NCBI GenBank assembly: GCA_050740255.1
Contig: JBOICV010000150.1
Coordinates: 22,048-86,047 of the forward strand
Direction: 5' to 3'
Origin: Nevskiales bacterium
GTDB lineage: Bacteria; Pseudomonadota; Gammaproteobacteria; Nevskiales; JBOICV01
DNA length: 64,000 nt
Shown here: positions 1 through 64,000 of the stretch, one piece after another
How the letters are laid out: every line of letters starts with the position of its first letter
How positions within the stretch are numbered: the first letter of the stretch is position 1
Notes under the pieces: generated by a model
The model's database searches: none
What the model was told of the DNA's origin: nothing
What the model saw: the letters and a program-made list of their open reading frames with translations, nothing else
Position numbers and translations under genes: made by a program

Positions 1-747
1 CGCGATACGCTGCGGCATATCCATCATTTTTCCGCCACGATTCTGGACCGCGTCTATCTGCTCAGCGGCCGTCACCAGATGCTGGCCGTGCAGGTCTGCG
101 GAGAGGACATCGCAAAACAGTATGGCCGGCGGCCCGGCGGCTGCCTGCTGGTGGGTTCGCACCTCGGCAGTTTCGAGGTATTGCGCGCGCTGGGTGTGAA
201 CGACGGGGGCCAGGCCGGAGTCAAAGTCAGGATGCTGATGCGGCGCGGCCACAACGAAATACTCACGCGTCTGCTCGAAGCGCTGAATCCGGACATTCTC
301 CAGCACATGATTGATACCAGTGGCGGTGAAACCGATACGGCGCTGGCCATCCGCGACGCGCTGGCCGACGGCTGCATGGTCAGTCTGCTCGGTGACCGCG
401 TGAACTCGGACGCGGAGAAGACCGCGGCTTGCCGCTTCCTGGGAGGCATGGCGGATTTCCCGCTCGGCTGGCTGCTGTTGGCCGCTGTGATGCAGGTGCC
501 GGTGCTGCTGTGCTTTGGTTTATATCGCGGCGGCGCGCGTTATGACATTCATTTCGAGCTGTTGGCCGAGCGGATCGAACTCGATCGCAAGCACCGCGAG
601 CGCGACGCGGCCCTATGGGCGCAGCGTTATGCGGAGCGTCTGGAGCACTACGTCAAGGATGCACCCCTGAACTGGTTCAACTTCTATGATTTCTGGAATG
701 AAACTCCGGCGCCTTTTGCCGGCCAGGTAGCCGCAACACCCCGATGA
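1..747 (+). CDS. Acyltransferase (LpxL/HtrB-like lysophospholipid/lipid A acyltransferase family); 5' end lies outside the window
   Basis: Frame 1 is open from nt 1, with no stop before the listed Met at 79, so the gene is cut by the window edge. Its stop overlaps the next start (ATGA, 744-747). It sits directly upstream of the LolA-like and MMPL genes, as in aryl-polyene clusters. The family call is by recollection only. Confidence 0.55.
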   Translation, partial: RDTLRHIHHFSATILDRVYLLSGRHQMLAVQVCGEDIAKQYGRRPGGCLLVGSHLGSFEVLRALGVNDGGQAGVKVRMLMRRGHNEILTRLLEALNPDILQHMIDTSGGETDTALAIRDALADGCMVSLLGDRVNSDAEKTAACRFLGGMADFPLGWLLLAAVMQVPVLLCFGLYRGGARYDIHFELLAERIELDRKHRERDAALWAQRYAERLEHYVKDAPLNWFNFYDFWNETPAPFAGQVAATPR

Positions 748-1331
748 AATTCCTCGCCTTTTCCAGAGCCATTCTTTTTTCAGTTCTACCCCTGCTGCTG
801 TCAGCGGCGAATGCGGGCGGCTGGGGGCTGGATCAGCTCGCTGCGGATTTGGCGCGCACGCCGACGGGGGCGATGCGCTTCACCGAGCTTAAATATCTGG
901 CCGCGCTCAAGCAGCCGCTAAAGCTCGACGGCCGCGTCAGCTATACGCCGCCGGATACGCTGGAGAAAACCGTCATCACACCGCAACCGGAACGCTTTCT
1001 GCTGCGCGGTGGCGTGCTGGAGCTGCAGCACGGCACCGGGCCGGTGCGGCGGGTGGAGCTGGCGCAATATCCCTTGCTGGAGGCTTTTGTCGGTGCGTTG
1101 ACCGCCACGCTGGCCGGCGATCTCGCGCGGCTTGAGCAGCATTACAGCTTGGCGCTGAGCGGCCACGAGCACGCTTGGGTGCTCAGACTTACGCCCAAGG
1201 ATCCGGCGCTGGCGGCGCGCGTGAAATCCATCCGCGTGAGCGGCGCCGGCCAACGCGTGCAGGAATTCGAGACCACGCAGGCCGATGGCGACCGCTCGAT
1301 AATGTTTTTCTCGCTGCTACCCAGCTCCTAA
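744..1331 (+). CDS. LolA-like outer-membrane lipoprotein-carrier family protein (aryl-polyene cluster type)
   Basis: 195 aa with an N-terminal signal peptide (MKFLAFSRAILFSVLPLLLSAANA). Translationally coupled to the upstream gene. Size and position between acyltransferase and MMPL exporter are typical of APE clusters. Confidence 0.6.
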   Translation: MKFLAFSRAILFSVLPLLLSAANAGGWGLDQLAADLARTPTGAMRFTELKYLAALKQPLKLDGRVSYTPPDTLEKTVITPQPERFLLRGGVLELQHGTGPVRRVELAQYPLLEAFVGALTATLAGDLARLEQHYSLALSGHEHAWVLRLTPKDPALAARVKSIRVSGAGQRVQEFETTQADGDRSIMFFSLLPSS

Positions 1332-1338
1332 AACATTT

Positions 1339-3666
1339 ATGCAGGCCAAACAGCTCGCGCTGCTGGCGCTCTGGCTGGCGGCGCTGGCGGGCGCTGCGTT
1401 TCTTACCGCGCGGTACTTGCGGGTGGCTAGCGACCTCACCGCCTTCCTGCCGGATGCGGCCAGCGAAACCGAAACCCTGCTGCTGGAGGAGTTGCGTCAC
1501 GGCGTGGCCTCGCGCCTGATTCTGATCGGCATAGAAGGGGACGGGCCGGAACAACTCAGCGTTATCAGCCGCAAGCTCAGTAAGGCCTTGCGCAGCCAGG
1601 CGCCATTCCGGCGGGTGGAGAACGGTGAATTCGCGGCGCAATCAGAATTGACGGATCTCTTGTTGCGTTACCGCTACCTGCTCAGTCCGCAGATCACTGC
1701 ACAAGGCTTCACCACCAGCGCGCTGCGCAGCGCGCTGGAAATGCGGCTCAACGAACTGGCCTCGCCCACGGAACTGGTGGTCAAGGATTGGCTGGCGCGC
1801 GATCCGACGCACGAGCTGTTGGCGGTACTGCTGACCTGGCAGCCGTCCCGGGGTCCCGGTTATCACGACGGCGTCTGGTATGACGCGGCCAATGCGCGCG
1901 CACTCCTGGTCGCAGAAACGGCCGCTCCGGGCTTCGACGTGGCGGCACAAACCACTGCGGTCGCCAGCATAGAGTCGGCGTTCCGCGGCGCGGCCGGCGC
2001 TAGCGCCGCAAAGCTGATCATGACCGGACCGGGGCCTTTCGGTGTGCTGCTGGAGAAACAGACGCGCACCGAGGCCACCAGCTTCAGTCTGTTGGCCGCG
2101 GGGCTGATGCTGGCCGTGTTGCTGTGGGCGTATCGCTCGTCGCGGCTGGTTTTGCTAGGCGCCTTGCCGCTGCTCAGCGCCGGCATATTGGGCATGCTTG
2201 CGGTGCAACTGGTTTATGGCGGTGTGCACGGCATCACGCTGGCCTTCGGCATGACGCTGATTGGCGTCGCCAATGATTACCCGCTGCACGTGTTCAGCCA
2301 TCTGCAGCCCGAGCAGACACCGCCTGCGTCAGTCCTGCGCATTTGGCCCACCTTGCGCTTGTCGGTGCTGGCGACTTCGATCGCCTATCTCACGCTGGTG
2401 CTGGCCGACTTCGGCGGCTTGGCACAGCTCGGCTTGTTCACGGTCGTCGGTCTTGTGACGGCGGCGGTATGCACCCGCTGGCTGTTGTTGCCGTTGCTGG
2501 CGGCACCGCGGCTGGATCCTGCCCGCGGTTTCGCCGCCGCTGCGCAAGCGCGGCTGGATCGTCTACCCGTCACGCAAGTGCCGGCGCTGATTCTGCTGGG
2601 CTTGTCGCTCACGGTGCTGGTGATTTCCAGGCAGCCACTCTGGGACGACGAACTCTCTGGTCTGACACCCGTGCCGAAGCCCTTGCAGGAACTGGACGAG
2701 AGTCTCCGCCATGCGCTCGGCGCACCCGATTTGCGTTATCTGGCGGTATTGCGGGCCGCCGATGCGGAAACCGCTTTGCGGCGCAGCGAGCTGTTGATCG
2801 GAGTACTGGAGCCGCTGCGCGCCGATAAGTTGCTCGGTGGCTACGATCTGGCCGCGCGCTATCTCCCGTCAATCGTCACGCAGCAGGCACGCCAGCAAAA
2901 CCTGCCGACGCCCGGCGAGCTGCAGACTGCTTTGCGCCAAGCCCAAACCGGACTGCCGTTTCAAAACGATTTATTCGCGCCCTTTCTGCAGGAGGTCCAG
3001 GCAGCACGGGGGCTTGCGCCGCTGACACCGGCGGCGATTGCCGACACGCCGCTGGCGCTGCGCGTGACGCCCTTGCTCTATCAGCACGAAGCGGCTTGGC
3101 TGGCGCTGGTAACGCTGCAGGACGTCAGCGCGCCGGCCGAGCTCGCGCAGGCGCTGGCGGCAGCCGGCTTCGACGATCTGCGCCTGTTGGATTTGAAAGG
3201 CGAGTCCGAGCAAATGGTCGGACGCTTCCGCGAGAGCGCGCTGTGGCGCATCGCCTTCGCGGTCGCCGCCACGCTGCTAGTGATGTTCTGGGGCCTGCCC
3301 TTGGCGCGCATATTGCCCACCGTGTTGCCTTATAGCGCGGCGGTGTTGAGCGTGATGGCGGCTTTCCATTTGCTGGGCTTGAGGCTCAACCTGTTCCATC
3401 TGGTCTCGTTGATGCTGGTCGCCGGGGTGGCGATGGACTACGCGCTATTCCTCGGCGCGGCCGAAGACGACCCGGCCGAGCGCGCGCGCAGCCTGCACGC
3501 CGTTGCGCTGTGCCTGCTCTCGACTTTAAGTGTGTTTGGTATATTGGGCCTGTCCCAGATTCCGGTTCTGCGGGCGATTGGCAGCACGGTCGCGTTGGGT
3601 GTGGCGCTCAGTTTCGTGCTGGCGCTGCTCGGTGCGCGACCGATGACAACAAAACCGGCCGCTTAG
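1339..3666 (+). CDS. MMPL/RND-superfamily exporter (putative aryl-polyene lipid exporter)
   Basis: 775 aa. Two hydrophobic multi-helix blocks (approx. residues 230-390 and 620-770) are each preceded by a large soluble domain, which is MMPL-type architecture. Confidence 0.75.
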   Translation: MQAKQLALLALWLAALAGAAFLTARYLRVASDLTAFLPDAASETETLLLEELRHGVASRLILIGIEGDGPEQLSVISRKLSKALRSQAPFRRVENGEFAAQSELTDLLLRYRYLLSPQITAQGFTTSALRSALEMRLNELASPTELVVKDWLARDPTHELLAVLLTWQPSRGPGYHDGVWYDAANARALLVAETAAPGFDVAAQTTAVASIESAFRGAAGASAAKLIMTGPGPFGVLLEKQTRTEATSFSLLAAGLMLAVLLWAYRSSRLVLLGALPLLSAGILGMLAVQLVYGGVHGITLAFGMTLIGVANDYPLHVFSHLQPEQTPPASVLRIWPTLRLSVLATSIAYLTLVLADFGGLAQLGLFTVVGLVTAAVCTRWLLLPLLAAPRLDPARGFAAAAQARLDRLPVTQVPALILLGLSLTVLVISRQPLWDDELSGLTPVPKPLQELDESLRHALGAPDLRYLAVLRAADAETALRRSELLIGVLEPLRADKLLGGYDLAARYLPSIVTQQARQQNLPTPGELQTALRQAQTGLPFQNDLFAPFLQEVQAARGLAPLTPAAIADTPLALRVTPLLYQHEAAWLALVTLQDVSAPAELAQALAAAGFDDLRLLDLKGESEQMVGRFRESALWRIAFAVAATLLVMFWGLPLARILPTVLPYSAAVLSVMAAFHLLGLRLNLFHLVSLMLVAGVAMDYALFLGAAEDDPAERARSLHAVALCLLSTLSVFGILGLSQIPVLRAIGSTVALGVALSFVLALLGARPMTTKPAA

Positions 3667-3722
3667 AGAGGAGAAACGGGCGCTGAAGTCCGCGCGGGTG
3701 CGCGGCGTTCGGGCCCGAGCCG

Positions 3723-4904
3723 ATGCAAGCTCTGCGTATCAGCCATTACAGCTTGACCACCGCGCTTGGGCGCGGCGCCCAGGCACAGCGGCGCGCCTTG
3801 CTCGACGAGCGCAGCGGACTTACGCCCTGCACTGATTTCGGCGACGCCCAACTGCCCGCCTGGATTGGCCGCGTCGCCGGGCTCGAGGACTCGCCCTTGC
3901 CCAAGCCGCTGGCGGCTTTCGAGTGCCGCAACAACCGCCTGGCCTGGCTGGGTTTGCAGCAGGACGGCTTGCTCGAGGCGGTCGCCGCGTTGCGCCAGCG
4001 CATCGGCGCGCAGCGAATCGGTTTATTCCTCGGCACCAGCACCTCCGGCGTCTATCAGACCGAACTCGCTTATCACGCGCGCAACGCGGCCGGTGAACTG
4101 CCGGAGTGGTATAGCTATCCGCACACGCAGAATTGCTACTCGGTGGGATATTTCGTGCGCACGGCGCTCGAGCTGACCGGACCCTCGTTGGTGATTTCCA
4201 CCGCCTGCTCGTCCAGCGCGAAAGTGTTCGCCTGCGCCGCGCGCTACATCCAGGCCGGCTTGATTGATGCGGCGGTGGTCGGCGGCGTGGACAGCCTGTG
4301 CCTCACCACGCTGTACGGATTCTCGGCGCTGCAGTTGGTGTCGCCGCAACCCTGCCGGCCGGCGGATGCGGCACGCGACGGTATCTCGATCGGCGAAGCT
4401 GCGGGTTTCGCGGTGCTGGAAAAAGACGCCGGCCCCGGCGTGCGCCTGCTGGGCTATGGCGAAAGCTCCGACGCCCATCACATGTCCGCACCCGATCCGG
4501 AAGGGGCCGGCGCGCTGCTGTCCATGCAGCGCGCGCTGAACCGGGCCGGCCTCGCTGCGGACGAGATTGACTACATCAACCTGCATGGCACGGCCACCCA
4601 GGCCAACGATTTATCCGAAGGCAAGGCAGTGCATCGCCTATTCGGCACGCGGGTGCCCGGTAGCTCAACCAAGGCTTGGACCGGACATTGCCTCGGCGCG
4701 GCCGGCATCGTCGAGACCCTGTTCTGTGCCTTGGCGCTGGAGCACGGCTTCGCACCGAAGAGCCTCAATACCCACAACGTCGATGCGCAAATTCCCAATC
4801 AGATCCTGTTGCAGACGCGGCGGCAGCCGCAGCGCTATGCGCTCACCAACTCCTTCGGCTTCGGCGGCAGCAATTGCAGCCTGATACTGGGCAAAGCGGC
4901 ATGA
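3723..4904 (+). CDS. Beta-ketoacyl-ACP synthase (KAS I/II-like, Cys-His-His)
   Basis: Active-site motif ISTACSSS, His motifs SSDAHHMSAPDP and INLHGTATQAND, and C-terminal NSFGFGGSNCSLIL. Confidence 0.9.
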   Translation: MQALRISHYSLTTALGRGAQAQRRALLDERSGLTPCTDFGDAQLPAWIGRVAGLEDSPLPKPLAAFECRNNRLAWLGLQQDGLLEAVAALRQRIGAQRIGLFLGTSTSGVYQTELAYHARNAAGELPEWYSYPHTQNCYSVGYFVRTALELTGPSLVISTACSSSAKVFACAARYIQAGLIDAAVVGGVDSLCLTTLYGFSALQLVSPQPCRPADAARDGISIGEAAGFAVLEKDAGPGVRLLGYGESSDAHHMSAPDPEGAGALLSMQRALNRAGLAADEIDYINLHGTATQANDLSEGKAVHRLFGTRVPGSSTKAWTGHCLGAAGIVETLFCALALEHGFAPKSLNTHNVDAQIPNQILLQTRRQPQRYALTNSFGFGGSNCSLILGKAA

Positions 4905-5701
4905 GCCGGCTGACGGTTTGGGCTGAAGCGCCCGGTGTGGCCGCGCCGGGACTCAACGGCTGGACGCAGGGGCAGGCGGTGTTGCGCGGCGAGCAGGCTT
5001 ATCTGGGCGCGGAGCTGCCGAAGTACGCACCCACGCTGCTGCCGCCGAACGAGCGGCGGCGCGCCACCAATATCTGCCGGCTTGCGTTCCAGGCAGCAGA
5101 GGAGGCGATCCAGCGCGCCAGTGTGCCAGCCGATTCGCTGGCGGCGGTGTTTGCCTCCAGCAGCGGCGACCTGGAGGTGTTGCACCTGCTGTGCGAGGTG
5201 CTGGCGACACCGCAGCGCCAAGTGTCACCGACGCATTTTCACAACTCGGTGCACAACGCGCCGGCGGGTTATTGGAGCATCGCCACCCGCTCGCGTATGC
5301 CCTCGACCAGCCTGTCGGCCTGCGATGCCAGCGTCGCGGCCGGTCTGCTCGAAGCCGCCGCGCTGTGCGCCGTCGAAAACATGCCGGTGTTGCTGGTGGC
5401 TTACGATATTCCGCCGCCGCCGCCGCTGTTGGCCAAACGACCCGTGCTGGCGCCGTTCGGCGCGGCGCTGGTACTCACGTCTGCAAGCACGGCCAGCTCG
5501 GGCTGGTGTTTTCAAATTGACTATGGCGCCGAGCAGCCGGCGACGCAGATAAAAGACACGGAACTGGAGCGTTTGCGCACGGGCAATCCCGCCGCCCGCA
5601 TGCTGCCGCTGTTGGCGCTGATGGCCCGGCAGCAGCCAGGTAGGGTTCAGCTCACGGGCGTGAGCGGCAGCGGCATTCAGATTGAAGTGACGGCATGCTG
5701 A
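4901..5701 (+). CDS. KS-like protein / chain-length-factor-type partner (short N-terminal ketoacyl-synthase domain family)
   Basis: ATG at 4901 overlaps the KS stop (ATGA). 266 aa (MSRLTVWAEAPG...). The longer ORF from 4676 lies inside the KS gene and is rejected. Short KS-like proteins follow the KS in APE clusters. Confidence 0.7.
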   Translation: MSRLTVWAEAPGVAAPGLNGWTQGQAVLRGEQAYLGAELPKYAPTLLPPNERRRATNICRLAFQAAEEAIQRASVPADSLAAVFASSSGDLEVLHLLCEVLATPQRQVSPTHFHNSVHNAPAGYWSIATRSRMPSTSLSACDASVAAGLLEAAALCAVENMPVLLVAYDIPPPPPLLAKRPVLAPFGAALVLTSASTASSGWCFQIDYGAEQPATQIKDTELERLRTGNPAARMLPLLALMARQQPGRVQLTGVSGSGIQIEVTAC

Positions 5702-6147
5702 TCGGCCGCGAGGAAATCCTCATGCTTATCCCGCACGCCGGGGCCATGTGTCTGCACGATGCGGTGCTGGAGCACAGCGCGGAGCATATTCGCTGCGAGG
5801 CCGCCAACGCCTGCGATACCACGCACCCGCTGCGCCGCGATGGTCGGCTGCACGCACTGCATCTGGCCGAGTACGGCGCGCAGGCCATGGCGATTCATGG
5901 CGGCTTACTCGCGCGCGAGCGCGGCGAGCGCGCGCCACCGGGTTTTCTGGCGGTGATCCGCGAGCTCAAGCTGCAGGTGAACCGGCTCGACGATCTGGCT
6001 GCACCCTTGCAAACCGAGGCGCGCATGCTGCTCGGCGGCGCCGGCGGCTGGACTTATGAATTCAAGGCCAGCGCCGGAGGCCGACCGCTGGGCAGCGGCC
6101 GGGTGACGGTGATGTTGCTCCCATCCCTGAACAGGGAGCAGGCATGA
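5695..6147 (+). CDS. Hotdog-fold 3-hydroxyacyl-ACP dehydratase-like protein
   Basis: 150 aa. Overlaps both the upstream stop and the downstream start. The N-terminal 'IPHAGAMCLHD' motif is typical of APE-cluster dehydratases. Assignment is by size, context and motif. Confidence 0.65.
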   Translation: MLIGREEILMLIPHAGAMCLHDAVLEHSAEHIRCEAANACDTTHPLRRDGRLHALHLAEYGAQAMAIHGGLLARERGERAPPGFLAVIRELKLQVNRLDDLAAPLQTEARMLLGGAGGWTYEFKASAGGRPLGSGRVTVMLLPSLNREQA

Positions 6148-6863
6148 AGCGCGCACTGGTCACTGGCGGCAGCGGCGATATCGGCGGCGCGATCTGTCAC
6201 GCGCTCGCCGCGGCGGGCATGCACGTCTACGTGCATGCCAATAGTCAGCCCGCGCGGGCCGAAGCGGTGGTTGGCGCGATCGTCGCGCAAGGTGGCAGCG
6301 CGGAAAGCATCGTGTTCGACGTGACGGATGCCGCCGCTTGCGAACAGGCGCTCGACCTTGCGCTCAAAGCCGGCCCGATTCAGATACTGGTACACAATGC
6401 CGGCATCCACGACGACGCGCCGCTGGCGGGCATGAAGCCCGAGCAATGGCATAAAGTGATAGATGTGTCGCTACATGGCTTTTACAACGTCAGCCGGCCG
6501 CTGCTGCTGCCGATGATGCGCACGCGCTGGGGCCGCGTGCTCGCGCTGTCCTCGGTGGCGGGCGTGATGGGCAATCGCGGTCAGGCCAATTACGCCGCCG
6601 CCAAGGCCGGCTTGCATGGCGCGGTCAAGTCGCTGGCGATCGAGCTCGCCTCGCGCGGCGTGACGGCGAATGCGGTTGCACCCGGCATCATCCAGGGCAG
6701 CATGAGCCAGGACATTTTTCCGGCGGAAGCCATCAAGAATCTGGTGCCAATGCAGCGTAGCGGCCGGCCGGAGGAAGTGGCTGCGCTGATCGCGTTTCTG
6801 GCTTCGGAGGCGGCGGCTTATATCTCCGGCCAAGTCATCAGTATCAACGGCGGTATGGCATGA
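6144..6863 (+). CDS. 3-oxoacyl-ACP reductase (SDR, FabG type)
   Basis: Rossmann motif TGGSGDIGGAI, NAG motif (VHNAGI), catalytic YAAAKAG (YxxxK) and NAVAPGII. Confidence 0.9.
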   Translation: MKRALVTGGSGDIGGAICHALAAAGMHVYVHANSQPARAEAVVGAIVAQGGSAESIVFDVTDAAACEQALDLALKAGPIQILVHNAGIHDDAPLAGMKPEQWHKVIDVSLHGFYNVSRPLLLPMMRTRWGRVLALSSVAGVMGNRGQANYAAAKAGLHGAVKSLAIELASRGVTANAVAPGIIQGSMSQDIFPAEAIKNLVPMQRSGRPEEVAALIAFLASEAAAYISGQVISINGGMA

Positions 6864-7621
6864 AAGCTGCGGTCGTAATTCCGGCATACAACGAGGCTGC
6901 GACCATTCGGGATGTGGTGATTCGCGCGCGTGCGCAACTGGACTGCGTCATCGTGGTGGACGATGGTTCCAGCGACGGCACCGCAGCGCAACTGGCCGGT
7001 CTGGACGTGGTGCTGCTACGCAATGCGCAGAACAGGGGCAAGGCCGACAGCTTGTGGCGCGGCCTGCAACACGCGCTGGAGTCAGGTTTCGACGCCGTCA
7101 TCACGCTGGACGGTGACGGCCAGCATCAGCCGGAGGACATTCCGCGGGTGCTGGCCGCAGCGCGCGCGCAGCCGGGGCACATCATCATCGCCTCGCGTCT
7201 GCAGCACCGCGAGCACGCGCCGCCGCTGCGGCTGTTCGCCAACCGCATGGCGAATTTCTGGGTGTCCTGGGCCGCGGGTTATTTCATCCCGGATTCACAG
7301 TCCGGTTTCCGACTGTATCCGGCGCAAGTCCTGCGGCGCGTGCGGGTGCATCACGCGCGCCGCCATAGCTTTGTGTTCGAGAGCGAGATTCTGGTCGACG
7401 CCGCCTGGCGCGGCGCGCGCAGCGTGCCGGTACCGATCAAGTCTCTATACTTCCAGGCGACCCGGTCCAGTCATTACAAAGCGGGGCGCGACACCCTCGC
7501 AATTGCACGGATGGTCGCCTGGCGCCTCTTTCTGCGCGGTCTCAATCTGGTCGGCTTGCTGCGCGTGCTGGGCACACTACTCAGACCGCCGGCGGCGACA
7601 CCCCTGAAAAAAGACGCGTAG
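6860..7621 (+). CDS. Family 2 glycosyltransferase (polyprenyl-phosphate/DPM1-ArnC-like)
   Basis: Motifs VIPAYNEA, VVDDGSSDGT and LDGDGQH (DxD), with a hydrophobic C-terminal segment. ATGA overlap with the FabG-type gene. Confidence 0.85.
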   Translation: MKAAVVIPAYNEAATIRDVVIRARAQLDCVIVVDDGSSDGTAAQLAGLDVVLLRNAQNRGKADSLWRGLQHALESGFDAVITLDGDGQHQPEDIPRVLAAARAQPGHIIIASRLQHREHAPPLRLFANRMANFWVSWAAGYFIPDSQSGFRLYPAQVLRRVRVHHARRHSFVFESEILVDAAWRGARSVPVPIKSLYFQATRSSHYKAGRDTLAIARMVAWRLFLRGLNLVGLLRVLGTLLRPPAATPLKKDA

Positions 7622-7625
7622 ACGC

Positions 7626-8411
7626 GTGAACCGGGGCTTGCACCGCGGCGACTGGCTGGCGCTGACCTACGCCGGCGTCACTCTCGGGCTGGTGCTGATC
7701 TACGGCGTCAGCTTGTGGACCCTTGGGCCCAGCACGCTCGTGTTTTTCGCGCTGGTGCTCGACGGCATTTTCCGTCCCGCTTCGCCCTGGTTCCTGCCGG
7801 TGGTGGCGCGCGGACCGCGCCGCGGCAAGACGGTCGCGCTGAGCTTCGACGACGGCCCCGATCCCGAAGTCACGCCGAAAATTCTTGACCTGCTCAGACA
7901 CCACAAGGCCAAGGCGACTTTCTTTGTGATCGGCCGGCATGTCGAGCAATACCCGGATCTGGCGCGCCGTATCGTGGCAGAGGGTCACGAGCTGGGCAAT
8001 CACACCCACACCCATCCGCGCCTGTTCAATCTCAAGCTGACGCGCGGCATGCAACGGGAAATCGAGCGCGCGTCCGCCATCATCCAGCACGTGACCGGTG
8101 TAAGGCCAGCGCTGTTCCGCCCGCCGATCGGCCTGAAAAATCCGCATCTGGCGATCGTCGCGCGCCGGCTCCGGCTGCAGGTGGTGATGTGGTCGCTGCA
8201 CGCGCGCGACACGCTGTTCCGCAATCCGAAGCGGATTTCACGCCGCGTGCTCAGGCGTATCCGGCCCGGCGACATCGTGGATTTGCACGACGGACACGAT
8301 CTGCCCGGCCAGCATCGCCGGCCGACGGTGCGGGCGGTCTCCTCCATCCTCGCCCAATTGGCGTGGCGCGGATGGCGCTGCGTGACGGTGTCGGAGCTGT
8401 TAAAGGGTTAG
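7626..8411 (+). CDS. Polysaccharide deacetylase (NodB homology domain) with N-terminal membrane anchor
   Basis: GTG start. Hydrophobic N-terminus. NodB motifs LSFDDGPDP and HELGNHTHTHP, plus a later LHD motif. Confidence 0.85.
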   Translation: MNRGLHRGDWLALTYAGVTLGLVLIYGVSLWTLGPSTLVFFALVLDGIFRPASPWFLPVVARGPRRGKTVALSFDDGPDPEVTPKILDLLRHHKAKATFFVIGRHVEQYPDLARRIVAEGHELGNHTHTHPRLFNLKLTRGMQREIERASAIIQHVTGVRPALFRPPIGLKNPHLAIVARRLRLQVVMWSLHARDTLFRNPKRISRRVLRRIRPGDIVDLHDGHDLPGQHRRPTVRAVSSILAQLAWRGWRCVTVSELLKG

Positions 8412-8420
8412 CGCCATTCG

Positions 8421-9122
8421 TTAGCGGGAGAGGCGCGCAAGCCAGCTTTTCCAAAGCGCGAGCCAGGTGTGCCAGTCGTGCCCGCCGTCCAGCGCGTGCA
8501 TCGTGAGTTGCGGATTTTTCTGGTGCAGCAGTGCATACGCCGGCGCGAAGTCATCGCCGGCGCCGTACCACAACTCGATCTGTGGCAGCTTGCGCGGCGT
8601 GCTGAGATAGCGCCACGCCGCCAGCAGCTCTTGCTCGAAAGCCTCATCGTTTTTACGCGCGGCCAAGCCGTCGCGGCGCAGCCGCTCGATGAAAGCGTCA
8701 TCGCCCAGGAAAGGCGCCAGCAAGAGCAGGCGCCGCACGCGCTCCGGATGGCGCCGCGCCAGTCCCAGCGCACCGAAGCCGCCGAGCGAGATGCCGGCCA
8801 GCGTGATCGGCGTGGGTGGCAGCGGTTTAAGCACGTCTTCATACAGGCGTTGATACACGGTGCGCGCGCGGTAGTAGCCGAAATGCGCGTCGGCCGCAAT
8901 GAGCGCTAGCCGTCGCTGCTGGATCAGCGGTTTAGCGGCGGCGACAAAGCCCTCATCGTCAAAGTCCGCACCGCGGTCTTTGATACCGGGCAGCAGCACC
9001 ACGATCTCCTGCGCCTGAGTCACCTCGCCATAACTTGAGGACGGCATCGGCTCAGCAGCGCAGCGCGCTGAAGCCAGCAGCAAGCCGAGCAGGGGCAGCG
9101 GCCACAACAGAAAACTGGGCAT
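8421..9122 (-). CDS. Secreted alpha/beta-hydrolase (esterase family)
   Basis: Start chosen at the internal Met (MPSFLLWPLPLLGLLLASA signal peptide). The upstream extension to 9230 runs into a repeat element. Nucleophile elbow GISLGG. Confidence 0.7.
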   Translation of the reverse strand: MPSFLLWPLPLLGLLLASARCAAEPMPSSSYGEVTQAQEIVVLLPGIKDRGADFDDEGFVAAAKPLIQQRRLALIAADAHFGYYRARTVYQRLYEDVLKPLPPTPITLAGISLGGFGALGLARRHPERVRRLLLLAPFLGDDAFIERLRRDGLAARKNDEAFEQELLAAWRYLSTPRKLPQIELWYGAGDDFAPAYALLHQKNPQLTMHALDGGHDWHTWLALWKSWLARLSR

Positions 9123-9158
9123 GCTGTCATTATGCTCCCCGGGAGCTCTGATTGACTT

Positions 9159-9247
9159 GTCATCGCGAGGAACAGAGTGACGAAGCGATCTCGCAAGTTT
9201 CTGAGTCGCATAAAGGCGAGATTGCTTCACTGCGTTCGCAATGACAA
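9159..9247. mobile_element. MITE/REP-like palindromic element, family A
   Basis: Nested inverted repeats: GTCATCGCGAGG...TCGCAATGAC, and CGAAGCGATCTCGC...GCGAGATTGCTTC. The same arms recur at 12051-12100. Confidence 0.75.
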
Positions 9248-9269
9248 TTCCACCCTTGACAAAGATTTC

Positions 9270-11336
9270 TTGGCGACACGGCTTCTGATTCTGCTGCTGT
9301 TGCTCGCCTGGCCTGTGCTCGCGCTGGCGGTGGAGCGCATGACTCTATCGGCGGCGGCGATTGAAGGTAATGGCTGGCACGCGCGCGATGTCGCCATCGA
9401 ACTGGACCTGGCGCAAACCCCCAATCGGAAAGTGGGCGGAGCAGCGAGCATTCGTATCGGCGCGCTGGAACTCCCTGCACCGCTAGGCAGCCTGCGCTCG
9501 ATCACGCTGACTTGTCCGCAGCTCGAAACCAGCGCGGAGCGCCTGGCCTGTCGCGGCGCGCAACTCGTCGGCCTGGGTCAGGGCTTGAGCGGTAAGCCGG
9601 CGGAACTCGATTTCGAATATGTTGCGGCGACCGCTGCGCTGAACGCGGAGCTGCGCGCGCTGCGGCTGTATGGCGGCGCCTTGAATCTACAGCTTGCGAT
9701 GGACGAAACCGGGACGCGTCTGCGTGGCCAGCTTCAGGACATTGCGCTGGCGCAGGCCGATCCTTTAATCGTGGCCACCGGAGTCGCCGGCCTTAGCGCG
9801 AGCGGCGGCGCCGACGTCGCCTTCAATCTGAGCATCGCGCCCGGACCTGAACCGCAGATGGGCGGGCAGCTTGAGTTCAAGCTGCGTGACGTGACGGCGA
9901 GCGAAGCCGAAGGCAAATATGCCAGCGACAAGTTCACGCTGAGCGCTCAGACCGAATTCGAGCGTCGAAAAACGGGTTGGGATTTCAAGCTCGACGCCCG
10001 CGCCAGCGGAGGGCAGATTTACATTGACCCGCTGTTCGTAGAGATCACAACCACCCCGCTTGAGTTGCGTACGCAAGGTCACTACGACGCGTCTCAGAGC
10101 TATCTGGTGCTCGGTCAGGCGGTGCTGCAGCAGGCGGAAATTCTGAACGCCAACCTGCAACTGACAGCGCAATTCAAACCCGCTTTCAAGCTGCAGAACT
10201 TAAGTGCCCATATCGAACAAGCGCAATTCCCCGGGGCCTACCCCTATATCCAGCCGTTTTTGATTGGCACCGCCTTCGATTCCTTGACGACGCAGGGCGC
10301 GCTGTCCGGTCAGTTGCGCATGCAGGACGGCAAACCGCAGGCCGTGCATGCGGAGTTGAAACAAATGCATTTGCACGACACCGGCGAGCGTTTCTCCGTC
10401 GATGCGCTCGACGGTGTTGTGCACTGGTCGGAAGCCGATGCGGTGCCGGAGAGCCGTTTACGCTGGACCGGTGGCAGCGCCTACCAGGTTCCTTTCGAGG
10501 CTGCCGAGCTCAGGGTGCAGACCCAGGGCCGCGACGTGGCGCTACTCGCGCCCTGGCGCCAGCCATTTCTGGGTGGCGCCTTGGTGATCGAACGCCTCAG
10601 CGCGCAGGCCCTCGGCAAACCCGAACAAAAACTGGGTTTTGACGGCAAACTGGAGCCGATCGATTTGCACGCCTTGTCCTCGGCCCTCGGCTGGCCGGCC
10701 TTCAGCGGCAAGCTGGCCGGTACGCTGCCGCAGCTTACCTATAGCGGCGAAGTGCTCAGTCTGGGTGGGACGCTCGTCGCGCAGGTCTTCGATGGCGCAG
10801 TCACCGTCGAGAAATTTCGTCTAAGCAGTCCCTTCGGCCGCCTGCCGCAACTGAACGGCGATCTGCGCCTGCGCAATATTGATCTGGCGCAGGCCACCGG
10901 CGCGTTCTCGTTCGGCCGCATCGAGGGGCGCGTGCATGGCGATGTGACGCAACTGCAACTGCTCAACTGGCGGCCAGTCGCCTTCGACGCGAAGTTGTAC
11001 ACGCCGCCGGACGACCGCTCGCGGCACCGCATCAGCCAGCGCGCCATTGAGAACATCTCCTCCATCGGCGGCGGCGGCGCGGCTGGCGTCATCTCCAAGG
11101 GCTTCTTGCGCTTCTTCGAGGATTTCGCTTACGAGCACATCGGCCTGTCCTGCGTCCTGGCTAACGGCATCTGCCGCATGGGCGGCATCGAGCCCAAGGA
11201 CGGCGGCTATTACATCGTCAAAGGCGCGCTGCTGCCGCGCGTTGACGTGGTGGGCTATGCGCGCGAAGTGAACTGGGAGGTGCTGCTAGCGCAGCTCAGG
11301 AACGCCACCGCCGGCGCAGGGCCTGTGATTAAATAG
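9270..11336 (+). CDS. ydbH: YdbH-like AsmA-family envelope protein (putative intermembrane lipid-transport bridge)
   Basis: Start placed at TTG 9270, giving an N-terminal TM helix (ATRLLILLLLLAWPVLALA). The ORF-track start at 9177 lies inside repeat family A. Long beta-rich body. C-terminal RISQRAIENISSIGGGG...FEDFAYEHIGLSC is typical of the YdbH family. Followed by a YdbL-domain gene. Confidence 0.65.
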   Translation: MATRLLILLLLLAWPVLALAVERMTLSAAAIEGNGWHARDVAIELDLAQTPNRKVGGAASIRIGALELPAPLGSLRSITLTCPQLETSAERLACRGAQLVGLGQGLSGKPAELDFEYVAATAALNAELRALRLYGGALNLQLAMDETGTRLRGQLQDIALAQADPLIVATGVAGLSASGGADVAFNLSIAPGPEPQMGGQLEFKLRDVTASEAEGKYASDKFTLSAQTEFERRKTGWDFKLDARASGGQIYIDPLFVEITTTPLELRTQGHYDASQSYLVLGQAVLQQAEILNANLQLTAQFKPAFKLQNLSAHIEQAQFPGAYPYIQPFLIGTAFDSLTTQGALSGQLRMQDGKPQAVHAELKQMHLHDTGERFSVDALDGVVHWSEADAVPESRLRWTGGSAYQVPFEAAELRVQTQGRDVALLAPWRQPFLGGALVIERLSAQALGKPEQKLGFDGKLEPIDLHALSSALGWPAFSGKLAGTLPQLTYSGEVLSLGGTLVAQVFDGAVTVEKFRLSSPFGRLPQLNGDLRLRNIDLAQATGAFSFGRIEGRVHGDVTQLQLLNWRPVAFDAKLYTPPDDRSRHRISQRAIENISSIGGGGAAGVISKGFLRFFEDFAYEHIGLSCVLANGICRMGGIEPKDGGYYIVKGALLPRVDVVGYAREVNWEVLLAQLRNATAGAGPVIK

Positions 11337-11398
11337 AACCGCTGCATTGTCAGGCGGTCTTAAGCTTTGGCGCTCATCACAGCGGGGAAGGAGTCATC

Positions 11399-12013
11399 AT
11401 GAAACACGCTCTGCCGTTCAATCTGATCGGCGCCGCTTTGGCGGCCGGCTGCGTCACCATCAATGTCTACTTCCCGGCGGCCGCCGCCGAGAAGGCTGCC
11501 GACCGCATCATCGAGGACATCTGGGGCAAGCAACCCCAGGGTGGCTCCGCCCCCGGCACTGAAAAAAGCACACCCACTCAGCCGAATTCCGGTTTATTGC
11601 CGGCGCTGCAGTATTTCGCCGCGGGAACGCTGAACTTCATCATCCCGCTGGCCGAAGCCCAGGCCGATATTGATATTTCCTCACCGGCGGTACAGCAGGT
11701 CAAAGCGGCGCTGGAAGCACGGCACGGTCAGCTCGCCGCCCATTACGCGAGCGGCGCCGTCGGTCTGACCGCTGGCGGCGACGTCGCCGTCCGCGACCCC
11801 AATCTGATTCCGCTGCCGCAGCGCAATGCGGTAAAAAAACTGGTCGCCGACGACAACGCCGATCGTGCCGCGCTGTATCGCGAAATCGCCGTCGCCAACG
11901 GCCATCCAGAATGGGAGGCCGACATCCGTGCCACCTTTGCCAAGCGCTGGGTGGATAAAGCGGCAGCCGGTTGGTATTACCAGGACGCCGGCGGTACCTG
12001 GAAGCAGAAGTAG
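11399..12013 (+). CDS. Lipoprotein with YnbE-like N-terminal segment fused to a YdbL (DUF1318) domain
   Basis: Lipobox-like LAAGC. Then CVTINVYFP...AEKAADRIIEDI (YnbE-like), a Q/P/G/S/T linker, and a C-terminal KKLVADDNADRAALYREIAVANG...GWYYQDAGGTWKQK that resembles E. coli YdbL. Confidence 0.6.
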   Translation: MKHALPFNLIGAALAAGCVTINVYFPAAAAEKAADRIIEDIWGKQPQGGSAPGTEKSTPTQPNSGLLPALQYFAAGTLNFIIPLAEAQADIDISSPAVQQVKAALEARHGQLAAHYASGAVGLTAGGDVAVRDPNLIPLPQRNAVKKLVADDNADRAALYREIAVANGHPEWEADIRATFAKRWVDKAAAGWYYQDAGGTWKQK

Positions 12014-12033
12014 AAGTAGAAGCAGAAGCAGAA
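12001..12033. repeat. Hexanucleotide tandem repeat (GAAGYA) x5.5 spanning the stop codon of the preceding gene
   Basis: The sequence reads gaagca gaagta gaagta gaagca gaagca gaa. In the gene frame this is (AAG CAG)(AAG TAG)..., so the stop is a C-to-T variant of the repeat unit. Confidence 0.85.
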
Positions 12034-12034
12034 T

Positions 12035-12168
12035 GCTTCGCCCTGCGGGCTCGCAATGACAGGCCTGTCCTGAGCTTGTCGAAGGGCTTGTCATCGCGAG
12101 GCCTGTCCTGAGCCTGTCGAAGGGGCCCTTGGGCTCGTGGCGATCTCGCTCCGGGCAAACTGAGACAC
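12035..12168. repeat. Composite REP/MITE cluster (family A arms, two family D units, family B end motif)
   Basis: TCGCAATGAC-agg-CCTGTCCTGAGCTTGTCGAAGGG-ctt-GTCATCGCGAGG-CCTGTCCTGAGCCTGTCGAAGGGG...CGATCTCGC...GGCAAACTGAGACAC. Confidence 0.8.
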
Positions 12169-12196
12169 TACCCAAAAATCTCTCCTGCGCAGATAA

Positions 12197-12931
12197 ATGA
12201 TCCGCTGGCCGCTCGCTCTGGTCTTGTTGTACGTCGCGCTCGCGCTCGGTGTGGACACGCTCGCGGTGCAGGGCGTCCGCTGGCCTTTCGACTGGAGCGT
12301 GTTCCGGTGGCAGTTGGCGGATGTTTATCTATGGGTCCATCCGGCGGCATCCGCGATTGGTGTTCCGGAGGGCCTGTATGCCTGGCTGCACTGGCGCCTG
12401 CCGCAGAAATTCGACGTCTATTCCTTTCTGATCTGGCTGGTCATCCCCGGCCTTCTATGCGTTCGCGGTATGGACTGGGGTGCTTTCGGCGTGACGCGGT
12501 TCAAGCGCAAAGACTGGCTCGTGCTCGGCCTGCTGGCGGCCGGTGGTGCGGCCGCGATGTTCCTAATCCCACAGGTGCCGGAGCTGCGGCGCGCCTACCC
12601 CAATCTCAGCCATCTCGACCCGGCGGTGAAGCTGGACTATTTCAACGGCCAGCTTATCTGGATTCTGTCCTGGCTTTTGGGCTGGGAATTCATGCACCGC
12701 TATTTCCTGCTGCGCTCGGTCAGCGCACGCTGGCCCCAGTTCGGCTGGCTGCTGCCGCCGCTCGCGGAAGGGGTTTATCACCTGCAAAAGCCGCTGCTGG
12801 AAGCCGGCGGCATGGTGCTGCTGTCGCTGGTGCTGACGCGCTGGGCGCTGGCGCGCAACAATGTGTTGCTGCCCTTTTTGGCGCACCTCATCATCGAGAT
12901 CGAGGTGGTGTTGTTCATGCTGTTAGCGTGA
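12197..12931 (+). CDS. Polytopic membrane protein, possibly a CPBP-type intramembrane protease
   Basis: 244 aa with about 7 hydrophobic helices. Weak CPBP-like motifs GWEFMHRY (ExxxR), EGVYH and AHLIIE. Family call is tentative. Confidence 0.4.
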   Translation: MIRWPLALVLLYVALALGVDTLAVQGVRWPFDWSVFRWQLADVYLWVHPAASAIGVPEGLYAWLHWRLPQKFDVYSFLIWLVIPGLLCVRGMDWGAFGVTRFKRKDWLVLGLLAAGGAAAMFLIPQVPELRRAYPNLSHLDPAVKLDYFNGQLIWILSWLLGWEFMHRYFLLRSVSARWPQFGWLLPPLAEGVYHLQKPLLEAGGMVLLSLVLTRWALARNNVLLPFLAHLIIEIEVVLFMLLA

Positions 12932-12934
12932 TTG

Positions 12935-13543
12935 TTAACGTAGCGGCGCCACCTGCTGGTGGCGGTAGCAGCCAACAACATGATCGTTGACCATACCCAC
13001 CGCCTGCATGAAGGCGTAAATGATGGTCGAGCCGACAAACTTGAAACCCCTTTGCTGCAAGTCCTTGCTGATCTGGTCCGATAACGCGGTCTTGGCCGGC
13101 ACCTGCTTGAGGCTGCGCCAATGGTTCTGAATCGGCGAACCTTCCACGTAACGCCATAAATAAGCATCCAGGCTGCCGAATTCCTCACGCAGTTCCAGCA
13201 CCGCACGCGCATTACTCACCGCGGCATTGATCTTGAGCCGGTTGCGCACGATGCCGGGATCGGCCAGCAGTTTTTCGATTTTCGCTTCGGCGTAGCGGGC
13301 GACTTTCTCCGCGTCGAAACCGTCGAAGGCGCGCCGGTAGTTTGGCCGCTTGTTCAGAATCGTCGACCAGGACAAGCCCGCCTGCGCGCCCTCGAGTATC
13401 AGCATTTCGAACAAATGCCGCTCGCCATGCGCCGGCACGCCCCATTCCTGATCGTGATAAACGAGATAGTTTTCGGCAGCCGCCCCAGAGTAGTGCTCGG
13501 CCCAGGGGCAACGCGAGAGGGGTGCGGCATTCATCGTCATCAA
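12935..13543 (-). CDS. tag: DNA-3-methyladenine glycosylase I
   Basis: YHDQEWGVP, LFEMLILEGAQAGLSWSTIL, GFKFVGSTIIYAFMQAVGMVNDHVVGC; collinear with E. coli Tag. Confidence 0.92.
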   Translation of the reverse strand: MMTMNAAPLSRCPWAEHYSGAAAENYLVYHDQEWGVPAHGERHLFEMLILEGAQAGLSWSTILNKRPNYRRAFDGFDAEKVARYAEAKIEKLLADPGIVRNRLKINAAVSNARAVLELREEFGSLDAYLWRYVEGSPIQNHWRSLKQVPAKTALSDQISKDLQQRGFKFVGSTIIYAFMQAVGMVNDHVVGCYRHQQVAPLR

Positions 13544-13630
13544 CTCCGCAAAGGCTTGAGTAAAGACCCGCTTTGAAGCGCTGCCACCGGCGCACTATAC
13601 TGCAAGGTGTTCGGCACCGGGAGCGGGAAA

Positions 13631-13936
13631 ATGTCCAGCGATTTCAAGACCTTCAACGAATTCTACCCATTTTATCTGGGCGAGCACGCCAATATAACCT
13701 GCCGCCGCCTGCACTTTGTCGGCTCGAGCGGCGGCCTGGTCTGTCTGGTGCTGGCCATTGCCACGATGAACCTATGGTGGTTGCTCGCGGGGCTGGTATT
13801 CGGCTACGCCATGGCCTGGATTGGCCACTACTTCTTCGAGCACAACAAGCCGGCGACCTTCAAGCACCCGTTCTATAGTTTTATCGGCGATTGGGTGATG
13901 TACAAGGAAATCCTCACCGGCAAAATCAAGCTTTAA
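13631..13936 (+). CDS. DUF962 / Mpo1-like membrane protein
   Basis: ATG at 13631 is preceded by GGGAGCGGGAAA. Motifs FNEFYPFYLGEHAN..CRRLHF and GHYFFEHNKPATFKHP. Confidence 0.75.
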   Translation: MSSDFKTFNEFYPFYLGEHANITCRRLHFVGSSGGLVCLVLAIATMNLWWLLAGLVFGYAMAWIGHYFFEHNKPATFKHPFYSFIGDWVMYKEILTGKIKL

Positions 13937-14025
13937 GGAATCTCTGATTTATCCGTCACACCGGCGGCTTTTAAAGCGCCCTGCTTTTTCGGTAGCGCCT
14001 CAGTTCGCCGCCTAACCTTTATGCT

Positions 14026-14110
14026 CGTCATTCCGGCGAAAGCCGGAATCCAGTCTTTCCACGCACATGGACACCGGCCTGCGCCGGTGTGACGGCAAAC
14101 TGAGACATTG
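14026..14110. mobile_element. MITE-like element, family B (overlaps the 3' end of the methyltransferase gene)
   Basis: CGTCATTCCGGCGAAAGCCGGAAT hairpin, CACCGGCCTGCGCCGGTG hairpin and GGCAAACTGAGACA end. A 41-nt core is identical, in reverse orientation, to 33558-33598. Confidence 0.85.
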
Positions 14111-14765
14111 CCGCTTTTTCCAATACCACGAAAGTCTGCGCATGCACCCGCGGCAGCATCGGCCGGAATTCACGCACGACTAACCCCGCTTGCCGGGCTT
14201 CCTGCGCGAACAAGTCACGCGGAATCATCTTCACCCGAACCGGCTTACGCTTGAGCTTGGACAGCAGTTGCTTGCTATACCAATGCACGCTGCCGGCGTC
14301 GTAGAAAGTCAGAATCACCCAGCGTTTGGAGACTCGCGCCAACTCTTTTAGCGCGGCTATCCGCCACTCCGGGTTGTGCAGGTGTTGAAACAGCCGGATG
14401 GAGCAGGCCAGATCCATTTCACCGTCGCCAAGCGTCAGGCCCTTCAACAAATCGCCCTGAAAGGCGCGCGCACCGAGCCCCAGATCGTCGCGTTCCTTGA
14501 CGAAGTTCACCATGTCGTCGGAGATATCCACCAGCACCAGCCGGTAGTCGAGGGCACGCAATATCGGAACGATGCGACCGTAACCACAGGGTACGTCCAA
14601 GGCGCTGCCACCACGGCCGGCATAACGCTCGATCAGCTCCGCCAGCACCGACCGTTCGCGGCGGTCCACCCGTTTCTGCAGGCTGGTCTTGTAGCGCTTG
14701 CTTTCGTAGTATTCGACCGCGCCGCGGCTGCCGAAAGGCTGGCGCTCCTGGTCTGGATTGGACAT
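14028..14765 (-). CDS. Class I SAM-dependent methyltransferase
   Basis: Motif I ALDVPCGYGR, followed by an acidic LVDISDDM. The last ~27 codons (MSQFAVTPAQAGVHVRGKTGFRLSPE*) and the stop codon are encoded by the family B element. Confidence 0.8.
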   Translation of the reverse strand: MSNPDQERQPFGSRGAVEYYESKRYKTSLQKRVDRRERSVLAELIERYAGRGGSALDVPCGYGRIVPILRALDYRLVLVDISDDMVNFVKERDDLGLGARAFQGDLLKGLTLGDGEMDLACSIRLFQHLHNPEWRIAALKELARVSKRWVILTFYDAGSVHWYSKQLLSKLKRKPVRVKMIPRDLFAQEARQAGLVVREFRPMLPRVHAQTFVVLEKAAMSQFAVTPAQAGVHVRGKTGFRLSPE

Positions 14766-14829
14766 GACGCGAGTATAACTAATGAGAACAAACGGTCTCA
14801 GCTAAAATAGCGCCCCCAAGCTTTAGCTT

Positions 14830-14867
14830 CCTCTCCCCCTGTGGGAGGGGATTGAGGGGAGGGGTGA
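14830..14867. repeat. REP-like hairpin, family C
   Basis: CCTCTCCCCC-tgt-GGGAGGGG-att-GAGGGGAGGGGTGA. Intergenic, upstream of mnmG. Confidence 0.8.
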
Positions 14868-14892
14868 TCGTATCGGCGCGGTTTACCAAGTT

Positions 14893-16770
14893 ATGACAGC
14901 TTCCGGGAAGAATGAATTCGACGTCATTGTCATCGGCGGTGGTCACGCCGGTACGGAAGCGGCGCTCGCTGCTGCGCGTGTGGGCGCGCGCACGCTGCTG
15001 CTGACGCACAGCATCGAGACGCTAGGCGCGATGTCCTGCAATCCTGCGATCGGCGGTATCGGCAAGGGGCATCTGGTCAAGGAAATCGACGCGCTCGGCG
15101 GCGCGATGGCACGCGCGGCGGATCGCGCCGGCATCCATTGCCGCAGATTGAATGCGAGCAAAGGCCCGGCGGTGCGCGCCACCCGTTTTCAGGCCGACCG
15201 CCAGCTCTACCGGCAAGCCATCCGGCAGATGCTTGAGACGCAGCCGAATCTGGCCTTGTTTCAGCAGGCCGTGGACGATTTGATCGTCGAAGGCGACCGC
15301 ATCACCGGCGTCGTCACCCAAACCGGGCTGAAATTTCACGCACCCACCGTGGTGCTGACTACGGGCACTTTTCTCGCGGGTCGCATCCACGTCGGGCTGA
15401 ATAATTTCCCCGGCGGCCGCGCGGGCGACGCGCCCGCGAATGCCTTGTCGCAAAAGCTGCGTGAGCTGCCGTTCAACGCCGGTCGCCTGAAAACCGGCAC
15501 GCCGCCGCGGCTTGACGGCCGCACGATTGATTACTCGAAACTGTCGGCGCAAGCTGGCGATGACCCGCGCCCGGTGTTTTCCTTCCTCGGCTCGCGCGAT
15601 GAGCATCCGCCGCAAACCGTCTGTCATCTCACGCGTACCAATACGCGCACGCATGAGCTCATCAAAAGCGGCTTGGATCGCTCGCCGATGTATACCGGCG
15701 TGATCGAGGGCGTCGGCCCGCGCTACTGCCCGTCGGTGGAAGATAAAGTGATGCGTTTCGCCGACAAGGATTCACACCAGATATTCCTGGAGCCGGAAGG
15801 TCTGAATACGTCCTCGGTTTATCCCAACGGCATCTCCACCAGCCTGCCTTATGACGTACAAGTCGAGCTGGTGCATTCCATCGAAGGGCTCGAACACGCG
15901 CATATCACCGCGCCGGGCTATGCCATCGAGTACGACTATTTCGATCCGCGCGACCTCAAGCCTTCGCTGGAAACCCGATTCGTGGGCGGACTTTATTTCG
16001 CCGGTCAGATCAATGGCACCACCGGCTACGAGGAAGCCGCCGCTCAAGGCCTGCTCGCTGGCCTCAACGCCGCGCTGGCCACGCAGGGCCGCGACGCCTG
16101 GACGCCGAAACGCGACGAGGCGTATATCGGTGTGCTGGTGGATGACCTCATCACCCGCGGCACCATTGAGCCTTACCGCATGTTCACCAGCCGCGCGGAG
16201 CATCGGCTGTTATTGCGCGAAGACAATGCCGATCTGCGCCTGACCGAAACCGGCCGCAAGCTGGGGCTGGTGGATGACGAGCGCTGGAGCCGATTCAGCA
16301 AGAAGCGCGAGGCGATCGAATGCGAACAGGCCCGCCTGGCGCAACTGCGCCTGGTTCTCCCTCTCCCTCGGGGAGAGGGCGGGGGTGAGGGCGCTTCAAT
16401 CGCAGCGCTCGACGCTCTGCGTCGTCCAGAAATCAATTACGCGTCACTGATGCAACTCGGCGCCGGCCCGGCGGTGGATGATCCGCTGGTGGCCGAGCAG
16501 ATAGAAATTCAGATCAAGTACGCCGGTTATATCGAACGCCAACATTCTGAGATCGAACGTACCCGCCGCTACGAAACCCTGCCGCTACCGGAAGACCTGG
16601 ATTACGCCGGGGTGCGCGGTTTGTCCAACGAAGTGCGGCAAAAACTTGCGCGCCATCGTCCGGCCACGCTCGGTCAGGCAGGCCGCATCTCCGGCGTCAC
16701 GCCTGCCGCGGTCTCCTTATTGCTGGTGCATTTGAAGAAAACCGGCGCCAGCTTGCGCCGCAGCGCTTGA
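14893..16770 (+). CDS. mnmG: tRNA uridine 5-carboxymethylaminomethyl modification enzyme MnmG (GidA)
   Basis: FAD motif [15 protein letters not shown], then [23 protein letters not shown], and C-terminal [23 protein letters not shown]. 625 aa. Confidence 0.97.
16357..16394. repeat. REP-like hairpin, family C, located in frame inside mnmG
   Basis: CTCCCTCTCCCTC-ggg-GAGAGGG-cgg-GGGTGAGGGCGC, translated as [13 protein letters not shown]. Same consensus as the intergenic copies at 14830, 19446 and 26938. Confidence 0.8.
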
Positions 16771-18461
16771 TGCGCTGCGTTGCAGCGGTGCTGCTGATTT
16801 TTCTGGCGGCAGGTTGCAATCCCGTCGGCCAGGGCGAGGACACCCGGCTCGTTTCGCGCCTTACGCCGGAGAAAATTGACGGCAAATTCGTGCTGCGCCG
16901 TGCCAATGGCGCGGAGCCGGAGACGCTCGACCCGCACCGCGCGCAAAGCGCCAACGCGGCGAACATCATCCGCGATCTCTACGAAGGCCTGGTCGGGGCC
17001 GAGCCGGACGGCAGGCTCTCGCCAGCCGCTGCGCAGAGCTGGGAAGTCAGCGCCGACGGTAAAACCTACACCTTCCACCTGCGACCGAACGCACGCTGGT
17101 CCAATGGTGAAGCCGTTACCGCCAGCGATTTCGTCTACGGCCTGCGGCGCTGCGTGGATCCGGCCACGGGTTCGGCTTATGCGGAAATCCTGAAACCCAT
17201 TCAGAACGCGGAAGAGATCGTCGCCGGCAAGTTGAAACCAGACGCGCTCGCCGCCCAGGCGGCGAACGATCACACCCTGATCGTCCAGCTCAAGGCGCCC
17301 ACGCCGTATTTTCTGGGCATGCTGGCGCACACCAGCAGTTTTCCGGCCTGGCGCAAATCAATCGAAGCGCATGGCGACCAGTTCACGCGTCCCGGCAAGC
17401 ATGTGACCAACGGCGCTTACCGCATCAAGGAATGGGTCACCAGTTCCTACATTCTGATCGAGCGCAATCCCTACTACTGGGACAACGTGAACACGCGCCT
17501 GGACTATGTGCGTTATCTGCCGATCGAGAACACCGACTCCGAGTTCAAGCGTTATCTCTCCGGCGAAGTAGACTGGACCGGCGGCGTGCCGATTCCGCGG
17601 CTGGAAGCGGTGCGCAAGCAGCTGAAGGATCAGTTCTACATGTTCCCGACGTTGGGGGTGTACTACTACGGTCTGAATACAGAGCGCGCGCCGTTCAAGG
17701 GTAATACCAAATTGCGGCAGGCGTTGACGCTTGCCATTGACCGCAAAATCCTGGTTGAGAAAGTTACGCGCGGCGGCGAGATTCCTGCCTATGCCTGGGT
17801 GCCGCCCGGTGTCCACAACTACGAGCAGCAGCGCGTCGTCTGGGCCGAGTGGCCGCGTGACAAGCAACTCGCCGAGGCGCGGCGTTTATATCAGGAATCA
17901 GGTTACGCCAACGACGAGCCACTGGAACTGCGTTACAACACGCTGGAAGCGCACAAAAAGATTGCGGTCGCGATTGCCTATATGTGGAAACAGGCGCTGG
18001 GTGTGAAGGTGCGCCTGATCAACGAGGAGTGGAAGGTTTTTCTGCAGAACGTGCAGTACAAGAAAGTCACCCAGGTTTACCGGCTCGGCTGGTTCGGCGA
18101 CTACGACGATGCCAACACCTTCATGGAGCTGATGTACTCGCGCTTTGGCTTAAACGGCACCGGCTATCAGAGCGCGGAATACGATGCGCTGGTGGACAAG
18201 GCAAGTTACGAGGCCGATCCGGCTTACCGGCGCAAACTGCTGCAGGCCGCCGAACGCCAGTTGCTGAACGATTTGCCGATCATTCCGTTGTACCACTACG
18301 TCAACAAGCATTTGATGAAGCCCTACGTGAAGGGCTACGCCGGCAACGTACTGGATCATCACTACAGCAAGAATCTCTGGATCGAATGGCCGCTCCGCGC
18401 GCACTCCCAAGAATTACTTTCCCCTCCCCCCGAGGGAGGGGATACAGGGGAGGGGGCATAA
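16770..18461 (+). CDS. Peptide/nickel ABC transporter substrate-binding lipoprotein (family 5, OppA/DppA-like)
   Basis: ATG at 16770 overlaps the mnmG stop (TGATG). Lipobox LAAGC. About 560 aa with family-5 SBP-like motifs (ERNPYYWD, GWFGDYDDANTF). The C-terminal 14 aa are encoded by a family C REP. Confidence 0.9.
   Translation: MRCVAAVLLIFLAAGCNPVGQGEDTRLVSRLTPEKIDGKFVLRRANGAEPETLDPHRAQSANAANIIRDLYEGLVGAEPDGRLSPAAAQSWEVSADGKTYTFHLRPNARWSNGEAVTASDFVYGLRRCVDPATGSAYAEILKPIQNAEEIVAGKLKPDALAAQAANDHTLIVQLKAPTPYFLGMLAHTSSFPAWRKSIEAHGDQFTRPGKHVTNGAYRIKEWVTSSYILIERNPYYWDNVNTRLDYVRYLPIENTDSEFKRYLSGEVDWTGGVPIPRLEAVRKQLKDQFYMFPTLGVYYYGLNTERAPFKGNTKLRQALTLAIDRKILVEKVTRGGEIPAYAWVPPGVHNYEQQRVVWAEWPRDKQLAEARRLYQESGYANDEPLELRYNTLEAHKKIAVAIAYMWKQALGVKVRLINEEWKVFLQNVQYKKVTQVYRLGWFGDYDDANTFMELMYSRFGLNGTGYQSAEYDALVDKASYEADPAYRRKLLQAAERQLLNDLPIIPLYHYVNKHLMKPYVKGYAGNVLDHHYSKNLWIEWPLRAHSQELLSPPPEGGDTGEGA
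18418..18457. repeat. REP-like hairpin, family C (forms the SBP C-terminus and the oppB Shine-Dalgarno)
   Basis: TTTCCCCTCCCCCC-ga-GGGAGGGG-ata-CAGGGGAGGGGGC, followed by ataaaATG. Confidence 0.8.
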
Positions 18462-18462
18462 A

Positions 18463-19377
18463 ATGCTCAGCTACGCTTTCCGTCGTGCATTGGGCGCTCT
18501 GCCCACGCTGTTCGTGCTGCTCACACTGGCCTTCTTCATGATCCGGCTGGCGCCGGGTGGACCGTTCGACACGGATCGCGCGCTGCCGCCGGAGATCGAG
18601 GCCAATCTCAACAAGAAATACCATCTCGACGAGCCGCTGCCGAAGCAATACCTGCGTTATCTGGCGGATGTGCTGACCGGTGATTTCGGCCCGTCATTTC
18701 AGTATCGCGATCAGACCGTCAATCAGCTTATTGCAGACGGCTTTCCGGTCTCGCTAAGGCTCGGTCTGGGCGCGATCACCTTGGCGCTGCTGTTGGGGGT
18801 GCTGCTCGGCACGGCCGCAGCGCTGCGGCAGAACGGCCCCACCGACTACGGCGTGATGCTGTTTGCAATGCTCGGCATTTCCATTCCGGGATATGTGCTC
18901 GCTCCACTCATGATTCTCGGATTTGCGGTGTATCTGGGCTGGTTGCCGGCCGGTGGACTCGGTGGCTGGAAGAACTACATCATGCCGGTGCTGGCGCTGT
19001 CGGCTGCGCATACCGCATATATCGCGCGTCTTACGCGCGGCAGCATGATTGAAGTGCTGCGCTCCAATTTTCTGCGCACCGCCCGTGCCAAGGGCCTGCC
19101 GACCACGCAAGTGATTTTCCGGCATGCCTTGCCGGCGGCGATGGTGCCGGTGGTTTCCTTTCTCGGTCCGGCCACCGCGGGCATCATCACAGGTTCCGTG
19201 GTGATCGAAACCATCTTCGGCATTCCCGGCTTGGGCCGTTTCTTCGTGTTGGGCGCCTTGAATCGCGACTACACGCTGGTGATGGGCGTGGTGCTGTTCT
19301 ACGGCATGCTGATTATTCTGTTCAACTTCCTGGTGGATCTGCTGTATGCCTGGCTGGATCCGCGGGTGAAATACTGA
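18463..19377 (+). CDS. Peptide ABC transporter permease (OppB/DppB-like)
   Basis: 304 aa, 6 TM helices. LRRALGALPTLFVLLTLAFFMIRLAPGGPF is a typical N-terminus. EAA-loop region RTARAKGL. Confidence 0.92.
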   Translation: MLSYAFRRALGALPTLFVLLTLAFFMIRLAPGGPFDTDRALPPEIEANLNKKYHLDEPLPKQYLRYLADVLTGDFGPSFQYRDQTVNQLIADGFPVSLRLGLGAITLALLLGVLLGTAAALRQNGPTDYGVMLFAMLGISIPGYVLAPLMILGFAVYLGWLPAGGLGGWKNYIMPVLALSAAHTAYIARLTRGSMIEVLRSNFLRTARAKGLPTTQVIFRHALPAAMVPVVSFLGPATAGIITGSVVIETIFGIPGLGRFFVLGALNRDYTLVMGVVLFYGMLIILFNFLVDLLYAWLDPRVKY

Positions 19378-19388
19378 TGCCGGCTAAA

Positions 19389-19485
19389 GCCCTCACCCGC
19401 GCGCGCTGCGCGCGCACGGCCTCTCCCGGAGGGAGAGGCAAGAATAGTTCCCTCTCCCTCTGGGAGAGGGTCAGGGTGAGGGCGC
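19389..19485. repeat. Two family C REP units in head-to-head orientation
   Basis: GCCCTCACCC...CCTCTCCCGGAGGGAGAGG, a spacer, then CCCTCTCCCTCTGGGAGAGGGTCAGGGTGAGGGCGC. Ends 4 nt before the oppC ATG. Confidence 0.85.
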
Positions 19486-19489
19486 TTTG

Positions 19490-20380
19490 ATGTTCAGATC
19501 GAGCTCAGTTCTGAGAAAGGCCGGCGAAGTCAGCGGCCGCAGCCTCTGGCAGGACGCTTTCGCACGGCTGGCCGCCAATCCCGCCGCCCTGCTGAGCCTG
19601 CTGATACTCACCACGATGACCACGCTTACGCTGATCGGCCCCTGGGCCAGCAGCTTCGCCGTGGATGATCTTGACTGGGACGCAATCTGGCTGGCGCCGC
19701 AGTTCAGCGGCGTGCATCCGCTCGGCACTGACAGCCTCGGCCGCGATCTTTTCGTGCGGGTGCTGGAAGGGGGACGCGTGTCGCTGCTGGTCGGCGTCGT
19801 GTCCACGCTGGTCAGCCTGCTGGTCGGCGTGACCTATGGCGCGGTGGCCGGTTACTTCGGCGGCAAGGTGGATGCGGTCATGATGCGTATCGTGGATATC
19901 CTCTACGCGCTGCCGTTCATGTTCTTCGTGATCTTGCTGATGGTTTTCTTCGGCCGGCATCTGGTGCTGATTTTCGTCGCTATCGGCCTGGTCAACTGGC
20001 TGGACATGGCGCGCATCGTGCGCGGCCAGACGCTTTCGCTGAAGCACAAAGAGTTCATCGAGGCGGCGCGCATGGCGGGTGCGCCGAATGCGCGCATCAT
20101 CCGTCATCACATCGTGCCGAATCTGCTCGGCGTGGTAGTGGTGTACGCCACGTTGACGATCCCGCAGGTGATTCTGGTCGAGTCCTTCCTGAGCTTCCTC
20201 GGCCTGGGGGTACAGGAGCCGGCCACGAGTTGGGGTGCGTTGGTGAATGAAGGCGCGGCCGAGATGGAACGTGCGCCGTGGCTGCTGATTTATCCCGCCA
20301 GCTTTCTTGCCGTGACTCTGCTGTGTTTTAACTTTATTGGAGATGGATTAAGAGATGCGCTTGATCCCAAAGATCGCTGA
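19490..20380 (+). CDS. Peptide ABC transporter permease (OppC/DppC-like)
   Basis: GRSLWQDAFARL N-terminal motif as in OppC. 6 TM helices. C-terminal FIGDGLRDALDPKDR. Confidence 0.92.
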   Translation: MFRSSSVLRKAGEVSGRSLWQDAFARLAANPAALLSLLILTTMTTLTLIGPWASSFAVDDLDWDAIWLAPQFSGVHPLGTDSLGRDLFVRVLEGGRVSLLVGVVSTLVSLLVGVTYGAVAGYFGGKVDAVMMRIVDILYALPFMFFVILLMVFFGRHLVLIFVAIGLVNWLDMARIVRGQTLSLKHKEFIEAARMAGAPNARIIRHHIVPNLLGVVVVYATLTIPQVILVESFLSFLGLGVQEPATSWGALVNEGAAEMERAPWLLIYPASFLAVTLLCFNFIGDGLRDALDPKDR

Positions 20381-20403
20381 CACCATCGCACAAAAGTATC
20401 CAC

Positions 20404-20436
20404 CGTCATCCCGGCCAAGGAATGGCCGGGATCCAG
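20404..20436. repeat. Family B hairpin unit (short copy)
   Basis: CGTCATCCCGGCCAAGGAATGGCCGGGATCCAG, lying between oppC 3'-end copies 1 and 2. Confidence 0.75.
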
Positions 20437-20450
20437 TAACAGGGACGTTT

Positions 20451-20518
20451 GAACCCGACGGATTGCGCGATGCGCTCGATCCGAAGGACCGCTAGAAAGT
20501 GACCCCAAGGATCGCTAA
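20451..20518 (+). pseudogene. Two additional, non-translated copies of the oppC 3' end
   Basis: gac gga ttg cgc gat gcg ctc gat ccg aag gac cgc tag (DGLRDALDPKDR*), then gac ccc aag gat cgc taa (DPKDR*) overlapping the oppD ATG. They differ from the live copy only at synonymous sites. Confidence 0.7.
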
Positions 20519-21306
20519 TGCTGCTTGATGTGTCCCGCCTCAGCATCAGTTATCACACCCGTGACGGCTTGGTGGAAGCCGTCAAGGACCTGAGCTTTCA
20601 GCTCAACGAGGGCGAGACGCTTGGCGTGGTCGGCGAATCCGGCTCCGGCAAGACGCAGGCCGCGATGGCGATCATGGGCGTGCTCGACCGCAATGCCGAA
20701 GTCAGCGGCTCAGTGAGATGGGAAGGTCAGGAGCTGGTCGGCGCCAGGGCGACGGTGCTGAACAACATCCGCGGCGATCAGATCGCGATGATTTTCCAGG
20801 ACCCGATGACTTCGCTAAATCCGCATTTGCGGATCCGCACGCAGATGACGGAAGTGCTGCGCGAGCACAAGAATATGAATGAGAAGCAGGCGCAGCAGCG
20901 CGCCATCGAAATGTTGCAGGCGGTAAAGATCCCCGACGCCGCGCGGCGCATCGAGCAGTATCCACACGAGTTTTCCGGCGGCATGCGCCAGCGTGTGATG
21001 ATTGCGACCAGTCTGCTGTGTGAACCCAAACTGCTGATTGCCGACGAACCCACCACCGCGCTGGATGTAACGGTGCAGGCGGAGATACTCAGATTGATTC
21101 GCGAGCTGCGCACGCGTATGGGTACGGCGCTGATTCTGATCACCCATGATATGGGTGTCGTGGCCGGTAACTGCGAGCGCGTGCTGGTAATGCACGAGGG
21201 TGCGTTGCAGGAATCCGGCACCGCGGAAGAAATTTTCTATAACCCGCGCCGGCCTTATACGCAGAGGCTGCTCGCCGCTGTTCAGCGGCTGGAGCCCATT
21301 CAGTGA
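20518..21306 (+). CDS. Peptide ABC transporter ATP-binding protein (OppD/DppD-like, short form)
   Basis: Walker A GESGSGKT, signature FSGGMRQR, Walker B LLIADEPTTALD, H-loop ITHDM. Ends soon after PYTQRLL, so it lacks the Cys-rich C-terminal extension. Confidence 0.92.
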   Translation: MLLDVSRLSISYHTRDGLVEAVKDLSFQLNEGETLGVVGESGSGKTQAAMAIMGVLDRNAEVSGSVRWEGQELVGARATVLNNIRGDQIAMIFQDPMTSLNPHLRIRTQMTEVLREHKNMNEKQAQQRAIEMLQAVKIPDAARRIEQYPHEFSGGMRQRVMIATSLLCEPKLLIADEPTTALDVTVQAEILRLIRELRTRMGTALILITHDMGVVAGNCERVLVMHEGALQESGTAEEIFYNPRRPYTQRLLAAVQRLEPIQ

Positions 21307-22304
21307 CCGTCCCCGCCATCGCCACCGCTTCCGCCCTGCTCACGGTGCGGCAATTGCGGGTCTATTTCCCGCCGCTCAGCCGCTTCGGCCGCACCAGGAG
21401 CGGACCGGTGAAAGCGGTGGATGGTATCCAGCTTGATCTCAACGCCGGCGAAACCCTCGGCATCGTCGGTGAATCGGGTTGCGGCAAATCTACCCTGGCA
21501 CGTGCATTAGTAGGGCTGCAGCCGGTGACTGCCGGCGCCGTGCTGCTCGACGGCCAGGACATCACCCGCTTCGGCGAACAGGGCTGGCGCCAGTTGCGCC
21601 GGCAGATGCAAATGGTGTTTCAGGATCCGCTGGCCAGCCTTAATCCGCGCCTGACCATCGGCCAGAACATCGCGGAGCCGCTGATCAATCTGTTCCCGGA
21701 ACTGGACGCAGCGCAGAAATGGGAAAGAGTGCTGGAAATTTTGCCCAAGGTCGGTTTGAAACCCGAGCACGCTAACCGTTATCCGCACGAATTTTCCGGC
21801 GGCCAGAATCAGCGCACCGGCATCGCGCGCGCGCTGGTGGTGCGGCCACGCGTGCTGGTCTGCGACGAGGCGGTAAGTGCGCTGGATGTGACCGTGCAGG
21901 CGCAAATTGTCGAGTTGCTGATGCAGTTGCAGCGCGAGATGAACCTGGCGATGATTTTCATCGCGCACGATCTTTCCGTAGTGCGCAAGATAAGCCACCG
22001 CGTGCTGGTGATGTACCTGGGCAAAATCATGGAGCAGGCCCCCACCGCGCAATTATTCCGCGAGCCGCGTCATCCCTATACGCGTGCGCTGCTGGCGGCG
22101 GTGCCGATTCCCGATCCGCGCGCTGAACGCGCGCGCGAGAAAATCATTCTGGAGGGGGAGCTGCCGTCGCCGGCTGATCCGCCCGAAGGCTGCGTGTTCA
22201 GAACGCGCTGCCCGATTGCCGACAATATCTGCGGTCAGCAGATACCGGGGCTGCGCAAGCTGTCCGGCGGCAGCTACGCCGCCTGTCATTTTGTGGCGGG
22301 CTGA
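21303..22304 (+). CDS. Peptide ABC transporter ATP-binding protein (OppF/DppF-like)
   Basis: GTG start overlaps the upstream stop. Walker A GESGCGKST, signature FSGGQNQR, Walker B VLVCDEAVSALD. C-terminal EGCVFRTRCPIADNIC. Confidence 0.92.
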   Translation: MTVPAIATASALLTVRQLRVYFPPLSRFGRTRSGPVKAVDGIQLDLNAGETLGIVGESGCGKSTLARALVGLQPVTAGAVLLDGQDITRFGEQGWRQLRRQMQMVFQDPLASLNPRLTIGQNIAEPLINLFPELDAAQKWERVLEILPKVGLKPEHANRYPHEFSGGQNQRTGIARALVVRPRVLVCDEAVSALDVTVQAQIVELLMQLQREMNLAMIFIAHDLSVVRKISHRVLVMYLGKIMEQAPTAQLFREPRHPYTRALLAAVPIPDPRAERAREKIILEGELPSPADPPEGCVFRTRCPIADNICGQQIPGLRKLSGGSYAACHFVAG

Positions 22305-22313
22305 CGGCAACCG

Positions 22314-22589
22314 CTATTTGTCGGGGAGTGTCTTCGCGAGATCCGCATCATCCAGCACGGGAATGATCTCGTGCGCCCCATGCTCAGTCCACTGCCGCAG
22401 CCATCCGGAAAGCAGCGCCAGATCGGGTGTCTCGACGAACACATAACTGGTATCGAAGCTTGCCGAAAACCAGCGACCGAGCCGTTTCACTCCGGGCGGT
22501 GGATTACGGTCCGGGGATTCGAGATAGCGTGTGAGAGCGGTTTCCGCACTTTCCCCGACGTGGAGTTTTGAGATGATGAGCAACTTCAC
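22314..22589 (-). CDS. Small conserved protein (DUF3303-like, tentative)
   Basis: 91-aa ORF filling the gap on the minus strand, with coding-like composition. The family name is a recollection only. Confidence 0.4.
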   Translation of the reverse strand: MKLLIISKLHVGESAETALTRYLESPDRNPPPGVKRLGRWFSASFDTSYVFVETPDLALLSGWLRQWTEHGAHEIIPVLDDADLAKTLPDK

Positions 22590-22686
22590 GCGGATCTCCT
22601 GGATGGTGAAACAGCAGCTAAAGTTTACTTAAGCTTGGATGGAAAAGTCATGCCGGAGTTCAGCACCGGCTCGCCGTATCCGATAT

Positions 22687-23511
22687 CTAGGCTTCAATCA
22701 GGCCAGCGCTGGGCCGGCCGAACAACTGTGAGAACCGTCCGCGCCAGGTTTTGCAGCGCCAGAAGCCGCGCCACATCGCTACCCACTCGTGAAAGGCGAT
22801 CATGATCGGGTTGAAAGTTTGAACATTCCTGGTCAGGCCGTACTTAACTTTTTCGACTTCCGGCTCGAAGCTGCCGAACAATTTGTCCCAGACGATAAAG
22901 ATGCCGGCGTAGTTCCTGTCTATGTACTGCGGATTGCTGCCGTGATGCACGCGGTGGTGCGAAGGCGTGTTCATGACCCACTCCAGCGGCCCCAGCTTCT
23001 TGATGGACTCGGTGTGAATCCAGAATTGATATAGCAGCGAAATCGCCTGCTGTGTGATGATCATCAGCGGATGAAAGCCGATCAATGCGAGCGGCGCCCA
23101 GAAGATGAAACCGGTCATCGGCGTGGTCCAGCTCTGGCGCAGCGCAACCGCCAGGTTGAAGCGCTGGCTGGAATGATGATTCACATGCGCCGCCCACATG
23201 AAGCGGATTTCGTGGTGCAGACGGTGAAACCAGTAGTAAAAGAAGTCCTCCAGCACAATCAGCAATGCCCAGCTCCACCAGGTATTGGCGGGGATTTCGA
23301 ACCAGCGGTATTGGTAGATCCAGGCGAACAGCGCGCCCATCGCCAGCGCCTTCCAGGCCGCACTGATGATGACGTTGCCCAGCCCCATCGTCAGGCAGGC
23401 CATCGAGTCCCGCCATTCATAGAGCTGCTGTCGGCTGGCGCGCGCGTACCAGAGCTCCCCGCCGATCAGCAGCAAAAACGCCGGGATGGAAAAGTAAATA
23501 AGGGCGGACAT
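22687..23511 (-). CDS. Fatty acid hydroxylase / sterol desaturase family membrane protein
   Basis: Three His boxes (HRLHHE, HVNHHS, HHRVHH) and 4 or more TM helices. Confidence 0.85.
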   Translation of the reverse strand: MSALIYFSIPAFLLLIGGELWYARASRQQLYEWRDSMACLTMGLGNVIISAAWKALAMGALFAWIYQYRWFEIPANTWWSWALLIVLEDFFYYWFHRLHHEIRFMWAAHVNHHSSQRFNLAVALRQSWTTPMTGFIFWAPLALIGFHPLMIITQQAISLLYQFWIHTESIKKLGPLEWVMNTPSHHRVHHGSNPQYIDRNYAGIFIVWDKLFGSFEPEVEKVKYGLTRNVQTFNPIMIAFHEWVAMWRGFWRCKTWRGRFSQLFGRPSAGLIEA

Positions 23512-23550
23512 CGAAACTCCTCTCCGCCCTGGATTTTACCCCACCCGCGC

Positions 23551-23635
23551 CGTCATTCCGGCCAAGGCCGTTGCACGGCCGTGAGCCGGAATCTTGCGCC
23601 TGTGATTGATTCCCGCCTTCGGAAGAACGCCGGGG
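23551..23635. mobile_element. MITE-like element, family B variant
   Basis: CGTCATTCCGGCCAAGGCCGTTGCACGGCCGTGAGCCGGAAT hairpin, followed by GATTCCCGCCTTCGGAAGAACGCCGGGG. Confidence 0.7.
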
Positions 23636-24391
23636 CTAACAGTTCGGCCGCTTGCCGCTCGCCTGTGCTTGTTGGTAAACCGGCACATACTGCGGTGCCG
23701 CCTTCTGCAAATCGCGGATGCGGTTTTTGCTCGAAGGATGGGTGGAGAGGAATTGCGGTGGACCCTTGCCGCTGGCCCGCTGCATGTTCTGCCACAGGGC
23801 TACGCTCTCACTGGGATGAAAGCCCGCGCGCGACATGAATTTCAGCCCCAGCCCGTCCGCCGCGCTTTCCTGACCGCGCGAAAAGGGCAGCAGTACGCCG
23901 AATTGCGCGCCCAGCCCGAGTGCCGCCATCGCCGTGCGGCTTTGGCCCAGGTTGGTGAAGCCTTCAAGCGCGCGCAAACCGAGGTCGGTAACTACCGAGG
24001 TAGACACGCGCTGATTGGCGTGCTCGGCCTGCACGTGGCCGATTTCGTGGCCCAGCACGGCTGCCAGCTGACCTTGGGTGGTCGCCACTTGAAGCAGGCC
24101 TTCGTAGACACCGATCTTGCCGCCCGGCAGCGCGAAGGCATTTGCCTCCTTGCCGGCAAACAAATTGACTTCCCATTTGCCGCCGACTTCGCGCGTGAGC
24201 GCCTGCGCGACGCACTGTACCCGCGCAGTGCCGCGCGCGTCCTTGGAAATCGGCGTCTTCTTCTTGATTTCCGTGTAAGCCTCATCGCCCATCTGGTCCA
24301 TCTGTCTATCCGAAAACAGCGCGAGCTTGAAGGCCAGCGCGGAGCTGCTGGCGAACAGGCAGATCAGGAGAACCGCAAGCCGGGAATGCAT
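23636..24391 (-). CDS. M48-family zinc metallopeptidase, secreted or lipoprotein
   Basis: Signal peptide MHSRLAVLLICLFASSSALA. HEIGH zinc motif (LGHEIGHVQAEH). Downstream E in SRGQESAADGLG. Confidence 0.85.
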   Translation of the reverse strand: MHSRLAVLLICLFASSSALAFKLALFSDRQMDQMGDEAYTEIKKKTPISKDARGTARVQCVAQALTREVGGKWEVNLFAGKEANAFALPGGKIGVYEGLLQVATTQGQLAAVLGHEIGHVQAEHANQRVSTSVVTDLGLRALEGFTNLGQSRTAMAALGLGAQFGVLLPFSRGQESAADGLGLKFMSRAGFHPSESVALWQNMQRASGKGPPQFLSTHPSSKNRIRDLQKAAPQYVPVYQQAQASGKRPNC

Positions 24392-24634
24392 GGTGAACCT
24401 CGTTATGCAATGGAACGAATCATGGAACGGTAAATCTATCGGGTACGAAGCGGCGTCTTAGCTACCGACCTTGGGCGCTGCGCCGTCCGCAGAAGCTTTG
24501 AAAATGGCTTTGGTCACAAGTTCCGCGGCGGCGCCTTTGGCACCGGCATTTTACGCCCTCGCCTGAACCCAGCTTAGGCAATAGACGCTGAACGGTGTCT
24601 GAACGCCTGTAAAATCGCGCCCGTGGAAGACCCC

Positions 24635-26824
24635 ATGGAAGATGTCACTCCCCTTATTGAGAATCTCAATGACGCCCAACGCGAGGCCGTAACGGCCCCG
24701 GTGGGGCATTTGCTGGTGCTGGCCGGCGCCGGCAGCGGCAAGACCCGTGTGCTGACGCACCGGATCGCCTGGCTGGTACACGTCGAGAAGGCTTCGCCTT
24801 ACTCGGTGCTGGCGGTGACCTTCACCAATAAGGCGGCGCACGAGATGCGCTCGCGCATCGAGCATCTGGTGGATGTACCGGTGCAGGCGCTGTGGGTCGG
24901 CACGTTTCATGGGCTCGCACATCGGCTGCTGCGCCAGCATTGGCAGGAGGCGCGGTTGCCGCAGGCCTTCCAGATTCTGGACGGCGAGGATCAGCTCCGT
25001 CTGATCAAGCGGGTATTGCGCGCACAGCAGATTGACGAGGAGCGCTGGCCGCCGCGGCTTTGCGCCAGTTTCATCAATGGCAATAAAGACGAAGGCCGGC
25101 GCCCGCAGCATCTCTCCCCGACCGGCGACTATGCGCGCGACACGCTGCTGCGCGTCTATCAGGCCTATGAAGAGGCCTGCGCGACCGCCGGTGTGGTGGA
25201 CTTCGCGGAGTTGTTGCTGCGTGCACATGAACTGCTGCGCGACAACGCCGAATTGCAAGCGCACTACCGGCGGCGTTTCCGCCACATTCTGGTGGATGAG
25301 TTCCAGGACACCAACAGCCTGCAATACGCCTGGGTGCGCCTGCTGGCCGGCCCTTCTATTGAAAACGGGGGCGGTTGCGTGTTCGTAGTGGGTGACGACG
25401 ACCAGAGCATTTATTCCTGGCGCGGCGCCAAGGTCGGCAACATCCTGCGTTTCGAGAAGGACTATGCCGGCGCCAGGTTGATTCGCCTGGAGCAGAACTA
25501 CCGCTCCACCGGCACCATCCTGAAAGCGGCGAACGCGCTGATCGCACACAACAGCGGCCGCATGGGAAAAAACCTCTGGACCGAAGGACGTGATGGGGAA
25601 CCGATCGAGCTCTACGCGGCCTTCAACGAGTACGACGAGGTGCACTACGTGCTCGGCCGCATCCGCGGCTGGCTGGACGGCGGCGGCAAGCGCAGCGACG
25701 TCGCCATTTTGTATCGCTCCAATGCCCAGTCGCGCGTATTCGAAGAGGCACTGATCCGCGAGGACATGCCTTACCGGGTATACGGCGGTCTGCGCTTCTT
25801 CGAGCGCGCGGAGATCAAGGACGCGCTGGCCTATCTGCGTCTGGTCGCCAACCGCGACGACGATCCCGCCTTCGAACGCATCGTGAATCTGCCGACGCGC
25901 GGCATCGGCAATACCACGCTGGACAAGCTGCGCGCCGCTGGCCGTGCCAGCGGTATTTCGCTCTGGCGTGCCGCGCAGCAAATGCTAAGCATTGGCGGCA
26001 GAAGTGCCGGCGCGCTGCAGGTCTTCCTGGATCTGATTGACCGGCTGATGGCGGATACCCAGACGATGAGCTTGAGCGAGCAGGTATTGCACATCGTCGA
26101 ACACAGCGGACTGATTGCGCACTACCAGAAGGAAAAAGGCCAGGCAGGCGAGGCACGGGTGGAGAACCTGGAGGAGCTGGCCAATGCCGCGCGCGGTTTC
26201 GAGCAGGGTGAAGAAGGCACCAATCCGCTGAATGAATTCCTGGGGCATGCGGCACTGGAGGCGGGTGAGATGCAGGCCGGCGCCTGGGACGACTGCGTGC
26301 AGCTCATGACCCTGCACTCCGCCAAGGGTCTGGAGTTTCCGCTGGTCTTTCTGGTCGGGCTGGAGGAGGGCTTATTCCCGCACCAGCGTTCGATTGAGGA
26401 TGAAAACGGCCTGGAGGAGGAGCGCCGGCTGTGCTACGTCGGCATGACCCGCGCGCGTGAGCGCCTGCATCTGTCCTATGCCGAGGTGCGCCGCCTGCAC
26501 GGCGCCGAGAACTACGGCGCGCCCTCGCGTTTCCTGCGTGAGCTGCCGGCCAAGCTGTTGCTGGAAGTGCGCCCGCAGATCTCGGTGTCGCGGCCAAGCT
26601 ATCCGGCGCCGCGCAAAGCGATCGGCAGCAATTTCAACATCAAGGTAGCGGATGACGCCGTTGCGGGTTTCAAACTGGGTCAGCGCGTGCGTCACGCGAG
26701 CTTCGGTGAGGGCGTGATCCTGCAGTTCGAAGGCGACGGCGAGCGTGCGCGAGTGCAGGTCAGGTTTGGCAACACCGGTAGCAAGTGGTTGATGCTCGGT
26801 TATGCGAACCTCAGTGCGTTGTAA
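24635..26824 (+). CDS. uvrD: DNA helicase II UvrD
   Basis: MEDVTPLIENLNDAQREAV parallels the E. coli UvrD N-terminus. Walker A AGAGSGKT, DEFQDTN, QNYRS, TLHSAKGLEF, YVGMTRA. Confidence 0.95.
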   Translation: MEDVTPLIENLNDAQREAVTAPVGHLLVLAGAGSGKTRVLTHRIAWLVHVEKASPYSVLAVTFTNKAAHEMRSRIEHLVDVPVQALWVGTFHGLAHRLLRQHWQEARLPQAFQILDGEDQLRLIKRVLRAQQIDEERWPPRLCASFINGNKDEGRRPQHLSPTGDYARDTLLRVYQAYEEACATAGVVDFAELLLRAHELLRDNAELQAHYRRRFRHILVDEFQDTNSLQYAWVRLLAGPSIENGGGCVFVVGDDDQSIYSWRGAKVGNILRFEKDYAGARLIRLEQNYRSTGTILKAANALIAHNSGRMGKNLWTEGRDGEPIELYAAFNEYDEVHYVLGRIRGWLDGGGKRSDVAILYRSNAQSRVFEEALIREDMPYRVYGGLRFFERAEIKDALAYLRLVANRDDDPAFERIVNLPTRGIGNTTLDKLRAAGRASGISLWRAAQQMLSIGGRSAGALQVFLDLIDRLMADTQTMSLSEQVLHIVEHSGLIAHYQKEKGQAGEARVENLEELANAARGFEQGEEGTNPLNEFLGHAALEAGEMQAGAWDDCVQLMTLHSAKGLEFPLVFLVGLEEGLFPHQRSIEDENGLEEERRLCYVGMTRARERLHLSYAEVRRLHGAENYGAPSRFLRELPAKLLLEVRPQISVSRPSYPAPRKAIGSNFNIKVADDAVAGFKLGQRVRHASFGEGVILQFEGDGERARVQVRFGNTGSKWLMLGYANLSAL

Positions 26825-26966
26825 GCCCCTCACCCTTGCGTCGCGCCGCAATCCTGCTCCGCTTGCAAGCCCGGGCAGACCGTCCGTGGTCTACCCGCTC
26901 GTCGGGATCAAGCGATGCTTGATCTTGTTCCGCCTCGCCCTCTCCCCGCAAGCGGGGAGAGGGGAT
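26825..26966. repeat. Extended family C-type element
   Basis: GCCCCTCACCC at the left end, and CCCTCTCCCCGCAAGCGGGGAGAGGGG hairpin at the right end. Fills the uvrD / hydrolase convergent gap. Confidence 0.7.
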
Positions 26967-26982
26967 CAGGAAGAATGATTTA

Positions 26983-27891
26983 TCAGATGGCGAGAAACTG
27001 CGCGAGATTCCACTGGAATTTGACCGGCTCGTCTATCATCGGCACATGGCCGGAGCGCTCGAAGCGCACCACGCGCGCATGTGGCACCTGCGAGCGGATG
27101 AATATCTGTCCTGCGGCCGGATACATGCGTGAGCGCATGCCAACCATGACCGTCATCGGCGTCTGAATCTGCGCGAGTGTGTCGCGCATATCGTAATCCT
27201 CGTCCATATACGCGCGCAGGCACTGGATATAGGCGTACCAGTTGCGCACCGGAATCAGGCGCGTCATCAGGCGCTCATAGTCCTTGAGCCGCTGCGCCAG
27301 AAAACGGTGATAAGGCTTGTTGAAGGCATAGCAGAAGAAATCCGCGAGACTCTCGCGCATGCGCCGGCGCACGTCTTCCGGCAGCCGCCAATACGGCGTT
27401 TGCGGACCATAGCTCTCAGCTTCGCGCACCAGCTCGCGCATGCGCTGGAACTCACGCCGTTGCATGTGACCGAACAGACCTAAATCCCAGGTGCCGGCGT
27501 TGCGCGACTGCGGCGACTGATCTATGTGCAGATATTTGCCGACGCGGTCGAACTTGCCCATGCGGTTCAGTTGCAGCCCGGTGTAAGCGCCCATCGAAAT
27601 TCCGCCGAGCATTACTTTGTGTATGCCGAAGTAGTTGAGGATATCTTCCACGTCCTCGGCGTGGTTGCGCAGGATGTCCGGCTGGTTGAAGGCCACGTCG
27701 TGCGAACGGCCGAAACCGCGCAAGTCCGGGAGGATGAAACGGTAGCGGTGCGCCAGCGGCAGCGCGAACGGTAACCAATGCAGCGAATGCATGGCAAAAC
27801 CATGCAGCAACATCACCGGCCGGCCGCGGCCGATCACGCGTACGTAGAGCTGTTCGTTATCGCGCAGCCGGACGAGGCTCATTCCGGACAA
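26983..27891 (-). CDS. Alpha/beta-fold hydrolase
   Basis: HGF oxyanion region (MLLHGFAM), nucleophile elbow GGISMGA, and C-terminal His region (SGHVPMIDEP). Confidence 0.8.
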   Translation of the reverse strand: MSGMSLVRLRDNEQLYVRVIGRGRPVMLLHGFAMHSLHWLPFALPLAHRYRFILPDLRGFGRSHDVAFNQPDILRNHAEDVEDILNYFGIHKVMLGGISMGAYTGLQLNRMGKFDRVGKYLHIDQSPQSRNAGTWDLGLFGHMQRREFQRMRELVREAESYGPQTPYWRLPEDVRRRMRESLADFFCYAFNKPYHRFLAQRLKDYERLMTRLIPVRNWYAYIQCLRAYMDEDYDMRDTLAQIQTPMTVMVGMRSRMYPAAGQIFIRSQVPHARVVRFERSGHVPMIDEPVKFQWNLAQFLAI

Positions 27892-27892
27892 T

Positions 27893-28375
27893 TCATGCCG
27901 GGACCTTGGGATCGCGCGAAATCTTTACACGGATATCGGCGTGCACGACCTCCACGCCATCACGGTCCAGAATTCGCACCGGTACGATCATGGTCTGCTC
28001 CACTTCCCAGTCCAGGTTCGCCGGCAATTGCGCGATCGCGCGCAGGTCACTATTGGCTTTCTTCAGGTACTGCACGTCCATGCCGGCGGGGATCCAGCGG
28101 ATGTGCGCGGGCCGGCTCAAATCCACCATGACGCCCATCGCGTATTCGGCCAGATTGCAGCAGGCGATCGCGTGCACCGTGCCGATATGGTTATGCACCG
28201 ACCAGCGCTTCTTCATGGCCACTTCGATATGGCCGGGACGGAATTCGATGATGCGCGGGCGGATGGTGCGGAAGTAGGGCGCCTTAAAGCTGGCGGCTTT
28301 GGAAAACAGCCATTTCCCTTTGGGCAGTTTCTCGAACTTCTGGTAGAGCGCGAGACTCGCGTTCTTGGACGGCAT
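27893..28375 (-). CDS. Hotdog-fold thioesterase-like protein (DUF4442/YiiD C-terminal-like)
   Basis: Start at internal Met 28375 (MPSKNASLALYQKF...). 160 aa. Its stop abuts the hydrolase start. The family call is from recollection of the motif NHIGTVHAIA. Confidence 0.6.
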   Translation of the reverse strand: MPSKNASLALYQKFEKLPKGKWLFSKAASFKAPYFRTIRPRIIEFRPGHIEVAMKKRWSVHNHIGTVHAIACCNLAEYAMGVMVDLSRPAHIRWIPAGMDVQYLKKANSDLRAIAQLPANLDWEVEQTMIVPVRILDRDGVEVVHADIRVKISRDPKVPA

Positions 28376-28529
28376 TCTTTCCTTCTCCCGGCACGCCGGT
28401 AACGCGGCGTACCCCTCTCGGTCAATATGGCCTGTGCAGACGCAAAAATCAAACGAGTGGTAATTTTCGTTACGGTGCGACACTCTGCCGCATTCCCAGC
28501 GCTGCCCGCACTTCCTAGAATGCGCGGCC

Positions 28530-29408
28530 ATGCGCTTTCTCCTGCTGCTGATATTTCTTGCCGCGCCCGCGGCCAGTTACGCCTGCGCGACCTGTCTCTG
28601 CGGTGACCCCAGCATCACCACGCTCGGCACGGAAAAGCCCTTCAAAGGCCGCATGCGCGGCAGCGTGGAATATCTGACGCGTAGCGAGACGGTTGGCACG
28701 TCTGGAGTCAGCGAGCATGAAATCGAAGAAGGCCGCGTGACTTATAGTTTCAGCTACGCGCCTAGCGACCGTTGGATTCTGGGCGTAAGCCTGCCCTTCG
28801 TGCGCAAGCACCTCGAACGCTTCGATCTTTCCGAAGAACAGGCCGATGATTTGGGCGACGCGGATTTGTCGGCACGCTGGTTCTTGGGTACCGACGAGCG
28901 CTTTCCCGCGCGCCGACTGTGGGGGCTGCAGTTCGGCCTGCGCCTGCCGACGTCCGCCGAACAAAAGAGCAATGGCCAGCCCATTGATTTCGATGCCCAG
29001 CCCGGCGCTGGCGCGATCATTCCCAGCGCGGGCGCCTGGTACGGCTACTACCGTCTGCCCTGGCTGTTGTACGGCAGCGCTATCGGACAAATTGCTGCGG
29101 ACGAAGGCTATCAGGGTTTTGAGGCGGGCAATGTATTGCTGCTCACCGGCTTGTCGCAGTACGGCTTACATCAGAAGCTCGCCCTGCAGCTCAGTCTGGA
29201 CGCGCGCCTGAAAGAAAAAGACCGTTTCGACGACGGCAGCGATCCCGACTCCGGCGGCCTGCTGGTGATGGTGACGCCGGGGGTGGCTTGGACCGTGATC
29301 ACCGATTTGATCGTAAACGTCGCCTATCAGATTCCGGCCGTCGAGGACTTGAACGGCGAACAGGAAGAAGACGGCGTATTCCGTTTGGGAGTGACCTATG
29401 ACTTTTAA
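28530..29408 (+). CDS. Outer-membrane beta-barrel protein (MetA-pathway/transporter-like) with N-terminal CxxCxC motif
   Basis: Signal peptide, then a mature N-terminus CATCLCGDP. Alternating amphipathic strands. GDADLSARWFLG-type motif. C-terminal ...FRLGVTYDF with a terminal aromatic residue. Confidence 0.55.
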   Translation: MRFLLLLIFLAAPAASYACATCLCGDPSITTLGTEKPFKGRMRGSVEYLTRSETVGTSGVSEHEIEEGRVTYSFSYAPSDRWILGVSLPFVRKHLERFDLSEEQADDLGDADLSARWFLGTDERFPARRLWGLQFGLRLPTSAEQKSNGQPIDFDAQPGAGAIIPSAGAWYGYYRLPWLLYGSAIGQIAADEGYQGFEAGNVLLLTGLSQYGLHQKLALQLSLDARLKEKDRFDDGSDPDSGGLLVMVTPGVAWTVITDLIVNVAYQIPAVEDLNGEQEEDGVFRLGVTYDF

Positions 29409-30396
29409 GCGTGCGACTTATCCCGCGTTGGTTCTCGGCGCTGTGTTTACCCTGAGCGCTTGCCCGGGCGGCAGCGGCGACAGCAGTATCGAGCCGGGAA
29501 TTTCGGTTCGCTTCGCCGAGGTGCATATGGAGTCCAAGGACGGCGAAGGGCATCACGCCAAGCAGACAACAGCAGCGAGCGCGAGCACCGCGCCGGAGGA
29601 TGATTTCAAGCACGGCGGCTCCCATGGCGGCGGCTACAACCACGATGGGCTGGAGCATCGTCACGCGAGCGACACGAATGGCAAAGGCCTGTCGCTATAC
29701 CGGATTTACCTGGTGCTGAATCAGTTGCAACTCGTGCAGTGCGCCAGTGTCGCGCGCGTGCCCGGCCTGTTACTGGACAGGCTATTGGGCGTGGCCTATG
29801 CGCATGGTGGCAATGCTCCCGGCCCGGTAGGCGGCCGCGCACTCGACCAACCCAATGTCATTGACTTGATGGCGCTAGACGATCAAACGCTGGTCCTGGG
29901 TGATGCCGCGCTGGCGCCCGGGCGCTATTGCGGCGTGCGCGTTTCACTCGTGCGTCTGGCCGGAGGGGCCTACGGCAAGCCGGAGTTTGTCGCGGATGAA
30001 GGCGATCCGCCGGTGCCCGGCCATCCGGATATGGCCGGCAAAGCCTTCGCCATCAAGGCTGACTACTGCAGCCAGCGCGGCCTCCCCACGGAAACCGTGC
30101 CCAACGGTCCCTGTATAGAACGTGCGACCGCGGATGTCATTGACGATGGGTCCGCGGTCATCCCCGCATTTGTGGAAATGAGTTTTGACCATCCGCTCGT
30201 ACTGAGCAGCGATAACCGCAAGGGCCACATGCGTCTCGGCATCGCATACGGCGGTTGGGTACACGACGTGGATATCACTAAGCTCGGCAGCGACCCCGCC
30301 GAACGCCAGAAGGTGCTGAACAACATCCTGGCTTCGGTGCATGTCGATGCCGCCGGACTAGGGCCGCTGCCGGCCGATCCGCCGCACGAGCCATAG
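29398..30396 (+). CDS. Lipoprotein with His-rich N-terminal region (DUF4382-like body, tentative)
   Basis: Lipobox TLSAC. Residues ~42-89 hold 10 His in a G/D/E-rich context (HMESKDGEGHH...KHGGSHGGGYNHDGLEHRH). Overlaps the barrel gene by 11 nt. Confidence 0.5.
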   Translation: MTFKRATYPALVLGAVFTLSACPGGSGDSSIEPGISVRFAEVHMESKDGEGHHAKQTTAASASTAPEDDFKHGGSHGGGYNHDGLEHRHASDTNGKGLSLYRIYLVLNQLQLVQCASVARVPGLLLDRLLGVAYAHGGNAPGPVGGRALDQPNVIDLMALDDQTLVLGDAALAPGRYCGVRVSLVRLAGGAYGKPEFVADEGDPPVPGHPDMAGKAFAIKADYCSQRGLPTETVPNGPCIERATADVIDDGSAVIPAFVEMSFDHPLVLSSDNRKGHMRLGIAYGGWVHDVDITKLGSDPAERQKVLNNILASVHVDAAGLGPLPADPPHEP

Positions 30397-30413
30397 GAGC
30401 ACAGAAAGTCGTG

Positions 30414-30510
30414 CCGTTCGTGCTTCGATACCTCAGCACGAACGGAAATTCTTTCTCGACACACCGAACAGATCTCCACCGTTCGCCCTGAGGTATCGAA
30501 GGGCGAACGG
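30414..30510. repeat. Pair of family D hairpins in opposite orientation
   Basis: CCGTTCGTGCTTCGATACCTCAGCACGAACGG and CCGTTCGCCCTGAGGTATCGAAGGGCGAACGG. The loops are reverse complements of each other. Confidence 0.85.
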
Positions 30511-30539
30511 CGGCGTTTCCGCCAGTTACACTTAGCTGC

Positions 30540-31877
30540 ATGTCCTCCGCTGCCATGTCGGCACCGCCACCGAGCCCACCGGGCCATTGGCTATTCGGTC
30601 ACCTGCTCTCCTTTCGCAAGGATGTGCTTGGCAATCTCGCGCGCTGGTCTACGCTCGGGCCGGTCGTGCAACTGCGCTTGCTGAACAAGCCCGCGTATCT
30701 GATCAATGAGCCGGCGCTGATTGAATATCCGCTGGTTTCGAATCACAGAAACTACATCAAGAACCAGTTTTTCTGGCGCCATGTGAAGCCACTGGTCGGC
30801 AACGGCCTGCTCACCTCCGAGGGCGATTTCTGGCGCCGTCAGCGGCGGCTCTCGGCGCCGGCCTTCCATGCGCCGCGCATCGCCGAGTATGGACAGGTGA
30901 TGGTGGATTACACGCTGCGCGAAATGCAGCGCTGGCGCCCGGACGAAACACGCGACCTGCACCGCGACATGATGGCGCTGACTTCCAAGATCGTGGCCAA
31001 GACCTTATTCGACGATGACCATGTGGAAGGCGATCTCGGCGAAGTCGGCGCGGCCATGGACACCATGGTCGAGGAGATTGCGCAGCGCCTGGTGCTGCCG
31101 TTCAAGCTGCCGGACTGGCTGCCGATGCAGCGCCGTTATTTCGCTGCCATCGCGAGCCTGCACACCGTGGTGGAGCGCTTCATCGCCGATCATCGCGCGG
31201 CGCCGCAGCCGAAGAACACCCTGCTCGGCATGCTGATGGCGGCGCGCGACGAAGACGGAGCCGCGATGTCGGATCGGCAGTTGCGCGATGAGTCCATCAC
31301 GCTGTTCCTGGCCGGTCATGAGACCACCGCAATTACCCTGTCCTGGACGCTGTGGTTGCTGTCGCAACACCCCGAGGTCGAAGCGCAGCTTGCTGATGAA
31401 CTGCGCAGCCTCCACGGGCAGCCGCCGCAGGTCGGCGATCTGCCGCGGCTACGTTACACGGACTGGGTGGTGAAGGAATCCATGCGGCTTTACCCGCCCG
31501 CCTATCTGATCGGCCGCGAAGCGGTCAACGCGGATAGCATCGGCGGCCACGCCATTCCGGCAGGCGCCGTTATTTATCTGTCGGCCTGGGCCTTGCATCG
31601 CAATCCCTTGCATTTTCCCGAACCGCTGCGCTTTAGCCCTGAACGTTGGGGTAATGATCTCGAAAAACGCCTGCCGCGCTTCGCTTATATGCCCTTCGGC
31701 GGCGGACCGAGAACCTGCATCGGCGATCGCTTCGCGGTGATGGAAGCGGTTTTGATTCTGGCGGCGTTGATCCAGCGCTACCACTTCAGCTACGCTGCCG
31801 AAAAAGCGCCGACGCCTTACCCTTCAATCACCCTGCGCCCCATGCAGGGTGTGCCGATGACCCTTGCGTTGCGCTAG
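30540..31877 (+). CDS. Cytochrome P450
   Basis: Heme-binding loop FGGGPRTCIGDRF, I-helix LAGHETT, ExxR (ESMR). Confidence 0.93.
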   Translation: MSSAAMSAPPPSPPGHWLFGHLLSFRKDVLGNLARWSTLGPVVQLRLLNKPAYLINEPALIEYPLVSNHRNYIKNQFFWRHVKPLVGNGLLTSEGDFWRRQRRLSAPAFHAPRIAEYGQVMVDYTLREMQRWRPDETRDLHRDMMALTSKIVAKTLFDDDHVEGDLGEVGAAMDTMVEEIAQRLVLPFKLPDWLPMQRRYFAAIASLHTVVERFIADHRAAPQPKNTLLGMLMAARDEDGAAMSDRQLRDESITLFLAGHETTAITLSWTLWLLSQHPEVEAQLADELRSLHGQPPQVGDLPRLRYTDWVVKESMRLYPPAYLIGREAVNADSIGGHAIPAGAVIYLSAWALHRNPLHFPEPLRFSPERWGNDLEKRLPRFAYMPFGGGPRTCIGDRFAVMEAVLILAALIQRYHFSYAAEKAPTPYPSITLRPMQGVPMTLALR

Positions 31878-31885
31878 TTTTCTGC

Positions 31886-31933
31886 CCGTTCGCCCTGAGG
31901 TATCGAAGCCTGTCCTGAGTTCGTCGAAGGAGG
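31886..31933. repeat. Family D composite unit
   Basis: CCGTTCGCCCTGAGGTATCGAAG fused to CCTGTCCTGAGTTCGTCGAAGGAGG. Confidence 0.8.
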
Positions 31934-31938
31934 CGAGG

Positions 31939-32880
31939 CTACATCGGCACCAGATCGCCGGCGTAACCCGCGCAGATACCGCCTGCCCCCACATTGACCA
32001 CGGCGGTGGCGCTCATGATGGAAAGCATCAGCGTCAGCTCGCGTTCCTGACAGGCGCGCTCCAGTTCCGCGTAACCCGCCATATTGCGCACCTCGTCCAG
32101 ATCGCCGCCATAGCTCACCACCACATATTTGGACAAAAGATTGGCGGTTTTCACCGACTTTGCGATATGCAAGAGCATCTTTTCCACCGCGCCGTCGTAA
32201 CCGCGTACCTTGGCAACAGGCTTGGTATCTTCCCTGTAAATGCCGAGTACCGGTTTGATGTCGAGCGCGGTGCCGATCAGATAAGTCGCCAGTCCAACGC
32301 TCTTCTCGCCGCGGCTTAGCGCACGGATGCGGATATAGGCCAGATCGGCGGGCACGAAATAGCCGACTACGTTGGGGATTAGCTGATCGAGGTTGGCGCG
32401 GATTTCGTTGGGCTGCAAACCCTCTTGCGCCATGCGTACCGTCTCGGCAGCGACCAGGCCGACGCCGCAGAACAAGGTCTTGGAGTCAATCACGCGCATG
32501 GAAAAAGGCCCGGTGACGCCGGCGGCGCTGCGGGTCTTCCGATAGGTCGAAAGAATCGCAAAGGACGCCTTGGTCGCGTTCTCGTAGACGTGGCTGCGCT
32601 TGCTCCAGACCGTGATGCAGAACACGAAGTCGTAGTCCAGCACCAGCCGCTCGAGAAAGACTTTTTGTATCGCATCCACCGAGAACGGCGAGGTCTCGGC
32701 GTCATGGCTCTTGTCGCCGATGTGGCTGGAAAAGAAAGCCAGCGTGGCGTCAGGATCACGCTCGTCCACCAGAGTGTCCTGGCCGATGCGGATGCTATTC
32801 GGGAAAATCTTGACGCCGTGTTCCTCCATAAATTCCGGAGGCAAATCGCAACTGGAATCCACCACCACGCCGATCCGCAT
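31939..32880 (-). CDS. DegV-family fatty-acid-binding protein
   Basis: MRIGVVVDSSCDLP N-terminus, about 310 aa, DegV-like pattern throughout. Confidence 0.8.
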   Translation of the reverse strand: MRIGVVVDSSCDLPPEFMEEHGVKIFPNSIRIGQDTLVDERDPDATLAFFSSHIGDKSHDAETSPFSVDAIQKVFLERLVLDYDFVFCITVWSKRSHVYENATKASFAILSTYRKTRSAAGVTGPFSMRVIDSKTLFCGVGLVAAETVRMAQEGLQPNEIRANLDQLIPNVVGYFVPADLAYIRIRALSRGEKSVGLATYLIGTALDIKPVLGIYREDTKPVAKVRGYDGAVEKMLLHIAKSVKTANLLSKYVVVSYGGDLDEVRNMAGYAELERACQERELTLMLSIMSATAVVNVGAGGICAGYAGDLVPM

Positions 32881-32983
32881 AAGGCTCGCTCCTGCTCCAA
32901 CCGCCCGGGATTATTGATTTATCAACAGCTTAAACATACCCCAGCGGCCGCCGGCATGCCAGCATGAGGTCTATAATTACGGC

Positions 32984-33535
32984 ATGTTGATACCCAATAG
33001 CGAAGTCGTTACCACGCAGCGGGATTTCGTCGGCGTACTGGTCCCGCAGGGCGACAAGGTGCATATCCCGGCCGGCTCCGAGGTCGCCATCACCCAGGCG
33101 CTCGGCGGCAGTTTTACGCTATACATCCAGGGCCGCCTGTTCCGCGTGGACGGCAAGGATGCGGACGCGCTCGGCAAGGAAGTCGTCACCGGCCCGCAAT
33201 TGCCACCCGATGCCAGCGATGCCGACGTGGAAAAACTCATCTGGGAGCAGATGCGCACCTGCTACGACCCTGAAATTCCGGTGGACATCGTCGAGCTGGG
33301 TCTGGTTTACGAGTGCAAGATCGAGAAGGCCGAGAATGACGCACGCAAGGTCAACATCAAGATGACGCTCACCGCGCCAGGCTGCGGCATGGGCGATATT
33401 CTGGTCAACGATGTAAAGTCCAAGGTGGAAAAAATTCCAACGGTGAAGGAGGCGGACGTGCAGCTCGTATTCGATCCGCCCTGGCAACAAAGCATGATGA
33501 GCGAGGCGGCGCGGTTGCAGCTTGGCATGATGTAA
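32984..33535 (+). CDS. sufT: SufT-like Fe-S assembly protein (DUF59/MIP18 domain)
   Basis: 183 aa. N-terminal beta domain plus DUF59 core CYDPEIPVDIVELGLVY and TLTAPGCGMG. Confidence 0.75.
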   Translation: MLIPNSEVVTTQRDFVGVLVPQGDKVHIPAGSEVAITQALGGSFTLYIQGRLFRVDGKDADALGKEVVTGPQLPPDASDADVEKLIWEQMRTCYDPEIPVDIVELGLVYECKIEKAENDARKVNIKMTLTAPGCGMGDILVNDVKSKVEKIPTVKEADVQLVFDPPWQQSMMSEAARLQLGMM

Positions 33536-33536
33536 C

Positions 33537-33696
33537 TCGTCATGCCCGCGGGGTGGTGTCTCAGTTTGCCGTCACACCGGCGCAGGCCGGTGTCCATGGG
33601 CTTGGAAATACTGGATTCCGGCCCCCGGCCTAAAACACGCCGGGGCAGGCCCCGCCGGAATGACGAACTCGGGAATTCAGCGGCAAACTGAGACAC
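33537..33696. mobile_element. MITE-like element, family B (full-length copy with terminal inverted repeats)
   Basis: Perfect 16-nt inverted repeat GTGTCTCAGTTTGCCG (33556-33571) / CGGCAAACTGAGACAC (33681-33696). Internal CGTCATGCCCGC.../...GCCGGAATGACG arms. Confidence 0.85.
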
Positions 33697-33762
33697 AACC
33701 GTCCGCGGGAATTGCCTTTCAGTAGGGGTGCAACTGCTTAGCGTAAGAGGACTCTAAAAACC

Positions 33763-34143
33763 ATGAACATCCGCGTCATCCATAGCTTGATCCTGCTGTT
33801 CGGCCTGAGTCTTTGTGGCGTGGCGCTGTCAGCCACAGAACCCGACAAGGAAAAAGGCTCCGGCCGCAAAGTGGACGAGCCTTTGCCGGAAACTTACGAG
33901 CCGCTGATGGGTTCGCCGCGCAACGACGAGGATTTTTCACGTGAACTGAAAGAACTCCGCCAGCTCAAGGAAGAACAGCAGAAAGAGAAGAATCTGAAAG
34001 AAGAAATCCCCGTCGCCAGTCCCAAACCGCCGGCGAAGAATTACCCTATCCAGGAACCCAAACCCGATGCGCCGCCCGCTGCTCCGACCGGCACGCCGCC
34101 GGTCGAAGAGCAGGGCGACCAGCTACGCATTCGCGATCGCTGA
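33763..34143 (+). CDS. Secreted low-complexity (K/E/P-rich) hypothetical protein
   Basis: Signal peptide MNIRVIHSLILLFGLSLCGVALSA. No recognisable domain. Locally lower GC. Confidence 0.4.
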   Translation: MNIRVIHSLILLFGLSLCGVALSATEPDKEKGSGRKVDEPLPETYEPLMGSPRNDEDFSRELKELRQLKEEQQKEKNLKEEIPVASPKPPAKNYPIQEPKPDAPPAAPTGTPPVEEQGDQLRIRDR

Positions 34144-34446
34144 TGCGGGCTGATTAATGACGGCGTATTCGCGCCGGATCAGATAAACCAGCGGCGCCAG
34201 GGTTCCCGCAACGAGCGTCGCAATCACCCAGGGCCAGGCATTCACACCGCGGCGTTTCGCGTCCGCCAGCATCCAGCCGCTGATCAGCAGGCAGCCGATG
34301 ACCAGGTCAAACAACACCTGCATTGACGCCGGATTGGCGAAGCCCGCCTTCCAGATACCGAAGTAGCCGTACTCCAGCATTACCCAGCCGCTATAGACGG
34401 CGAAATCAATCAGCAGGAAGTACAGCAGAAATAATTTGAGTTTCAT
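34123..34446 (-). CDS. Small integral membrane protein (about 3 TM; DUF2834-like, tentative)
   Basis: MKLKLFLLYFLLIDFAVYSGW... with three hydrophobic helices. An alternative start lies at 34458. Confidence 0.5.
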   Translation of the reverse strand: MKLKLFLLYFLLIDFAVYSGWVMLEYGYFGIWKAGFANPASMQVLFDLVIGCLLISGWMLADAKRRGVNAWPWVIATLVAGTLAPLVYLIRREYAVINQPASAIANA

Positions 34447-34572
34447 ATTGCCCTCCATTGGTCAGCGACGGGCTTACAATCCCCCCAACAGGTCAAGCTG
34501 GCAATTACCCGTCAGGTAATCGCAACCGACTCTACGCGGCGCGAGGATGACCGCGTTAATCAGGAGACGACC

Positions 34573-35418
34573 ATGTCCGCAGTCATGCCTTTTGAAGCCC
34601 TCACCGCCGCCAGCGGTGGATTCTCGTCGCTGCTGAAAGCCTGGCGTGGCGCGCGCAAATTGAGTCAGCTCGATCTGGCGCTGGAAGCCGGCGTGTCGCA
34701 GCGGCACTTAAGTTTTCTGGAATCCGGCCGGGCGCAGCCGAGCCGCGAGATGGTGCTGCAGCTTTGCGACGCGCTGGATGTGCCGCTGCGCGAGCGCAAC
34801 ACCCTGCTGGAAGGCGCCGGCTTCGCCGCGCTTTACCGCGAACGCGGACTCGATAGCGCCGAGATGAACGTCGTGCGCCAGGCGCTGGAAATATCGCTCA
34901 AGCACCACGAGCCATTTCCGGCGATCGTGGTGAATCTCGACTGGAACATCGTGCTGCGCAACCAGCCGGCGGAGAAATTTCTGGGCTTGCTCGGTCCGCC
35001 GGAAAAAGTCTGGGCGCGGGTTGATCCCAGCGGTGAATTCAATGCCATGCGCATGACCTTGCATCCGCAAGGTATGCAGCCGCTCCTGAAAAACTGGGAG
35101 CAGGTGGTAACTCTGATTTTGAGCCGCTTGCAGCGCGAAGTTGCGGCTGCTCCCGCCAGCCATAAATTGCGCGCCTTGTATCAGGAAGTCAGCGCTTATC
35201 CCGGCATGCCCGCACGCATGCTGACCAACTGGCAGGCACCGCCGCCGCCGATTCTGCCGCTCGAGCTGGGCGTCGGCGATGTTTCACTGAAGGTGTTCAC
35301 CATGATCTCGACTTTCGGCACCGCCCAGGACATCACCGCCGACGAGCTGCGGCTCGAATACTTTTATCCGGGCGACGATTTCACCGCGGATTTCTTCCGG
35401 CGGCTGGCGGACAGCTAA
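34573..35418 (+). CDS. MmyB-like XRE-family helix-turn-helix transcriptional regulator
   Basis: HTH region LSQLDLALEAGVSQRHLSFLESGRAQPS, followed by a ~200-aa C-terminal ligand-type domain. Confidence 0.8.
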   Translation: MSAVMPFEALTAASGGFSSLLKAWRGARKLSQLDLALEAGVSQRHLSFLESGRAQPSREMVLQLCDALDVPLRERNTLLEGAGFAALYRERGLDSAEMNVVRQALEISLKHHEPFPAIVVNLDWNIVLRNQPAEKFLGLLGPPEKVWARVDPSGEFNAMRMTLHPQGMQPLLKNWEQVVTLILSRLQREVAAAPASHKLRALYQEVSAYPGMPARMLTNWQAPPPPILPLELGVGDVSLKVFTMISTFGTAQDITADELRLEYFYPGDDFTADFFRRLADS

Positions 35419-35569
35419 CCCGTCTTTTTTTGCTTAGATGTTGACTGCGCTCCCCTGCAACTGGACCCCCAACGGGGTAATTCTTGGACGCGGCGCGACA
35501 CAGTTCTACGCGGAATTACTCAAACGGACCTATTTATGATCCGTACCGTGTTGTTCTCCTGTTCGATGC

Positions 35570-36940
35570 TCACGTCATTGGCGCTACGACCGGCCGATAC
35601 TTGGGTCTCCGATCGTCCACCCGCTTTGCCTTTGATACGGCGCGCGGCAGCGTGTTGGGCCGGAGTACTTCAATCGTGAAGTTGATGTTGGTGTCGTTCT
35701 TGAGTTTGCGTTGTACGCGCTCACCAAGATCGGCTGCGAGCGCGTCGAAGTCTTCCGCCTTCAGCGATGGATCAATTTCCACTTGAACCGTCGCCTGATC
35801 CAGGGCGCCTTTGGATTCCATGACGATCAGGAATTCAACGCCGGTTCCCGCGACCTCCAGCAATGATCGCTGAACCTGGCTCGGATACACGTTGACGCCA
35901 CGGATGATCAGCATATCGTCAATACGGCCGTATACGCCGAATGGCAGGCGCGGGTAGGTCCGGCCGCAGGCACAGGGCTTGTACGTCATCAGCGATTCGT
36001 CGCCGGAATGGAACCGGATCATCGGTTGTGAATCGCGGCGCAGGTGCGTGTAGATGATGACGCCTTCACCCTCCTCCGGAACCGGCAGGTTCGGATCGGA
36101 CTTGTCGACAATCTCGGTCCAGACCTGATCCTGAATGACGTGCATGCCACTACCCGCTTCGCATTCGACATTCGTCGCCCATGGCGTCATTTCGGACGTC
36201 GTACCCATGTCTCTCACGGATATCCCCCAGCCCTTTTCCAGCGTGCGCCGCGTGGCCGGAACGCCCGCTCCCGGTTCTCCGACGAAGATGCCCAGGCGTA
36301 GCGGTGATTGCGCGGTGTCGTAACCGAGCGTTCTTGCGGTTTCGAGCATGTGTAAGGCATAGGTGGGCGTAGTCACCAGTACGGTGGAGCCCACCCGCCA
36401 CATGAGCTGCAATTGCCGTTCGGTCTCGCCGGCGCCCAGCGGGAAAGCGGTCGCGCCGATGCGTTCTGTGGCGAGCAGGGCGCCCCAACCGCCCATGAAC
36501 AGACTGAACAGGGTCGCCAGTTGGACTTTGTCATCCGGTCGGACGCCGGCCGTATAGAACGCCTGCGCCATGACCTCGGCGATATAGCTCCAGTCGTTCT
36601 TCGATATCGCATACAGCGTTGGGGTACCGGTGGTCCCGGATGAGCCGTGGATTCGCGCAATCGTCCCATTTTCCGCGCCCAGGTACGAGCCAAACGGCGG
36701 GTGTTTAGCCTGGTCTTCGCGCAGCATCTGTTTGGTGATGATGGGCACCTTTCGCGTGAAGTCCTCCAGCGACTTGACCTGGGACGGGTGGAACCCGGCT
36801 CGCTGGTAGTGTTCCCGGTAAAATGCTACCCGCTCGTACACGCGATGTAGCTGATGTTGGATCAGTGTGAGGACTTCCGCTTCGCGTTCCTGGCGCGACA
36901 GCGTCTCTTTGGACTTCGCCCAAAACACACTCTCGCTCAT
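35570..36940 (-). CDS. Phenylacetate-CoA ligase (PaaK)/F390-synthetase-family acyl-CoA ligase
   Basis: ATG at 36940 is preceded by GGAGGAAAAGCA. AMP-binding P-loop GSSGTTGTPT. 456 aa, the size of the PaaK family. Confidence 0.85.
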   Translation of the reverse strand: MSESVFWAKSKETLSRQEREAEVLTLIQHQLHRVYERVAFYREHYQRAGFHPSQVKSLEDFTRKVPIITKQMLREDQAKHPPFGSYLGAENGTIARIHGSSGTTGTPTLYAISKNDWSYIAEVMAQAFYTAGVRPDDKVQLATLFSLFMGGWGALLATERIGATAFPLGAGETERQLQLMWRVGSTVLVTTPTYALHMLETARTLGYDTAQSPLRLGIFVGEPGAGVPATRRTLEKGWGISVRDMGTTSEMTPWATNVECEAGSGMHVIQDQVWTEIVDKSDPNLPVPEEGEGVIIYTHLRRDSQPMIRFHSGDESLMTYKPCACGRTYPRLPFGVYGRIDDMLIIRGVNVYPSQVQRSLLEVAGTGVEFLIVMESKGALDQATVQVEIDPSLKAEDFDALAADLGERVQRKLKNDTNINFTIEVLRPNTLPRAVSKAKRVDDRRPKYRPVVAPMT

Positions 36941-37049
36941 TGCTTTTCCTCCATTCCTGCATGCGGCGGCGATGGGATTCGCCAGTGGCCCAGCCATCGC
37001 GCCCGACGCTTGTGACGTCTTGAACAATCAAGCGCGTTCGAGTATAACA

Positions 37050-37061
37050 AAACAAATGTTT
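37050..37061. promoter_or_regulatory. Short palindrome in the AT-rich ligase/TetR divergent intergenic region (candidate operator)
   Basis: AAACA-aa-TGTTT, 19 nt upstream of the TetR start. Weak evidence, position-based only. Confidence 0.2.
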
Positions 37062-37079
37062 ACTTAGCTATGGGGTCAT

Positions 37080-37673
37080 ATGAGGCCTGCGATCAGTCCT
37101 GTCAGACGGCAGAACAACCGGATTCAGCCCTTGCTGGACGCGGCGGCGGCGCAGTTTGCGCACCACGGCTACCACGGAACCACGATTCGTGACATCGCAG
37201 TGGGCGCCGGCATGACGCCGGGCGCCGTCTACTTCCACTTCGCATCGAAACACGCGCTGTTGCTCGAAGTGTACGAAGAAGGTGTGCGCAGGGTGTTGAG
37301 CCGACTGGATCAAATTGCCGCGCCGGAAGCCGCTGCCTGGCAGCAACTGGAGAAAATGGCCATCGCGCATTTACAGGCGATTCTTGACCAAAGTGACTAT
37401 GCGCGCGTCGTGATCCGCGTCTTTCCCGATGACGTCAAAGAAGTGTCGGATGAATTGAAGTCTCAGCGAAATCTGTACGAGAAGCGGTTTCGCGCCGTCA
37501 TAGACGAGATCCCCAGACTGAGTCCCCGCGAGCGGAAGTTCGCTCGGCTCTTGTTGCTGGGCGGCCTGAACTGGACGCCCTCCTGGTACCGGCCGGACCA
37601 GGACGGTGTCGATGCAATTGCCAGGGTATTCACCCGCCTGCTGCGGCGGGATAACGATCAGAGGGAGACATAG
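37080..37673 (+). CDS. TetR/AcrR-family transcriptional regulator
   Basis: N-terminal HTH FAHHGYHGTTIRDIAVGAGMTPGAVYFHFASK. Confidence 0.85.
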   Translation: MRPAISPVRRQNNRIQPLLDAAAAQFAHHGYHGTTIRDIAVGAGMTPGAVYFHFASKHALLLEVYEEGVRRVLSRLDQIAAPEAAAWQQLEKMAIAHLQAILDQSDYARVVIRVFPDDVKEVSDELKSQRNLYEKRFRAVIDEIPRLSPRERKFARLLLLGGLNWTPSWYRPDQDGVDAIARVFTRLLRRDNDQRET

Positions 37674-37675
37674 CC

Positions 37676-38119
37676 ATGACGATACGCGCTGCGCCACCAC
37701 GAGTCGTGGTCACGAAAATCGGTCTCGATGGTCACGACCGTGGCAGCCGGATTATCGCCGCCTTTCTGCGCGACGCCGGGATGGAAGTGATCTATACGCC
37801 ACCCTGGCAGACGATTGATGCCGTGGTAAGAATTGCGAGCGACGAAGACGTTGACGTCATCGGCATCAGTTCCCTGGCGACCGATCATCGTATCGTGCCG
37901 CAGCTCATGGATGCGCTGCGGCAGCGCGGGCTGACGCACATCGGCGTCGTGGTCGGCGGAATCGTGCCGGCCGATGAGAAACCCGCGCTGCTGGAAAGCG
38001 GCGTCAGCCGCATCTTTGATCCCGGTTCCTCACGCGACGATATTGTTGCCTGCGTCGGCAAGCTCGCTGCTCAAGCGCAACTGGCGCGCGCTCAGAACAT
38101 CGGCGGAGAGTCGCCTTGA
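37676..38119 (+). CDS. Acyl-CoA mutase small subunit (cobalamin-binding domain)
   Basis: DxHxxG motif (LDGHDRG), GISSL (SxL) and VVGG, the classic base-off/His-on B12-binding signature. Confidence 0.9.
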
Positions 38120-39795
38120 AGAAGAACCCAGCCCCGCTCCAGGTAGCTGCGCCCGAAACGGCGCATTCAATCTGGACGCAGGAATACCGGTCCCAGATCG
38201 GGGATCAAACGATCCGCAATCGCTCGGACCTCGAGATTCATCCGCTCTATCTCCCGGACGGCAAGGAGGCCGAGGGATATGCGGCGAAACTAGGCTTCCC
38301 GGGTCAATTCCCTTACACCCGCGGCATCTACCCAACGATGCACCGCGGCCGCACCTGGACCCAGCGGCAGCTCATAGGCCTTGGAGTTCCACAGGACTAC
38401 AACGAGCGCGTGCGCCACCTTTTGGAGCACGGCGCGACCGCGATCAGTCTGCTGCCCTGCAATTCGGGCTTCCGCGGAGTTGATTGCGACGAGGTTGACC
38501 CCTTGTTGCTCGGCACCTGCGGAACCGTGATCAATACCACCGATCACATGGATGCCGCGCTGGCCGGCGTGCCGATAGAAACCATATCCACCGCGCTGAA
38601 CGACCCGTCGCCATTTACCTTGCTGGCATTTCTGCTGGGTACCGCTCGACGGCGCGGCGTTGCCTGGACCCGCCTTACCGGCACCTCGAATCAGAGCGAC
38701 TACATCTCCCACTACGTCGCCAACCACATGTTCTACCGGCTCTCGCTGGCCGGCTCCCGTCGCGTGTTGCTGGATCACATCGAGTTCTGCCGGAAGCATG
38801 TTCCAAACTGGCATCCGGTATCGGTGGTCGGACAGCACATGCAGCAGGCCGGAGCGACGCCCGCCGAAACCATGGGATTCACCCTCTCAACCGCGATTCA
38901 GTACGCCGAGGACTGCATCGCTCGCGGCATGGATGCGGACCTGGTGCTGAAGCGCTACAGCTTCTTCTTCGATATCTCCATCAGCTTTTTTGAGGAAGTC
39001 GCGAAGTTTCGCGCGGCCCGGCGGATCTGGGCGCGGATTGCACGCGAGCGGCTCGGAGCGAAGCATCCCGTCTCCTGGCGATTCAAGTTTCATGGCCAGA
39101 CCTCGGGCGTGGACCTGACGCAGCAGCAACCTTTGAACAATATTGCGCGCGTCGCCATTCAGGCAGCCGCGGGAATTTTCAGCGGTCTTCAGTCTCTGCA
39201 CACGGACGCTTATGACGAAGCGATTTCCACTCCGACCGCGGAATCGGCGCGTATCGCGGTGGCGACCCAGAACATATTGCGCGATGAAGCGCGCCTGTGC
39301 GATGTGATTGATCCGCTGGGCGGCTCGTACTACGTGGAGTCCCTGACGGACGACATGGAGCGGCAAATCGAGGCGGTCATCGCCAAGATTGACGCCGCCG
39401 GCGGCATGTACAAGGCGGTTGAATCCGGCATTGTGCAACGCATGATTGGGCAATCCGCGCTGGCCTTTCAACAGCGGGTTGAAAGCGGCGAACAAAAAAT
39501 CGTCGGCGTCAATTGTTACCAGACTGAGGAATCCAATTCGACGATCCAAAAGACCGAACGGCCAGACCTTGCCCGGGTCACGTCATTTGTTGAAGGTTTC
39601 AAAGCGTTCAAGGCCTCACGCAGCCAGGCGGCCGTGCGATCGGCGCTGGACGCGCTGGCCAGGGCGAGCAACTCGAAGACAGAAAATGTCTTCGAGCGTG
39701 TCATCGAGGCGGCGGACGCTGGCGTCACCCACGGCGAAATCGTCGCCTGCCTGCGCAAGGAACTTGGCTTCGGTCAGCCCCTCGTGTTCGTATGA
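38116..39795 (+). CDS. Acyl-CoA mutase large (catalytic) subunit, divergent subfamily
   Basis: [60 protein letters not shown] and [10 protein letters not shown] are collinear with methylmalonyl/isobutyryl-CoA mutases. Overlaps the small-subunit stop. Confidence 0.9.
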
Positions 39796-40769
39796 ACGCG
39801 AGCGTGGCCGGCATTGACCGAGTGACCCACATACAAGGCTTGGCGGAAAGGGTCGTTCTTCGGGACCGGGCTGCGATTGGCCGTGCGATCACCCTGATCG
39901 AGAACGATTCCGCCGAAGGCGCCGAGTGCCATCGGCTGCTTCAACAGCATCGTGGAAAGGGGCTGGTGATAGGAATCACCGGACCGCCGGGCGCCGGCAA
40001 GTCCACGCTGATCGGGGCATACATAAACCTGTTGCGGAGAGAAAATAAAACCGTCGCGGTCATCGCGATTGACCCGTCGAGCCCCTTGACCGGCGGCGCC
40101 ATTCTTGGCGATCGAATCCGCATGTCAGATCATGCCGCGGATGACGGCGTATTCATTCGCTCCGTCGCTTCGCGCGGACACGTGGGCGGCCTGTCCGCCA
40201 CGGTTCACGGCGTGATCCAGGTGATGGAAGCGGCCGGTTATGACGTGGTCATTGTCGAGACGGTCGGGGCGGGCCAGTCTGAAACCGAAGTCGCTCAGAT
40301 CGCGGACATCAAGGTCGTGGTCATGGCCCCTGGCCTGGGCGATCACGTACAGGCAATCAAAGCGGGGATTCTGGAGATCGCGGACATTCTGGTCGTCAAC
40401 AAGGCAGATTCGCCGCTGGCGGATCAGGCCGCGCTGGAGCTAAGGGACATGCTGAAGCTCCGCAGGGAATCCGCGCGAGCCGTTGCCGTTGTGAAAACCA
40501 AGGCGATCTCCGCTGAAGGCCTGGACGAACTCGCAGGCGCGATCCAGCACATCGCCGGCAGGCTCGCTGCTGGCGGCAAGGCCGCTCGCGACAGAGACAG
40601 GGCTCGCGCCATGCTCGCATGGGCAGCAGCCGAACTCGTCAGAGGTGAACTCATCAACAGCCGGTCGCAGACCGTCGTGGATCTGTGCGAGGCGGTCACC
40701 CTGGGCAAGCAAAGTCTTTCCTCGGCGGCGGCGGCACTGGTGAGTCCCCTGCTGGAGAGACTGCGTTAA
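39792..40769 (+). CDS. meaB: MeaB/ArgK-type G3E GTPase (mutase chaperone)
   Basis: P-loop [31 protein letters not shown] overlap with the mutase gene. Confidence 0.9.
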
Positions 40770-40775
40770 GGCCGG

Positions 40776-42083
40776 CTACTTGAGTAGTCCCGAATTCACG
40801 ATCGCCCGCGCATAGCCGGCCTCCGCCCGTTCGTTGCTGGTCGAGAACACGGCAACCACCGCATCGTGTGCCGGTGACACATAAATTCCCTGGCCATGGA
40901 ATCCACTCTTGTAGAGATCACCGTCCTTGAATACCGCGTCCCACTGCCAGGAGTATGCAATCGGTTCCTCGCCAAACGTCGCCACCATCGCCGCGAGCTT
41001 TTGCGGTTTCACGTGGAGCTTGTGTCGCCCTCCATGCTGAATCATATCGAGCACCGCGTCGGGAACAGCCGCCATCGCGGACTTTTTCAGGGGCTTTCCG
41101 CTTGGTGTGAACGCCATCCCGAACCGGGCCATGTCGCGCAGGCGCGATGAGAACATGCCGTGCGCGATGGCGTCGCCTTCGGGCGTCAGCCCTGCCATCG
41201 CGTCGCCCTCGGCGCCGATTCGTGACCAGATACGTTCGGTCACGAGGTCCGCGTAGCGCTGACCGGTCACGCGCTCGAGCAGCAGGCCCAGCATGTTCGT
41301 ATTTGCCGACGAGTATTCAAACGCCTCTCCCGGCGGACGTTTGCGGGTCATGCTCATCAGCGCCTGCCGATGTCCGAGGGCCGGCGCCGCCACGGGCGGC
41401 GTGAGGATGCGCTCGGCAAAAATCAGACGGCTCAGTTCGGATTTCGGCGAACTGTAGGACTCAAGGCCCAAATCCTCCGCATTGATTCCGCTGGCCTGGT
41501 CGGCCAGATCGCGCACTGGCGTGCCTTTCCAGCCGCTCGTCGCGAACTCCGGCAGGTAGTGCTCCACCGGCTGGTCTGCGTCGAGCCTTCCTTCGGCAAC
41601 GAGCTGCGCAGCCAACAAGCCAGCCAGCGTCTTGCTGGCCGACCACCACAGATGATTGTCGTTGGGCCGCATGCCTGGATACTGCTCGTAAACGATTCTC
41701 CCGCGATGCACGACGATGTAGCCCTGCACGCGTGACCGGGGATCCTTCAGCATGTCGTCCAGTGACAACTCGCCCAGCGCAGTCCTGACCACGACTCCGC
41801 CGATCTTCGGATTGGGCGCCACCGGCAGTTCGCGTATCGAGCCGGACCGCGACACCACCTGGTGCGGGAAGAACTGCGCCATGTTGAGGTACATGTAAAG
41901 CGTCTGATCACGGGCCGCGGGCGTCTGCTGCGGGTCGTAGCTCTCCTGTATGGCGCGGGCTTCCTCGGCCGGGAATCCCCGGGCCGCCTGTGTCACCGGC
42001 GCGAACCTGGCCTGCGGGACCTCGGCAGACGCCAGGCTAGTGAACAACAGGGCCGGAAATGCAAGCGTTCTCGCGAGCTGCAT
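40776..42083 (-). CDS. Secreted serine hydrolase (beta-lactamase/class C-like family)
   Basis: Signal peptide MQLARTLAFPALLFTSLASA. SxxK motif (SASKTL). Confidence 0.85.
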   Translation of the reverse strand: MQLARTLAFPALLFTSLASAEVPQARFAPVTQAARGFPAEEARAIQESYDPQQTPAARDQTLYMYLNMAQFFPHQVVSRSGSIRELPVAPNPKIGGVVVRTALGELSLDDMLKDPRSRVQGYIVVHRGRIVYEQYPGMRPNDNHLWWSASKTLAGLLAAQLVAEGRLDADQPVEHYLPEFATSGWKGTPVRDLADQASGINAEDLGLESYSSPKSELSRLIFAERILTPPVAAPALGHRQALMSMTRKRPPGEAFEYSSANTNMLGLLLERVTGQRYADLVTERIWSRIGAEGDAMAGLTPEGDAIAHGMFSSRLRDMARFGMAFTPSGKPLKKSAMAAVPDAVLDMIQHGGRHKLHVKPQKLAAMVATFGEEPIAYSWQWDAVFKDGDLYKSGFHGQGIYVSPAHDAVVAVFSTSNERAEAGYARAIVNSGLLK

Positions 42084-42095
42084 GTGATCTCTCCG

Positions 42096-43175
42096 TTATG
42101 TTGCTGCCAGGTAATTGCCGCAGCCGATGATTACTGTCGACGCCACCAGCGTCGCGATGCCAAGCCAGACCCCGCGCCGCACGCCAACACTCGAGCCGGC
42201 CCATTCCTTCAGCGCAAAGCCCCATAGCGTGGAAAAAATGATGATGCTGGCCATGTGCAGGGTCCAGCTCGAAAAACCGTAGGCGCCCATCTGGCTCTCG
42301 CCCATGGTGTAGAAGAAGAATTGGAAGTACCACAAGGTTCCGCCTAGCGCCGACAGCAGGTAATTGCGCCACAGCGGTGGCGGGGTCCCGTCAGCGTCCG
42401 CCGCCGGGCCCGGCCGGCCGACGAATTCGCCCGCGGACGCGTTACGCAAAATCAGACCAAGGCACCAGATGAAATTAGTGGTGAAGCCGCCGAACAAGAC
42501 GACGCACAATACCGGCAGCCCCTGCCATAGCGCGTGGGTGCCGGCCGCGAGCGAGAGTTCGCGGATCGGCGCTCCGGCAGCAAGGCCAAAGGCAAAGCAA
42601 CTGCTCATCACGCCCGAGAAGATGGCGACGAGTATCCCCTTGCGAAAATCGAACTCGGCGATCGCTGCCTGGCGCTGTTCGATGCTCAGCTCCCGCTCTT
42701 TTGCCCGGCCGGCGCGTGCGACCACGATGATTCCGAGAATCGCGACGCCGATACCGGCCAAAGTGGTCATGCCGCTGGCCGTGGAGGCCAGGGCCAGCAC
42801 CTGACCGCGGAAGATCGGTGGTCCCATCGTCCCGATTACGGTGGTCAGACCGAGCGCGACCGCCATGCCCAGAGACATGCCGAGATAGCGCATGGTCAGG
42901 CCGAAAGTGAGTCCACCGAAACCCCACAGTGCGCCCCATAGCCAGCACCAGAACAGCGTCTCGCTCGGGGCCGCCGATAACACAGCAAGCAAGTCCTTGG
43001 TACGCAGACTGGCAAACAGCCAGGGCGCGATGACCCAACTGAACACGCCGCCAACCAGCCAGAAAATCTCCCAGGACCAGCGGCGCACGCCTTTGTAAGG
43101 CACGTAGAAACTGGCGGACGCCAGACCGCCGAGCCAGTGGAACACCACACCCAGCAGCGGATTCGGAACCATCAA
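42096..43175 (-). CDS. rhaT: L-rhamnose/H+ symporter RhaT family
   Basis: 359 aa, 10 TM helices. N-terminus [28 protein letters not shown] is typical of RhaT. Rhamnose-cluster context. Confidence 0.85.
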
Positions 43176-44353
43176 GATCTCCCCTTCACGTTGTTCTGGT
43201 AATCCATTCCGCCATCCACCAGGATGCTGCGGTCAATGGCGGAAACGCGAGTGCAGCCGGTGAGCGCCATTGCCACGCGCATCTCCGCCGCAAGCAATTC
43301 GAGCAAGTGCGCGACCCCGGCCTGTCCCTGCGCCGCGAGCGCGTAGGCCCAGGCGCGGCCCAGCAGAACGCCACGTGCACCCAGCGCGAGCAGGCGCACC
43401 ACGTCGAGCCCGGAGCGAATGCCGCCATCGGCAAGAACCGTGAGGCGCTCGCCGACGGCATCCGCGATCGGCGGCAAGGCGCGCACCGTCGAGGGCGCGC
43501 CATCGAGCTGCCGCCCGCCATGGTTGGAAACGACGATGCCGTCGGCGCCGATGTCGGCCGCGGCGCGCGCGTCGTCCGCATCGAGTATGCCTTTCACAAT
43601 GAGCGGCCCGCGCCACTGCGAGCGCAGCCATTCGAGGTCCTTCCAGGTGACACTCGGATCGAAGTTCTCCCGCATCCAGGCGAAGAAGTCTTCGAGGCCC
43701 GTATTCGGTCCGAGCACCGGCGCGACATTGCCCAGTGCATGCGGGCGGCCACAGATGCCCACGTCCCAGGCCCAGGCGGGACGCAATAGCGCCTGGCCGA
43801 AACGACGCAGCGACCCCGCGAGACCGGACGCGCCCGCAAGTCCGGAACGGTAGTCGCGATAGCGCGTGCCTGGCACCGGCATGTCAACGGTGAAGACCAG
43901 CGCCGAGCAGCGCGCCGCCGCAGCCTGCGCGAGCAGATCCTGCATGAAGGCCCGATCCCGAATCATGTAAAGCTGGAACCAGATCGGCTGGGTCACATCG
44001 CGCACGACTTCGTCGAGTGGGCAAGCCGAGACGGTGGACAAAGTGAACGGGATTCCAGCGGCTTCGGCCGCGCGCGCCGCTTGCACCTCGCCGCGCCGCG
44101 CGTTCATGCCGGCGAGCCCGATTGGCGCCAGCGCGACCGGCATCGCCAGCTTCTGGCCGAACAGCTCGACCGACAAATCCAGACTCGACACGTCGCGCAG
44201 CACGCGCGGACGCAACTCGATGCCGGCAAGATCTTCGAGATTGCGCCGCAGCGTGACTTCCGCGTAGGAGCCGCCATCAATGTACTCGAACAGAAACTTC
44301 GGTAGACGCCGCCGCGCGAGCTCGCGGTAGTCCAGCGGCGATGCCGCTTTCAT
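43172..44353 (-). CDS. FMN-dependent alpha-hydroxy-acid dehydrogenase (L-lactate dehydrogenase LldD-like)
   Basis: [17 protein letters not shown]-terminal YIDGGS. Overlaps rhaT and the kinase gene. Confidence 0.88.
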
Positions 44354-45759
44354 GCCGCTGCCTCCCTCTGTGCGATCGCCTTGAGCCAGCGGCCGCGATA
44401 GTCGGAGAGATCGAGCTCCAGCGGAGCGGCCTCGGTGAGGCGCGTAGATGGTGCGAGCCGCGGATCGATCAGTCGCAAGGCGCCGTAGGACACGTCGTTA
44501 TCGACGTTGCAAATGTATGTTTTCGCAGCGGGCCGGAGCGAAGCCAGCGCGCGGACGAACAGCTCCGCATGCGCAAAGCGTCCCTCGATGAGAATGCGCT
44601 CCTGCGCACCGATCAAGCCGAGCGAAACATCGGCCACCAGGGCGGCATAGAGACAGATTGCCGCGCGCCGCTCGGCCGCAACCGCGGGCATGGAAGTCCA
44701 GCGGCCACGGCTTATTGGAAACGGTCCGCAACCCGGCCTGAAGCTCGGCAACACCATGGCGCCGCTACCCAGCAGCTTGGGCAGGGCGGCAAACAGATCC
44801 GCTTGATCGGCCGTCGTGTCGATACGCGCATCCGTAGACAGCAGGATTTCGATCTCGCGACCGCCCATGAACCTTGCGGAGGGCACGGGACGAGCATCGA
44901 CGTCGACATTGACCAGACAATCTCGCGCTTCCGGTAGTCCCGCAATCGCGATCTCGGCGTCAGAAGCTGGGGTGCGCATGGCCACGAACCAGGTGCCGGT
45001 CGACAGCACGGTCGATTCCCGGCCCGCGATTTCGGGAAAGCTGCGTGCGGCCAACAGGGATGCGTTGGAATCGTGCAGGCCGCAATAGATACGAACCTCG
45101 GGCGATAGGCCGGTTCGCACCGCCCATTCCGGCGAGATTGGCCCTAGCACGTCACTCGCCTTGCGCAGGGGCGCAAAATGATCGACCCAGCCACGCGAGC
45201 GGGCGAGAGCCGACGGTGCGCCCGCGAGCGGCTGCCAGAGATCGGAGTGACAGCCAAGACTGGTCACCTCGGAAGCAGCGATGCCCGAGAGCAACCACGC
45301 CCAGTATTGCGGCCACGGCAGAATGAGCGCATGGCCGGTCAGAAGATCCGGGACCAGCCGCTCAAGCTGATGTAGCTGCGCTCCGAGATTCAGCCCATCC
45401 GGGAGAGCCGGCGAGCCGGTCAACAAGAAACGGTCGCGACCGGAGTTGTACTGGGCACGCTCGACCGCCGGGATCGGTTGCTCATAGTCCATAGGCGGGC
45501 AAACGAGCGAGCCGTCCCGCACGATGGCGACCGCCGCACCGTGGCCGATGGGAATGATGGCCGTGACCGGCGCCGTCCGCGCGAAGTAGCGCAGCACACC
45601 AGTCACCCAGTCCTCGATACCCAGAACATCCAGCGCGACATAATCGCGCGTGTTGACCCTTGCGTTGGGTCGGGATCTGCGCTCGATCAGCGCTCCTTCG
45701 TCCGTCCACAAGCTGAGTTTGGTGAGGCTCTTCCCCACGTCCAGAACGATTATTGCCAC
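44350..45759 (-). CDS. rhaB: FGGY-family sugar kinase (probable rhamnulokinase)
   Basis: 469 aa. N-terminal LDVGKSLTK (actin-fold phosphate-1-like). First gene of a minus-strand operon divergent from rhaEW-rhaI. Confidence 0.75.
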
Positions 45760-45785
45760 CGAGGTTGCCTCATTCTGCTGTATGT

Positions 45786-45812
45786 TGATTGATATATATC
45801 GAATATGATTGA
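45786..45812. promoter_or_regulatory. Candidate operator in the AT-rich rha divergent promoter
   Basis: Direct repeats TGATTGA at 45786-45792 and 45806-45812, 20 bp apart, flank the perfect palindrome GATATATATC (45791-45800). Confidence 0.3.
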
Positions 45813-45871
45813 ATTATGCTAGTCTTTTTGCCACAATCTGACAAATTGGCTCGCCGTGAAGGACGCGTGAA

Positions 45872-47992
45872 ATGAATCAGGTGCTTGAATCCCCGGCGGC
45901 GGCACGCGCTTCATCCGCCTCGCTGTTCCAGGTACCCGACACTCGCTGGTCGGACGCCGAGGCGCAAGCCAAGTCACCCGCCGAACTTCTGCTCTACCGT
46001 TCCAAGCTGCTCGGCGCGGATCTCACGGTCACTAACTTCGGCGGCGGCAACACCTCCGCCAAACTGGAAGCGGCCGATCCGCTCACCGCCGCGACGGTCA
46101 AGGTGCTTTGGGTGAAGGGCTCCGGCGGCGACCTCGGCTCGATGAAGCTCGATGGCTTTGCCACGCTCTACTTCGACAAGCTCCTGGACCTGGAGAAACT
46201 CTATCGCGGTGTCGAGCGCGAAGATGAAATGGCCGGCTTCCTGCCGCACTGCAGCTTCAACCTGAATCCGCGCGCGGCCTCGATTGACACACCACTGCAT
46301 GCCTTTCTCCCCTTCGCGCAGGTTGATCACCTGCACCCGGACGCGGTGACCGCGCTGGCGGCGTCAAGCAACGGCGAGGCCATCACCGCCGAGGTCTATG
46401 GCGGAACAGTCGGCTGGATGCCGTGGCAGCGTCCCGGCTTCGATCTCGGCTTGCGCCTGCGCGAGTACGTCTCGGCGAGGCCCGGCCTGCGCGGTGTCGT
46501 GATGGCCGGCCATGGCCTGATTTGCTGGGGCGACACTTCCAGGAGCTGCTACGAAAACTCGATCAACATCATCGCCGCCGCCGCACGCTACCTGAACCAG
46601 CGTCTTGCGACGGGTCCTGCATTCGGCGGGACTGCCGTGTCACCACAGCCACCCGAACTACGGCTGCGCATTGCGGCGGAGCTGATGCCGCGGCTGCGCG
46701 CAATGATGAGCAGCGAGCGTCCCAAGGTCGGCCATTTCAGCGATGCGCGCGAGTCGCTGGAGTTCGCTTGCAGTCGTGATTTCCGCAAGCTCGCGGCAAT
46801 CGGCACTTCCTGTCCCGATCATTTCCTGCGCACGAAGATCGCGCCGCTGGCGCTTGACCCCGCGCGCGTTGACGACGGGGCTTACCTGCAACAGGCGATC
46901 AGCGATTACCGTCTCGCGTACGCGGCCTACTACCGGCGCTGCGCCAAGCCCGGCGATCCGCCGATGCGCGACGCCAATCCGGTGATCGTGATGCTGCCCG
47001 GGGTCGGCCGCTTCAGCTTCGCTGCCGACAAGACCACGGCGCGCTTGGCGGGAGAGTTCTACGGCAATGCGATCAACGTGATGCGAGGTGCAGGCGCGAT
47101 CGGCGAGTACATCGGGCTCGACGAGCGCGAAGCCTTCGGCATCGAGTACTGGGCGCTGGAAGAGGCCAAGCTGCGCCGCCTGCCCAAAGCCAGATCACTG
47201 GCTGGCCGGATCGCGCTCATCACCGGCGCGGCGGGAGGCATCGGTTCCGCGACGGCCGCGCGCATGCTGGTGGAAGGCGCCTGCGTCATGCTGACCGACC
47301 GCGACGCCGCCGCGCTCGAACAGGCGCGCGCGCGCTTCGCCGCGCAGTTCGGCCACGATGTTGTGCGCGCCATCCCGTGCGACGTCACCAACGAAGGCGA
47401 CGTTACAGCCGCCTTCTCCCGATGCGCGCTTGAATTCGGGGGCTTGGACTTTCTGGTCGCCAATGCGGGCCTCGCGTCTTCAGCACCGATCGAGCAGACC
47501 ACGACTGCCATGTGGAAACTTAACTACGACGTGCTGGCCGCAGGCTATTTTCTGAGCGCGCGGGCGGCATTCCCGCTGCTCAAGCGTCAGGGCGGATCGA
47601 TCGTGTTCATCGGCTCCAAGAACGCGCTGGCGGCGACACCGAATGCCTCGGCTTACGCATCGGCCAAAGCCGCTGCCGTGCACCTCGCGCGCTGCCTCGC
47701 CCTGGAAGGCGCCCCCAGCGGCATCCGGGTGAATGTCGTCAACCCCGACGCGGTGATCCGCGGTTCGCGCATCTGGGACGGCAGTTGGCGCCAGCAGCGC
47801 GCGCAAGCGCACGGGGTAGATTCCGGCGAGGCGCTGGAGCAGCACTACCGCGCGCGCAGCCTTCTAAATCGCGACGTGCTCCCGGAGGACGTTGCGGAAG
47901 CGGTGCTGTTCTTTATTTCCGATGCTTCGGCGAAATCGACCGGCAACATCATCAACGTTGACGCCGGCAATGCTCAGGCGTTTTCACGCTAG
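45872..47992 (+). CDS. rhaEW: Bifunctional rhamnulose-1-phosphate aldolase / lactaldehyde dehydrogenase (RhaEW type: class II aldolase domain plus SDR domain)
   Basis: 706 aa. C-terminal SDR with TGAAGGIGSA and YASAKAA. Large N-terminal aldolase/adducin-like domain. Adjacent to rhaI. Confidence 0.88.
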   Translation: MNQVLESPAAARASSASLFQVPDTRWSDAEAQAKSPAELLLYRSKLLGADLTVTNFGGGNTSAKLEAADPLTAATVKVLWVKGSGGDLGSMKLDGFATLYFDKLLDLEKLYRGVEREDEMAGFLPHCSFNLNPRAASIDTPLHAFLPFAQVDHLHPDAVTALAASSNGEAITAEVYGGTVGWMPWQRPGFDLGLRLREYVSARPGLRGVVMAGHGLICWGDTSRSCYENSINIIAAAARYLNQRLATGPAFGGTAVSPQPPELRLRIAAELMPRLRAMMSSERPKVGHFSDARESLEFACSRDFRKLAAIGTSCPDHFLRTKIAPLALDPARVDDGAYLQQAISDYRLAYAAYYRRCAKPGDPPMRDANPVIVMLPGVGRFSFAADKTTARLAGEFYGNAINVMRGAGAIGEYIGLDEREAFGIEYWALEEAKLRRLPKARSLAGRIALITGAAGGIGSATAARMLVEGACVMLTDRDAAALEQARARFAAQFGHDVVRAIPCDVTNEGDVTAAFSRCALEFGGLDFLVANAGLASSAPIEQTTTAMWKLNYDVLAAGYFLSARAAFPLLKRQGGSIVFIGSKNALAATPNASAYASAKAAAVHLARCLALEGAPSGIRVNVVNPDAVIRGSRIWDGSWRQQRAQAHGVDSGEALEQHYRARSLLNRDVLPEDVAEAVLFFISDASAKSTGNIINVDAGNAQAFSR

Positions 47993-48001
47993 GGGAGCAG
48001 A

Positions 48002-49300
48002 ATGAGCGTTGCCGACCTACCCATCGAAGCTGACTTCATTGGCCAGCACAACGCTGGGCGGCTCAATGCTCTGCAGGACGATTACGAGAGCCTCGGCCGC
48101 GTGTTGAATCGTCGCGGCCTCGCGATCGACGCGATCAAGCGGCGCGCGGCGACTCTGGAGCTGGCGCAGCCCACCTGGGGCGTCGGCGTCGGCGGCACCC
48201 GCTTCGCTCGCTTCCCCATTCCGGGGGAGCCGAACGGTATTGATGAAAAACTGGAAGACTGCGCCGTCGTCCATCAACTGTGCCGAATTACGCCCGGCGT
48301 GTCGCCGCATTTTCCATGGGACAAGGTCGGTGATTCCAGTGCGCTTCGAGATCGCGCGCGCAATCTGGGCCTGCATTTCGACGCCGTGAACTCGAACACC
48401 TTCCAGGATGTGCCCGGTCAGCCGCTCAGTTACCGCCATGGCTCGCTTACCCATACCGACCCGGCGGTGCGGGCGCAGGCCATCGAGCACAACATCGAGT
48501 GCATCCGCATTGGCGAAGCACTGGGGTCGCAGGCGATCACCGTCTGGATTGGCGACGGCAGCAACTTCCCGGGACAGCAGTCGCTCGCGGATTCGCTGGA
48601 CCGCTACCTCGAGTCGGCAGCCCGGATCTACGCGGCGCTGCCCGGCGACTGGCGCATGCTGCTGGAGCACAAGCTCTACGAGCCCGCCTTCTATTCGACC
48701 GTGATCTCGGACTGGGGCACCAGCATCCTCGCAGCGCAGCAGCTCGGGCCGAAGGCGCAGTGTCTGGTGGACCTCGGCCACCATGCACCGAGCGTCAACA
48801 TCGAACAGATCGTCGCACGCCTGCATCGCTTCGGAAAACTCGGCGGCTTTCACTTCAACGACTCGAAGTACGGCGACGACGACCTCGATTCCGGCTCAAT
48901 CAACCCGCACCAGTTATTCCTCGTCTTCAACGAACTGGTGGAAGCCGAGAAACGCTCTCCTCAAGACTTCAAGCCGGCCTACATGATTGATCAGTCGCAC
49001 AACATCACCGATCCGATCGAAAGCCTGCTCTCCAGCGCCGAAGCGATCGCCGGGGCTTTCGTGCGTGCCTTGCTGGTGGATCGCGAAGCGCTGGCCGAAT
49101 ACCAGCGCAACAACGACGTGATGATGGCGTTCCAGACGCTGCGCCGCGCCTACAACCTTGACGTCGCGCCAATCCTGGCGATGGCTCGCCACGAGGCCGG
49201 TGGCGCAATAGATCCCATCGCTGCCTACCGCGAGTCCGGTTGGCGCCAGCGCAAGGCCCGCGAACGCCGCCCGGTCACAGCGGGCAGCGGGATCGTATGA
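48002..49300 (+). CDS. rhaI: L-rhamnose isomerase (Pseudomonas stutzeri-type RhaI, xylose-isomerase-like TIM barrel)
   Basis: 432 aa, with size and context of the RhaI type that partners RhaEW. Motifs HFNDSKYGDDDLD and DQSHN. Confidence 0.85.
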   Translation: MSVADLPIEADFIGQHNAGRLNALQDDYESLGRVLNRRGLAIDAIKRRAATLELAQPTWGVGVGGTRFARFPIPGEPNGIDEKLEDCAVVHQLCRITPGVSPHFPWDKVGDSSALRDRARNLGLHFDAVNSNTFQDVPGQPLSYRHGSLTHTDPAVRAQAIEHNIECIRIGEALGSQAITVWIGDGSNFPGQQSLADSLDRYLESAARIYAALPGDWRMLLEHKLYEPAFYSTVISDWGTSILAAQQLGPKAQCLVDLGHHAPSVNIEQIVARLHRFGKLGGFHFNDSKYGDDDLDSGSINPHQLFLVFNELVEAEKRSPQDFKPAYMIDQSHNITDPIESLLSSAEAIAGAFVRALLVDREALAEYQRNNDVMMAFQTLRRAYNLDVAPILAMARHEAGGAIDPIAAYRESGWRQRKARERRPVTAGSGIV

Positions 49301-49350
49301 ACGGCGGGCGAACTCGCGGGAAATGACCAGCAGCTCAAGGAGGAGAATCC

Positions 49351-51999
49351 ATGACGCGGAAGTCATTGGTCATTGCGCTGTTGTGGGCAGTGGCTAGCCG
49401 CCCCTTGCTGGCCCAGGACGAGACGACCCCGGAGCCCGACACGCCGGCCCCGGAGTCGGCATCGGCGATAGCCAAACCCGACGGTGACGGAGCGCCGGCA
49501 ACAACCGACAGCGCCACGCCGCCATCGTCAGCCGAGGGCGACACTGCGCCGACGACGAACCGCGGCGCTAGCGCAGCCGCGGCCGTCGGACTAGAAGAAC
49601 TCGACGCCATCCTGGCCGAAGAGCCGGCCGATCCTGCGACCGCTGCCGCCGCCCAGGGTGACGGAGCGCCGGCAACAACCGACAACGCCACGCCACCATC
49701 TTCAGCCGAGGGCGGCACAGCGCCGACGACGAGCAGCACCAAAAGAGCACCCGTGACCGTAGGACTGGAAGAGATCATCGTCACCGCCACCAAGCGCGAA
49801 AAGTCGCTGCGCGATATTCCGGCATCGATCCGCGCGTTTGACGGCCGTGATCTTGAAGCCAAGGCGATTCTCAGCATCAATGAGGTGCTCGAAACGACTC
49901 CCGGCGTCACCTCCAACTCGATTCGACCGGGGGATCAACGCATCATCATGCGCGGCATCTCCACGACGGCATCAGCAACAACCACGGCGCCTTTTCCGGT
50001 GGGTATCTTCATCGGCGATACGGCCCTCAATGAGCCCTACGCCGCGAGCATCACGCCGGACTTGAGTGCCTTCGACCTCGCCGGCGTCGAGATCCTGAAA
50101 GGGCCGCAAGGTACCCTGTTCGGCGGCGCCGCGCTCACCGGCGCGATCCGCTATCGCCTCAACGAGCCGATTCCGGACGCCTGGCAGCTTCGCGCATTCT
50201 CCCAGTACACGGATCTCAAGGAGGGCAGCACCGCGCTGACTAACGGCGTCGCAGTCAACGTGCCGATTGCAGTGAACGAAGGCGGTCTTGGCCTGCGACT
50301 GGTCTATATTGACCGGGAATATCCCGGTGTTTACGACGATTTGCGTCCGGAGCAGGCGGCCCAGGATGTGGACCAGGGCCGTGGCGAGCAGATCCGCGTC
50401 GGCGCGCTGTGGCGGCCATCGGACCGGTGGCATCTCAAATTTACCTACCTGGATCAGGATTACGCGGCGGACAATGGGCTGGTTCTCGCCGACGAACGAC
50501 AAGGCCCCCGCGAGACGCGGGTCTCCTTGCTGCCATGGCCAAACCGTCACCAGTTTGGTTTGTACAACCTCGAGTTTCAGTACGACTTCGACAGCATGCG
50601 GCTGGTGTCGTCCACCTCACGCACAGAGAAGGAGCGGCACAATATCATCGATACCCTGGGCACCCTGCTCGGTACTCCGCCGCCGGGCACGCCGGACAGT
50701 CTGGCGCTGCCGTTCATTACCGACCAGGATTCCACCTCATTCTCCCAGGAGCTGAGATTGCAGTCGCTGGGATCCGGGGGGCTGGAGTGGCTGATCGGCG
50801 GCTACTACTATCGGGCGCCGATCAATTACGCGCTGGTCCTCAATTTGCAACTTCTGCAAGACCTTGGCAGATTGGCCGGCGACGTCAGCCAGTTACTCGC
50901 CGGTCTTAATCAAACTCTTACCAATCTTGCCGGGCCCGGCAATCCGCTGAGCCAGTTGATCGCCCTGCTGTCACCGACGTTAGGGCAGCTCCCCTGCGAG
51001 CTTGCCGTGCTATGTGCCGAGACGCGGGCCAAGGCGCGGGAGGATGCCCTGTTCTTCGACCTCTCGTACAGCTTTTGGGATCGCCTCGAGCTTTCCGCGG
51101 GAGCGCGCTTCTACCGCACTGCCGTCGATGGCGGCTTCATCGGACGTGGGGTTGCCGCACGACTTATCGGCAACGGCATGTCGCCGGTGGACGTGCGCAG
51201 TTCGCTCACGGAGGAAGGAGTCAACCCGAAGCTGTCGGCGACTTATCGCTTCACCGAGTCAGTTTCGCTCTACGCGCTGGCCAGCCGGGGCTTCCGCTTT
51301 GGCGGGATCCAGAACATCCCACCGGACGAGGCACAGAACGTGCCGGCGACGTTCAAGTCGGACTCCCTGTGGAACTACGAACTGGGCCTGCGCACCGCCT
51401 GGTTCGGGAATACGATGCATTTCGACATCACCAGGTTCCACATCGACTACAAGGATCCGCAGGTTCAGTTGCAAAACCTCGTGCGGTTGAACTACTACGA
51501 TAATGTCGGCGCCGCCGTCAGCGATGGTGTCGAAGCAAGCTTCGAGTGGCTGACACCGATTCCGGGCATTGCACTTTCCGCCAGCGGTGGCGTCGTGGAC
51601 GCTCATACCACAGAACCGTTCCTGGCCGGCCAGACCCCAGTGCCGGCGGGCGTCGGGCTGCCGGGGTCGGCTGAAAAGCAGTACAGCGGCCAGATTTCCT
51701 ATTTCTGGCCTTTCGGCGGGCCACTGACCTTCGGCGCGGCGATCAGCTATGCCTATGTCGGCAAGACCGCGGGCGCCCTGCAGGTTCCCGCGACCTTGAA
51801 CGACTACGGAATCTACAGTGCCAATATGCAGGTCGGTTCCGCCAACTGGCCGGGAAAGCCCTCGCTCACGCTGAGCGTCACGAATCTGACCGATGTGACG
51901 GCACCCATCGGTGGGCTGGGCTCCCTAGCAGGGGACACCTTCTTCATTCTCAATCCGCCACGGACGATTACCGCCCGCTTCAGCCTGGAGTTCGAATGA
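49351..51999 (+). CDS. TonB-dependent outer-membrane receptor with repeat-containing N-terminal extension
   Basis: AGGAGG RBS and a signal peptide. A ~117-aa P/A/T/E-rich extension, then plug start VGLEEIIVTATKRE. GPQGTLFG motif and a long barrel. Confidence 0.9.
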   Translation: MTRKSLVIALLWAVASRPLLAQDETTPEPDTPAPESASAIAKPDGDGAPATTDSATPPSSAEGDTAPTTNRGASAAAAVGLEELDAILAEEPADPATAAAAQGDGAPATTDNATPPSSAEGGTAPTTSSTKRAPVTVGLEEIIVTATKREKSLRDIPASIRAFDGRDLEAKAILSINEVLETTPGVTSNSIRPGDQRIIMRGISTTASATTTAPFPVGIFIGDTALNEPYAASITPDLSAFDLAGVEILKGPQGTLFGGAALTGAIRYRLNEPIPDAWQLRAFSQYTDLKEGSTALTNGVAVNVPIAVNEGGLGLRLVYIDREYPGVYDDLRPEQAAQDVDQGRGEQIRVGALWRPSDRWHLKFTYLDQDYAADNGLVLADERQGPRETRVSLLPWPNRHQFGLYNLEFQYDFDSMRLVSSTSRTEKERHNIIDTLGTLLGTPPPGTPDSLALPFITDQDSTSFSQELRLQSLGSGGLEWLIGGYYYRAPINYALVLNLQLLQDLGRLAGDVSQLLAGLNQTLTNLAGPGNPLSQLIALLSPTLGQLPCELAVLCAETRAKAREDALFFDLSYSFWDRLELSAGARFYRTAVDGGFIGRGVAARLIGNGMSPVDVRSSLTEEGVNPKLSATYRFTESVSLYALASRGFRFGGIQNIPPDEAQNVPATFKSDSLWNYELGLRTAWFGNTMHFDITRFHIDYKDPQVQLQNLVRLNYYDNVGAAVSDGVEASFEWLTPIPGIALSASGGVVDAHTTEPFLAGQTPVPAGVGLPGSAEKQYSGQISYFWPFGGPLTFGAAISYAYVGKTAGALQVPATLNDYGIYSANMQVGSANWPGKPSLTLSVTNLTDVTAPIGGLGSLAGDTFFILNPPRTITARFSLEFE
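49414..49764 (+). repeat. Coding tandem repeat (2 units of ~56 aa) forming the TBDT N-terminal cassette
   Basis: The unit GDGAPATTD[SN]ATPPSSAEG..APTT...VGLEE occurs twice. About 90% nucleotide identity (by eye) to the inverted copy at 58593-58770. Confidence 0.85.
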
Positions 52000-53537
52000 A
52001 CCGGCTCCTGCGCGTCATCCCGCTGGCGATCCTGCTTCCCTTCTGTGCTGATGCGCAACAGGTAGATCTGAACTCCGGCGCGCTGGAAGGTGAGCGGCTC
52101 GGTCAGGTCGAGCGCTATCTCGGAATACCCTACGCGGCGCCTCCCGTTGGCGAGCTGCGCTGGCGGGCGCCGCGACCGGTCGATGCCTGGATCGGCGTGC
52201 GCAAGGCGACGGCGCCCGGCCCAGCCTGCACGCAGATCGGCGGTTTGTACGCCAGCAACGATCCAGCGACCTTCGACCGCCCTTACGGCTCGGAAGATTG
52301 CCTGTACCTCAACGTGTGGACGCCGGCCGAGCGCCAGGGTCCGCGGCCGGTGCTGTTCTTCATCCACGGCGGCTCCGGAGTCGCGGGCGACTCGGCGTTC
52401 CCCATTTACGACGGCGCGCGGCTTGCAGCCGAAAACCAGATCGTCGTGGTGACCGTCAATTACCGCCTCGGTGTGCTGGGTTCGCTGCATCTGCCTGCAC
52501 TGAAAACCGGCGTGGCCGCCGAGGATTCCGGCAACTACTTCCTGCTCGATCTGATCCAGGCGCTGGACTGGGTGCAGGCCAACATCGCTGCGTTCGGCGG
52601 CGATCCGCGCAACGTCACCATCGCCGGCCATTCAGCCGGAGCGGGCAGCGTCCTCGCATTGCTGCGCTCGCCGCTGGCGCCGGGCAAATTCCAGCGCGCC
52701 ATCAGCTATTCGGGCCTGCCGTTCTCGTCTTCCCCCGACCAGGCGCGCGAGCACAGCGAGGCGCTGCTCGAAGCCCTGATGCGGCAGGATGGCTCGATCC
52801 GCGGAGCCGAGGCGCTGGCGCAACGTGTGCAGGAAATCGGCGAGGCCGGACTGCGCCACTATCTCCTGGGAAAGAGTGGCGCACAACTGGTCGAGGCCGG
52901 AAGAGGCCTCCCCCCCGGAGGGGGCTACCTTGCCGACGGCACCGTCCTTCCGCAAAACCCCCAGCCCGACGAGTTGCCTGTGGAAGTCAGCAGCCCTGTG
53001 CCACTGATGATCGGTACCGTCCGTGACGAAATCTCACTGCTCGCGCTGACTCCCAAGCTCAGCCCGGCGCAGCGCTGGGAGTTGCTCAGCGGTGAGACCG
53101 CCACCGCGACGACCTCTGCGTATGAATTGCTCGGGTTTTGGAAACACCTGGGCTATCGTGTGTCCCGATTCTTCGGCGAGTGCATTCTCGACCACAAGAT
53201 CGAGGGGCTGTATGACCGGCTGGCACCCAAGCTGCCCGCTTTGTATGTCTATACCTTCGATTGGGATGCGTTCCCGCAACCATGGCGCGGGCAGTTCGGC
53301 GCCTTCCACGGACTGGATGTGCCATTCGTCTTCGGCAATTTCATCGTCGATCAACCCAGCTTCGCGCGCTTTGCGTGGACCGCTGAAAACGCCGGCGCGC
53401 GCGAAGCCTTGCACCGGCGCATGGCGGCCGCGCTTCGCGGCTTCGTGGAATCCGGCAACCCCAATGCGCACGTGACGCCGAACCATCCGGCCTGGGCGAC
53501 CTGGGATGCGCGCCGCGCGCAACAAGTCTGGAACTGA
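51996..53537 (+). CDS. Secreted type-B carboxylesterase/lipase
   Basis: ATGA overlap with the TBDT stop. Signal peptide. Oxyanion FIHGGS. Nucleophile GHSAGA. Confidence 0.9.
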   Translation: MNRLLRVIPLAILLPFCADAQQVDLNSGALEGERLGQVERYLGIPYAAPPVGELRWRAPRPVDAWIGVRKATAPGPACTQIGGLYASNDPATFDRPYGSEDCLYLNVWTPAERQGPRPVLFFIHGGSGVAGDSAFPIYDGARLAAENQIVVVTVNYRLGVLGSLHLPALKTGVAAEDSGNYFLLDLIQALDWVQANIAAFGGDPRNVTIAGHSAGAGSVLALLRSPLAPGKFQRAISYSGLPFSSSPDQAREHSEALLEALMRQDGSIRGAEALAQRVQEIGEAGLRHYLLGKSGAQLVEAGRGLPPGGGYLADGTVLPQNPQPDELPVEVSSPVPLMIGTVRDEISLLALTPKLSPAQRWELLSGETATATTSAYELLGFWKHLGYRVSRFFGECILDHKIEGLYDRLAPKLPALYVYTFDWDAFPQPWRGQFGAFHGLDVPFVFGNFIVDQPSFARFAWTAENAGAREALHRRMAAALRGFVESGNPNAHVTPNHPAWATWDARRAQQVWN

Positions 53538-53667
53538 AAGCCTGGTGATTTCCTTCCGGCGTGCTACCGCGAAACCGCTTGGCGTACCCGCAAGGCGCGT
53601 GAGCGCCGCGCTACGACGATCGGCTTCAATAAACTAACGGCTAATCCAACTTTTGAAGGTTGAACCG

Positions 53668-54696
53668 ATGACCAAGCTGCTGGTCGCCGATATTGGCGGC
53701 ACGAATGCGCGCTTCGCAGTGATCGACTGCGCAGATTCACGCCAGCCCGGTTCCTGCGAAGAGGTCCGCAACTTCAGTTGCGCCGAGTTCACCGATTTCG
53801 AGGCACTACTGGACGCGTATCTGGCGGGCCTGAGCCATCGGCCCCGCTATGCAAGCCTGGGCGTGGCGGGACCGGTTGCTAAGGGCATATGCCGGCTGAC
53901 GAATGCCGGCTTGACCGTTGATGCGGGCAAGCTTGCACGACGTTTCGACTTCTCCGAGGTGACGCTCATCAATGATCTCGCAGCGGTCGCGGCCGCTGTG
54001 GTCCACCTGAGTCCGCACGAGCGAACGACGCTGCAGCGAGGTGACGCGGCGGCGACCGGCCCTATCAGCGTCGTCGGTGTCGGGACGGGCTTTGGCGCTG
54101 CGCTGCTGGTGAGGGATGAAGCGACCTGGACCGTTGCCGCGACGGAGGCCGGCCATCAAAGCTTCAGCCCGGTCGACGAATTGGAAATCGAGATCCTGCG
54201 TCTGTTGTCACGCGAACATGGGCACGTCTCGGTCGAGTTCCTGCTGTCGGGGCCGGGCATTTCCCGGCTGCATGTCGCTTTGTCGCGGATTTATGGGGAA
54301 CCGGTGGAGGATATCTCTCCCGAAGAAATCTGCAGCGGCGCAAGGGCTGAAGTGGCCCGCTGCGCACGAACGCTATCGTTATTCTTCTCCATGCTCGGCG
54401 GCGTGTCGGGAGACATCGCGTTGACGCATGGAGCAACCGGAGGCTTATATCTTGGCAGCGGTATAGTGGTGCCGAATACTTCCGCGCTCTTGCAGAGCCA
54501 GTTTGTACGGCGCTTCTCCGCCAAAGGCCCGATGTCGTCTTACATGCAGAACATCCCCATTCACATCTTCGTCTCCGATCAAGCTGCACTTAAAGGAGCG
54601 GCGAACTGGTTTGTGAAAACGAGACTCGGCAAGAAAGACGCGACCATTAACGCCCCCGGCGTTGGCAACCAACACGCATGTTCGGGGACCAAGTGA
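53668..54696 (+). CDS. glk: Glucokinase
   Basis: LLVADIGGTNARFA N-terminal ATP motif, about 340 aa. ATG at 53668 is preferred over TTG at 53653. Confidence 0.88.
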   Translation: MTKLLVADIGGTNARFAVIDCADSRQPGSCEEVRNFSCAEFTDFEALLDAYLAGLSHRPRYASLGVAGPVAKGICRLTNAGLTVDAGKLARRFDFSEVTLINDLAAVAAAVVHLSPHERTTLQRGDAAATGPISVVGVGTGFGAALLVRDEATWTVAATEAGHQSFSPVDELEIEILRLLSREHGHVSVEFLLSGPGISRLHVALSRIYGEPVEDISPEEICSGARAEVARCARTLSLFFSMLGGVSGDIALTHGATGGLYLGSGIVVPNTSALLQSQFVRRFSAKGPMSSYMQNIPIHIFVSDQAALKGAANWFVKTRLGKKDATINAPGVGNQHACSGTK

Positions 54697-54697
54697 G

Positions 54698-56317
54698 TCA
54701 GTCGTCTTGCAAGCCGTGACGGCCTGAATCGCGCAGCGCCAGGGTCCCGATCACCAGCGTCACCGCGGCGACGACGATGGGATACCACAGGCCGGCATAA
54801 ATGTTGCCGTAGGCCGCCACCATCGCCGTGGCCAGCAGGGGCAGCATGCCGCCGAACCAGCCGTTGCCGATGTGGTAGGGCAGCGACATCGAGGTGTAGC
54901 GGATCCGGGTCGGGAACAGCTCCACCAGGAAAGCAGCGATGGGGCCGTAGACCATGGTCACATAGAGCACCAGCAGCACCAGCAGTCCCAGCGCGCCGGC
55001 ATAGTTGATCCGTGCCGGATCGGCCGCGGCCGGGTAGCCGGTGTCGGCCAGCGCCGCTTTCAGCCCGGTTTCGTCCCAGCCTTCGATGGTATGGCTGCCG
55101 ATGGTCGTCACCACGCTCATACCTGGCACTGCCGGCACCGAGGTAAAAGACAGGCCCGACTTGGTCAGGAAGTCCGTGGCGCGGTCGCAGTCGCTGAACC
55201 GGGTGTTGGGGCCGACAAAGATGTGGAAGTTGCAATCGCTCGCCGCCATTTGCAAGTGCGTGTTGACCTGGTACTGCGCCAATGCCGGGTTCACGAAATG
55301 CGTCAGGCCGTGGAAGATCGGGAGGTAGCTTGCCGCCGCCAGGAGACACCCGGCCATGATGATTTTCAGGCGACCGATCTTGTCCGACAGCCACCCGAAG
55401 AAGACGAAGAACGGCGTGGCGATCAGCAAAGACGCGCCGATCAGCAGGTAGGCGCTGAGGAAGTCCAGCTTGAGCGTGATGGTGAGGAAGAACAGCGCGT
55501 AGAACTGGCCCGTATACCAGACCACGCCCTGGCCGGCGGTGGCGCCCAGCAGCGCCAGCAGCACGTACTTGTTGTTCGGGTAGCGCAGGAAGCTGTCGGT
55601 CAGCGGCGACTTCGAGCCGCGCCCTTCCGCCTTCATCGCCTGGAACAGCGGCGATTCATTGAGCTTGAGGCGGATGTAGACCGAAAAGATCAGCAGGATG
55701 ATTGACAGCAGGAACGGGATGCGCCATCCCCAACTGGCGAATTGCGCCGGCTCCAGGGTGACGCGGGCGATGCCGATGACCAGCAGGGACAGGAAGAAAC
55801 CGGCCGTCGCGGTGGTCTGGATCCAACTGGTCGCGTAGCCGCGTTGGTCATCCGGCGCGTGCTCGGCGACGTAGGTCGCGGCGCCGCCGTACTCGCCACC
55901 CAGGGCCAGGCCCTGCAACAGGCGCAGCGTCACCAGGATGACGGGCGCGGCAAAGCCGATGGTTTCGTAGGTCGGCAGGAAGCCGACCGCGGCGGTGGAC
56001 CCGCCCATGACCACGATGGTGATGAGGAAGCTGTACTTGCGCCCGACCAGGTCGCCGATGCGCCCGAACACCAGCGCACCGAACGGCCGCACCAGGAAGC
56101 CGGCGGCGTAGGTGGCGAACGCGGACAGCAAGGCCGCGGTCTCGTTGCCCTTGGGAAAGAACAGCGCGGCGAAGAACGGCGCCAGCGTGGCGTAGAGGTA
56201 GAAGTCGTACCACTCGAACACGGTGCCGAGCGAGGAGGCAACGATGACCCGGCGCTGCTCAGCCCGGCTGACGCTCGCCCCGGCGCCCACGTAGCCGGAC
56301 GGTCCTCGGGAAGTCAC
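54698..56317 (-). CDS. MFS transporter, metabolite:H+ symporter (MHS) family, with ~100-aa insertion between TM9 and TM10
   Basis: FEWYDFYLY, GRIGDLVGRK and LQGLALGGEYGGA motifs. The extra soluble segment spans residues ~340-438. Confidence 0.88.
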   Translation of the reverse strand: MTSRGPSGYVGAGASVSRAEQRRVIVASSLGTVFEWYDFYLYATLAPFFAALFFPKGNETAALLSAFATYAAGFLVRPFGALVFGRIGDLVGRKYSFLITIVVMGGSTAAVGFLPTYETIGFAAPVILVTLRLLQGLALGGEYGGAATYVAEHAPDDQRGYATSWIQTTATAGFFLSLLVIGIARVTLEPAQFASWGWRIPFLLSIILLIFSVYIRLKLNESPLFQAMKAEGRGSKSPLTDSFLRYPNNKYVLLALLGATAGQGVVWYTGQFYALFFLTITLKLDFLSAYLLIGASLLIATPFFVFFGWLSDKIGRLKIIMAGCLLAAASYLPIFHGLTHFVNPALAQYQVNTHLQMAASDCNFHIFVGPNTRFSDCDRATDFLTKSGLSFTSVPAVPGMSVVTTIGSHTIEGWDETGLKAALADTGYPAAADPARINYAGALGLLVLLVLYVTMVYGPIAAFLVELFPTRIRYTSMSLPYHIGNGWFGGMLPLLATAMVAAYGNIYAGLWYPIVVAAVTLVIGTLALRDSGRHGLQDD

Positions 56318-56432
56318 CGGGAGGTATCACGCAGCTTCCAGAGACCCGCCATCGCCTCCAGGCTTCGGCCCATGTCGGGCACAAGGCGCCAAACCAGAAT
56401 GGTGGCAAGCGGGATGCGCCGCATGGCATGGC

Positions 56433-59162
56433 TCAGAAATAAAAGCTGAAGCGCAGGGCAGCGGAGCGCGGCCGCAGAAAGGCGCCCAGGTCACCGGTGG
56501 GGATATTTAAGAGACGGCGGGTACCACCACCGAGCAGCGCCTGCTCGTTGGTCAGGTTGGTGACGTAAAACGAGAGTTCTGGTGAGAGCTTCCATTGCGG
56601 CGCGCTCAGTTTGACACCGGCGTCAAGGGTATTGAAGCCGAAGATGAGCAGGTCATGCTCGACGTTGTTGAACGCCTCACCGATATGGGCGTAAGTCAGA
56701 TTCACGCCCCCGACCAGTGAACCGAAGTTCCTGGTGTAGGCCAGCGTGGTGGCCGTCTGCAGGCGCGGCGCCGCCGGCAGCTCGGTGCCGACCGGAATCT
56801 CGACCCCGTCGGCGGTCGTGTACGGCTCCTCGATGGTGGCCCGAATATACGCGGCCGTGTTGATCAGCGTGAGGCCCGGGATCGGCGTCAGCCAGCGCAA
56901 GCTGCTTTCCACGCCCTGGCTGACTGACCCACTGATATTGTCGGTGAAATCGGTATTGCCGCTGGGCGTGCTCTGCGAAAGCTGCCTGTCGGTCCAGTCA
57001 ATGTGGAAGGCTGTAAGGTCGAGCTGAAGGGTGTTGTCGAACCAGTCGGTACGCACACCCAGCTCGTAACTCCAGAGCGTGCTGGGCTTAAAAGTCGGCG
57101 GAAAGACGTTATCGGATGGGAGGGGCGCCGGAGCATTGAAGCCGCCGAACTGAAAGCCGCGCGCGGCATTCGCGTACAGCAGGATGTCGTCAGTCCACTG
57201 GAATTTGACCGCCGCCTTGGGACTGAAGCCTTTTTCCTCCAGCTTCTTTACGCCGGTGAAACCACTGTTTGCGGCCAACAGTCCAGTCAGGCCGCGGCTC
57301 GTAATGTTGGCCTGCAGCTTCTCCTGGTACAAGCGGCCTCCGAGAGTGAGCTCCAGCCGGTCGTCGAAGAACTTGCGCGTCAGTTCGCCGAACAGCGACT
57401 CTTCCCGCGCTTCCGACGGGTCGAAGCGGACGAATATTACCGAAAGTCCCTCGGGGGTCGGCGTCAGCTGCGACTGGAGTTCCGGGGGCAGATTGAGCGC
57501 GTCGAAAAGTTGCGCGAGTATCGCCGTGTTCGCGAGGAATGTGTTGAGCTCCAGCACTGCCGAGTAGCGGCTGTAGTAGAGGCCGCCAAGCCAGACCCAG
57601 GGACTATCGCTGGGGGCGGACACCAGCCGCAGTTCCTGCGAAATCGCATCGGTATCGATGCGCGTGTGCAGCCGCAGCGACTCGATGCCGGCGACAGCGA
57701 GCGGCTCGACTATCGAGCTTAAGTCGAAGTCGGTGTCGTTGAGTTTCTTGGCGCGCGAAGTTTCCGAAATGAGCGAGGCCCAGTCGAAATCGTAACTCAC
57801 CTCCAGATTGGCCACATCGAATTTCTGGCGCGAAGTGCTGGGCCCTGGCGTGTTGGTGCGAACGAACTCGAAGTCCAGATTGTTGGCGACGCTGAGATCG
57901 CCGCGAAAATTCTCCTGCTGGAGGTAGAAGGCAGTGATCTTCAGCGCATCGGTGGGTTTCCAGAGACCCAACACGCGAGACATCTGCTTGTCACCCTCGT
58001 CGGCGTCCTTTTGATTCTTGCCGTTGGCATTGACATCGTCGTACAGTCCGGGCAGCTCCTGCGAGACTGCGGCGGCCCGTAGAGCGGCCTCCTCGCCCAG
58101 CGGTATATTGACCGCCGCGCCCCAAGTCACCCCTTCCCCGCCTTGCTCCACCGTGAGCCGGTTGACGAAGCCTTTGGCGTCCAGGGTGCTGAGCTGCGGC
58201 TTGGTCAGCACGTAGCGGATCGCGCCGTTGAGCGCGCCGGCGCCGAACAAGGTGCCCTGCGGCCCCTTGAGCACTTCCACGGTCTGCAGGTCGAAGGGAT
58301 CGAGGTCGGGCACCAGATAGCTCGCGACGGGATCGCCCATCGAGACATTGTCAATCAGGACGCCGGTGGTGATGTTCCCGCCCGACTGCGGGCCGACACC
58401 ACGCACGGCCAGCGATCGGCTGCCGTTTAAACCCTCCTGCAGCGTGATGCCGGGGACGAGCCGGAGGTAGTCCTGCATTTCGCGCGCGTCGATTGCTTCC
58501 AGGTCCTCGCCCGAAAGCACGTTCACCGTGGCTGCGATCTCGCGCACCGATACCTCGCGCTTGGTGGCGGTGACGATGATCTCTTCCAGTCCGACGGTCA
58601 CGGGTGCTTTTTTGGTGCTGGTCGTCGCCGGCGCAGCGTCGCCCTCGGCTGACGATGGCGGCGTGGTGCTGTCGGTTGTTGCCGGCGCTCCTTCACCCTG
58701 GGCGGCGGAAACGGTCGCAGGATCGGCCGGCTCTTCGGCCAGGATGTCGTCGAGTTCTTCCAGACCGGCGGCCGCGGCTGCGCTATCGCTGCGGTTCGTC
58801 GCCGGCGCAGCGTCGCCCTCGGCTGACGATGGCGGCGTGGCGCTGTCGGTTTCTGCCGGCGCTCCTTCACCCTGGGCGGCGGAAGCTGTCGCAGGATCAG
58901 CCGGCTCTTCGGCCAGGATGTCGTCGATCTCGTCCCGCCCGACTGGTGCGCTATTGCTACTGTTCGTCGGCGGCGTAGTGGCGCCCTCGGCTGACGATGG
59001 CGGCGTGACGCTGTCGGTTGTTGCCGGCGCTCCTTCACCCTGGGCGGCGGGAGCTGTCGCAGGATCGGCCGGCTCTTCGGCCAGCGCGAGCCGGTGGGCA
59101 CCCGACGCATACAAGGTCACACCCAGGACAGCGACCAGCAAACGTCCTCTTGAATATTCCAT
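56433..59162 (-). CDS. TonB-dependent outer-membrane receptor with repeat-containing N-terminal extension (3 units)
   Basis: Signal peptide. A 160-aa extension, then VGLEEIIVTATKRE plug start. GPQGTLFG. C-terminal LRFSFYF. Confidence 0.9.
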   Translation of the reverse strand: MEYSRGRLLVAVLGVTLYASGAHRLALAEEPADPATAPAAQGEGAPATTDSVTPPSSAEGATTPPTNSSNSAPVGRDEIDDILAEEPADPATASAAQGEGAPAETDSATPPSSAEGDAAPATNRSDSAAAAAGLEELDDILAEEPADPATVSAAQGEGAPATTDSTTPPSSAEGDAAPATTSTKKAPVTVGLEEIIVTATKREVSVREIAATVNVLSGEDLEAIDAREMQDYLRLVPGITLQEGLNGSRSLAVRGVGPQSGGNITTGVLIDNVSMGDPVASYLVPDLDPFDLQTVEVLKGPQGTLFGAGALNGAIRYVLTKPQLSTLDAKGFVNRLTVEQGGEGVTWGAAVNIPLGEEAALRAAAVSQELPGLYDDVNANGKNQKDADEGDKQMSRVLGLWKPTDALKITAFYLQQENFRGDLSVANNLDFEFVRTNTPGPSTSRQKFDVANLEVSYDFDWASLISETSRAKKLNDTDFDLSSIVEPLAVAGIESLRLHTRIDTDAISQELRLVSAPSDSPWVWLGGLYYSRYSAVLELNTFLANTAILAQLFDALNLPPELQSQLTPTPEGLSVIFVRFDPSEAREESLFGELTRKFFDDRLELTLGGRLYQEKLQANITSRGLTGLLAANSGFTGVKKLEEKGFSPKAAVKFQWTDDILLYANAARGFQFGGFNAPAPLPSDNVFPPTFKPSTLWSYELGVRTDWFDNTLQLDLTAFHIDWTDRQLSQSTPSGNTDFTDNISGSVSQGVESSLRWLTPIPGLTLINTAAYIRATIEEPYTTADGVEIPVGTELPAAPRLQTATTLAYTRNFGSLVGGVNLTYAHIGEAFNNVEHDLLIFGFNTLDAGVKLSAPQWKLSPELSFYVTNLTNEQALLGGGTRRLLNIPTGDLGAFLRPRSAALRFSFYF
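58593..59078 (-). repeat. Coding tandem repeat (3 units of 56-58 aa) forming the TBDT N-terminal cassette
   Basis: EEPADPAT..AAQGEGAPATTDS.TPPSSAEG..AP.T....(G[LR][ED]E[LI]DDILA) occurs three times (residues 29, 85 and 143). Confidence 0.9.
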
Positions 59163-59241
59163 CGCTTGCTCCTCCTATTGCTCGGCTCGAGTTCTGTCGA
59201 GCCTGGAATCAATACCAGCCGATTGAACGACCGTGATCACC

Positions 59242-60516
59242 TCAGTGCACATAAGGCTGAGCGGGGTGTCGCGCGTGCCAGCCGAAGCCGGCGATCACCG
59301 CGTAGCAGGCCGCCGGCACGATCAATGCTCCGGCAATGCTGCTGGCATCGGCGACCGCACCCGCCAGCAGCGGCACGATCGCGCCGCCGACAATCGCCAT
59401 GCACAGCAAGCCGGAGGCGCGCGGGGTTTCCACGCCCATGCGCTCGACGGCGAGACTGAAGATGGTCGGAAACATGATGGCGTTCATCAGGCCGACCGCA
59501 ATCAGCGACCAGGCGGCGAGCGGGCCCTGCGAAACTGCGGACAGCGCTGCGAGCGTCGCCGCGCCGATGGCAACCGCCGCGAGCAGGCGCCCCGCCGCGA
59601 TGCGGCGCAGCAACCAGGCGCCGATAAAACGCCCCACCAGCGCACCGCCCCAATACAGCGAGATGTACTCGCCGGCGCTGCGCTCGGCCAAGCCCAGCGT
59701 CGCCGGCAGCATCAGATAGTTGACCAGGAAGCTGCCGATCGTGACCTCGGCGCCGACGTAAAGAAAGATCGCGGCGACGCCAAACGCCAGGCGCGTACGA
59801 CGGCGCAGCAGCGCCAGGCTGCCGGCGAGTGTAGCCGCAGGCCGCCCGCCGCCAAGTTGGCCGCCGAGATGATCGCGCCACAGCCAGAACAGGCCCGCGA
59901 TCGCCAGCAGCACCAGCGACAGACCCAGATAGCCGTGGCCTACGACCGCCGCCTCGCGTGCCTGGAACTCGGCCAGCGCCGCTCCGGAGAGGCTCGCGGA
60001 ATCGACGTCCGCAATCCCCCCGAGAATCAACTGCGCGCCGAGGAACGGCATCACCGTGGTGCCGAGCGAGTTGAACGCCTGCGCCAGCGTCAGGCGGCTG
60101 TGCGAGGTGTCGGGCGTGCCGAGGTTCGCGATCAGCGGATTGGCTGCGACCTGCAGGATCGTGATGCCCCCGGCGAGGATGAACAGCGCTCCGAGAAACA
60201 GCGCATAGCTCGCCGTGGACGCCGCCGGCACGAACAGCAGGCAGCCCAAGCCCATGATGGAGAGCCCGGCCACGATCCCGCGTCCGTAACCGAGCCGCGC
60301 CACCAGTCCGCCCGCCGGCAGCGACACCACGGCGTAGGCGGTGAAGAACGCGAACTGGATCAGCATCGCCTGCGCGTAGCTGAGCCGGAACAGGTCTTTC
60401 AGCTTCGGGATCAGCACGTCGTTGAGGCTGGTGATCCCGCCCCAGATGAAGAACAGCGCCACGACGCCGGCCAGCAGCAATGCCGGCGCTTGACGGCCTG
60501 CCTGACTAGAACTCAT
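59242..60516 (-). CDS. MFS sugar transporter (glucose/galactose GluP / FucP family)
   Basis: FFIWGGITSLNDVLIPKLKDLF N-terminal signature of the GluP/FucP family. 12 TM helices. Confidence 0.88.
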   Translation of the reverse strand: MSSSQAGRQAPALLLAGVVALFFIWGGITSLNDVLIPKLKDLFRLSYAQAMLIQFAFFTAYAVVSLPAGGLVARLGYGRGIVAGLSIMGLGCLLFVPAASTASYALFLGALFILAGGITILQVAANPLIANLGTPDTSHSRLTLAQAFNSLGTTVMPFLGAQLILGGIADVDSASLSGAALAEFQAREAAVVGHGYLGLSLVLLAIAGLFWLWRDHLGGQLGGGRPAATLAGSLALLRRRTRLAFGVAAIFLYVGAEVTIGSFLVNYLMLPATLGLAERSAGEYISLYWGGALVGRFIGAWLLRRIAAGRLLAAVAIGAATLAALSAVSQGPLAAWSLIAVGLMNAIMFPTIFSLAVERMGVETPRASGLLCMAIVGGAIVPLLAGAVADASSIAGALIVPAACYAVIAGFGWHARHPAQPYVH

Positions 60517-60530
60517 CTTATAAATCTCGT

Positions 60531-60628
60531 GTCATTCTGAGCCCAGCGAAGAATCTCGCTTTGGCGCCATCGGAAAATAGATCCTTCGCGGAGCCTGTCC
60601 TGAGCGAAGTCGAAGGGCTCAGGATGAC
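60531..60628. mobile_element. MITE-like composite element (family A-like and D-like modules)
   Basis: Terminal inverted repeats GTCATTCTGAGCC / GGCTCAGGATGAC. Internal CGAAGAATCTCGC and CCTGTCCTGAGCGAAGTCGAAGGG. Confidence 0.8.
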
Positions 60629-60652
60629 GTTCTTAGCCATGGCGGATCTCCT

Positions 60653-62842
60653 TCAAGGCTTGAGCCGTTGCTCGCCGAGCGTCACGGTGACGACCGGCCC
60701 CAGATCCTCGGCAGATTTCCCAAGCGCGAATGCGTAATCCCCGGCCTTGATCAGCCAGCCATCGTCATTCCAGTCCGCGATCAGCCGCGGATCAACCTTG
60801 AGTGCCACTTCACGGCTCTTACCGGGCTTGAGCGTCACGCGCTCGAATCCCGCGAGGCGCTGGAGCGGACGACCCGCTGCGCTGACGAGATACAGCTGCG
60901 GAACATCCGCACCGTCGCGCTCGCCGACGTTTTTCACCTTGAAGCTCGCGCTGACGACGTCGCCGCCATTCACTTTCAATCCGCTATAACTGAACTCCGT
61001 GTAACTCAGGCCGTGTCCGAAGGGGAACAGGGCTTTTAGTTTTTCCGCTGCGAACCAGCGATAACCGATATCGGAGCCCTCGCTGTAATCGACCGCCTGC
61101 GGCTTGGCCTGCATGGAATCGGGTTCGCCGAGGCCGCGCAGCTGCGGCCGCGGGTTCTGCTCGAGCGACAACGGGAACGTGATCGGCAAGCGTCCCGACG
61201 GATTCACGGCACCGGTCAGCACGTCCGCGATGGCGTTGCCGCCCTTCTGGCCCGGATACCAGGCCTCGATCACGGCTTTCACGTCGGCGAGCCAGGGCAT
61301 TGCAACCGGGTTGCCGGTCTCGAGCACGACGATGGTGTTCTTGTTGGCCTTGGCGACCGCAGCGATCAGCTCGTCCTGGCCGAGCGGCAGGTCGAGGCTG
61401 GTCGAATCCCAGCCCTCGCTCTCGAACTTCGTCGCGAACACGATGGCGACGTCGGCGCGCGCGGCGCGCGCGGCAGAGAACCCCGCGTCGTAGCCCGGAT
61501 CGAACGAGATCGCGTGTTGCGGCAGGTTCTCTTTGAGCGCGGCGACCGGCGACGACGGCACAATCATCTGTCCGGTCGGGCGCTTCACCAGGCGATGCAC
61601 GTCGGTCGGGATGATCGCGGCGGCACCGCCGACCGGCGTTACCTGACTCGAGCCGCCGCCGGCGATCACCCCGGCTATCGCATAGCCGCCGATGACGAGG
61701 ATGGACTTCGCGTCGTTCTCCAGCGGCAGCGCGCCGTCGTTCTTCAGCAGCACGATGCCGGCGGCGGCGGCTTCCCGCGCGATTTCGGCGTTTGCCGCAT
61801 AGTCAATTTTGGCAATCTTGCGCTTCTGCGGTTTCCAGTCCGCACCCACGGCGTAGATCGAACGCAGGATTCGGCGCACCGCATCCGACAGCCGCGCCTT
61901 GGATACGCGTCCGGCGGCGTATTCCGCTTTGAGTGGGGCGTCCAGCCACACTTGCTGGTCGAGCTCGGCCCCAGAGTGCTGGTCAAGGCCGGCGTTGAAA
62001 TATCCGACCTCGTGCACCGCGCCCCAGTCCGACATCACCCAGCCCTTGTAGCCCCAGTCGCCCTTCAGCACCTGGTTCAGCAGGAAGTCGCTGCCGCAGG
62101 ACCACGGGCCGTTGACACGGTTGTAGGCGCACATCACCGCGCCGGGCTGTCCGCGCTCGATACCGATCTGGAACGCCAGCAGGTCGGACTCGCGCAGGGC
62201 CGCTTCTTCGATTCTCGCATTGAGCACGCGGCGCAGCGTCTCCTGGTCGTTCATCGCAAGGTGCTTGATGGTCGCGATGACGCCGGCGCTCTGAATGCCG
62301 CGGCTCGCCTCGCCGCCGAGCACGCCCGCGAGCAGCGGGTCCTCGCCGAGGTATTCAAAGTTACGGCCATTGCGCGGATCGCGTGCGAGATTGACCCCCG
62401 GGCCCAGCAGGACGTTGAAGCCCTTGGCGCGCGCCTCGCCGGCAATCATCGCGCCTGCCTTGAACGCAAGCGCCGGATCGAAGCTCGCCGCGAGCGCCAG
62501 CCCGGAAGGCAGGGCCGTCGCAACGTCGCCCTCGCGCAGCTCGAAGGGATTGACCACACCCAGGCTCGCGTCCGTTTCCACGAGACCGGGAATGCCGAGC
62601 CGCGGAATGCCGCGCATGACGCCCGGGGCGATCGGCATGTTCGGGATCAGGCGAGAGGGCTTGCCGGCTTCAATCGTTATCGGCAAATGGGTGTGCAGCA
62701 TGTGGAAGCGCTCGTCGTCCGTCATCTGCGCCTCCACCGCCGCCGCGCGGGCGTCGGGGTCAAGTTTTTCCGCCGCCGTGGCGACGCCGGCAAGCAACAA
62801 GAGTGAGGTAACGAAAGCGCAGCGTGACATGGCGTTCTCCAT
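60653..62842 (-). CDS. Periplasmic/secreted GH3 beta-glucosidase
   Basis: Signal peptide. GH3 motifs GPGVNLARDPRNGRNFEYLGEDP and KGWVMSDWGA (nucleophile Asp). C-terminal FnIII-like domain. Confidence 0.93.
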   Translation of the reverse strand: MENAMSRCAFVTSLLLLAGVATAAEKLDPDARAAAVEAQMTDDERFHMLHTHLPITIEAGKPSRLIPNMPIAPGVMRGIPRLGIPGLVETDASLGVVNPFELREGDVATALPSGLALAASFDPALAFKAGAMIAGEARAKGFNVLLGPGVNLARDPRNGRNFEYLGEDPLLAGVLGGEASRGIQSAGVIATIKHLAMNDQETLRRVLNARIEEAALRESDLLAFQIGIERGQPGAVMCAYNRVNGPWSCGSDFLLNQVLKGDWGYKGWVMSDWGAVHEVGYFNAGLDQHSGAELDQQVWLDAPLKAEYAAGRVSKARLSDAVRRILRSIYAVGADWKPQKRKIAKIDYAANAEIAREAAAAGIVLLKNDGALPLENDAKSILVIGGYAIAGVIAGGGSSQVTPVGGAAAIIPTDVHRLVKRPTGQMIVPSSPVAALKENLPQHAISFDPGYDAGFSAARAARADVAIVFATKFESEGWDSTSLDLPLGQDELIAAVAKANKNTIVVLETGNPVAMPWLADVKAVIEAWYPGQKGGNAIADVLTGAVNPSGRLPITFPLSLEQNPRPQLRGLGEPDSMQAKPQAVDYSEGSDIGYRWFAAEKLKALFPFGHGLSYTEFSYSGLKVNGGDVVSASFKVKNVGERDGADVPQLYLVSAAGRPLQRLAGFERVTLKPGKSREVALKVDPRLIADWNDDGWLIKAGDYAFALGKSAEDLGPVVTVTLGEQRLKP

Positions 62843-64000
62843 CTAAGGGTTCTCAGTAAATATCCGCACCGGGCCGATCAGACCCGAAGGCAACAAAGGC
62901 GTGTCTTTGGTGTACGGCAGTTTCACTATGCCGGGCATGTACTGATCGAAGGTGCTGAACGCGTACTGGCGCGGCGCGCCGGGCTGACGATCGCCGATGA
63001 TGCGGTTGGCCCAGACATTGGCGACTTCGATTTCCAGATCGTTGCGCCCCGGCTTCAGCAGCCCGGAAATATCCACGCGATAGGGCGGCTTCCAGGCGAT
63101 GCCCGCGGGCTTGCCATTGACCACGACTTTCGCCGTCGCATGCACCTCGCCCAGATCGAGAACGATGCGTTCCTTCTTGTTGAGCCAGGACTCGGGCGCA
63201 TCAACGGTCTTTCGATAGGTGCCGGTGCCCGAGAAATAACGCAGGCCGGAATCGGCGGACTCATTCCATGGAGTGAGTTTGTCGAAGTGCGCGCTGGCCG
63301 GCGCGCCGCGATCCGGCGTGAATGCGAGCTCCCAGCTTCCGTCCACGCTCGCGAGCGGCTGCATCACCGCTTGCGCAATCGTGCGCGAGGTCTCGCGCGT
63401 GGGCTTGCGCAGCACCACGAACACCGATTCATACGCTCCGAGCGCCAGCGGCACCACCGTGCGGCCGTCCTGCTGGCGGAATGAAGCCGCTTCGATGCGT
63501 CCGTCATCCGCATGCCACAGCTCGGCCTCGCGGCCGGCGACGCGCAGGCTCGCCTCGATCCGCGCCGGCGCCTTGTCCTGGTTGGCGACGAAGTAAATCT
63601 CGCCGTCGGCAAGCTTGCGGTGAATCGCCACGATTTTGGCGGCGCCGTCGCCCTCGAATTTGAAATCGGGCTCGAGCTTCTCGGCGGCCAGGACATCCGT
63701 CAGCGCGGCGCCCCAATAAACGCGGCCCTTGCCGAACTCGCGCACCGTGCGCGTCTTGCCGTCGAGATCGCCCCACAACTCGTCGGCGACCACCTTGATT
63801 TCCGCATTGCTGTTCGCCAGCCCGTTGGCGCCTTGCGGCCGTGGCGCAACCAGCAGCACGCCGGCGGCGACCAGATCGCGCAGCTTTTGCACCAGCGGCA
63901 AAGTCAATCGGGTGGTTGACGCCGGCAGCACCAGCACGCGATACGAAACGCCGGACGGCGCGACCAGCCGGCCGTCCTTCACGCGGAAGTCCTTGAGCAG
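62843..64000 (-). CDS. C-terminal part of a large glycoside hydrolase (jelly-roll/GH2-sugar-binding-like tail; possibly alpha-L-rhamnosidase type); 5' end lies outside the window
   Basis: The frame stays open to nt 64000. The tail LDLGEVHATAKVVVNGKPAGIAWKPPYRVDISGLLKPGRNDLEIEVANVWANRIIGD resembles tails of large rhamnosidase-like enzymes as I remember them. The family is not established. Confidence 0.55.
   Translation of the reverse strand: MLKDFRVKDGRLVAPSGVSYRVLVLPASTTRLTLPLVQKLRDLVAAGVLLVAPRPQGANGLANSNAEIKVVADELWGDLDGKTRTVREFGKGRVYWGAALTDVLAAEKLEPDFKFEGDGAAKIVAIHRKLADGEIYFVANQDKAPARIEASLRVAGREAELWHADDGRIEAASFRQQDGRTVVPLALGAYESVFVVLRKPTRETSRTIAQAVMQPLASVDGSWELAFTPDRGAPASAHFDKLTPWNESADSGLRYFSGTGTYRKTVDAPESWLNKKERIVLDLGEVHATAKVVVNGKPAGIAWKPPYRVDISGLLKPGRNDLEIEVANVWANRIIGDRQPGAPRQYAFSTFDQYMPGIVKLPYTKDTPLLPSGLIGPVRIFTENP

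Follow-up and report, generated by a model that had tools for sequence, protein, structure and literature searches.

A TetR-associated CoA ligase and split B12-dependent mutase cluster of a Nevskiales bacterium that probably serves pivalate catabolism

Which acid is processed by a gene cluster that combines a CoA ligase, a split adenosylcobalamin (AdoCbl) mutase, a MeaB-type chaperone and a TetR regulator? A preliminary description of a 64-kb stretch of Nevskiales DNA (hereafter the window, meaning all 64,000 nucleotides) proposed an active mutase whose substrate pocket was unlike any characterized class. We find it quite probable that the cluster is under TetR control and allows the breakdown of a short tertiary-branched acid, with pivalate (2,2-dimethylpropionate) the most likely candidate.

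Organization of the cluster

The five open reading frames, and all motifs quoted for them in the preliminary description, were found at the positions it gave. Numbered along the whole window, the features are:

35570–36940, minus strand: acyl-CoA ligase of the PaaK superfamily, resembling 2-hydroxyisobutyryl-CoA synthetase (HCL), 456 amino acids from ATG 36940
36941–37079, no strand: divergent intergenic control region, from sequence inspection
37048–37063, no strand: putative TetR operator CAAAAC-AAAT-GTTTAC, a degenerate copy of a clade-wide palindrome
37080–37673, plus strand: TetR-family regulator, operon gene 1 (TetR_N and TetR_C_24)
37676–38119, plus strand: pivalyl-CoA mutase (PCM) small, B12-binding subunit, pcmB orthologue, 147 amino acids (PF02310, TIGR00640)
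38116–39795, plus strand: PCM large, substrate-binding subunit, pcmA orthologue, 559 amino acids (PF01642)
39792–40769, plus strand: MeaB-type G-protein chaperone for the mutase (PF03308, TIGR00750)

The spacing reported earlier also holds, with a 2-nt gap between the TetR and small-subunit genes and 4-nt overlaps at the small/large and large/MeaB junctions; all reading frames of the cluster are intact, with translational coupling. The ligase had been given as a longer frame (35570–37027, minus strand) running to a TTG at 37027. ATG 36940 is favored by the NCBI gene call as well as by alignment with HCL, and yields a divergent intergenic region of 139 bp, compared with 52 bp for the longer frame. 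MeaB may start alternatively at 39804, as in the gene call.

Relationship of the mutase to pivalyl-CoA mutase

Profile searches place the small subunit in the B12-binding family (84 bits), with the motifs DGHDRG (37727–37744), GISSL (37862–37876) and VVGG (37949–37960), and the large subunit in MM_CoA_mutase (PF01642, 542 bits, covering the full-length profile). MeaB scores 280 bits against PF03308 and 297 bits against TIGR00750 (cutoff 241), and it carries a P-loop (39981–40007) and an NKAD motif. With the B12 and GTPase motifs and the catalytic histidine (His241) kept, the genes look like they encode an intact AdoCbl acyl-CoA mutase and its G-protein chaperone, as had been proposed.

Across 558 residues, the large subunit and Xaut_5043 of Xanthobacter autotrophicus Py2 share 74% identity. 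UniProt (A7IQE5) gives Xaut_5043 the RecName ‘Pivalyl-CoA mutase large subunit’, and NCBI lists a near-identical Xanthobacter protein under that name too. The small subunit shares 65% identity with Xaut_5044 (database name ‘Pivalyl-CoA mutase small subunit’), and MeaB is 55% identical to Xaut_5042. We take the characterization of the X. autotrophicus protein as PCM from these UniProt and NCBI names; its experimental basis is reportedly the work of Kitanishi et al. 2015 (J Biol Chem).

Across 82 related loci, pairwise identity of the large subunits is at least 64% within the clade and at most 37% to HcmA, the large subunit of 2-hydroxyisobutyryl-CoA mutase, and to methylmalonyl-CoA mutases (MCMs), and in plasmid records it falls from 61% directly to 41%. 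By these identities the PCM clade is discrete and tight, and the window large subunit nests inside it. PCM had been listed as a comparison class in the preliminary description, but its sequence signature was not recognized there; the protein in fact lies within a clade deemed biochemically characterized (74% identity to Xaut_5043/A7IQE5). It was correctly judged not to be a methylmalonyl-, isobutyryl-, ethylmalonyl- or 2-hydroxyisobutyryl-CoA mutase, and it groups with PCM instead.

The gene order is similarly conserved. Small subunit, large subunit and MeaB follow one another in 78–80 of the 82 loci, with MeaB after the large subunit in 78. A TetR homologue (at least 36% identity) lies within about 8 kb in 70 loci, and in 61 of these it immediately precedes the mutase genes and shares their strand. 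The TetR-small-large-MeaB core is nearly universal; an HCL-like ligase lies within about 8 kb in only 14 of the 82. A 4HBT/PaaD-like thioesterase gene is found near the PCM genes in 20 of the 82.

The substrate pocket

Pocket positions were assigned by HMMER pairwise alignments to solved structures, of which HcmA is the closest to the large subunit, and by a MAFFT alignment; both uphold the earlier by-eye alignment of the specificity positions. Leu86 occupies the position of MCM Tyr89 (HcmA Ile90), Leu113 rather than an aspartate aligns with HcmA Asp117, Asn203 replaces MCM Arg207 (Gln in HcmA), so that neither Arg nor Gln is present, and the catalytic histidine is intact (His241, equivalent to MCM His244), all as claimed. 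In addition, Cys115 takes the place of the Asp that is conserved in the ‘FD’ motif, and MCM Tyr243 corresponds to Gln240, a substitution absent from the preliminary description. In IcmF, the fused isobutyryl-CoA mutase, the pocket residues are Phe and Gln, where the window enzyme has Leu and Asn.

The claim that this pocket has no characterized counterpart does not stand, as Xaut_5043 carries the same residues at every flagged position. Leu86, Leu113, Pro114, Cys115, Asn203, Gln240 and His241 are identical in the two proteins, which also have the odd motifs RQLIGLG, ISLLPC, ANH and GQH in common. When we compared 16 pocket-region positions between the window and the 82 clade loci, Leu86, Leu89, Pro114, Cys115, Gln193, Asn203, His204, Gln240 and His241 were invariant throughout; only Gln193 and His241 among them are common to HcmA and MCM, and the rest differ. 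Positions 87, 112, 113, 116, 200, 201 and 205 vary conservatively within the clade (Leu113 is Ile in 14 loci). The window mutase belongs to the majority subtype, Asn116/Met205 (71 of 82 loci), and the X. autotrophicus enzyme has a covarying Cys116/Gln205 pair (10 of 82). Position 205 is two residues past the Arg207 equivalent, where contact with the substrate is conceivable.

The ligase

The ligase contains the Pfam domains AMP-binding and AMP-binding_C_2. It had been called PaaK-type, which is right for the superfamily, but its nearest solved structure is Aquincola HCL and not PaaK: the top match is 2-hydroxyisobutyryl-CoA synthetase 6hdw (E 1.4e-105, 357 bits, 40.5% identity). The PaaK structure scores 220 bits, and the PaaK model 296 bits, far under its cutoff of 646. 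Orthologues with 64–71% identity adjoin the PCM genes (within about 8 kb) in the 14 of 82 loci; they occur in Bradyrhizobium, Roseiarcus, Prescottella and Nocardioides, and one MAG encodes a MeaB-ligase fusion inside a PCM-type operon. Both pocket subtypes are represented, with 11 Asn116/Met205 loci and 3 Cys116/Gln205 loci.

In HCL, Tyr164 and Ser239 reportedly bind the substrate hydroxyl (Zahn et al. 2019; here only the consistency of the numbering was checked). In the window ligase these residues are replaced by Phe (36497–36499) and Val (36281–36283), and Phe for Tyr164 with Val or Ile for Ser239 extends to all 14 PCM-linked orthologues. Replacement of the hydroxyl-binding residues by Phe and Val fits pivalate as the substrate, and from its sequence the enzyme is probably a pivalate-CoA ligase. 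The earlier suggestion that the neighboring ligase supplies the CoA ester for the mutase is probably right.

Regulator and putative operator

The TetR protein aligns with Xaut_5045 from residue 9 onward at 52% identity, which supports its 197-amino-acid start. Upstream of the gene we noticed by eye a promoter pair with a −35 element TTGAAC (37021–37026), a 17-nt spacer and a −10 element TATAAC (37044–37049). The −10 hexamer ends in C and lacks the invariant final T, which explains why the pair is absent from the consensus scan list. In most loci, a palindrome CTAAAC-N4-GTTTAG is conserved upstream of the TetR gene, and X. autotrophicus has GCTAAACGATCGTTTAG at the equivalent place. Its core, AAAC-N4-GTTT, occurs in 41 of 62 TetR-upstream regions compared with 45 of 6363 background windows of 150 nt, tiled over the same loci whole with the upstream regions included. 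The degenerate copy at 37048–37063 is a putative TetR operator; just one further AAAC-N4-GTTT lies in the 64-kb window.

Known systems and alternative readings

The X. autotrophicus PCM operon comprises TetR (Xaut_5045), small subunit (Xaut_5044), large subunit (Xaut_5043), MeaB (Xaut_5042), a PaaD-like protein (Xaut_5041) and a PaaK-like ligase (Xaut_5040). It matches the window in its two-subunit architecture, in the TetR-small-large-MeaB order and in the palindromic operator family upstream of TetR, and as judged by alignment the four core genes of the two systems are orthologous. It differs in that the operon lies on plasmid pXAUT01, whereas the window cluster is seemingly chromosomal in a Nevskiales MAG; the ligase is downstream there and divergent and upstream here; and a PaaD/4HBT thioesterase gene stands beside the X. 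autotrophicus operon but not beside ours. MCM (P. shermanii 1req, human 2xij) would share the fold and the radical 1,2-shift with the window mutase, which is 32–34% identical and keeps MCM His244, Gln197 and the B12-binding DxHxxG motif; the carboxylate-binding Tyr89, Arg207 and Tyr243 are replaced by Leu86, Asn203 and Gln240. IcmF, an AdoCbl mutase for uncharged branched acyl-CoAs, like the predicted window enzyme, also needs a MeaB-type G-domain (PMC10481361) and has a side activity on pivalyl-CoA/isovaleryl-CoA. It is, however, a single fused polypeptide, its structure matches only residues 214–491 of the window large subunit (167 bits), and the window protein reaches 220 bits against the IcmF model (cutoff 1500).

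An active AdoCbl mutase for a CoA ester outside the known mutases, with the ligase activating the corresponding acid, would agree with a pocket whose canonical positions set it apart from MCM, ICM, ECM and HCM, with Asn116/Met205 where the one assayed PCM has Cys116/Gln205, and with a ligase of a different type from that of X. autotrophicus (Xaut_5040, a PaaK-type protein 26% identical to the window ligase). We consider it unlikely, as the enzyme has 74% identity to a characterized PCM and an identical pocket core, both 116/205 subtypes are paired with the same HCL-like ligase, and TetR, small subunit, MeaB and operator are also common with PCM loci. Where orthologues are this similar and the core of the pocket is unchanged, the substrate is usually the same.

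Acyl-CoA mutase reactions are reversible, and the cluster might convert isovaleryl-CoA to pivalyl-CoA, for example as a tert-butyl starter for lipids or polyketides, with the ligase salvaging isovalerate. Tert-butyl starter units are reported from actinomycete products (PMC5355916). This direction is decidedly unlikely: polyketide or fatty-acid biosynthesis genes were not found beside the cluster in the window and the loci inspected, a repressor-controlled ligase and mutase with a thioesterase nearby in a quarter of the loci (20/82) resemble a catabolic operon, and the ligase pocket is like that of a tertiary-branched-acid ligase. The Aquincola tertiaricarbonis L108 cluster, with HCL ligase (6hdw), HcmAB mutase (4r3u) and MeaH chaperone (PMC7176365), had been cited for its similar arrangement and is the best analogue, HcmA and HCL being the closest solved structures. 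Its logic is the same: one cluster encodes a dedicated ligase of the PaaK superfamily that activates a tertiary-branched C4/C5 acid, together with a split B12 acyl-CoA mutase and its G-protein chaperone. Even so, the chance that the window encodes a variant 2-hydroxyisobutyrate pathway with an HCM-like mutase, for which the analogous gene content speaks (PMC7176365), is very remote. The window mutase is only about 34% identical to HcmA and the ligase just 40% identical to HCL, the hydroxyl-linked residues are hydrophobic here (HcmA Asp117 to Leu113, with Ile90 also Leu; HCL Tyr164/Ser239 to Phe/Val), and a TetR protein replaces the GntR-type regulator usual in hcl-hcm clusters (PMC7176365). 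The replacement of the ‘FD’ Asp, universal in MCM and HCM, by Cys and of Tyr243 by Gln could point to a pseudoenzyme or a decaying operon. The likelihood of such a remnant is practically negligible, with the same substitutions present in the UniProt-named PCM and invariant over 82 loci, and with intact, translationally coupled frames that keep the B12 and GTPase motifs.

Proposed pathway

In the pivalate pathway that we favor, the divergent HCL-like ligase would convert pivalate, ATP and CoA to pivalyl-CoA, and the two-subunit AdoCbl mutase would then shift the thioester carbon by a radical 1,2-rearrangement to give isovaleryl-CoA. In the small subunit, the His of the DGHDRG motif would hold B12; the acyl-CoA would sit in a hydrophobic pocket of the large subunit that includes Leu86, Leu113 and Asn203, and MeaB would load and guard the cofactor. 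Isovaleryl-CoA would feed into the usual leucine/isovalerate route, whose genes would lie elsewhere in the genome; isovaleryl-CoA catabolic genes were not found within the 64-kb window. TetR probably binds the palindrome overlapping its own operon's promoter (predicted site CAAAACAAATGTTTAC), with the acid or the corresponding CoA ester as the signal that would release it. Four-gene orthology, the identical pocket signature, gene order, the HCL-like ligase and the palindrome are the observations underlying this scheme, in which we infer what the ligase activates, that the palindrome serves as an operator, which way the flux runs and how the module connects to isovaleryl-CoA catabolism. On present comparisons, the cluster is a further, unremarkable example of an enzyme system already known, combined here with a probable pivalate-activating ligase.

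Organization of the mutase cluster

A six-frame ORF list recovered all five genes that the preliminary description had delineated, and confirmed the spacing of the four plus-strand genes, one 2-nt gap followed by two 4-nt overlaps. They and the associated features are listed here.

Genes and features of the cluster (window positions)
34573-35418: MmyB-like regulator with HTH_3 and MLTR_LBD domains, directly past the ligase 3' end
35570-37027, minus strand: ligase ORF (NCBI start ATG 36940, giving 456 aa)
37080-37673, plus strand: TetR gene (TetR_N and TetR_C_24)
37676-38119, plus strand: small B12-binding subunit, 147 aa (B12-binding)
38116-39795, plus strand: mutase large subunit, 559 aa (MM_CoA_mutase)
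38461-38463, plus strand: large-subunit residue 116, a covarying position
38728-38730, plus strand: large-subunit residue 205, a covarying position
39792-40769, plus strand: MeaB, 325 aa (MeaB, TIGR00750)

The NCBI gene call and the alignment to HCL, the Aquincola 2-hydroxyisobutyrate-CoA ligase, agree on ATG 36940 as the start of the 456-aa ligase, so that the divergent intergenic region measures 139 bp. MeaB may start at 39804 instead of 39792.

Pfam and NCBIfam searches bore out the family previously assigned to each of the five proteins. The ligase is composed of AMP-binding and AMP-binding_C_2 domains (Pfam). The mutase subunits display the features of the AdoCbl-dependent acyl-CoA mutase superfamily: the large subunit matches PF01642 (MM_CoA_mutase) with 542 bits over profile positions 3-512, the small subunit matches PF02310 with the B12 motifs DGHDRG, GISSL and VVGG in place, and the catalytic-site histidine is present. 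MeaB scores 297 bits against TIGR00750 (cutoff 241) and contains the P-loop GPPGAGKST and the NKAD motif, as a MeaB protein should.

Four core genes are orthologous to the pivalyl-CoA mutase operon of Xanthobacter

Thousands of public proteins proved to be related to the large subunit at about 75% identity; one of them, from Xanthobacter, is named 'pivalyl-CoA mutase large subunit' by both NCBI and UniRef. When plasmid records were searched by tblastn, pXAUT01 of X. autotrophicus Py2 was among the top matches (74% identity over 99% of the query). Exact-sequence look-ups identified the encoded Xaut_5043 as UniProt A7IQE5 ('RecName: Full=Pivalyl-CoA mutase large subunit; Short=PCM large subunit') and Xaut_5044 as 'Pivalyl-CoA mutase small subunit'. 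The Xanthobacter pivalyl-CoA mutase (PCM) was reportedly characterised by Kitanishi, Cracan and Banerjee in J Biol Chem in 2015. We take the experimental standing of PCM from the UniProt and NCBI names; a full-text literature search returned nothing relevant on pivalyl-CoA mutase, pivalate degradation or pivalate-CoA ligase.

Four window proteins are orthologues of this plasmid-borne set, with 74% identity over 558 aa for the large subunit, 65% for the small subunit (Xaut_5044), 55% for MeaB (Xaut_5042) and 52% for TetR (Xaut_5045). The two loci are also syntenic: on pXAUT01, the genes for TetR (Xaut_5045), the B12-binding protein (Xaut_5044) and the mutase large subunit (Xaut_5043) are followed by those for an LAO/AO ATPase, that is MeaB (Xaut_5042), a PaaD-like protein (Xaut_5041) and a putative phenylacetate-CoA ligase (Xaut_5040). 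The same operon adjoins Xaut_5046-5052, comprising 2-hydroxypropyl-CoM lyase, oxidoreductase and SDR genes of the epoxyalkane/coenzyme M pathway.

The substrate pocket carries the PCM signature

In alignments to solved structures and with MAFFT, the pocket residues that had been aligned by eye fell into the same places. Leu86 occupies the position of Tyr89 in methylmalonyl-CoA mutase (MCM) and of Ile90 in HcmA, the 2-hydroxyisobutyryl-CoA mutase large subunit; Leu113 occupies that of HcmA Asp117, and Asn203 that of Arg207 in MCM and a glutamine in HcmA. The conserved aspartate of the 'FD' motif is replaced by Cys115. The catalytic-site histidine is kept (His241, equivalent to MCM His244), and Gln240 takes the place of MCM Tyr243, a point absent from the preliminary description. 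Leu86, Leu113, Pro114, Cys115, Asn203, Gln240 and His241 are identical in the window protein and Xaut_5043, and together they make up the PCM signature, which has Leu at MCM Tyr89, Leu/Pro/Cys for the A(D)-F-D strand, Asn at Arg207 and Gln-His at Tyr243-His244. Among the pocket positions, the sole differences from Xaut_5043 are at 116 and 205, which are Asn and Met in the window and Cys and Gln in Xanthobacter. The earlier proposal that no characterised class has such a pocket does not hold, because Xaut_5043 bears the same motifs, including FFEEIAKFRAGRRIWA.

The exclusion of MCM, ICM and HCM, by contrast, withstood scrutiny of the pocket residues and of the MCM and IcmF models, both of which score under cutoff. 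In place of the carboxylate-binding Tyr89 and Arg207 of MCM the window protein has Leu86 and Asn203, and it reaches 404 bits against the NCBIfam MCM equivalog (cutoff 876). Assignment to HcmA conflicts with Leu86 and Leu113, which replace Ile90 and Asp117, and with an overall identity of 34%. ICM enzymes have Phe and Gln where MCM has Tyr89 and Arg207; judged against this general rule, the window's Leu and Asn do not fit, and the IcmF model is matched with 220 bits (cutoff 1500). Membership of the ECM clade is unlikely because the large subunit is 74% identical to PCM. Judged by its sequence, the window system belongs to the known PCM kind, with predicted pivalyl-CoA/isovaleryl-CoA catalysis.

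The PCM clade contains two covarying pocket subtypes

Relatives are encoded in 535 of 185,579 species-representative genomes (one genome per species). We analyzed the clade on the best 80 of the loci from these 535 genomes plus two plasmid loci (82 loci), and the only outgroups were HcmA and three MCMs, with sequences from PDB alignments. Identity between the window protein and clade members lies at 68-78% over 518 well-aligned columns; no pair of clade members falls below 64%, and HcmA and the three MCMs reach at most 37% to any clade member. A gap also appears in the plasmid records, where identity drops from 61% directly to 41%. In 13 loci the 16 pocket-region positions spell exactly the window string LILLLPCNQYVNHMQH, and the other variation in the clade is conservative. 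Because of the identity gap to HcmA and MCM and the near-constant pocket positions, the window mutase nests inside the biochemically characterised PCM clade, the very placement that had been named as the counter-case to a new pocket class.

Within this clade, positions 116 and 205 covary: 71 of the 82 loci have Asn/Met, like the window, 10 have Cys/Gln and one has Cys/Met. The characterised Xanthobacter enzyme belongs to the Cys116/Gln205 group of 10 loci, and thus the window enzyme stands for the majority subtype, not the assayed minority one. Position 205, two residues past the Arg207 equivalent, might line the pocket, and the Asn116/Met205 subtype might prefer larger quaternary-carbon acyl-CoAs such as 2,2-dimethylbutyryl-CoA.

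Conservation of the gene neighbourhood

The small subunit is encoded in 80 of the 82 loci and MeaB in 78. A TetR homologue (at least 36% identity) lies within about 8 kb in 70 loci, and directly upstream on the same strand in 61. A PaaD/4HBT-like thioesterase occurs in 20/82 loci, and an orthologue of the window ligase (64-71% identity) in 14/82. The core of TetR, small subunit, large subunit and MeaB is nearly universal in these loci, and the ligase accompanies it in a minority of them. The ligase orthologues, which mostly lie divergently upstream as in the window, are found in Bradyrhizobium, Roseiarcus, Prescottella, Nocardioides and several MAGs, are often adjoined by the PaaD-like thioesterase, and accompany both pocket subtypes (11 Asn/Met and 3 Cys/Gln loci). 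Cultured organisms with all five genes include Bradyrhizobium erythrophlei CGMCC 1.13002, Roseiarcus fermentans DSM 24875, Prescottella agglutinans and Nocardioides sp. Root140. Further evidence of functional linkage comes from a MAG contig (JASCQU010015089.1; L084:3299-8829), in which TetR, small subunit and large subunit are followed by a 774-aa MeaB-ligase fusion (P0229) and then a 4HBT thioesterase; P0229 may be a true fusion, or it may stem from a frameshift or an assembly error.

A different arrangement was seen on the Sphingobium sp. YC-XJ3 plasmid NZ_CP117472.1 (190032-209681). There the TetR-small-large(-MeaB) module occurs twice, about 10 kb apart, with IS6100 and ISSp1 transposase genes between the copies, and each copy has a divergent pair of thiolase and AMP-binding protein genes replacing the HCL-like ligase.

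Downstream, the cluster is flanked in the window by a beta-lactamase-fold hydrolase and a rhamnose-type sugar cluster, and upstream by the MmyB-like regulator, DegV, P450, UvrD and an Opp-type ABC transporter. We rejected two of them as module members: the beta-lactamase-fold gene (40776-42083) has no match in the 82 related loci, and the MmyB-like regulator has a single weak one (25%, in locus L038). About 3 kb upstream of the cluster, at 30540-32880, a P450 gene (445 aa) and a DegV-family gene converge; the PCM operon in L084 likewise has a DegV gene nearby, and the proximity of DegV to PCM in both places is probably a coincidence. The sugar-catabolism cluster (42096-49300) is rhamnose-pathway-like and encodes a RhaT-type transporter, an FMN-dependent dehydrogenase, an FGGY-type kinase, a 706-aa class II aldolase/short-chain dehydrogenase fusion and an AP_endonuc_2 (xylose-isomerase-like TIM-barrel) protein; two TonB-dependent receptors, a carboxylesterase, a glucokinase and a GH3 glycosidase follow. 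Pfam (E <= 1e-5) gives no match for three long ORFs, at 1339-3666 (775 aa), 9177-11336 (719 aa) and 59233-60540 (435 aa).

The ligase resembles 2-hydroxyisobutyrate-CoA ligase

The best solved-structure match of the ligase is HCL (PDB 6hdw; E 1.4e-105, 357 bits, 40.5% identity), against about 220 bits for PaaK structures, and the PaaK equivalog TIGR02155 scores 296 bits, short of its cutoff of 646. HCL is a specific ligase for tertiary-branched 2-hydroxyisobutyrate, and its gene shares an operon with hcmAB or rcmAB and meaH (PMC7176365). The analogy to Aquincola drawn in the preliminary description is thus apt, both in the closest solved structure and in the similar hcl-hcmAB-meaH logic. With 40.5% identity to HCL, Phe148 at Tyr164 and Val220 at Ser239 (numbered on the 456-aa protein), the window ligase is HCL-like and not an HCL.

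These two HCL residues, Tyr164 and Ser239, are said to hydrogen-bond the substrate hydroxyl (Zahn et al. in J Mol Biol, 2019). The HCL PDB chain has Tyr175 and Ser250, both of which fit one 11-residue tag offset, as inferred for the HcmA chain. The same positions are occupied by Phe and by Ile (or Val) in every one of the 14 PCM-linked orthologues. Pivalate differs from 2-hydroxyisobutyrate in carrying a methyl group in place of the hydroxyl, and Phe and Val at the hydroxyl-ligand positions are the hydrophobic replacements that a pivalate pocket would need. These substitutions point to a predicted pivalate-CoA ligase. The source labels of the clade go no further than 'phenylacetate-CoA ligase family', and the X. 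autotrophicus ligase Xaut_5040 differs in being merely 26% identical to the window ligase.

A conserved palindrome precedes the TetR gene

Cross-locus comparison, and this approach only, brought out a palindrome upstream of the TetR gene with the consensus GCTAAAC-N4-GTTTAG(T) (GCTAAACGATCGTTTAGT); the X. autotrophicus version is ATGCTAAACGATCGTTTAGTTAG. The core AAAC-N4-GTTT occurs in 41 of 62 upstream regions, versus 45 of 6363 150-nt windows tiled over whole loci with the upstream regions included, so that nearly all copies of the core sit upstream of the TetR gene. The window copy of this putative operator, CAAAACAAATGTTTAC (37048-37063), has one mismatch in each arm. It overlaps and follows a tentative -35/-10 pair, TTGAAC-17-TATAAC, which we assigned by eye and which a consensus promoter scan did not report. 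Searching the intergenic region for inverted repeats in general yielded nothing but a GC-rich 12-nt pair (36964-37005). TetR would autoregulate its operon through the putative operator and would probably also control the divergent ligase.

Proposed pathway and implications

These analyses suggest a pathway in which the HCL-like ligase would adenylate and thioesterify pivalate, and the hydrophobic pocket of the large subunit would take up the resulting pivalyl-CoA. A 5'-deoxyadenosyl radical would then arise from AdoCbl, held by His20 of the small-subunit DGHDRG motif, and the thioester-bearing carbon would make a 1,2-shift to yield isovaleryl-CoA, the presumed direction of flux. MeaB would gate cofactor loading and repair. 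Isovaleryl-CoA would be consumed by enzymes encoded elsewhere; a search across the 64-kb window for isovaleryl-CoA catabolic (liu) genes found none. The working logic is the same as in the HCL-HcmAB-MeaH pathway, of which the window system would serve the non-hydroxylated analogue.

Quaternary carbons, as in pivalate with its tert-butyl group, resist degradation; B12-dependent carbon-skeleton mutases offer, to our knowledge, one of few routes for them. Public labels of the window protein and most of its relatives read only 'methylmalonyl-CoA mutase' or 'acyl-CoA mutase family', whereas the large subunit, as predicted from its sequence, should be labelled pivalyl-CoA mutase. The enzyme class is already known, and the picture of acyl-CoA mutase diversity is unchanged. 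The new elements are modest and comprise a predicted pivalate-CoA ligase clade, a conserved putative operator and two covarying pocket subtypes. Of these, the candidate dedicated pivalate-CoA ligase and the putative TetR operator are added as predictions, and both could aid biosensors or engineering to and from tert-butyl compounds.

In the 535 species-level genomes, the PCM module is hosted mainly by soil Xanthobacteraceae and Bradyrhizobium, marine roseobacters and actinomycetes. We consider it rather improbable that the HCL-like clade is the first dedicated pivalate-CoA (neo-acid) ligase, or else that the Asn116/Met205 subtype has a differing substrate range. If true, either reading would establish how a clade present in 535 of 185,579 species-representative genomes deals with quaternary carbons.

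Follow-up and report, generated by a model that had tools for sequence, protein, structure and literature searches.

Evidence for interlocus gene conversion of a repeated, predicted disordered tail with candidate docking motifs in three TonB-dependent transporters of a Nevskiales bacterium

How did TonB-dependent transporters (TBDTs) with very different bodies come to share nearly the same tail, and what might this tail do? The question is raised by a 64,000-nucleotide stretch of a Nevskiales genome (the window, whose numbering we use throughout), in which two such genes, on opposite strands, carry a tandemly repeated cassette between the signal peptide and the TonB box. We propose that a near-identical tail is found on three otherwise very different transporters, two in the window and one elsewhere in the genome, because the DNA that encodes it was recently copied among their genes. 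Taken as a whole, the reading that we consider probable is of a gene-converted, disordered periplasmic tail that carries docking motifs.

Both proteins in the window have the Plug (PF07715) and barrel (PF00593) domains of TBDTs above the Pfam cut-offs. The open reading frame of TBDT-A (882 amino acids; 49351..51999, + strand; Plug 6.5e-13, barrel 9.7e-32) encodes, in order, a signal peptide, a stub of its own, the cassette, the TonB box, the plug, and the barrel. The signal peptide (MTRKSLVIALLWAVASRPLLA, 49351..49413, +) can be aligned to that of the orthologous protein P0122. The stub (QDETTPEPDTPAPESASAIAKPD, 49414..49482, +) lies outside the shared tract and appears to be a leftover of the original extension of the A lineage: it is colinear with residues 22-44 of P0122 and has no similarity to TBDT-B or TBDT-C. 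It is followed by a partial unit, A1 (49483..49617, +), which is by position the counterpart of B2 and ends in GLEELDAILA, with the motif LDAIL at 49600..49614 (+). Unit A2 (49618..49773, +) is the counterpart of B3 and C2 (92% and 94% nucleotide identity), and the TonB box (GLEEIIVTATKRE, 49762..49800, +) contains the 3' end of the putatively converted tract.

TBDT-B (909 amino acids; 56433..59162, - strand; identified from its open reading frame, Pfam, and an AF2 model) has three units on the same strand after its signal peptide (MEYSRGRLLVAVLGVTLYASGAHRLALA, 59079..59162, with an inferred cleavage site). These are B1 (58911..59078, 56 amino acids, ending in GRDEIDDILA), B2 (58737..58910, 58 amino acids, ending in GLEELDDILA), and B3 (58581..58736), which continues into the TonB box (GLEEIIVTATKRE, 58554..58592). 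The motifs IDDIL and LDDIL are at 58914..58928 and 58740..58754, again on the minus strand. The module is thus 56-58 amino acids long, and it is acidic and rich in P, A, T, and S. A preliminary description of this DNA had assigned three units to B and two to A; B does have three, but A has 1.75, as its first unit is partial. It had also proposed comparing the sequence with itself, and this confirmed both the direct repeats (three copies of 174/168 nt in B and two of 174 nt in A) and the inverted ones. Of the seven units in the three genes, nearly all retain the islands EEPADPAT, TPPSS.EG, and GLEELD.IL, and the rest of the unit is variable.

Where two carriers had been described, we found three. 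By whole-genome blastn, the cassette is present at the 5' ends of three TBDT genes and nowhere else in this genome, always in the same frame and with the gene's own TonB box. The third carrier, TBDT-C, is on contig C113 (G000:C113:1-1373, - strand); its sequence is incomplete at the contig end, and the Plug domain was matched at 1.2e-20. All three genes encode GLEEI(I/V)VTATKRE at the N-terminal edge of the plug; this fits the TonB-box consensus of the clade (QLEEIVVTATKRE) and is a putative TonB-binding site. Our unit copy numbers come from a draft assembly of the short-read type, in 189 contigs. Independent support comes from another public assembly of the strain, 99.98% identical, which matches the 5' end of A up to position 49634; it has the stub, A1, and the first part of A2, and its contig then breaks within the repeat.

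The cassettes are far more similar to each other than the rest of the genes are. The last units of A and B, which had been judged by eye to be about 90% identical, are 92% identical when computed. Over the entire tract shared by A and B (codons 45-149 of A, or 49483-49797), 290 of 315 nucleotides are identical (92.1%), as compared to 1043 of 2067 (50.5%) in the aligned bodies (Fisher p = 5e-51); the bodies are 37% identical as amino acids, with dS above 1. In a codon-aligned sliding window, identity in the cassette is 0.89-0.91 (0.87-0.93 at third positions) and elsewhere in the genes it is 0.43-0.61. Synonymous divergence (NG86) is 0.085 for A-B, 0.125 for A-C, and 0.026 for B-C in the tract, versus 1.38, 1.28, and 0.74 in the bodies. 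Within the tract, dN/dS is around 1 (A-B, 0.087/0.085) or above 1 (B-C, 0.092/0.026).

The tract also has discrete edges. The 3' edge is directly after KRE, so that the TonB box is included, and identity collapses beyond it; the 5' edge is gene-specific, at codon 45 in A and at about codon 67 in C. Matches between units of different genes are positional: B3, A2, and C2 are 92-94% identical, while B2, A1, and C1 are alike in their 3' parts only. The TonB boxes of A and B are 97% identical as nucleotides; for the five further TBDTs of this class that the genome encodes, the figure is 64-79%. Finally, the variants that the copies share form a mosaic, with SSTKR common to A and C and NRSDSA common to B and C, which suggests repeated exchanges among the three genes. 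From these sequence comparisons, we consider interlocus gene conversion of the tract between A, B, and C to be well supported.

Comparison to orthologous genes points in the same direction: in the tract, the paralogues A and B are more alike than orthologues are. P0122, whose body is 81% identical to that of A (amino acids), has the same signal peptide and the same first 22 mature residues as A; the extension is unrelated, and blastn homology begins only at position 49751. The orthologues of B (P0003 and P0005, 71% and 62% amino acid identity) have no cassette, and their extensions are unrelated. The N-terminus of P0005 (LAEEAVDPATAPATESEGTPA) is homologous, as nucleotides and as amino acids, to the start of unit B1. 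More broadly, extensions cannot be aligned between orthologues, and orthologues from Spongiibacter and Zhongshania do not have long tails. Outside of the organism's own genes, we did not find the cassette in a word index of 5.8 billion proteins, among 1.84 billion representative proteins searched with phmmer, or in 40 genomes of the same order; Pfam has no family that matches it, nor does NCBIfam at E ≤ 1. The earlier proposal that the cassette was homogenised by conversion or spread recently, and independently of the receptor bodies, is borne out by the low synonymous divergence (0.03-0.13 in the tract versus 0.74-1.38 in the bodies) and by the orthologues that lack it.

Two other accounts of the similarity can be weighed against the same data. 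If the cassette were ancestral to all three genes and held similar by purifying selection, then no transfer of DNA would be needed, and A, B, and C are members of a single TBDT class and share its TonB-box consensus. But the bodies have 10-30 times the synonymous divergence of the tract, third-position identity in the tract is around 0.9, the cassette is missing from the orthologues of A and B, and A and C retain leftovers of different, older extensions upstream of the tract. As we read the sequences, this account is already contradicted by the data, and we give it almost no credence. We also think it very unlikely that a mobile element (MITE/REP-like or phage-derived) inserted in frame, or a chimera of the assembly, accounts for the cassette. 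The draft assembly in 189 contigs and the break of the other assembly within the repeat might raise this concern, but the cassette has no terminal inverted repeats, its three locations share a frame and include each gene's own TonB box, and each copy has private substitutions and unique flanks on both sides. The recovery of the stub, A1, and the start of A2 in the second assembly also argues against a chimera.

Given conversion, we think that the B lineage is the likely source, as judged from the sequences: B has the complete array and the tracts of A and C are truncated. This direction (from B into A and C) is based on the completeness of the units and on the N-terminus of one orthologue, and not on a rooted test. 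The cassette would have been born by an in-frame tandem duplication, with a period of 174 nt, of B's own N-terminal extension, and the duplicated stretch would have run from about the last two codons of the signal peptide to the first five codons of the TonB box. The preliminary description had also placed the duplication boundary at the TonB box, and the boundary does overlap those first five codons. The unit ends do match the start of the TonB box, as described (GGT CTG GAA GAA CTC versus GGA CTG GAA GAG ATC). The 3' 1.5-1.75 units and the TonB box would then have been copied non-reciprocally into the paralogues C (66% identical) and A (37% identical), where they would have displaced most of the original extensions. 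The three copies are still within 6-8% of one another.

The two cassettes in the window also form inverted arms (49478-49859 and 58495-58876; 382 nt, 86% complementary) that are 8.6 kb apart. Between the cassettes are genes for a carboxylesterase (COesterase, 1.3e-88; 51996..53537, +), a glucokinase (9e-89; 53653..54696, +), and an MFS transporter (Sugar_tr/MFS_1 in Pfam; 54698..56317, -). On the other side of B, as downstream context of its sugar-utilisation locus, is an MFS permease (Pfam MFS_1; 59242..60516, -), followed by a 729-residue open reading frame (60653..62842, -) that is, by its position adjoining the MFS gene, a candidate counterpart of the GH3 gene in the relative L009, where a synteny comparison gives the order GH3-MFS-TBDT-TBDT-esterase. 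The longest exact match between the arms of A and B is 40 nt, and because such matches exist, a RecA-type inversion of the region from 49.8 to 58.5 kb may be possible. A and B each have a signal peptide and a body of their own lineage, with no net swap at present. We considered whether a cassette-mediated inversion lies behind the differences in synteny from L008 and L009, and we rejected this for the present state, as the 5' ends and bodies of the genes are of the same lineage.

What kind of structure is the tail? The disorder of the cassette had been put forward for prediction, and in AF2 the cassette is coil. In the model of B, residues 1-188 have pLDDT under 50 and no secondary structure; from residue 190 on, the plug and a 22-stranded barrel have pLDDT above 90 (pTM = 0.79). 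The model thus predicts that the entire cassette is disordered. It has no helix at the conserved junction motif and does not dock this motif onto the barrel.

The junction between units, E-L-D-D/A-I-L-A/T-E-E-P, is an instance of a motif that is found across the clade and that we call LDxLL. Among 189 related extensions without an STN domain, 45 contain [LIVMF]-D-x-[LIVMF]-[LIVMF], versus 3.1 expected from shuffled sequences (about 15-fold). The motif's consensus is (D/E)xxLD(E/A/D)(L/I)(L/F), and it is usually in the first fifth of the tail (median position 21%). Relatives without the duplication have it once, usually near the mature N-terminus and far from the TonB box. A motif of this type is present in 7 of the 8 TBDTs of this class in the genome, and modules that bear it have been tandemly duplicated independently in five other relatives. 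We did not find it in 40 TBDT N-termini of G001 and G003, two further genomes from this order, where the extensions are short; the three matches to the pattern were the TonB boxes themselves. Because it is missing from these N-termini, the motif is, by sequence comparison, clade-restricted rather than general. The 'DDI' at the junction could be a by-product of the join that created the duplication instead of a selected motif.

These results qualify two ideas from the preliminary description. In the clade, the TonB box is commonly preceded by a disordered, acidic extension (the median tail is 76 amino acids, and most members have long tails), but this is not a fixed feature: both sequence and copy number vary, and the cassette itself is unique to this strain. 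The cassette is a strain-specific, multiplied version of an LDxLL-bearing tail that is common to many related transporters. As for the unit ends being pseudo-TonB-boxes, the first five residues are shared, but the conserved part of the junction fits LDxLL (45/189 versus 3.1), which weakens that reading.

Could the unit ends nevertheless act as extra, degenerate TonB boxes, so that several TonB-binding sites tune the engagement of TonB? They share G-L-E-E-[IL], and 12-13 of 15 nucleotides, with the true start of the TonB box. However, nothing beyond these first five residues is in common: the strand-forming core IIVTATKR is replaced by DDILAEEP, without the alternating hydrophobic pattern. In relatives, LDxLL at the mature N-terminus is unrelated to the TonB box, and the end of B1 (GRDEIDDIL) has lost GLEE and kept DDIL. 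We therefore regard this as unlikely. A more serious alternative is that the tail is a functionally neutral, low-complexity spacer, with slippage and conversion occurring since repetitive GC-rich DNA beside the conserved TonB-box codons recombines easily, and with motif and copy number irrelevant to the cell. The dN/dS of the tract is as compatible with a spacer under weak constraint as with a functional tail; the extensions of orthologues cannot be aligned and AF2 gives pure coil; and the Spongiibacter and Zhongshania orthologues and the TBDTs of G001 and G003 do without long tails. Against this, LDxLL is enriched over shuffled sequences and has a preferred position, the three islands are retained in nearly all 7 units, and long tails are present in most members of the clade. 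We think that a neutral spacer is possible but doubtful.

If, as we favor, the tail has docking motifs, it might work as follows. Because it is N-terminal to the TonB box, the net-acidic tail of these three sugar-locus transporters would carry no load when TonB pulls on the plug, and it would most likely be free in the periplasm as an 'antenna'. Each junction would offer E-L-D-x-I-L-x-E-E-P as a short docking site for a periplasmic partner (the 20-mer AAAGLEELDDILAEEPADPA is representative of this candidate), and the partner would most plausibly be part of the Ton machinery. Duplication would raise the valency of the motif and its reach, and conversion would keep the three transporters matched to one partner. 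More speculatively, LDxLL in its acidic, Pro/Ala/Ser/Thr-rich disordered tail may be a second 'box', so far overlooked, of a large gammaproteobacterial (Nevskiales-type) clade of glycan TBDTs, and would recruit a periplasmic component (ExbD, a TonB paralogue, or another factor) prior to engagement of the TonB box or together with it; this strain would then have multiplied the box and would keep it identical on three transporters, by conversion, for one shared partner. We put this forward tentatively. The candidate partners in the genome are about three TonB paralogues, at C116:15160, C141:38559, and C18:16004, and one TolA-like protein. The TonB paralogues look ordinary, so we set aside the idea that long receptor tails offset unusually short TonB linkers. 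We also considered O-glycosylation, with D-S-A/V/T and Ser/Pro-rich tracts as possible PglL-type targets; the genome has no match to the PglL_A model and has three generic Wzy_C proteins.

Several known systems resemble parts of this arrangement. The same transport system has another charged, low-complexity periplasmic segment rich in proline, the Glu-Pro / Lys-Pro spacer of TonB itself; but that spacer belongs to the other partner, bears load, and is not made of tandem 58-residue units. The translocation domains of colicins and pyocins have a disordered N-terminus with short epitopes (TonB box, TolB box) that capture periplasmic Ton or Tol proteins. Pyocin S2 is an example of an unstructured translocation domain (PMC11658791). 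The likeness is a disordered N-terminal region with short linear epitopes, for which we only propose docking here. In contrast, colicins and pyocins are toxins that thread through a transporter, while here the disordered region belongs to the transporter, and LDxLL is not a known Ton or Tol box.

In STN transducers such as FecA, FpvA, and FoxA, an extra periplasmic segment upstream of the TonB box sits below the barrel, with a flexible linker to a periplasmic or inner-membrane partner (PMC11658791). The tail is similarly a periplasmic segment upstream of the TonB box. Yet A and B lack PF07660, and their segment is repeated and, by prediction, wholly disordered. There are no anti-sigma or ECF sigma genes adjacent among the open reading frames examined; STN is present in some relatives (P0009, P0038, and others). 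Oar and SusC-type proteins also have an N-terminal extension before the plug of a glycan-type TBDT, and the extension of Oar is dispensable for basic function (PMC6434023). Those extensions have CarboxypepD_reg domains (PF13620/PF13715), which by Pfam are absent here, where the region is predicted coil. The survey by Gomez-Santos et al. (2019) covers extensions with Pfam domains only (CarboxypepD_reg, STN, AMIN) and groups the rest as 'no additional domain' (PMC6434023); the tail reported here would land in that class, and the survey does not describe it. In a full-text search of the literature, we found no description of a disordered P/A/T/S-rich tail, or of LDxLL, in TBDTs.

As to conversion, the bab genes of Helicobacter are a family of outer-membrane proteins with interlocus conversion. 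Among bacterial paralogues, ectopic conversion and concerted evolution are on record (for instance, PMC6053082). As in known cases, the tract is far more similar than its flanks or the orthologues are, and its boundaries are discrete. What differs is that conversion seems to be confined to a disordered tail and the TonB box, between bodies that are 37% identical, and that it carried a tandem array along.

Apart from any function, the locus is a clean case of conversion of a sub-domain tract, some 300 nt long, between genes whose divergence would otherwise preclude recombination, with the converted tract stopping at TonB-box codons that are conserved by selection. Inverted copies 8.6 kb apart could in principle exchange transporter bodies between promoters, and the contigs that break within the repeat are a warning for annotators and assemblers. 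TonB-dependent transport is known mainly from E. coli-type receptors, whose TonB box follows the mature N-terminus within a few residues. In the transporters described here, and in a few hundred of their relatives, the TonB box comes after 50-165 residues of predicted disorder, often with a conserved LDxLL motif; since no Pfam domain covers this motif, published domain surveys are blind to it. Should it prove to be a docking site, it would add a testable step to how these transporters find the Ton motor, and the three-gene cassette, with 1, 1, and 2 motifs, would be a natural experiment in valency.

TBDT-A (49351-51999, plus strand, 882 aa) and TBDT-B (56433-59162, minus strand, 909 aa) are convergent TonB-dependent transporters, and Plug and TonB_dep_Rec_b-barrel are the only Pfam domains in either. 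Genes for a carboxylesterase, a glucokinase (glk), and an MFS transporter lie between them. Rhamnose-catabolism genes flank the outer side of TBDT-A, and an MFS permease and a 729-aa ORF lie on the outer side of TBDT-B. By synteny with a related locus (L009), this ORF probably corresponds to a GH3 glycosidase gene. Both are sugar or glycoside utilisation loci.

Both proteins carry tandem units of an acidic cassette between the signal peptide and the TonB box. A repeat finder identified direct repeats of 174/168 nt (three copies in TBDT-B, units B1-B3, and two in TBDT-A, A1 and A2) and inverted arms at 49478-49859 and 58495-58876 with 86% identity. In a protein-guided codon alignment of the two genes, nucleotide identity was 0.89-0.91 in the cassette (0.87-0.93 at third positions) and 0.43-0.61 in the remainder. 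The shared tract in TBDT-A spans codons 45-149 (49483-49797), and 290 of its 315 nucleotides are identical in TBDT-B, versus 1043 of 2067 in the bodies (Fisher p = 5e-51). Similarly, dS (Nei-Gojobori) is 0.085 in the tract versus 1.38 in the bodies. These values bear out the preliminary description of a near-identical inverted cassette on receptors with diverged bodies, with identity above that of the barrels. TBDT-B was modelled with AlphaFold2 (83-sequence alignment). The plug and a 22-strand barrel begin at residue ~190 (pLDDT mostly >90, pTM 0.79); residues 1-188 have pLDDT <50 and are coil, with no secondary structure beyond the signal-peptide helix.

A protein search and blastn across the whole genome (3.03 Mb in 189 contigs, 62% GC, 98.6% complete) uncovered one more carrier, TBDT-C (contig C113, 1-1373, minus strand), which has the cassette at its 5' end and is cut by the contig end. 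TBDT-C is 66% identical to its paralogue TBDT-B and about 36-38% identical to TBDT-A; in the cassette, the B-C and A-C pairs have dS values of 0.026 and 0.125, respectively. Besides these three genes, blastn found only a 43-nt TonB-box match in the genome.

The units correspond by position across the three genes: the last units (B3, A2, C2) are 92-94% identical, and the penultimate ones (B2, A1, C1) have only their 3' parts in common. The 3' limit of the tract is the same in all three. Identity with TBDT-A collapses directly past ...TATKRE, so the TonB box lies within the tract, and the TonB-box DNA of the three genes is 97-100% identical, versus 64-79% for the other five TBDTs of the same class. 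The 5' limits are unequal (codon 45 in TBDT-A, about codon 67 in TBDT-C). Upstream of the tract, TBDT-A retains a stub of 23 residues (QDETTPEPDTPAPESASAIAKPD) from its own extension, and this stub and the signal peptide are colinear with P0122, the nearest A orthologue; the stub in TBDT-C is about 35 residues and unrelated. The duplication boundary had been placed at the TonB box, and we agree, since the unit ends and the start of the TonB box have GLEE[IL] and 12-13 of 15 nt in common. Because CTGGCCGAAGAG occurs both at the unit join and at the end of the TBDT-B signal peptide, the duplicated segment stretched approximately from the final codons of the signal peptide to the opening codons of the TonB box.

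Orthologues of the bodies lack the cassette. P0122 (L008:299-3037, MAG GCA_973686405.1) is 81% identical to the TBDT-A body, and blastn homology between its locus and TBDT-A starts at 49751, slightly 5' of the TonB box. Its extension is wholly different and contains a separate tandem duplication of 52 aa (PKEEAGTSSSTSSEQNSD / PKGEAGAKSSTSVEQDSD); a SDILSDLL motif is in the first unit and a decayed copy is in the second. The nearest relatives of TBDT-B, P0003 (71%) and P0005 (62%), have no cassette, and the mature N-terminus of P0005 (LAEEAVDPATAPATESEGTPA) is homologous to the start of unit B1 at both nucleotide and amino acid levels. Because complete units are found only in TBDT-B, we infer an origin of the array in the TBDT-B lineage, followed by copying into TBDT-C and TBDT-A. 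The pattern of shared variants is mosaic, with SSTKR common to A and C and NRSDSA to B and C, and exchange therefore probably took place more than once.

The disordered, repeated tail is real, and it moved recently and non-reciprocally among three loci, with discrete boundaries. Interlocus gene conversion apart from the receptor bodies, one of the two routes originally proposed, is strongly supported by the low dS in the tract and the orthologues without the cassette. Conserved TonB-box codons would have supplied the 3' homology.

The cassette was absent from 40 genomes of the same order. A word-indexed search of 5.8 billion proteins matched only TBDT-A and TBDT-B, and phmmer against 1.84 billion representatives matched only the TBDT-C fragment and a 95-aa fragment of TBDT-A, which belongs to another assembly of this strain (GCA_050741775.1). 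The corresponding contig (JBOIFX010000001.1) is 99.98% identical to 43351-49634 over 6.3 kb and stops inside unit A2. This supports the 5' end of TBDT-A independently and shows that assemblies break in the repeat.

Relatives of the bodies are mostly of the Nevskiales type (Solimonas, Nevskiaceae, Stenotrophobium, Fontimonas, and Hydrocarboniphaga). Nearly all have 50-160 acidic residues rich in Ala, Pro, Ser, and Thr from the signal peptide to the TonB box (median 76). Eight of ten TBDTs in this genome are of the same class; all eight have tails, and seven have an LDxLL-type motif. Of 189 non-STN extensions, 45 contain the pattern [LIVMF]-D-x-[LIVMF]-[LIVMF] (3.1 expected by shuffling); it mostly sits near the mature N-terminus and has the consensus (D/E)xxLD(E/A/D)(L/I)(L/F). 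Motif-bearing modules were duplicated in tandem independently in at least five relatives. The tail is clade-restricted, as orthologues from Spongiibacter and Zhongshania and 40 TBDT N-termini from two further same-order genomes have short tails without the motif. The objection raised beforehand, that the cassette might be a fixed feature of an annotated TBDT subfamily, holds for the acidic tail, which is clade-wide, but not for the cassette itself, which in the searches above is unique to this strain and is a local version of that tail.

Very many relatives (P0003-P0240; L026, L039, L040), some of them without LDxLL, have a second conserved element, (L)xTIPV or DSIPVQ, 15-30 residues N-terminal to the TonB box; it has been lost from the cassette-bearing genes, which have KAPVTVGLEE in its place. 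Another tandem repeat at the tail position, (ELSAT)x4, lies between an IPV-type motif and the TonB box of a TBDT in a same-order genome (L025, G001:C1:657900-659010). In this genome, a TBDT with a 159-aa leader (region C116:51274-51489) has AAEQSAET twice and a DFDALFGDE motif in an unrelated extension.

The unit ends had been read as pseudo-TonB boxes. They do share the GLEE[IL] start, but the conserved element is the DDIL-AEEP that follows; unit B1 has lost GLEE and retained DDIL. The junction GLEE-LDDIL-AEEPADP fits LDxLL well (compare QDDFLDELLAEPPPEE in P0137), and the pseudo-TonB-box reading gives way to one of a clade-wide motif. The motif at the junction may have been made by the duplication join or may have been present already. 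Because the tail is N-terminal to the TonB box, it should carry no load, and it is probably a periplasmic antenna that would present LDxLL docking sites (one each in TBDT-A and TBDT-C, two in TBDT-B). That the tail is instead a neutral spacer seems unlikely, but this idea keeps some probability because dN/dS is close to 1 across the tract, AlphaFold2 gives no helix at the motif, and the LDxLL tail is not known to have a partner, all of which weigh against a strong functional claim.

N-terminal extensions of TBDTs and interlocus conversion are both known in kind, and the cassette is a variant of both. A survey of TBDT N-terminal architectures tallies Pfam domains alone (CarboxypepD_reg, STN, and AMIN; PMC6434023), and a recent review of TBDT mechanism treats N-terminal extensions solely as signalling domains (PMC11658791). 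A full-text literature search found no published description of the disordered tail or the LDxLL motif.

Gene order also varies. In the P0122 locus, the A gene lies next to a B-like gene and the two converge; in L009 (JGI 3300036851), GH3, MFS, A-like, B-like, and esterase genes follow each other on one strand; and in the window, the esterase-glk-MFS segment separates convergent A and B. The esterase-glk spacer, 5' of glk, contains a 46-nt relic (53564-53609) that is 78% identical to the 3' end of a rhaI-like isomerase gene (49225-49270; YRETAWRTRKARERR vs YRESGWRQRKARERR) and is a trace of an earlier rearrangement or duplication. That this region was rearranged is clear, but nothing links this to the cassette. 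As currently assembled, each gene has its 5' end and its body from a single lineage. The two inverted copies of the cassette match exactly over stretches of 40 nt, and this length suffices for homologous recombination. An inversion between the cassettes would be in frame, and would exchange the transporter bodies between two promoters and signal peptides.
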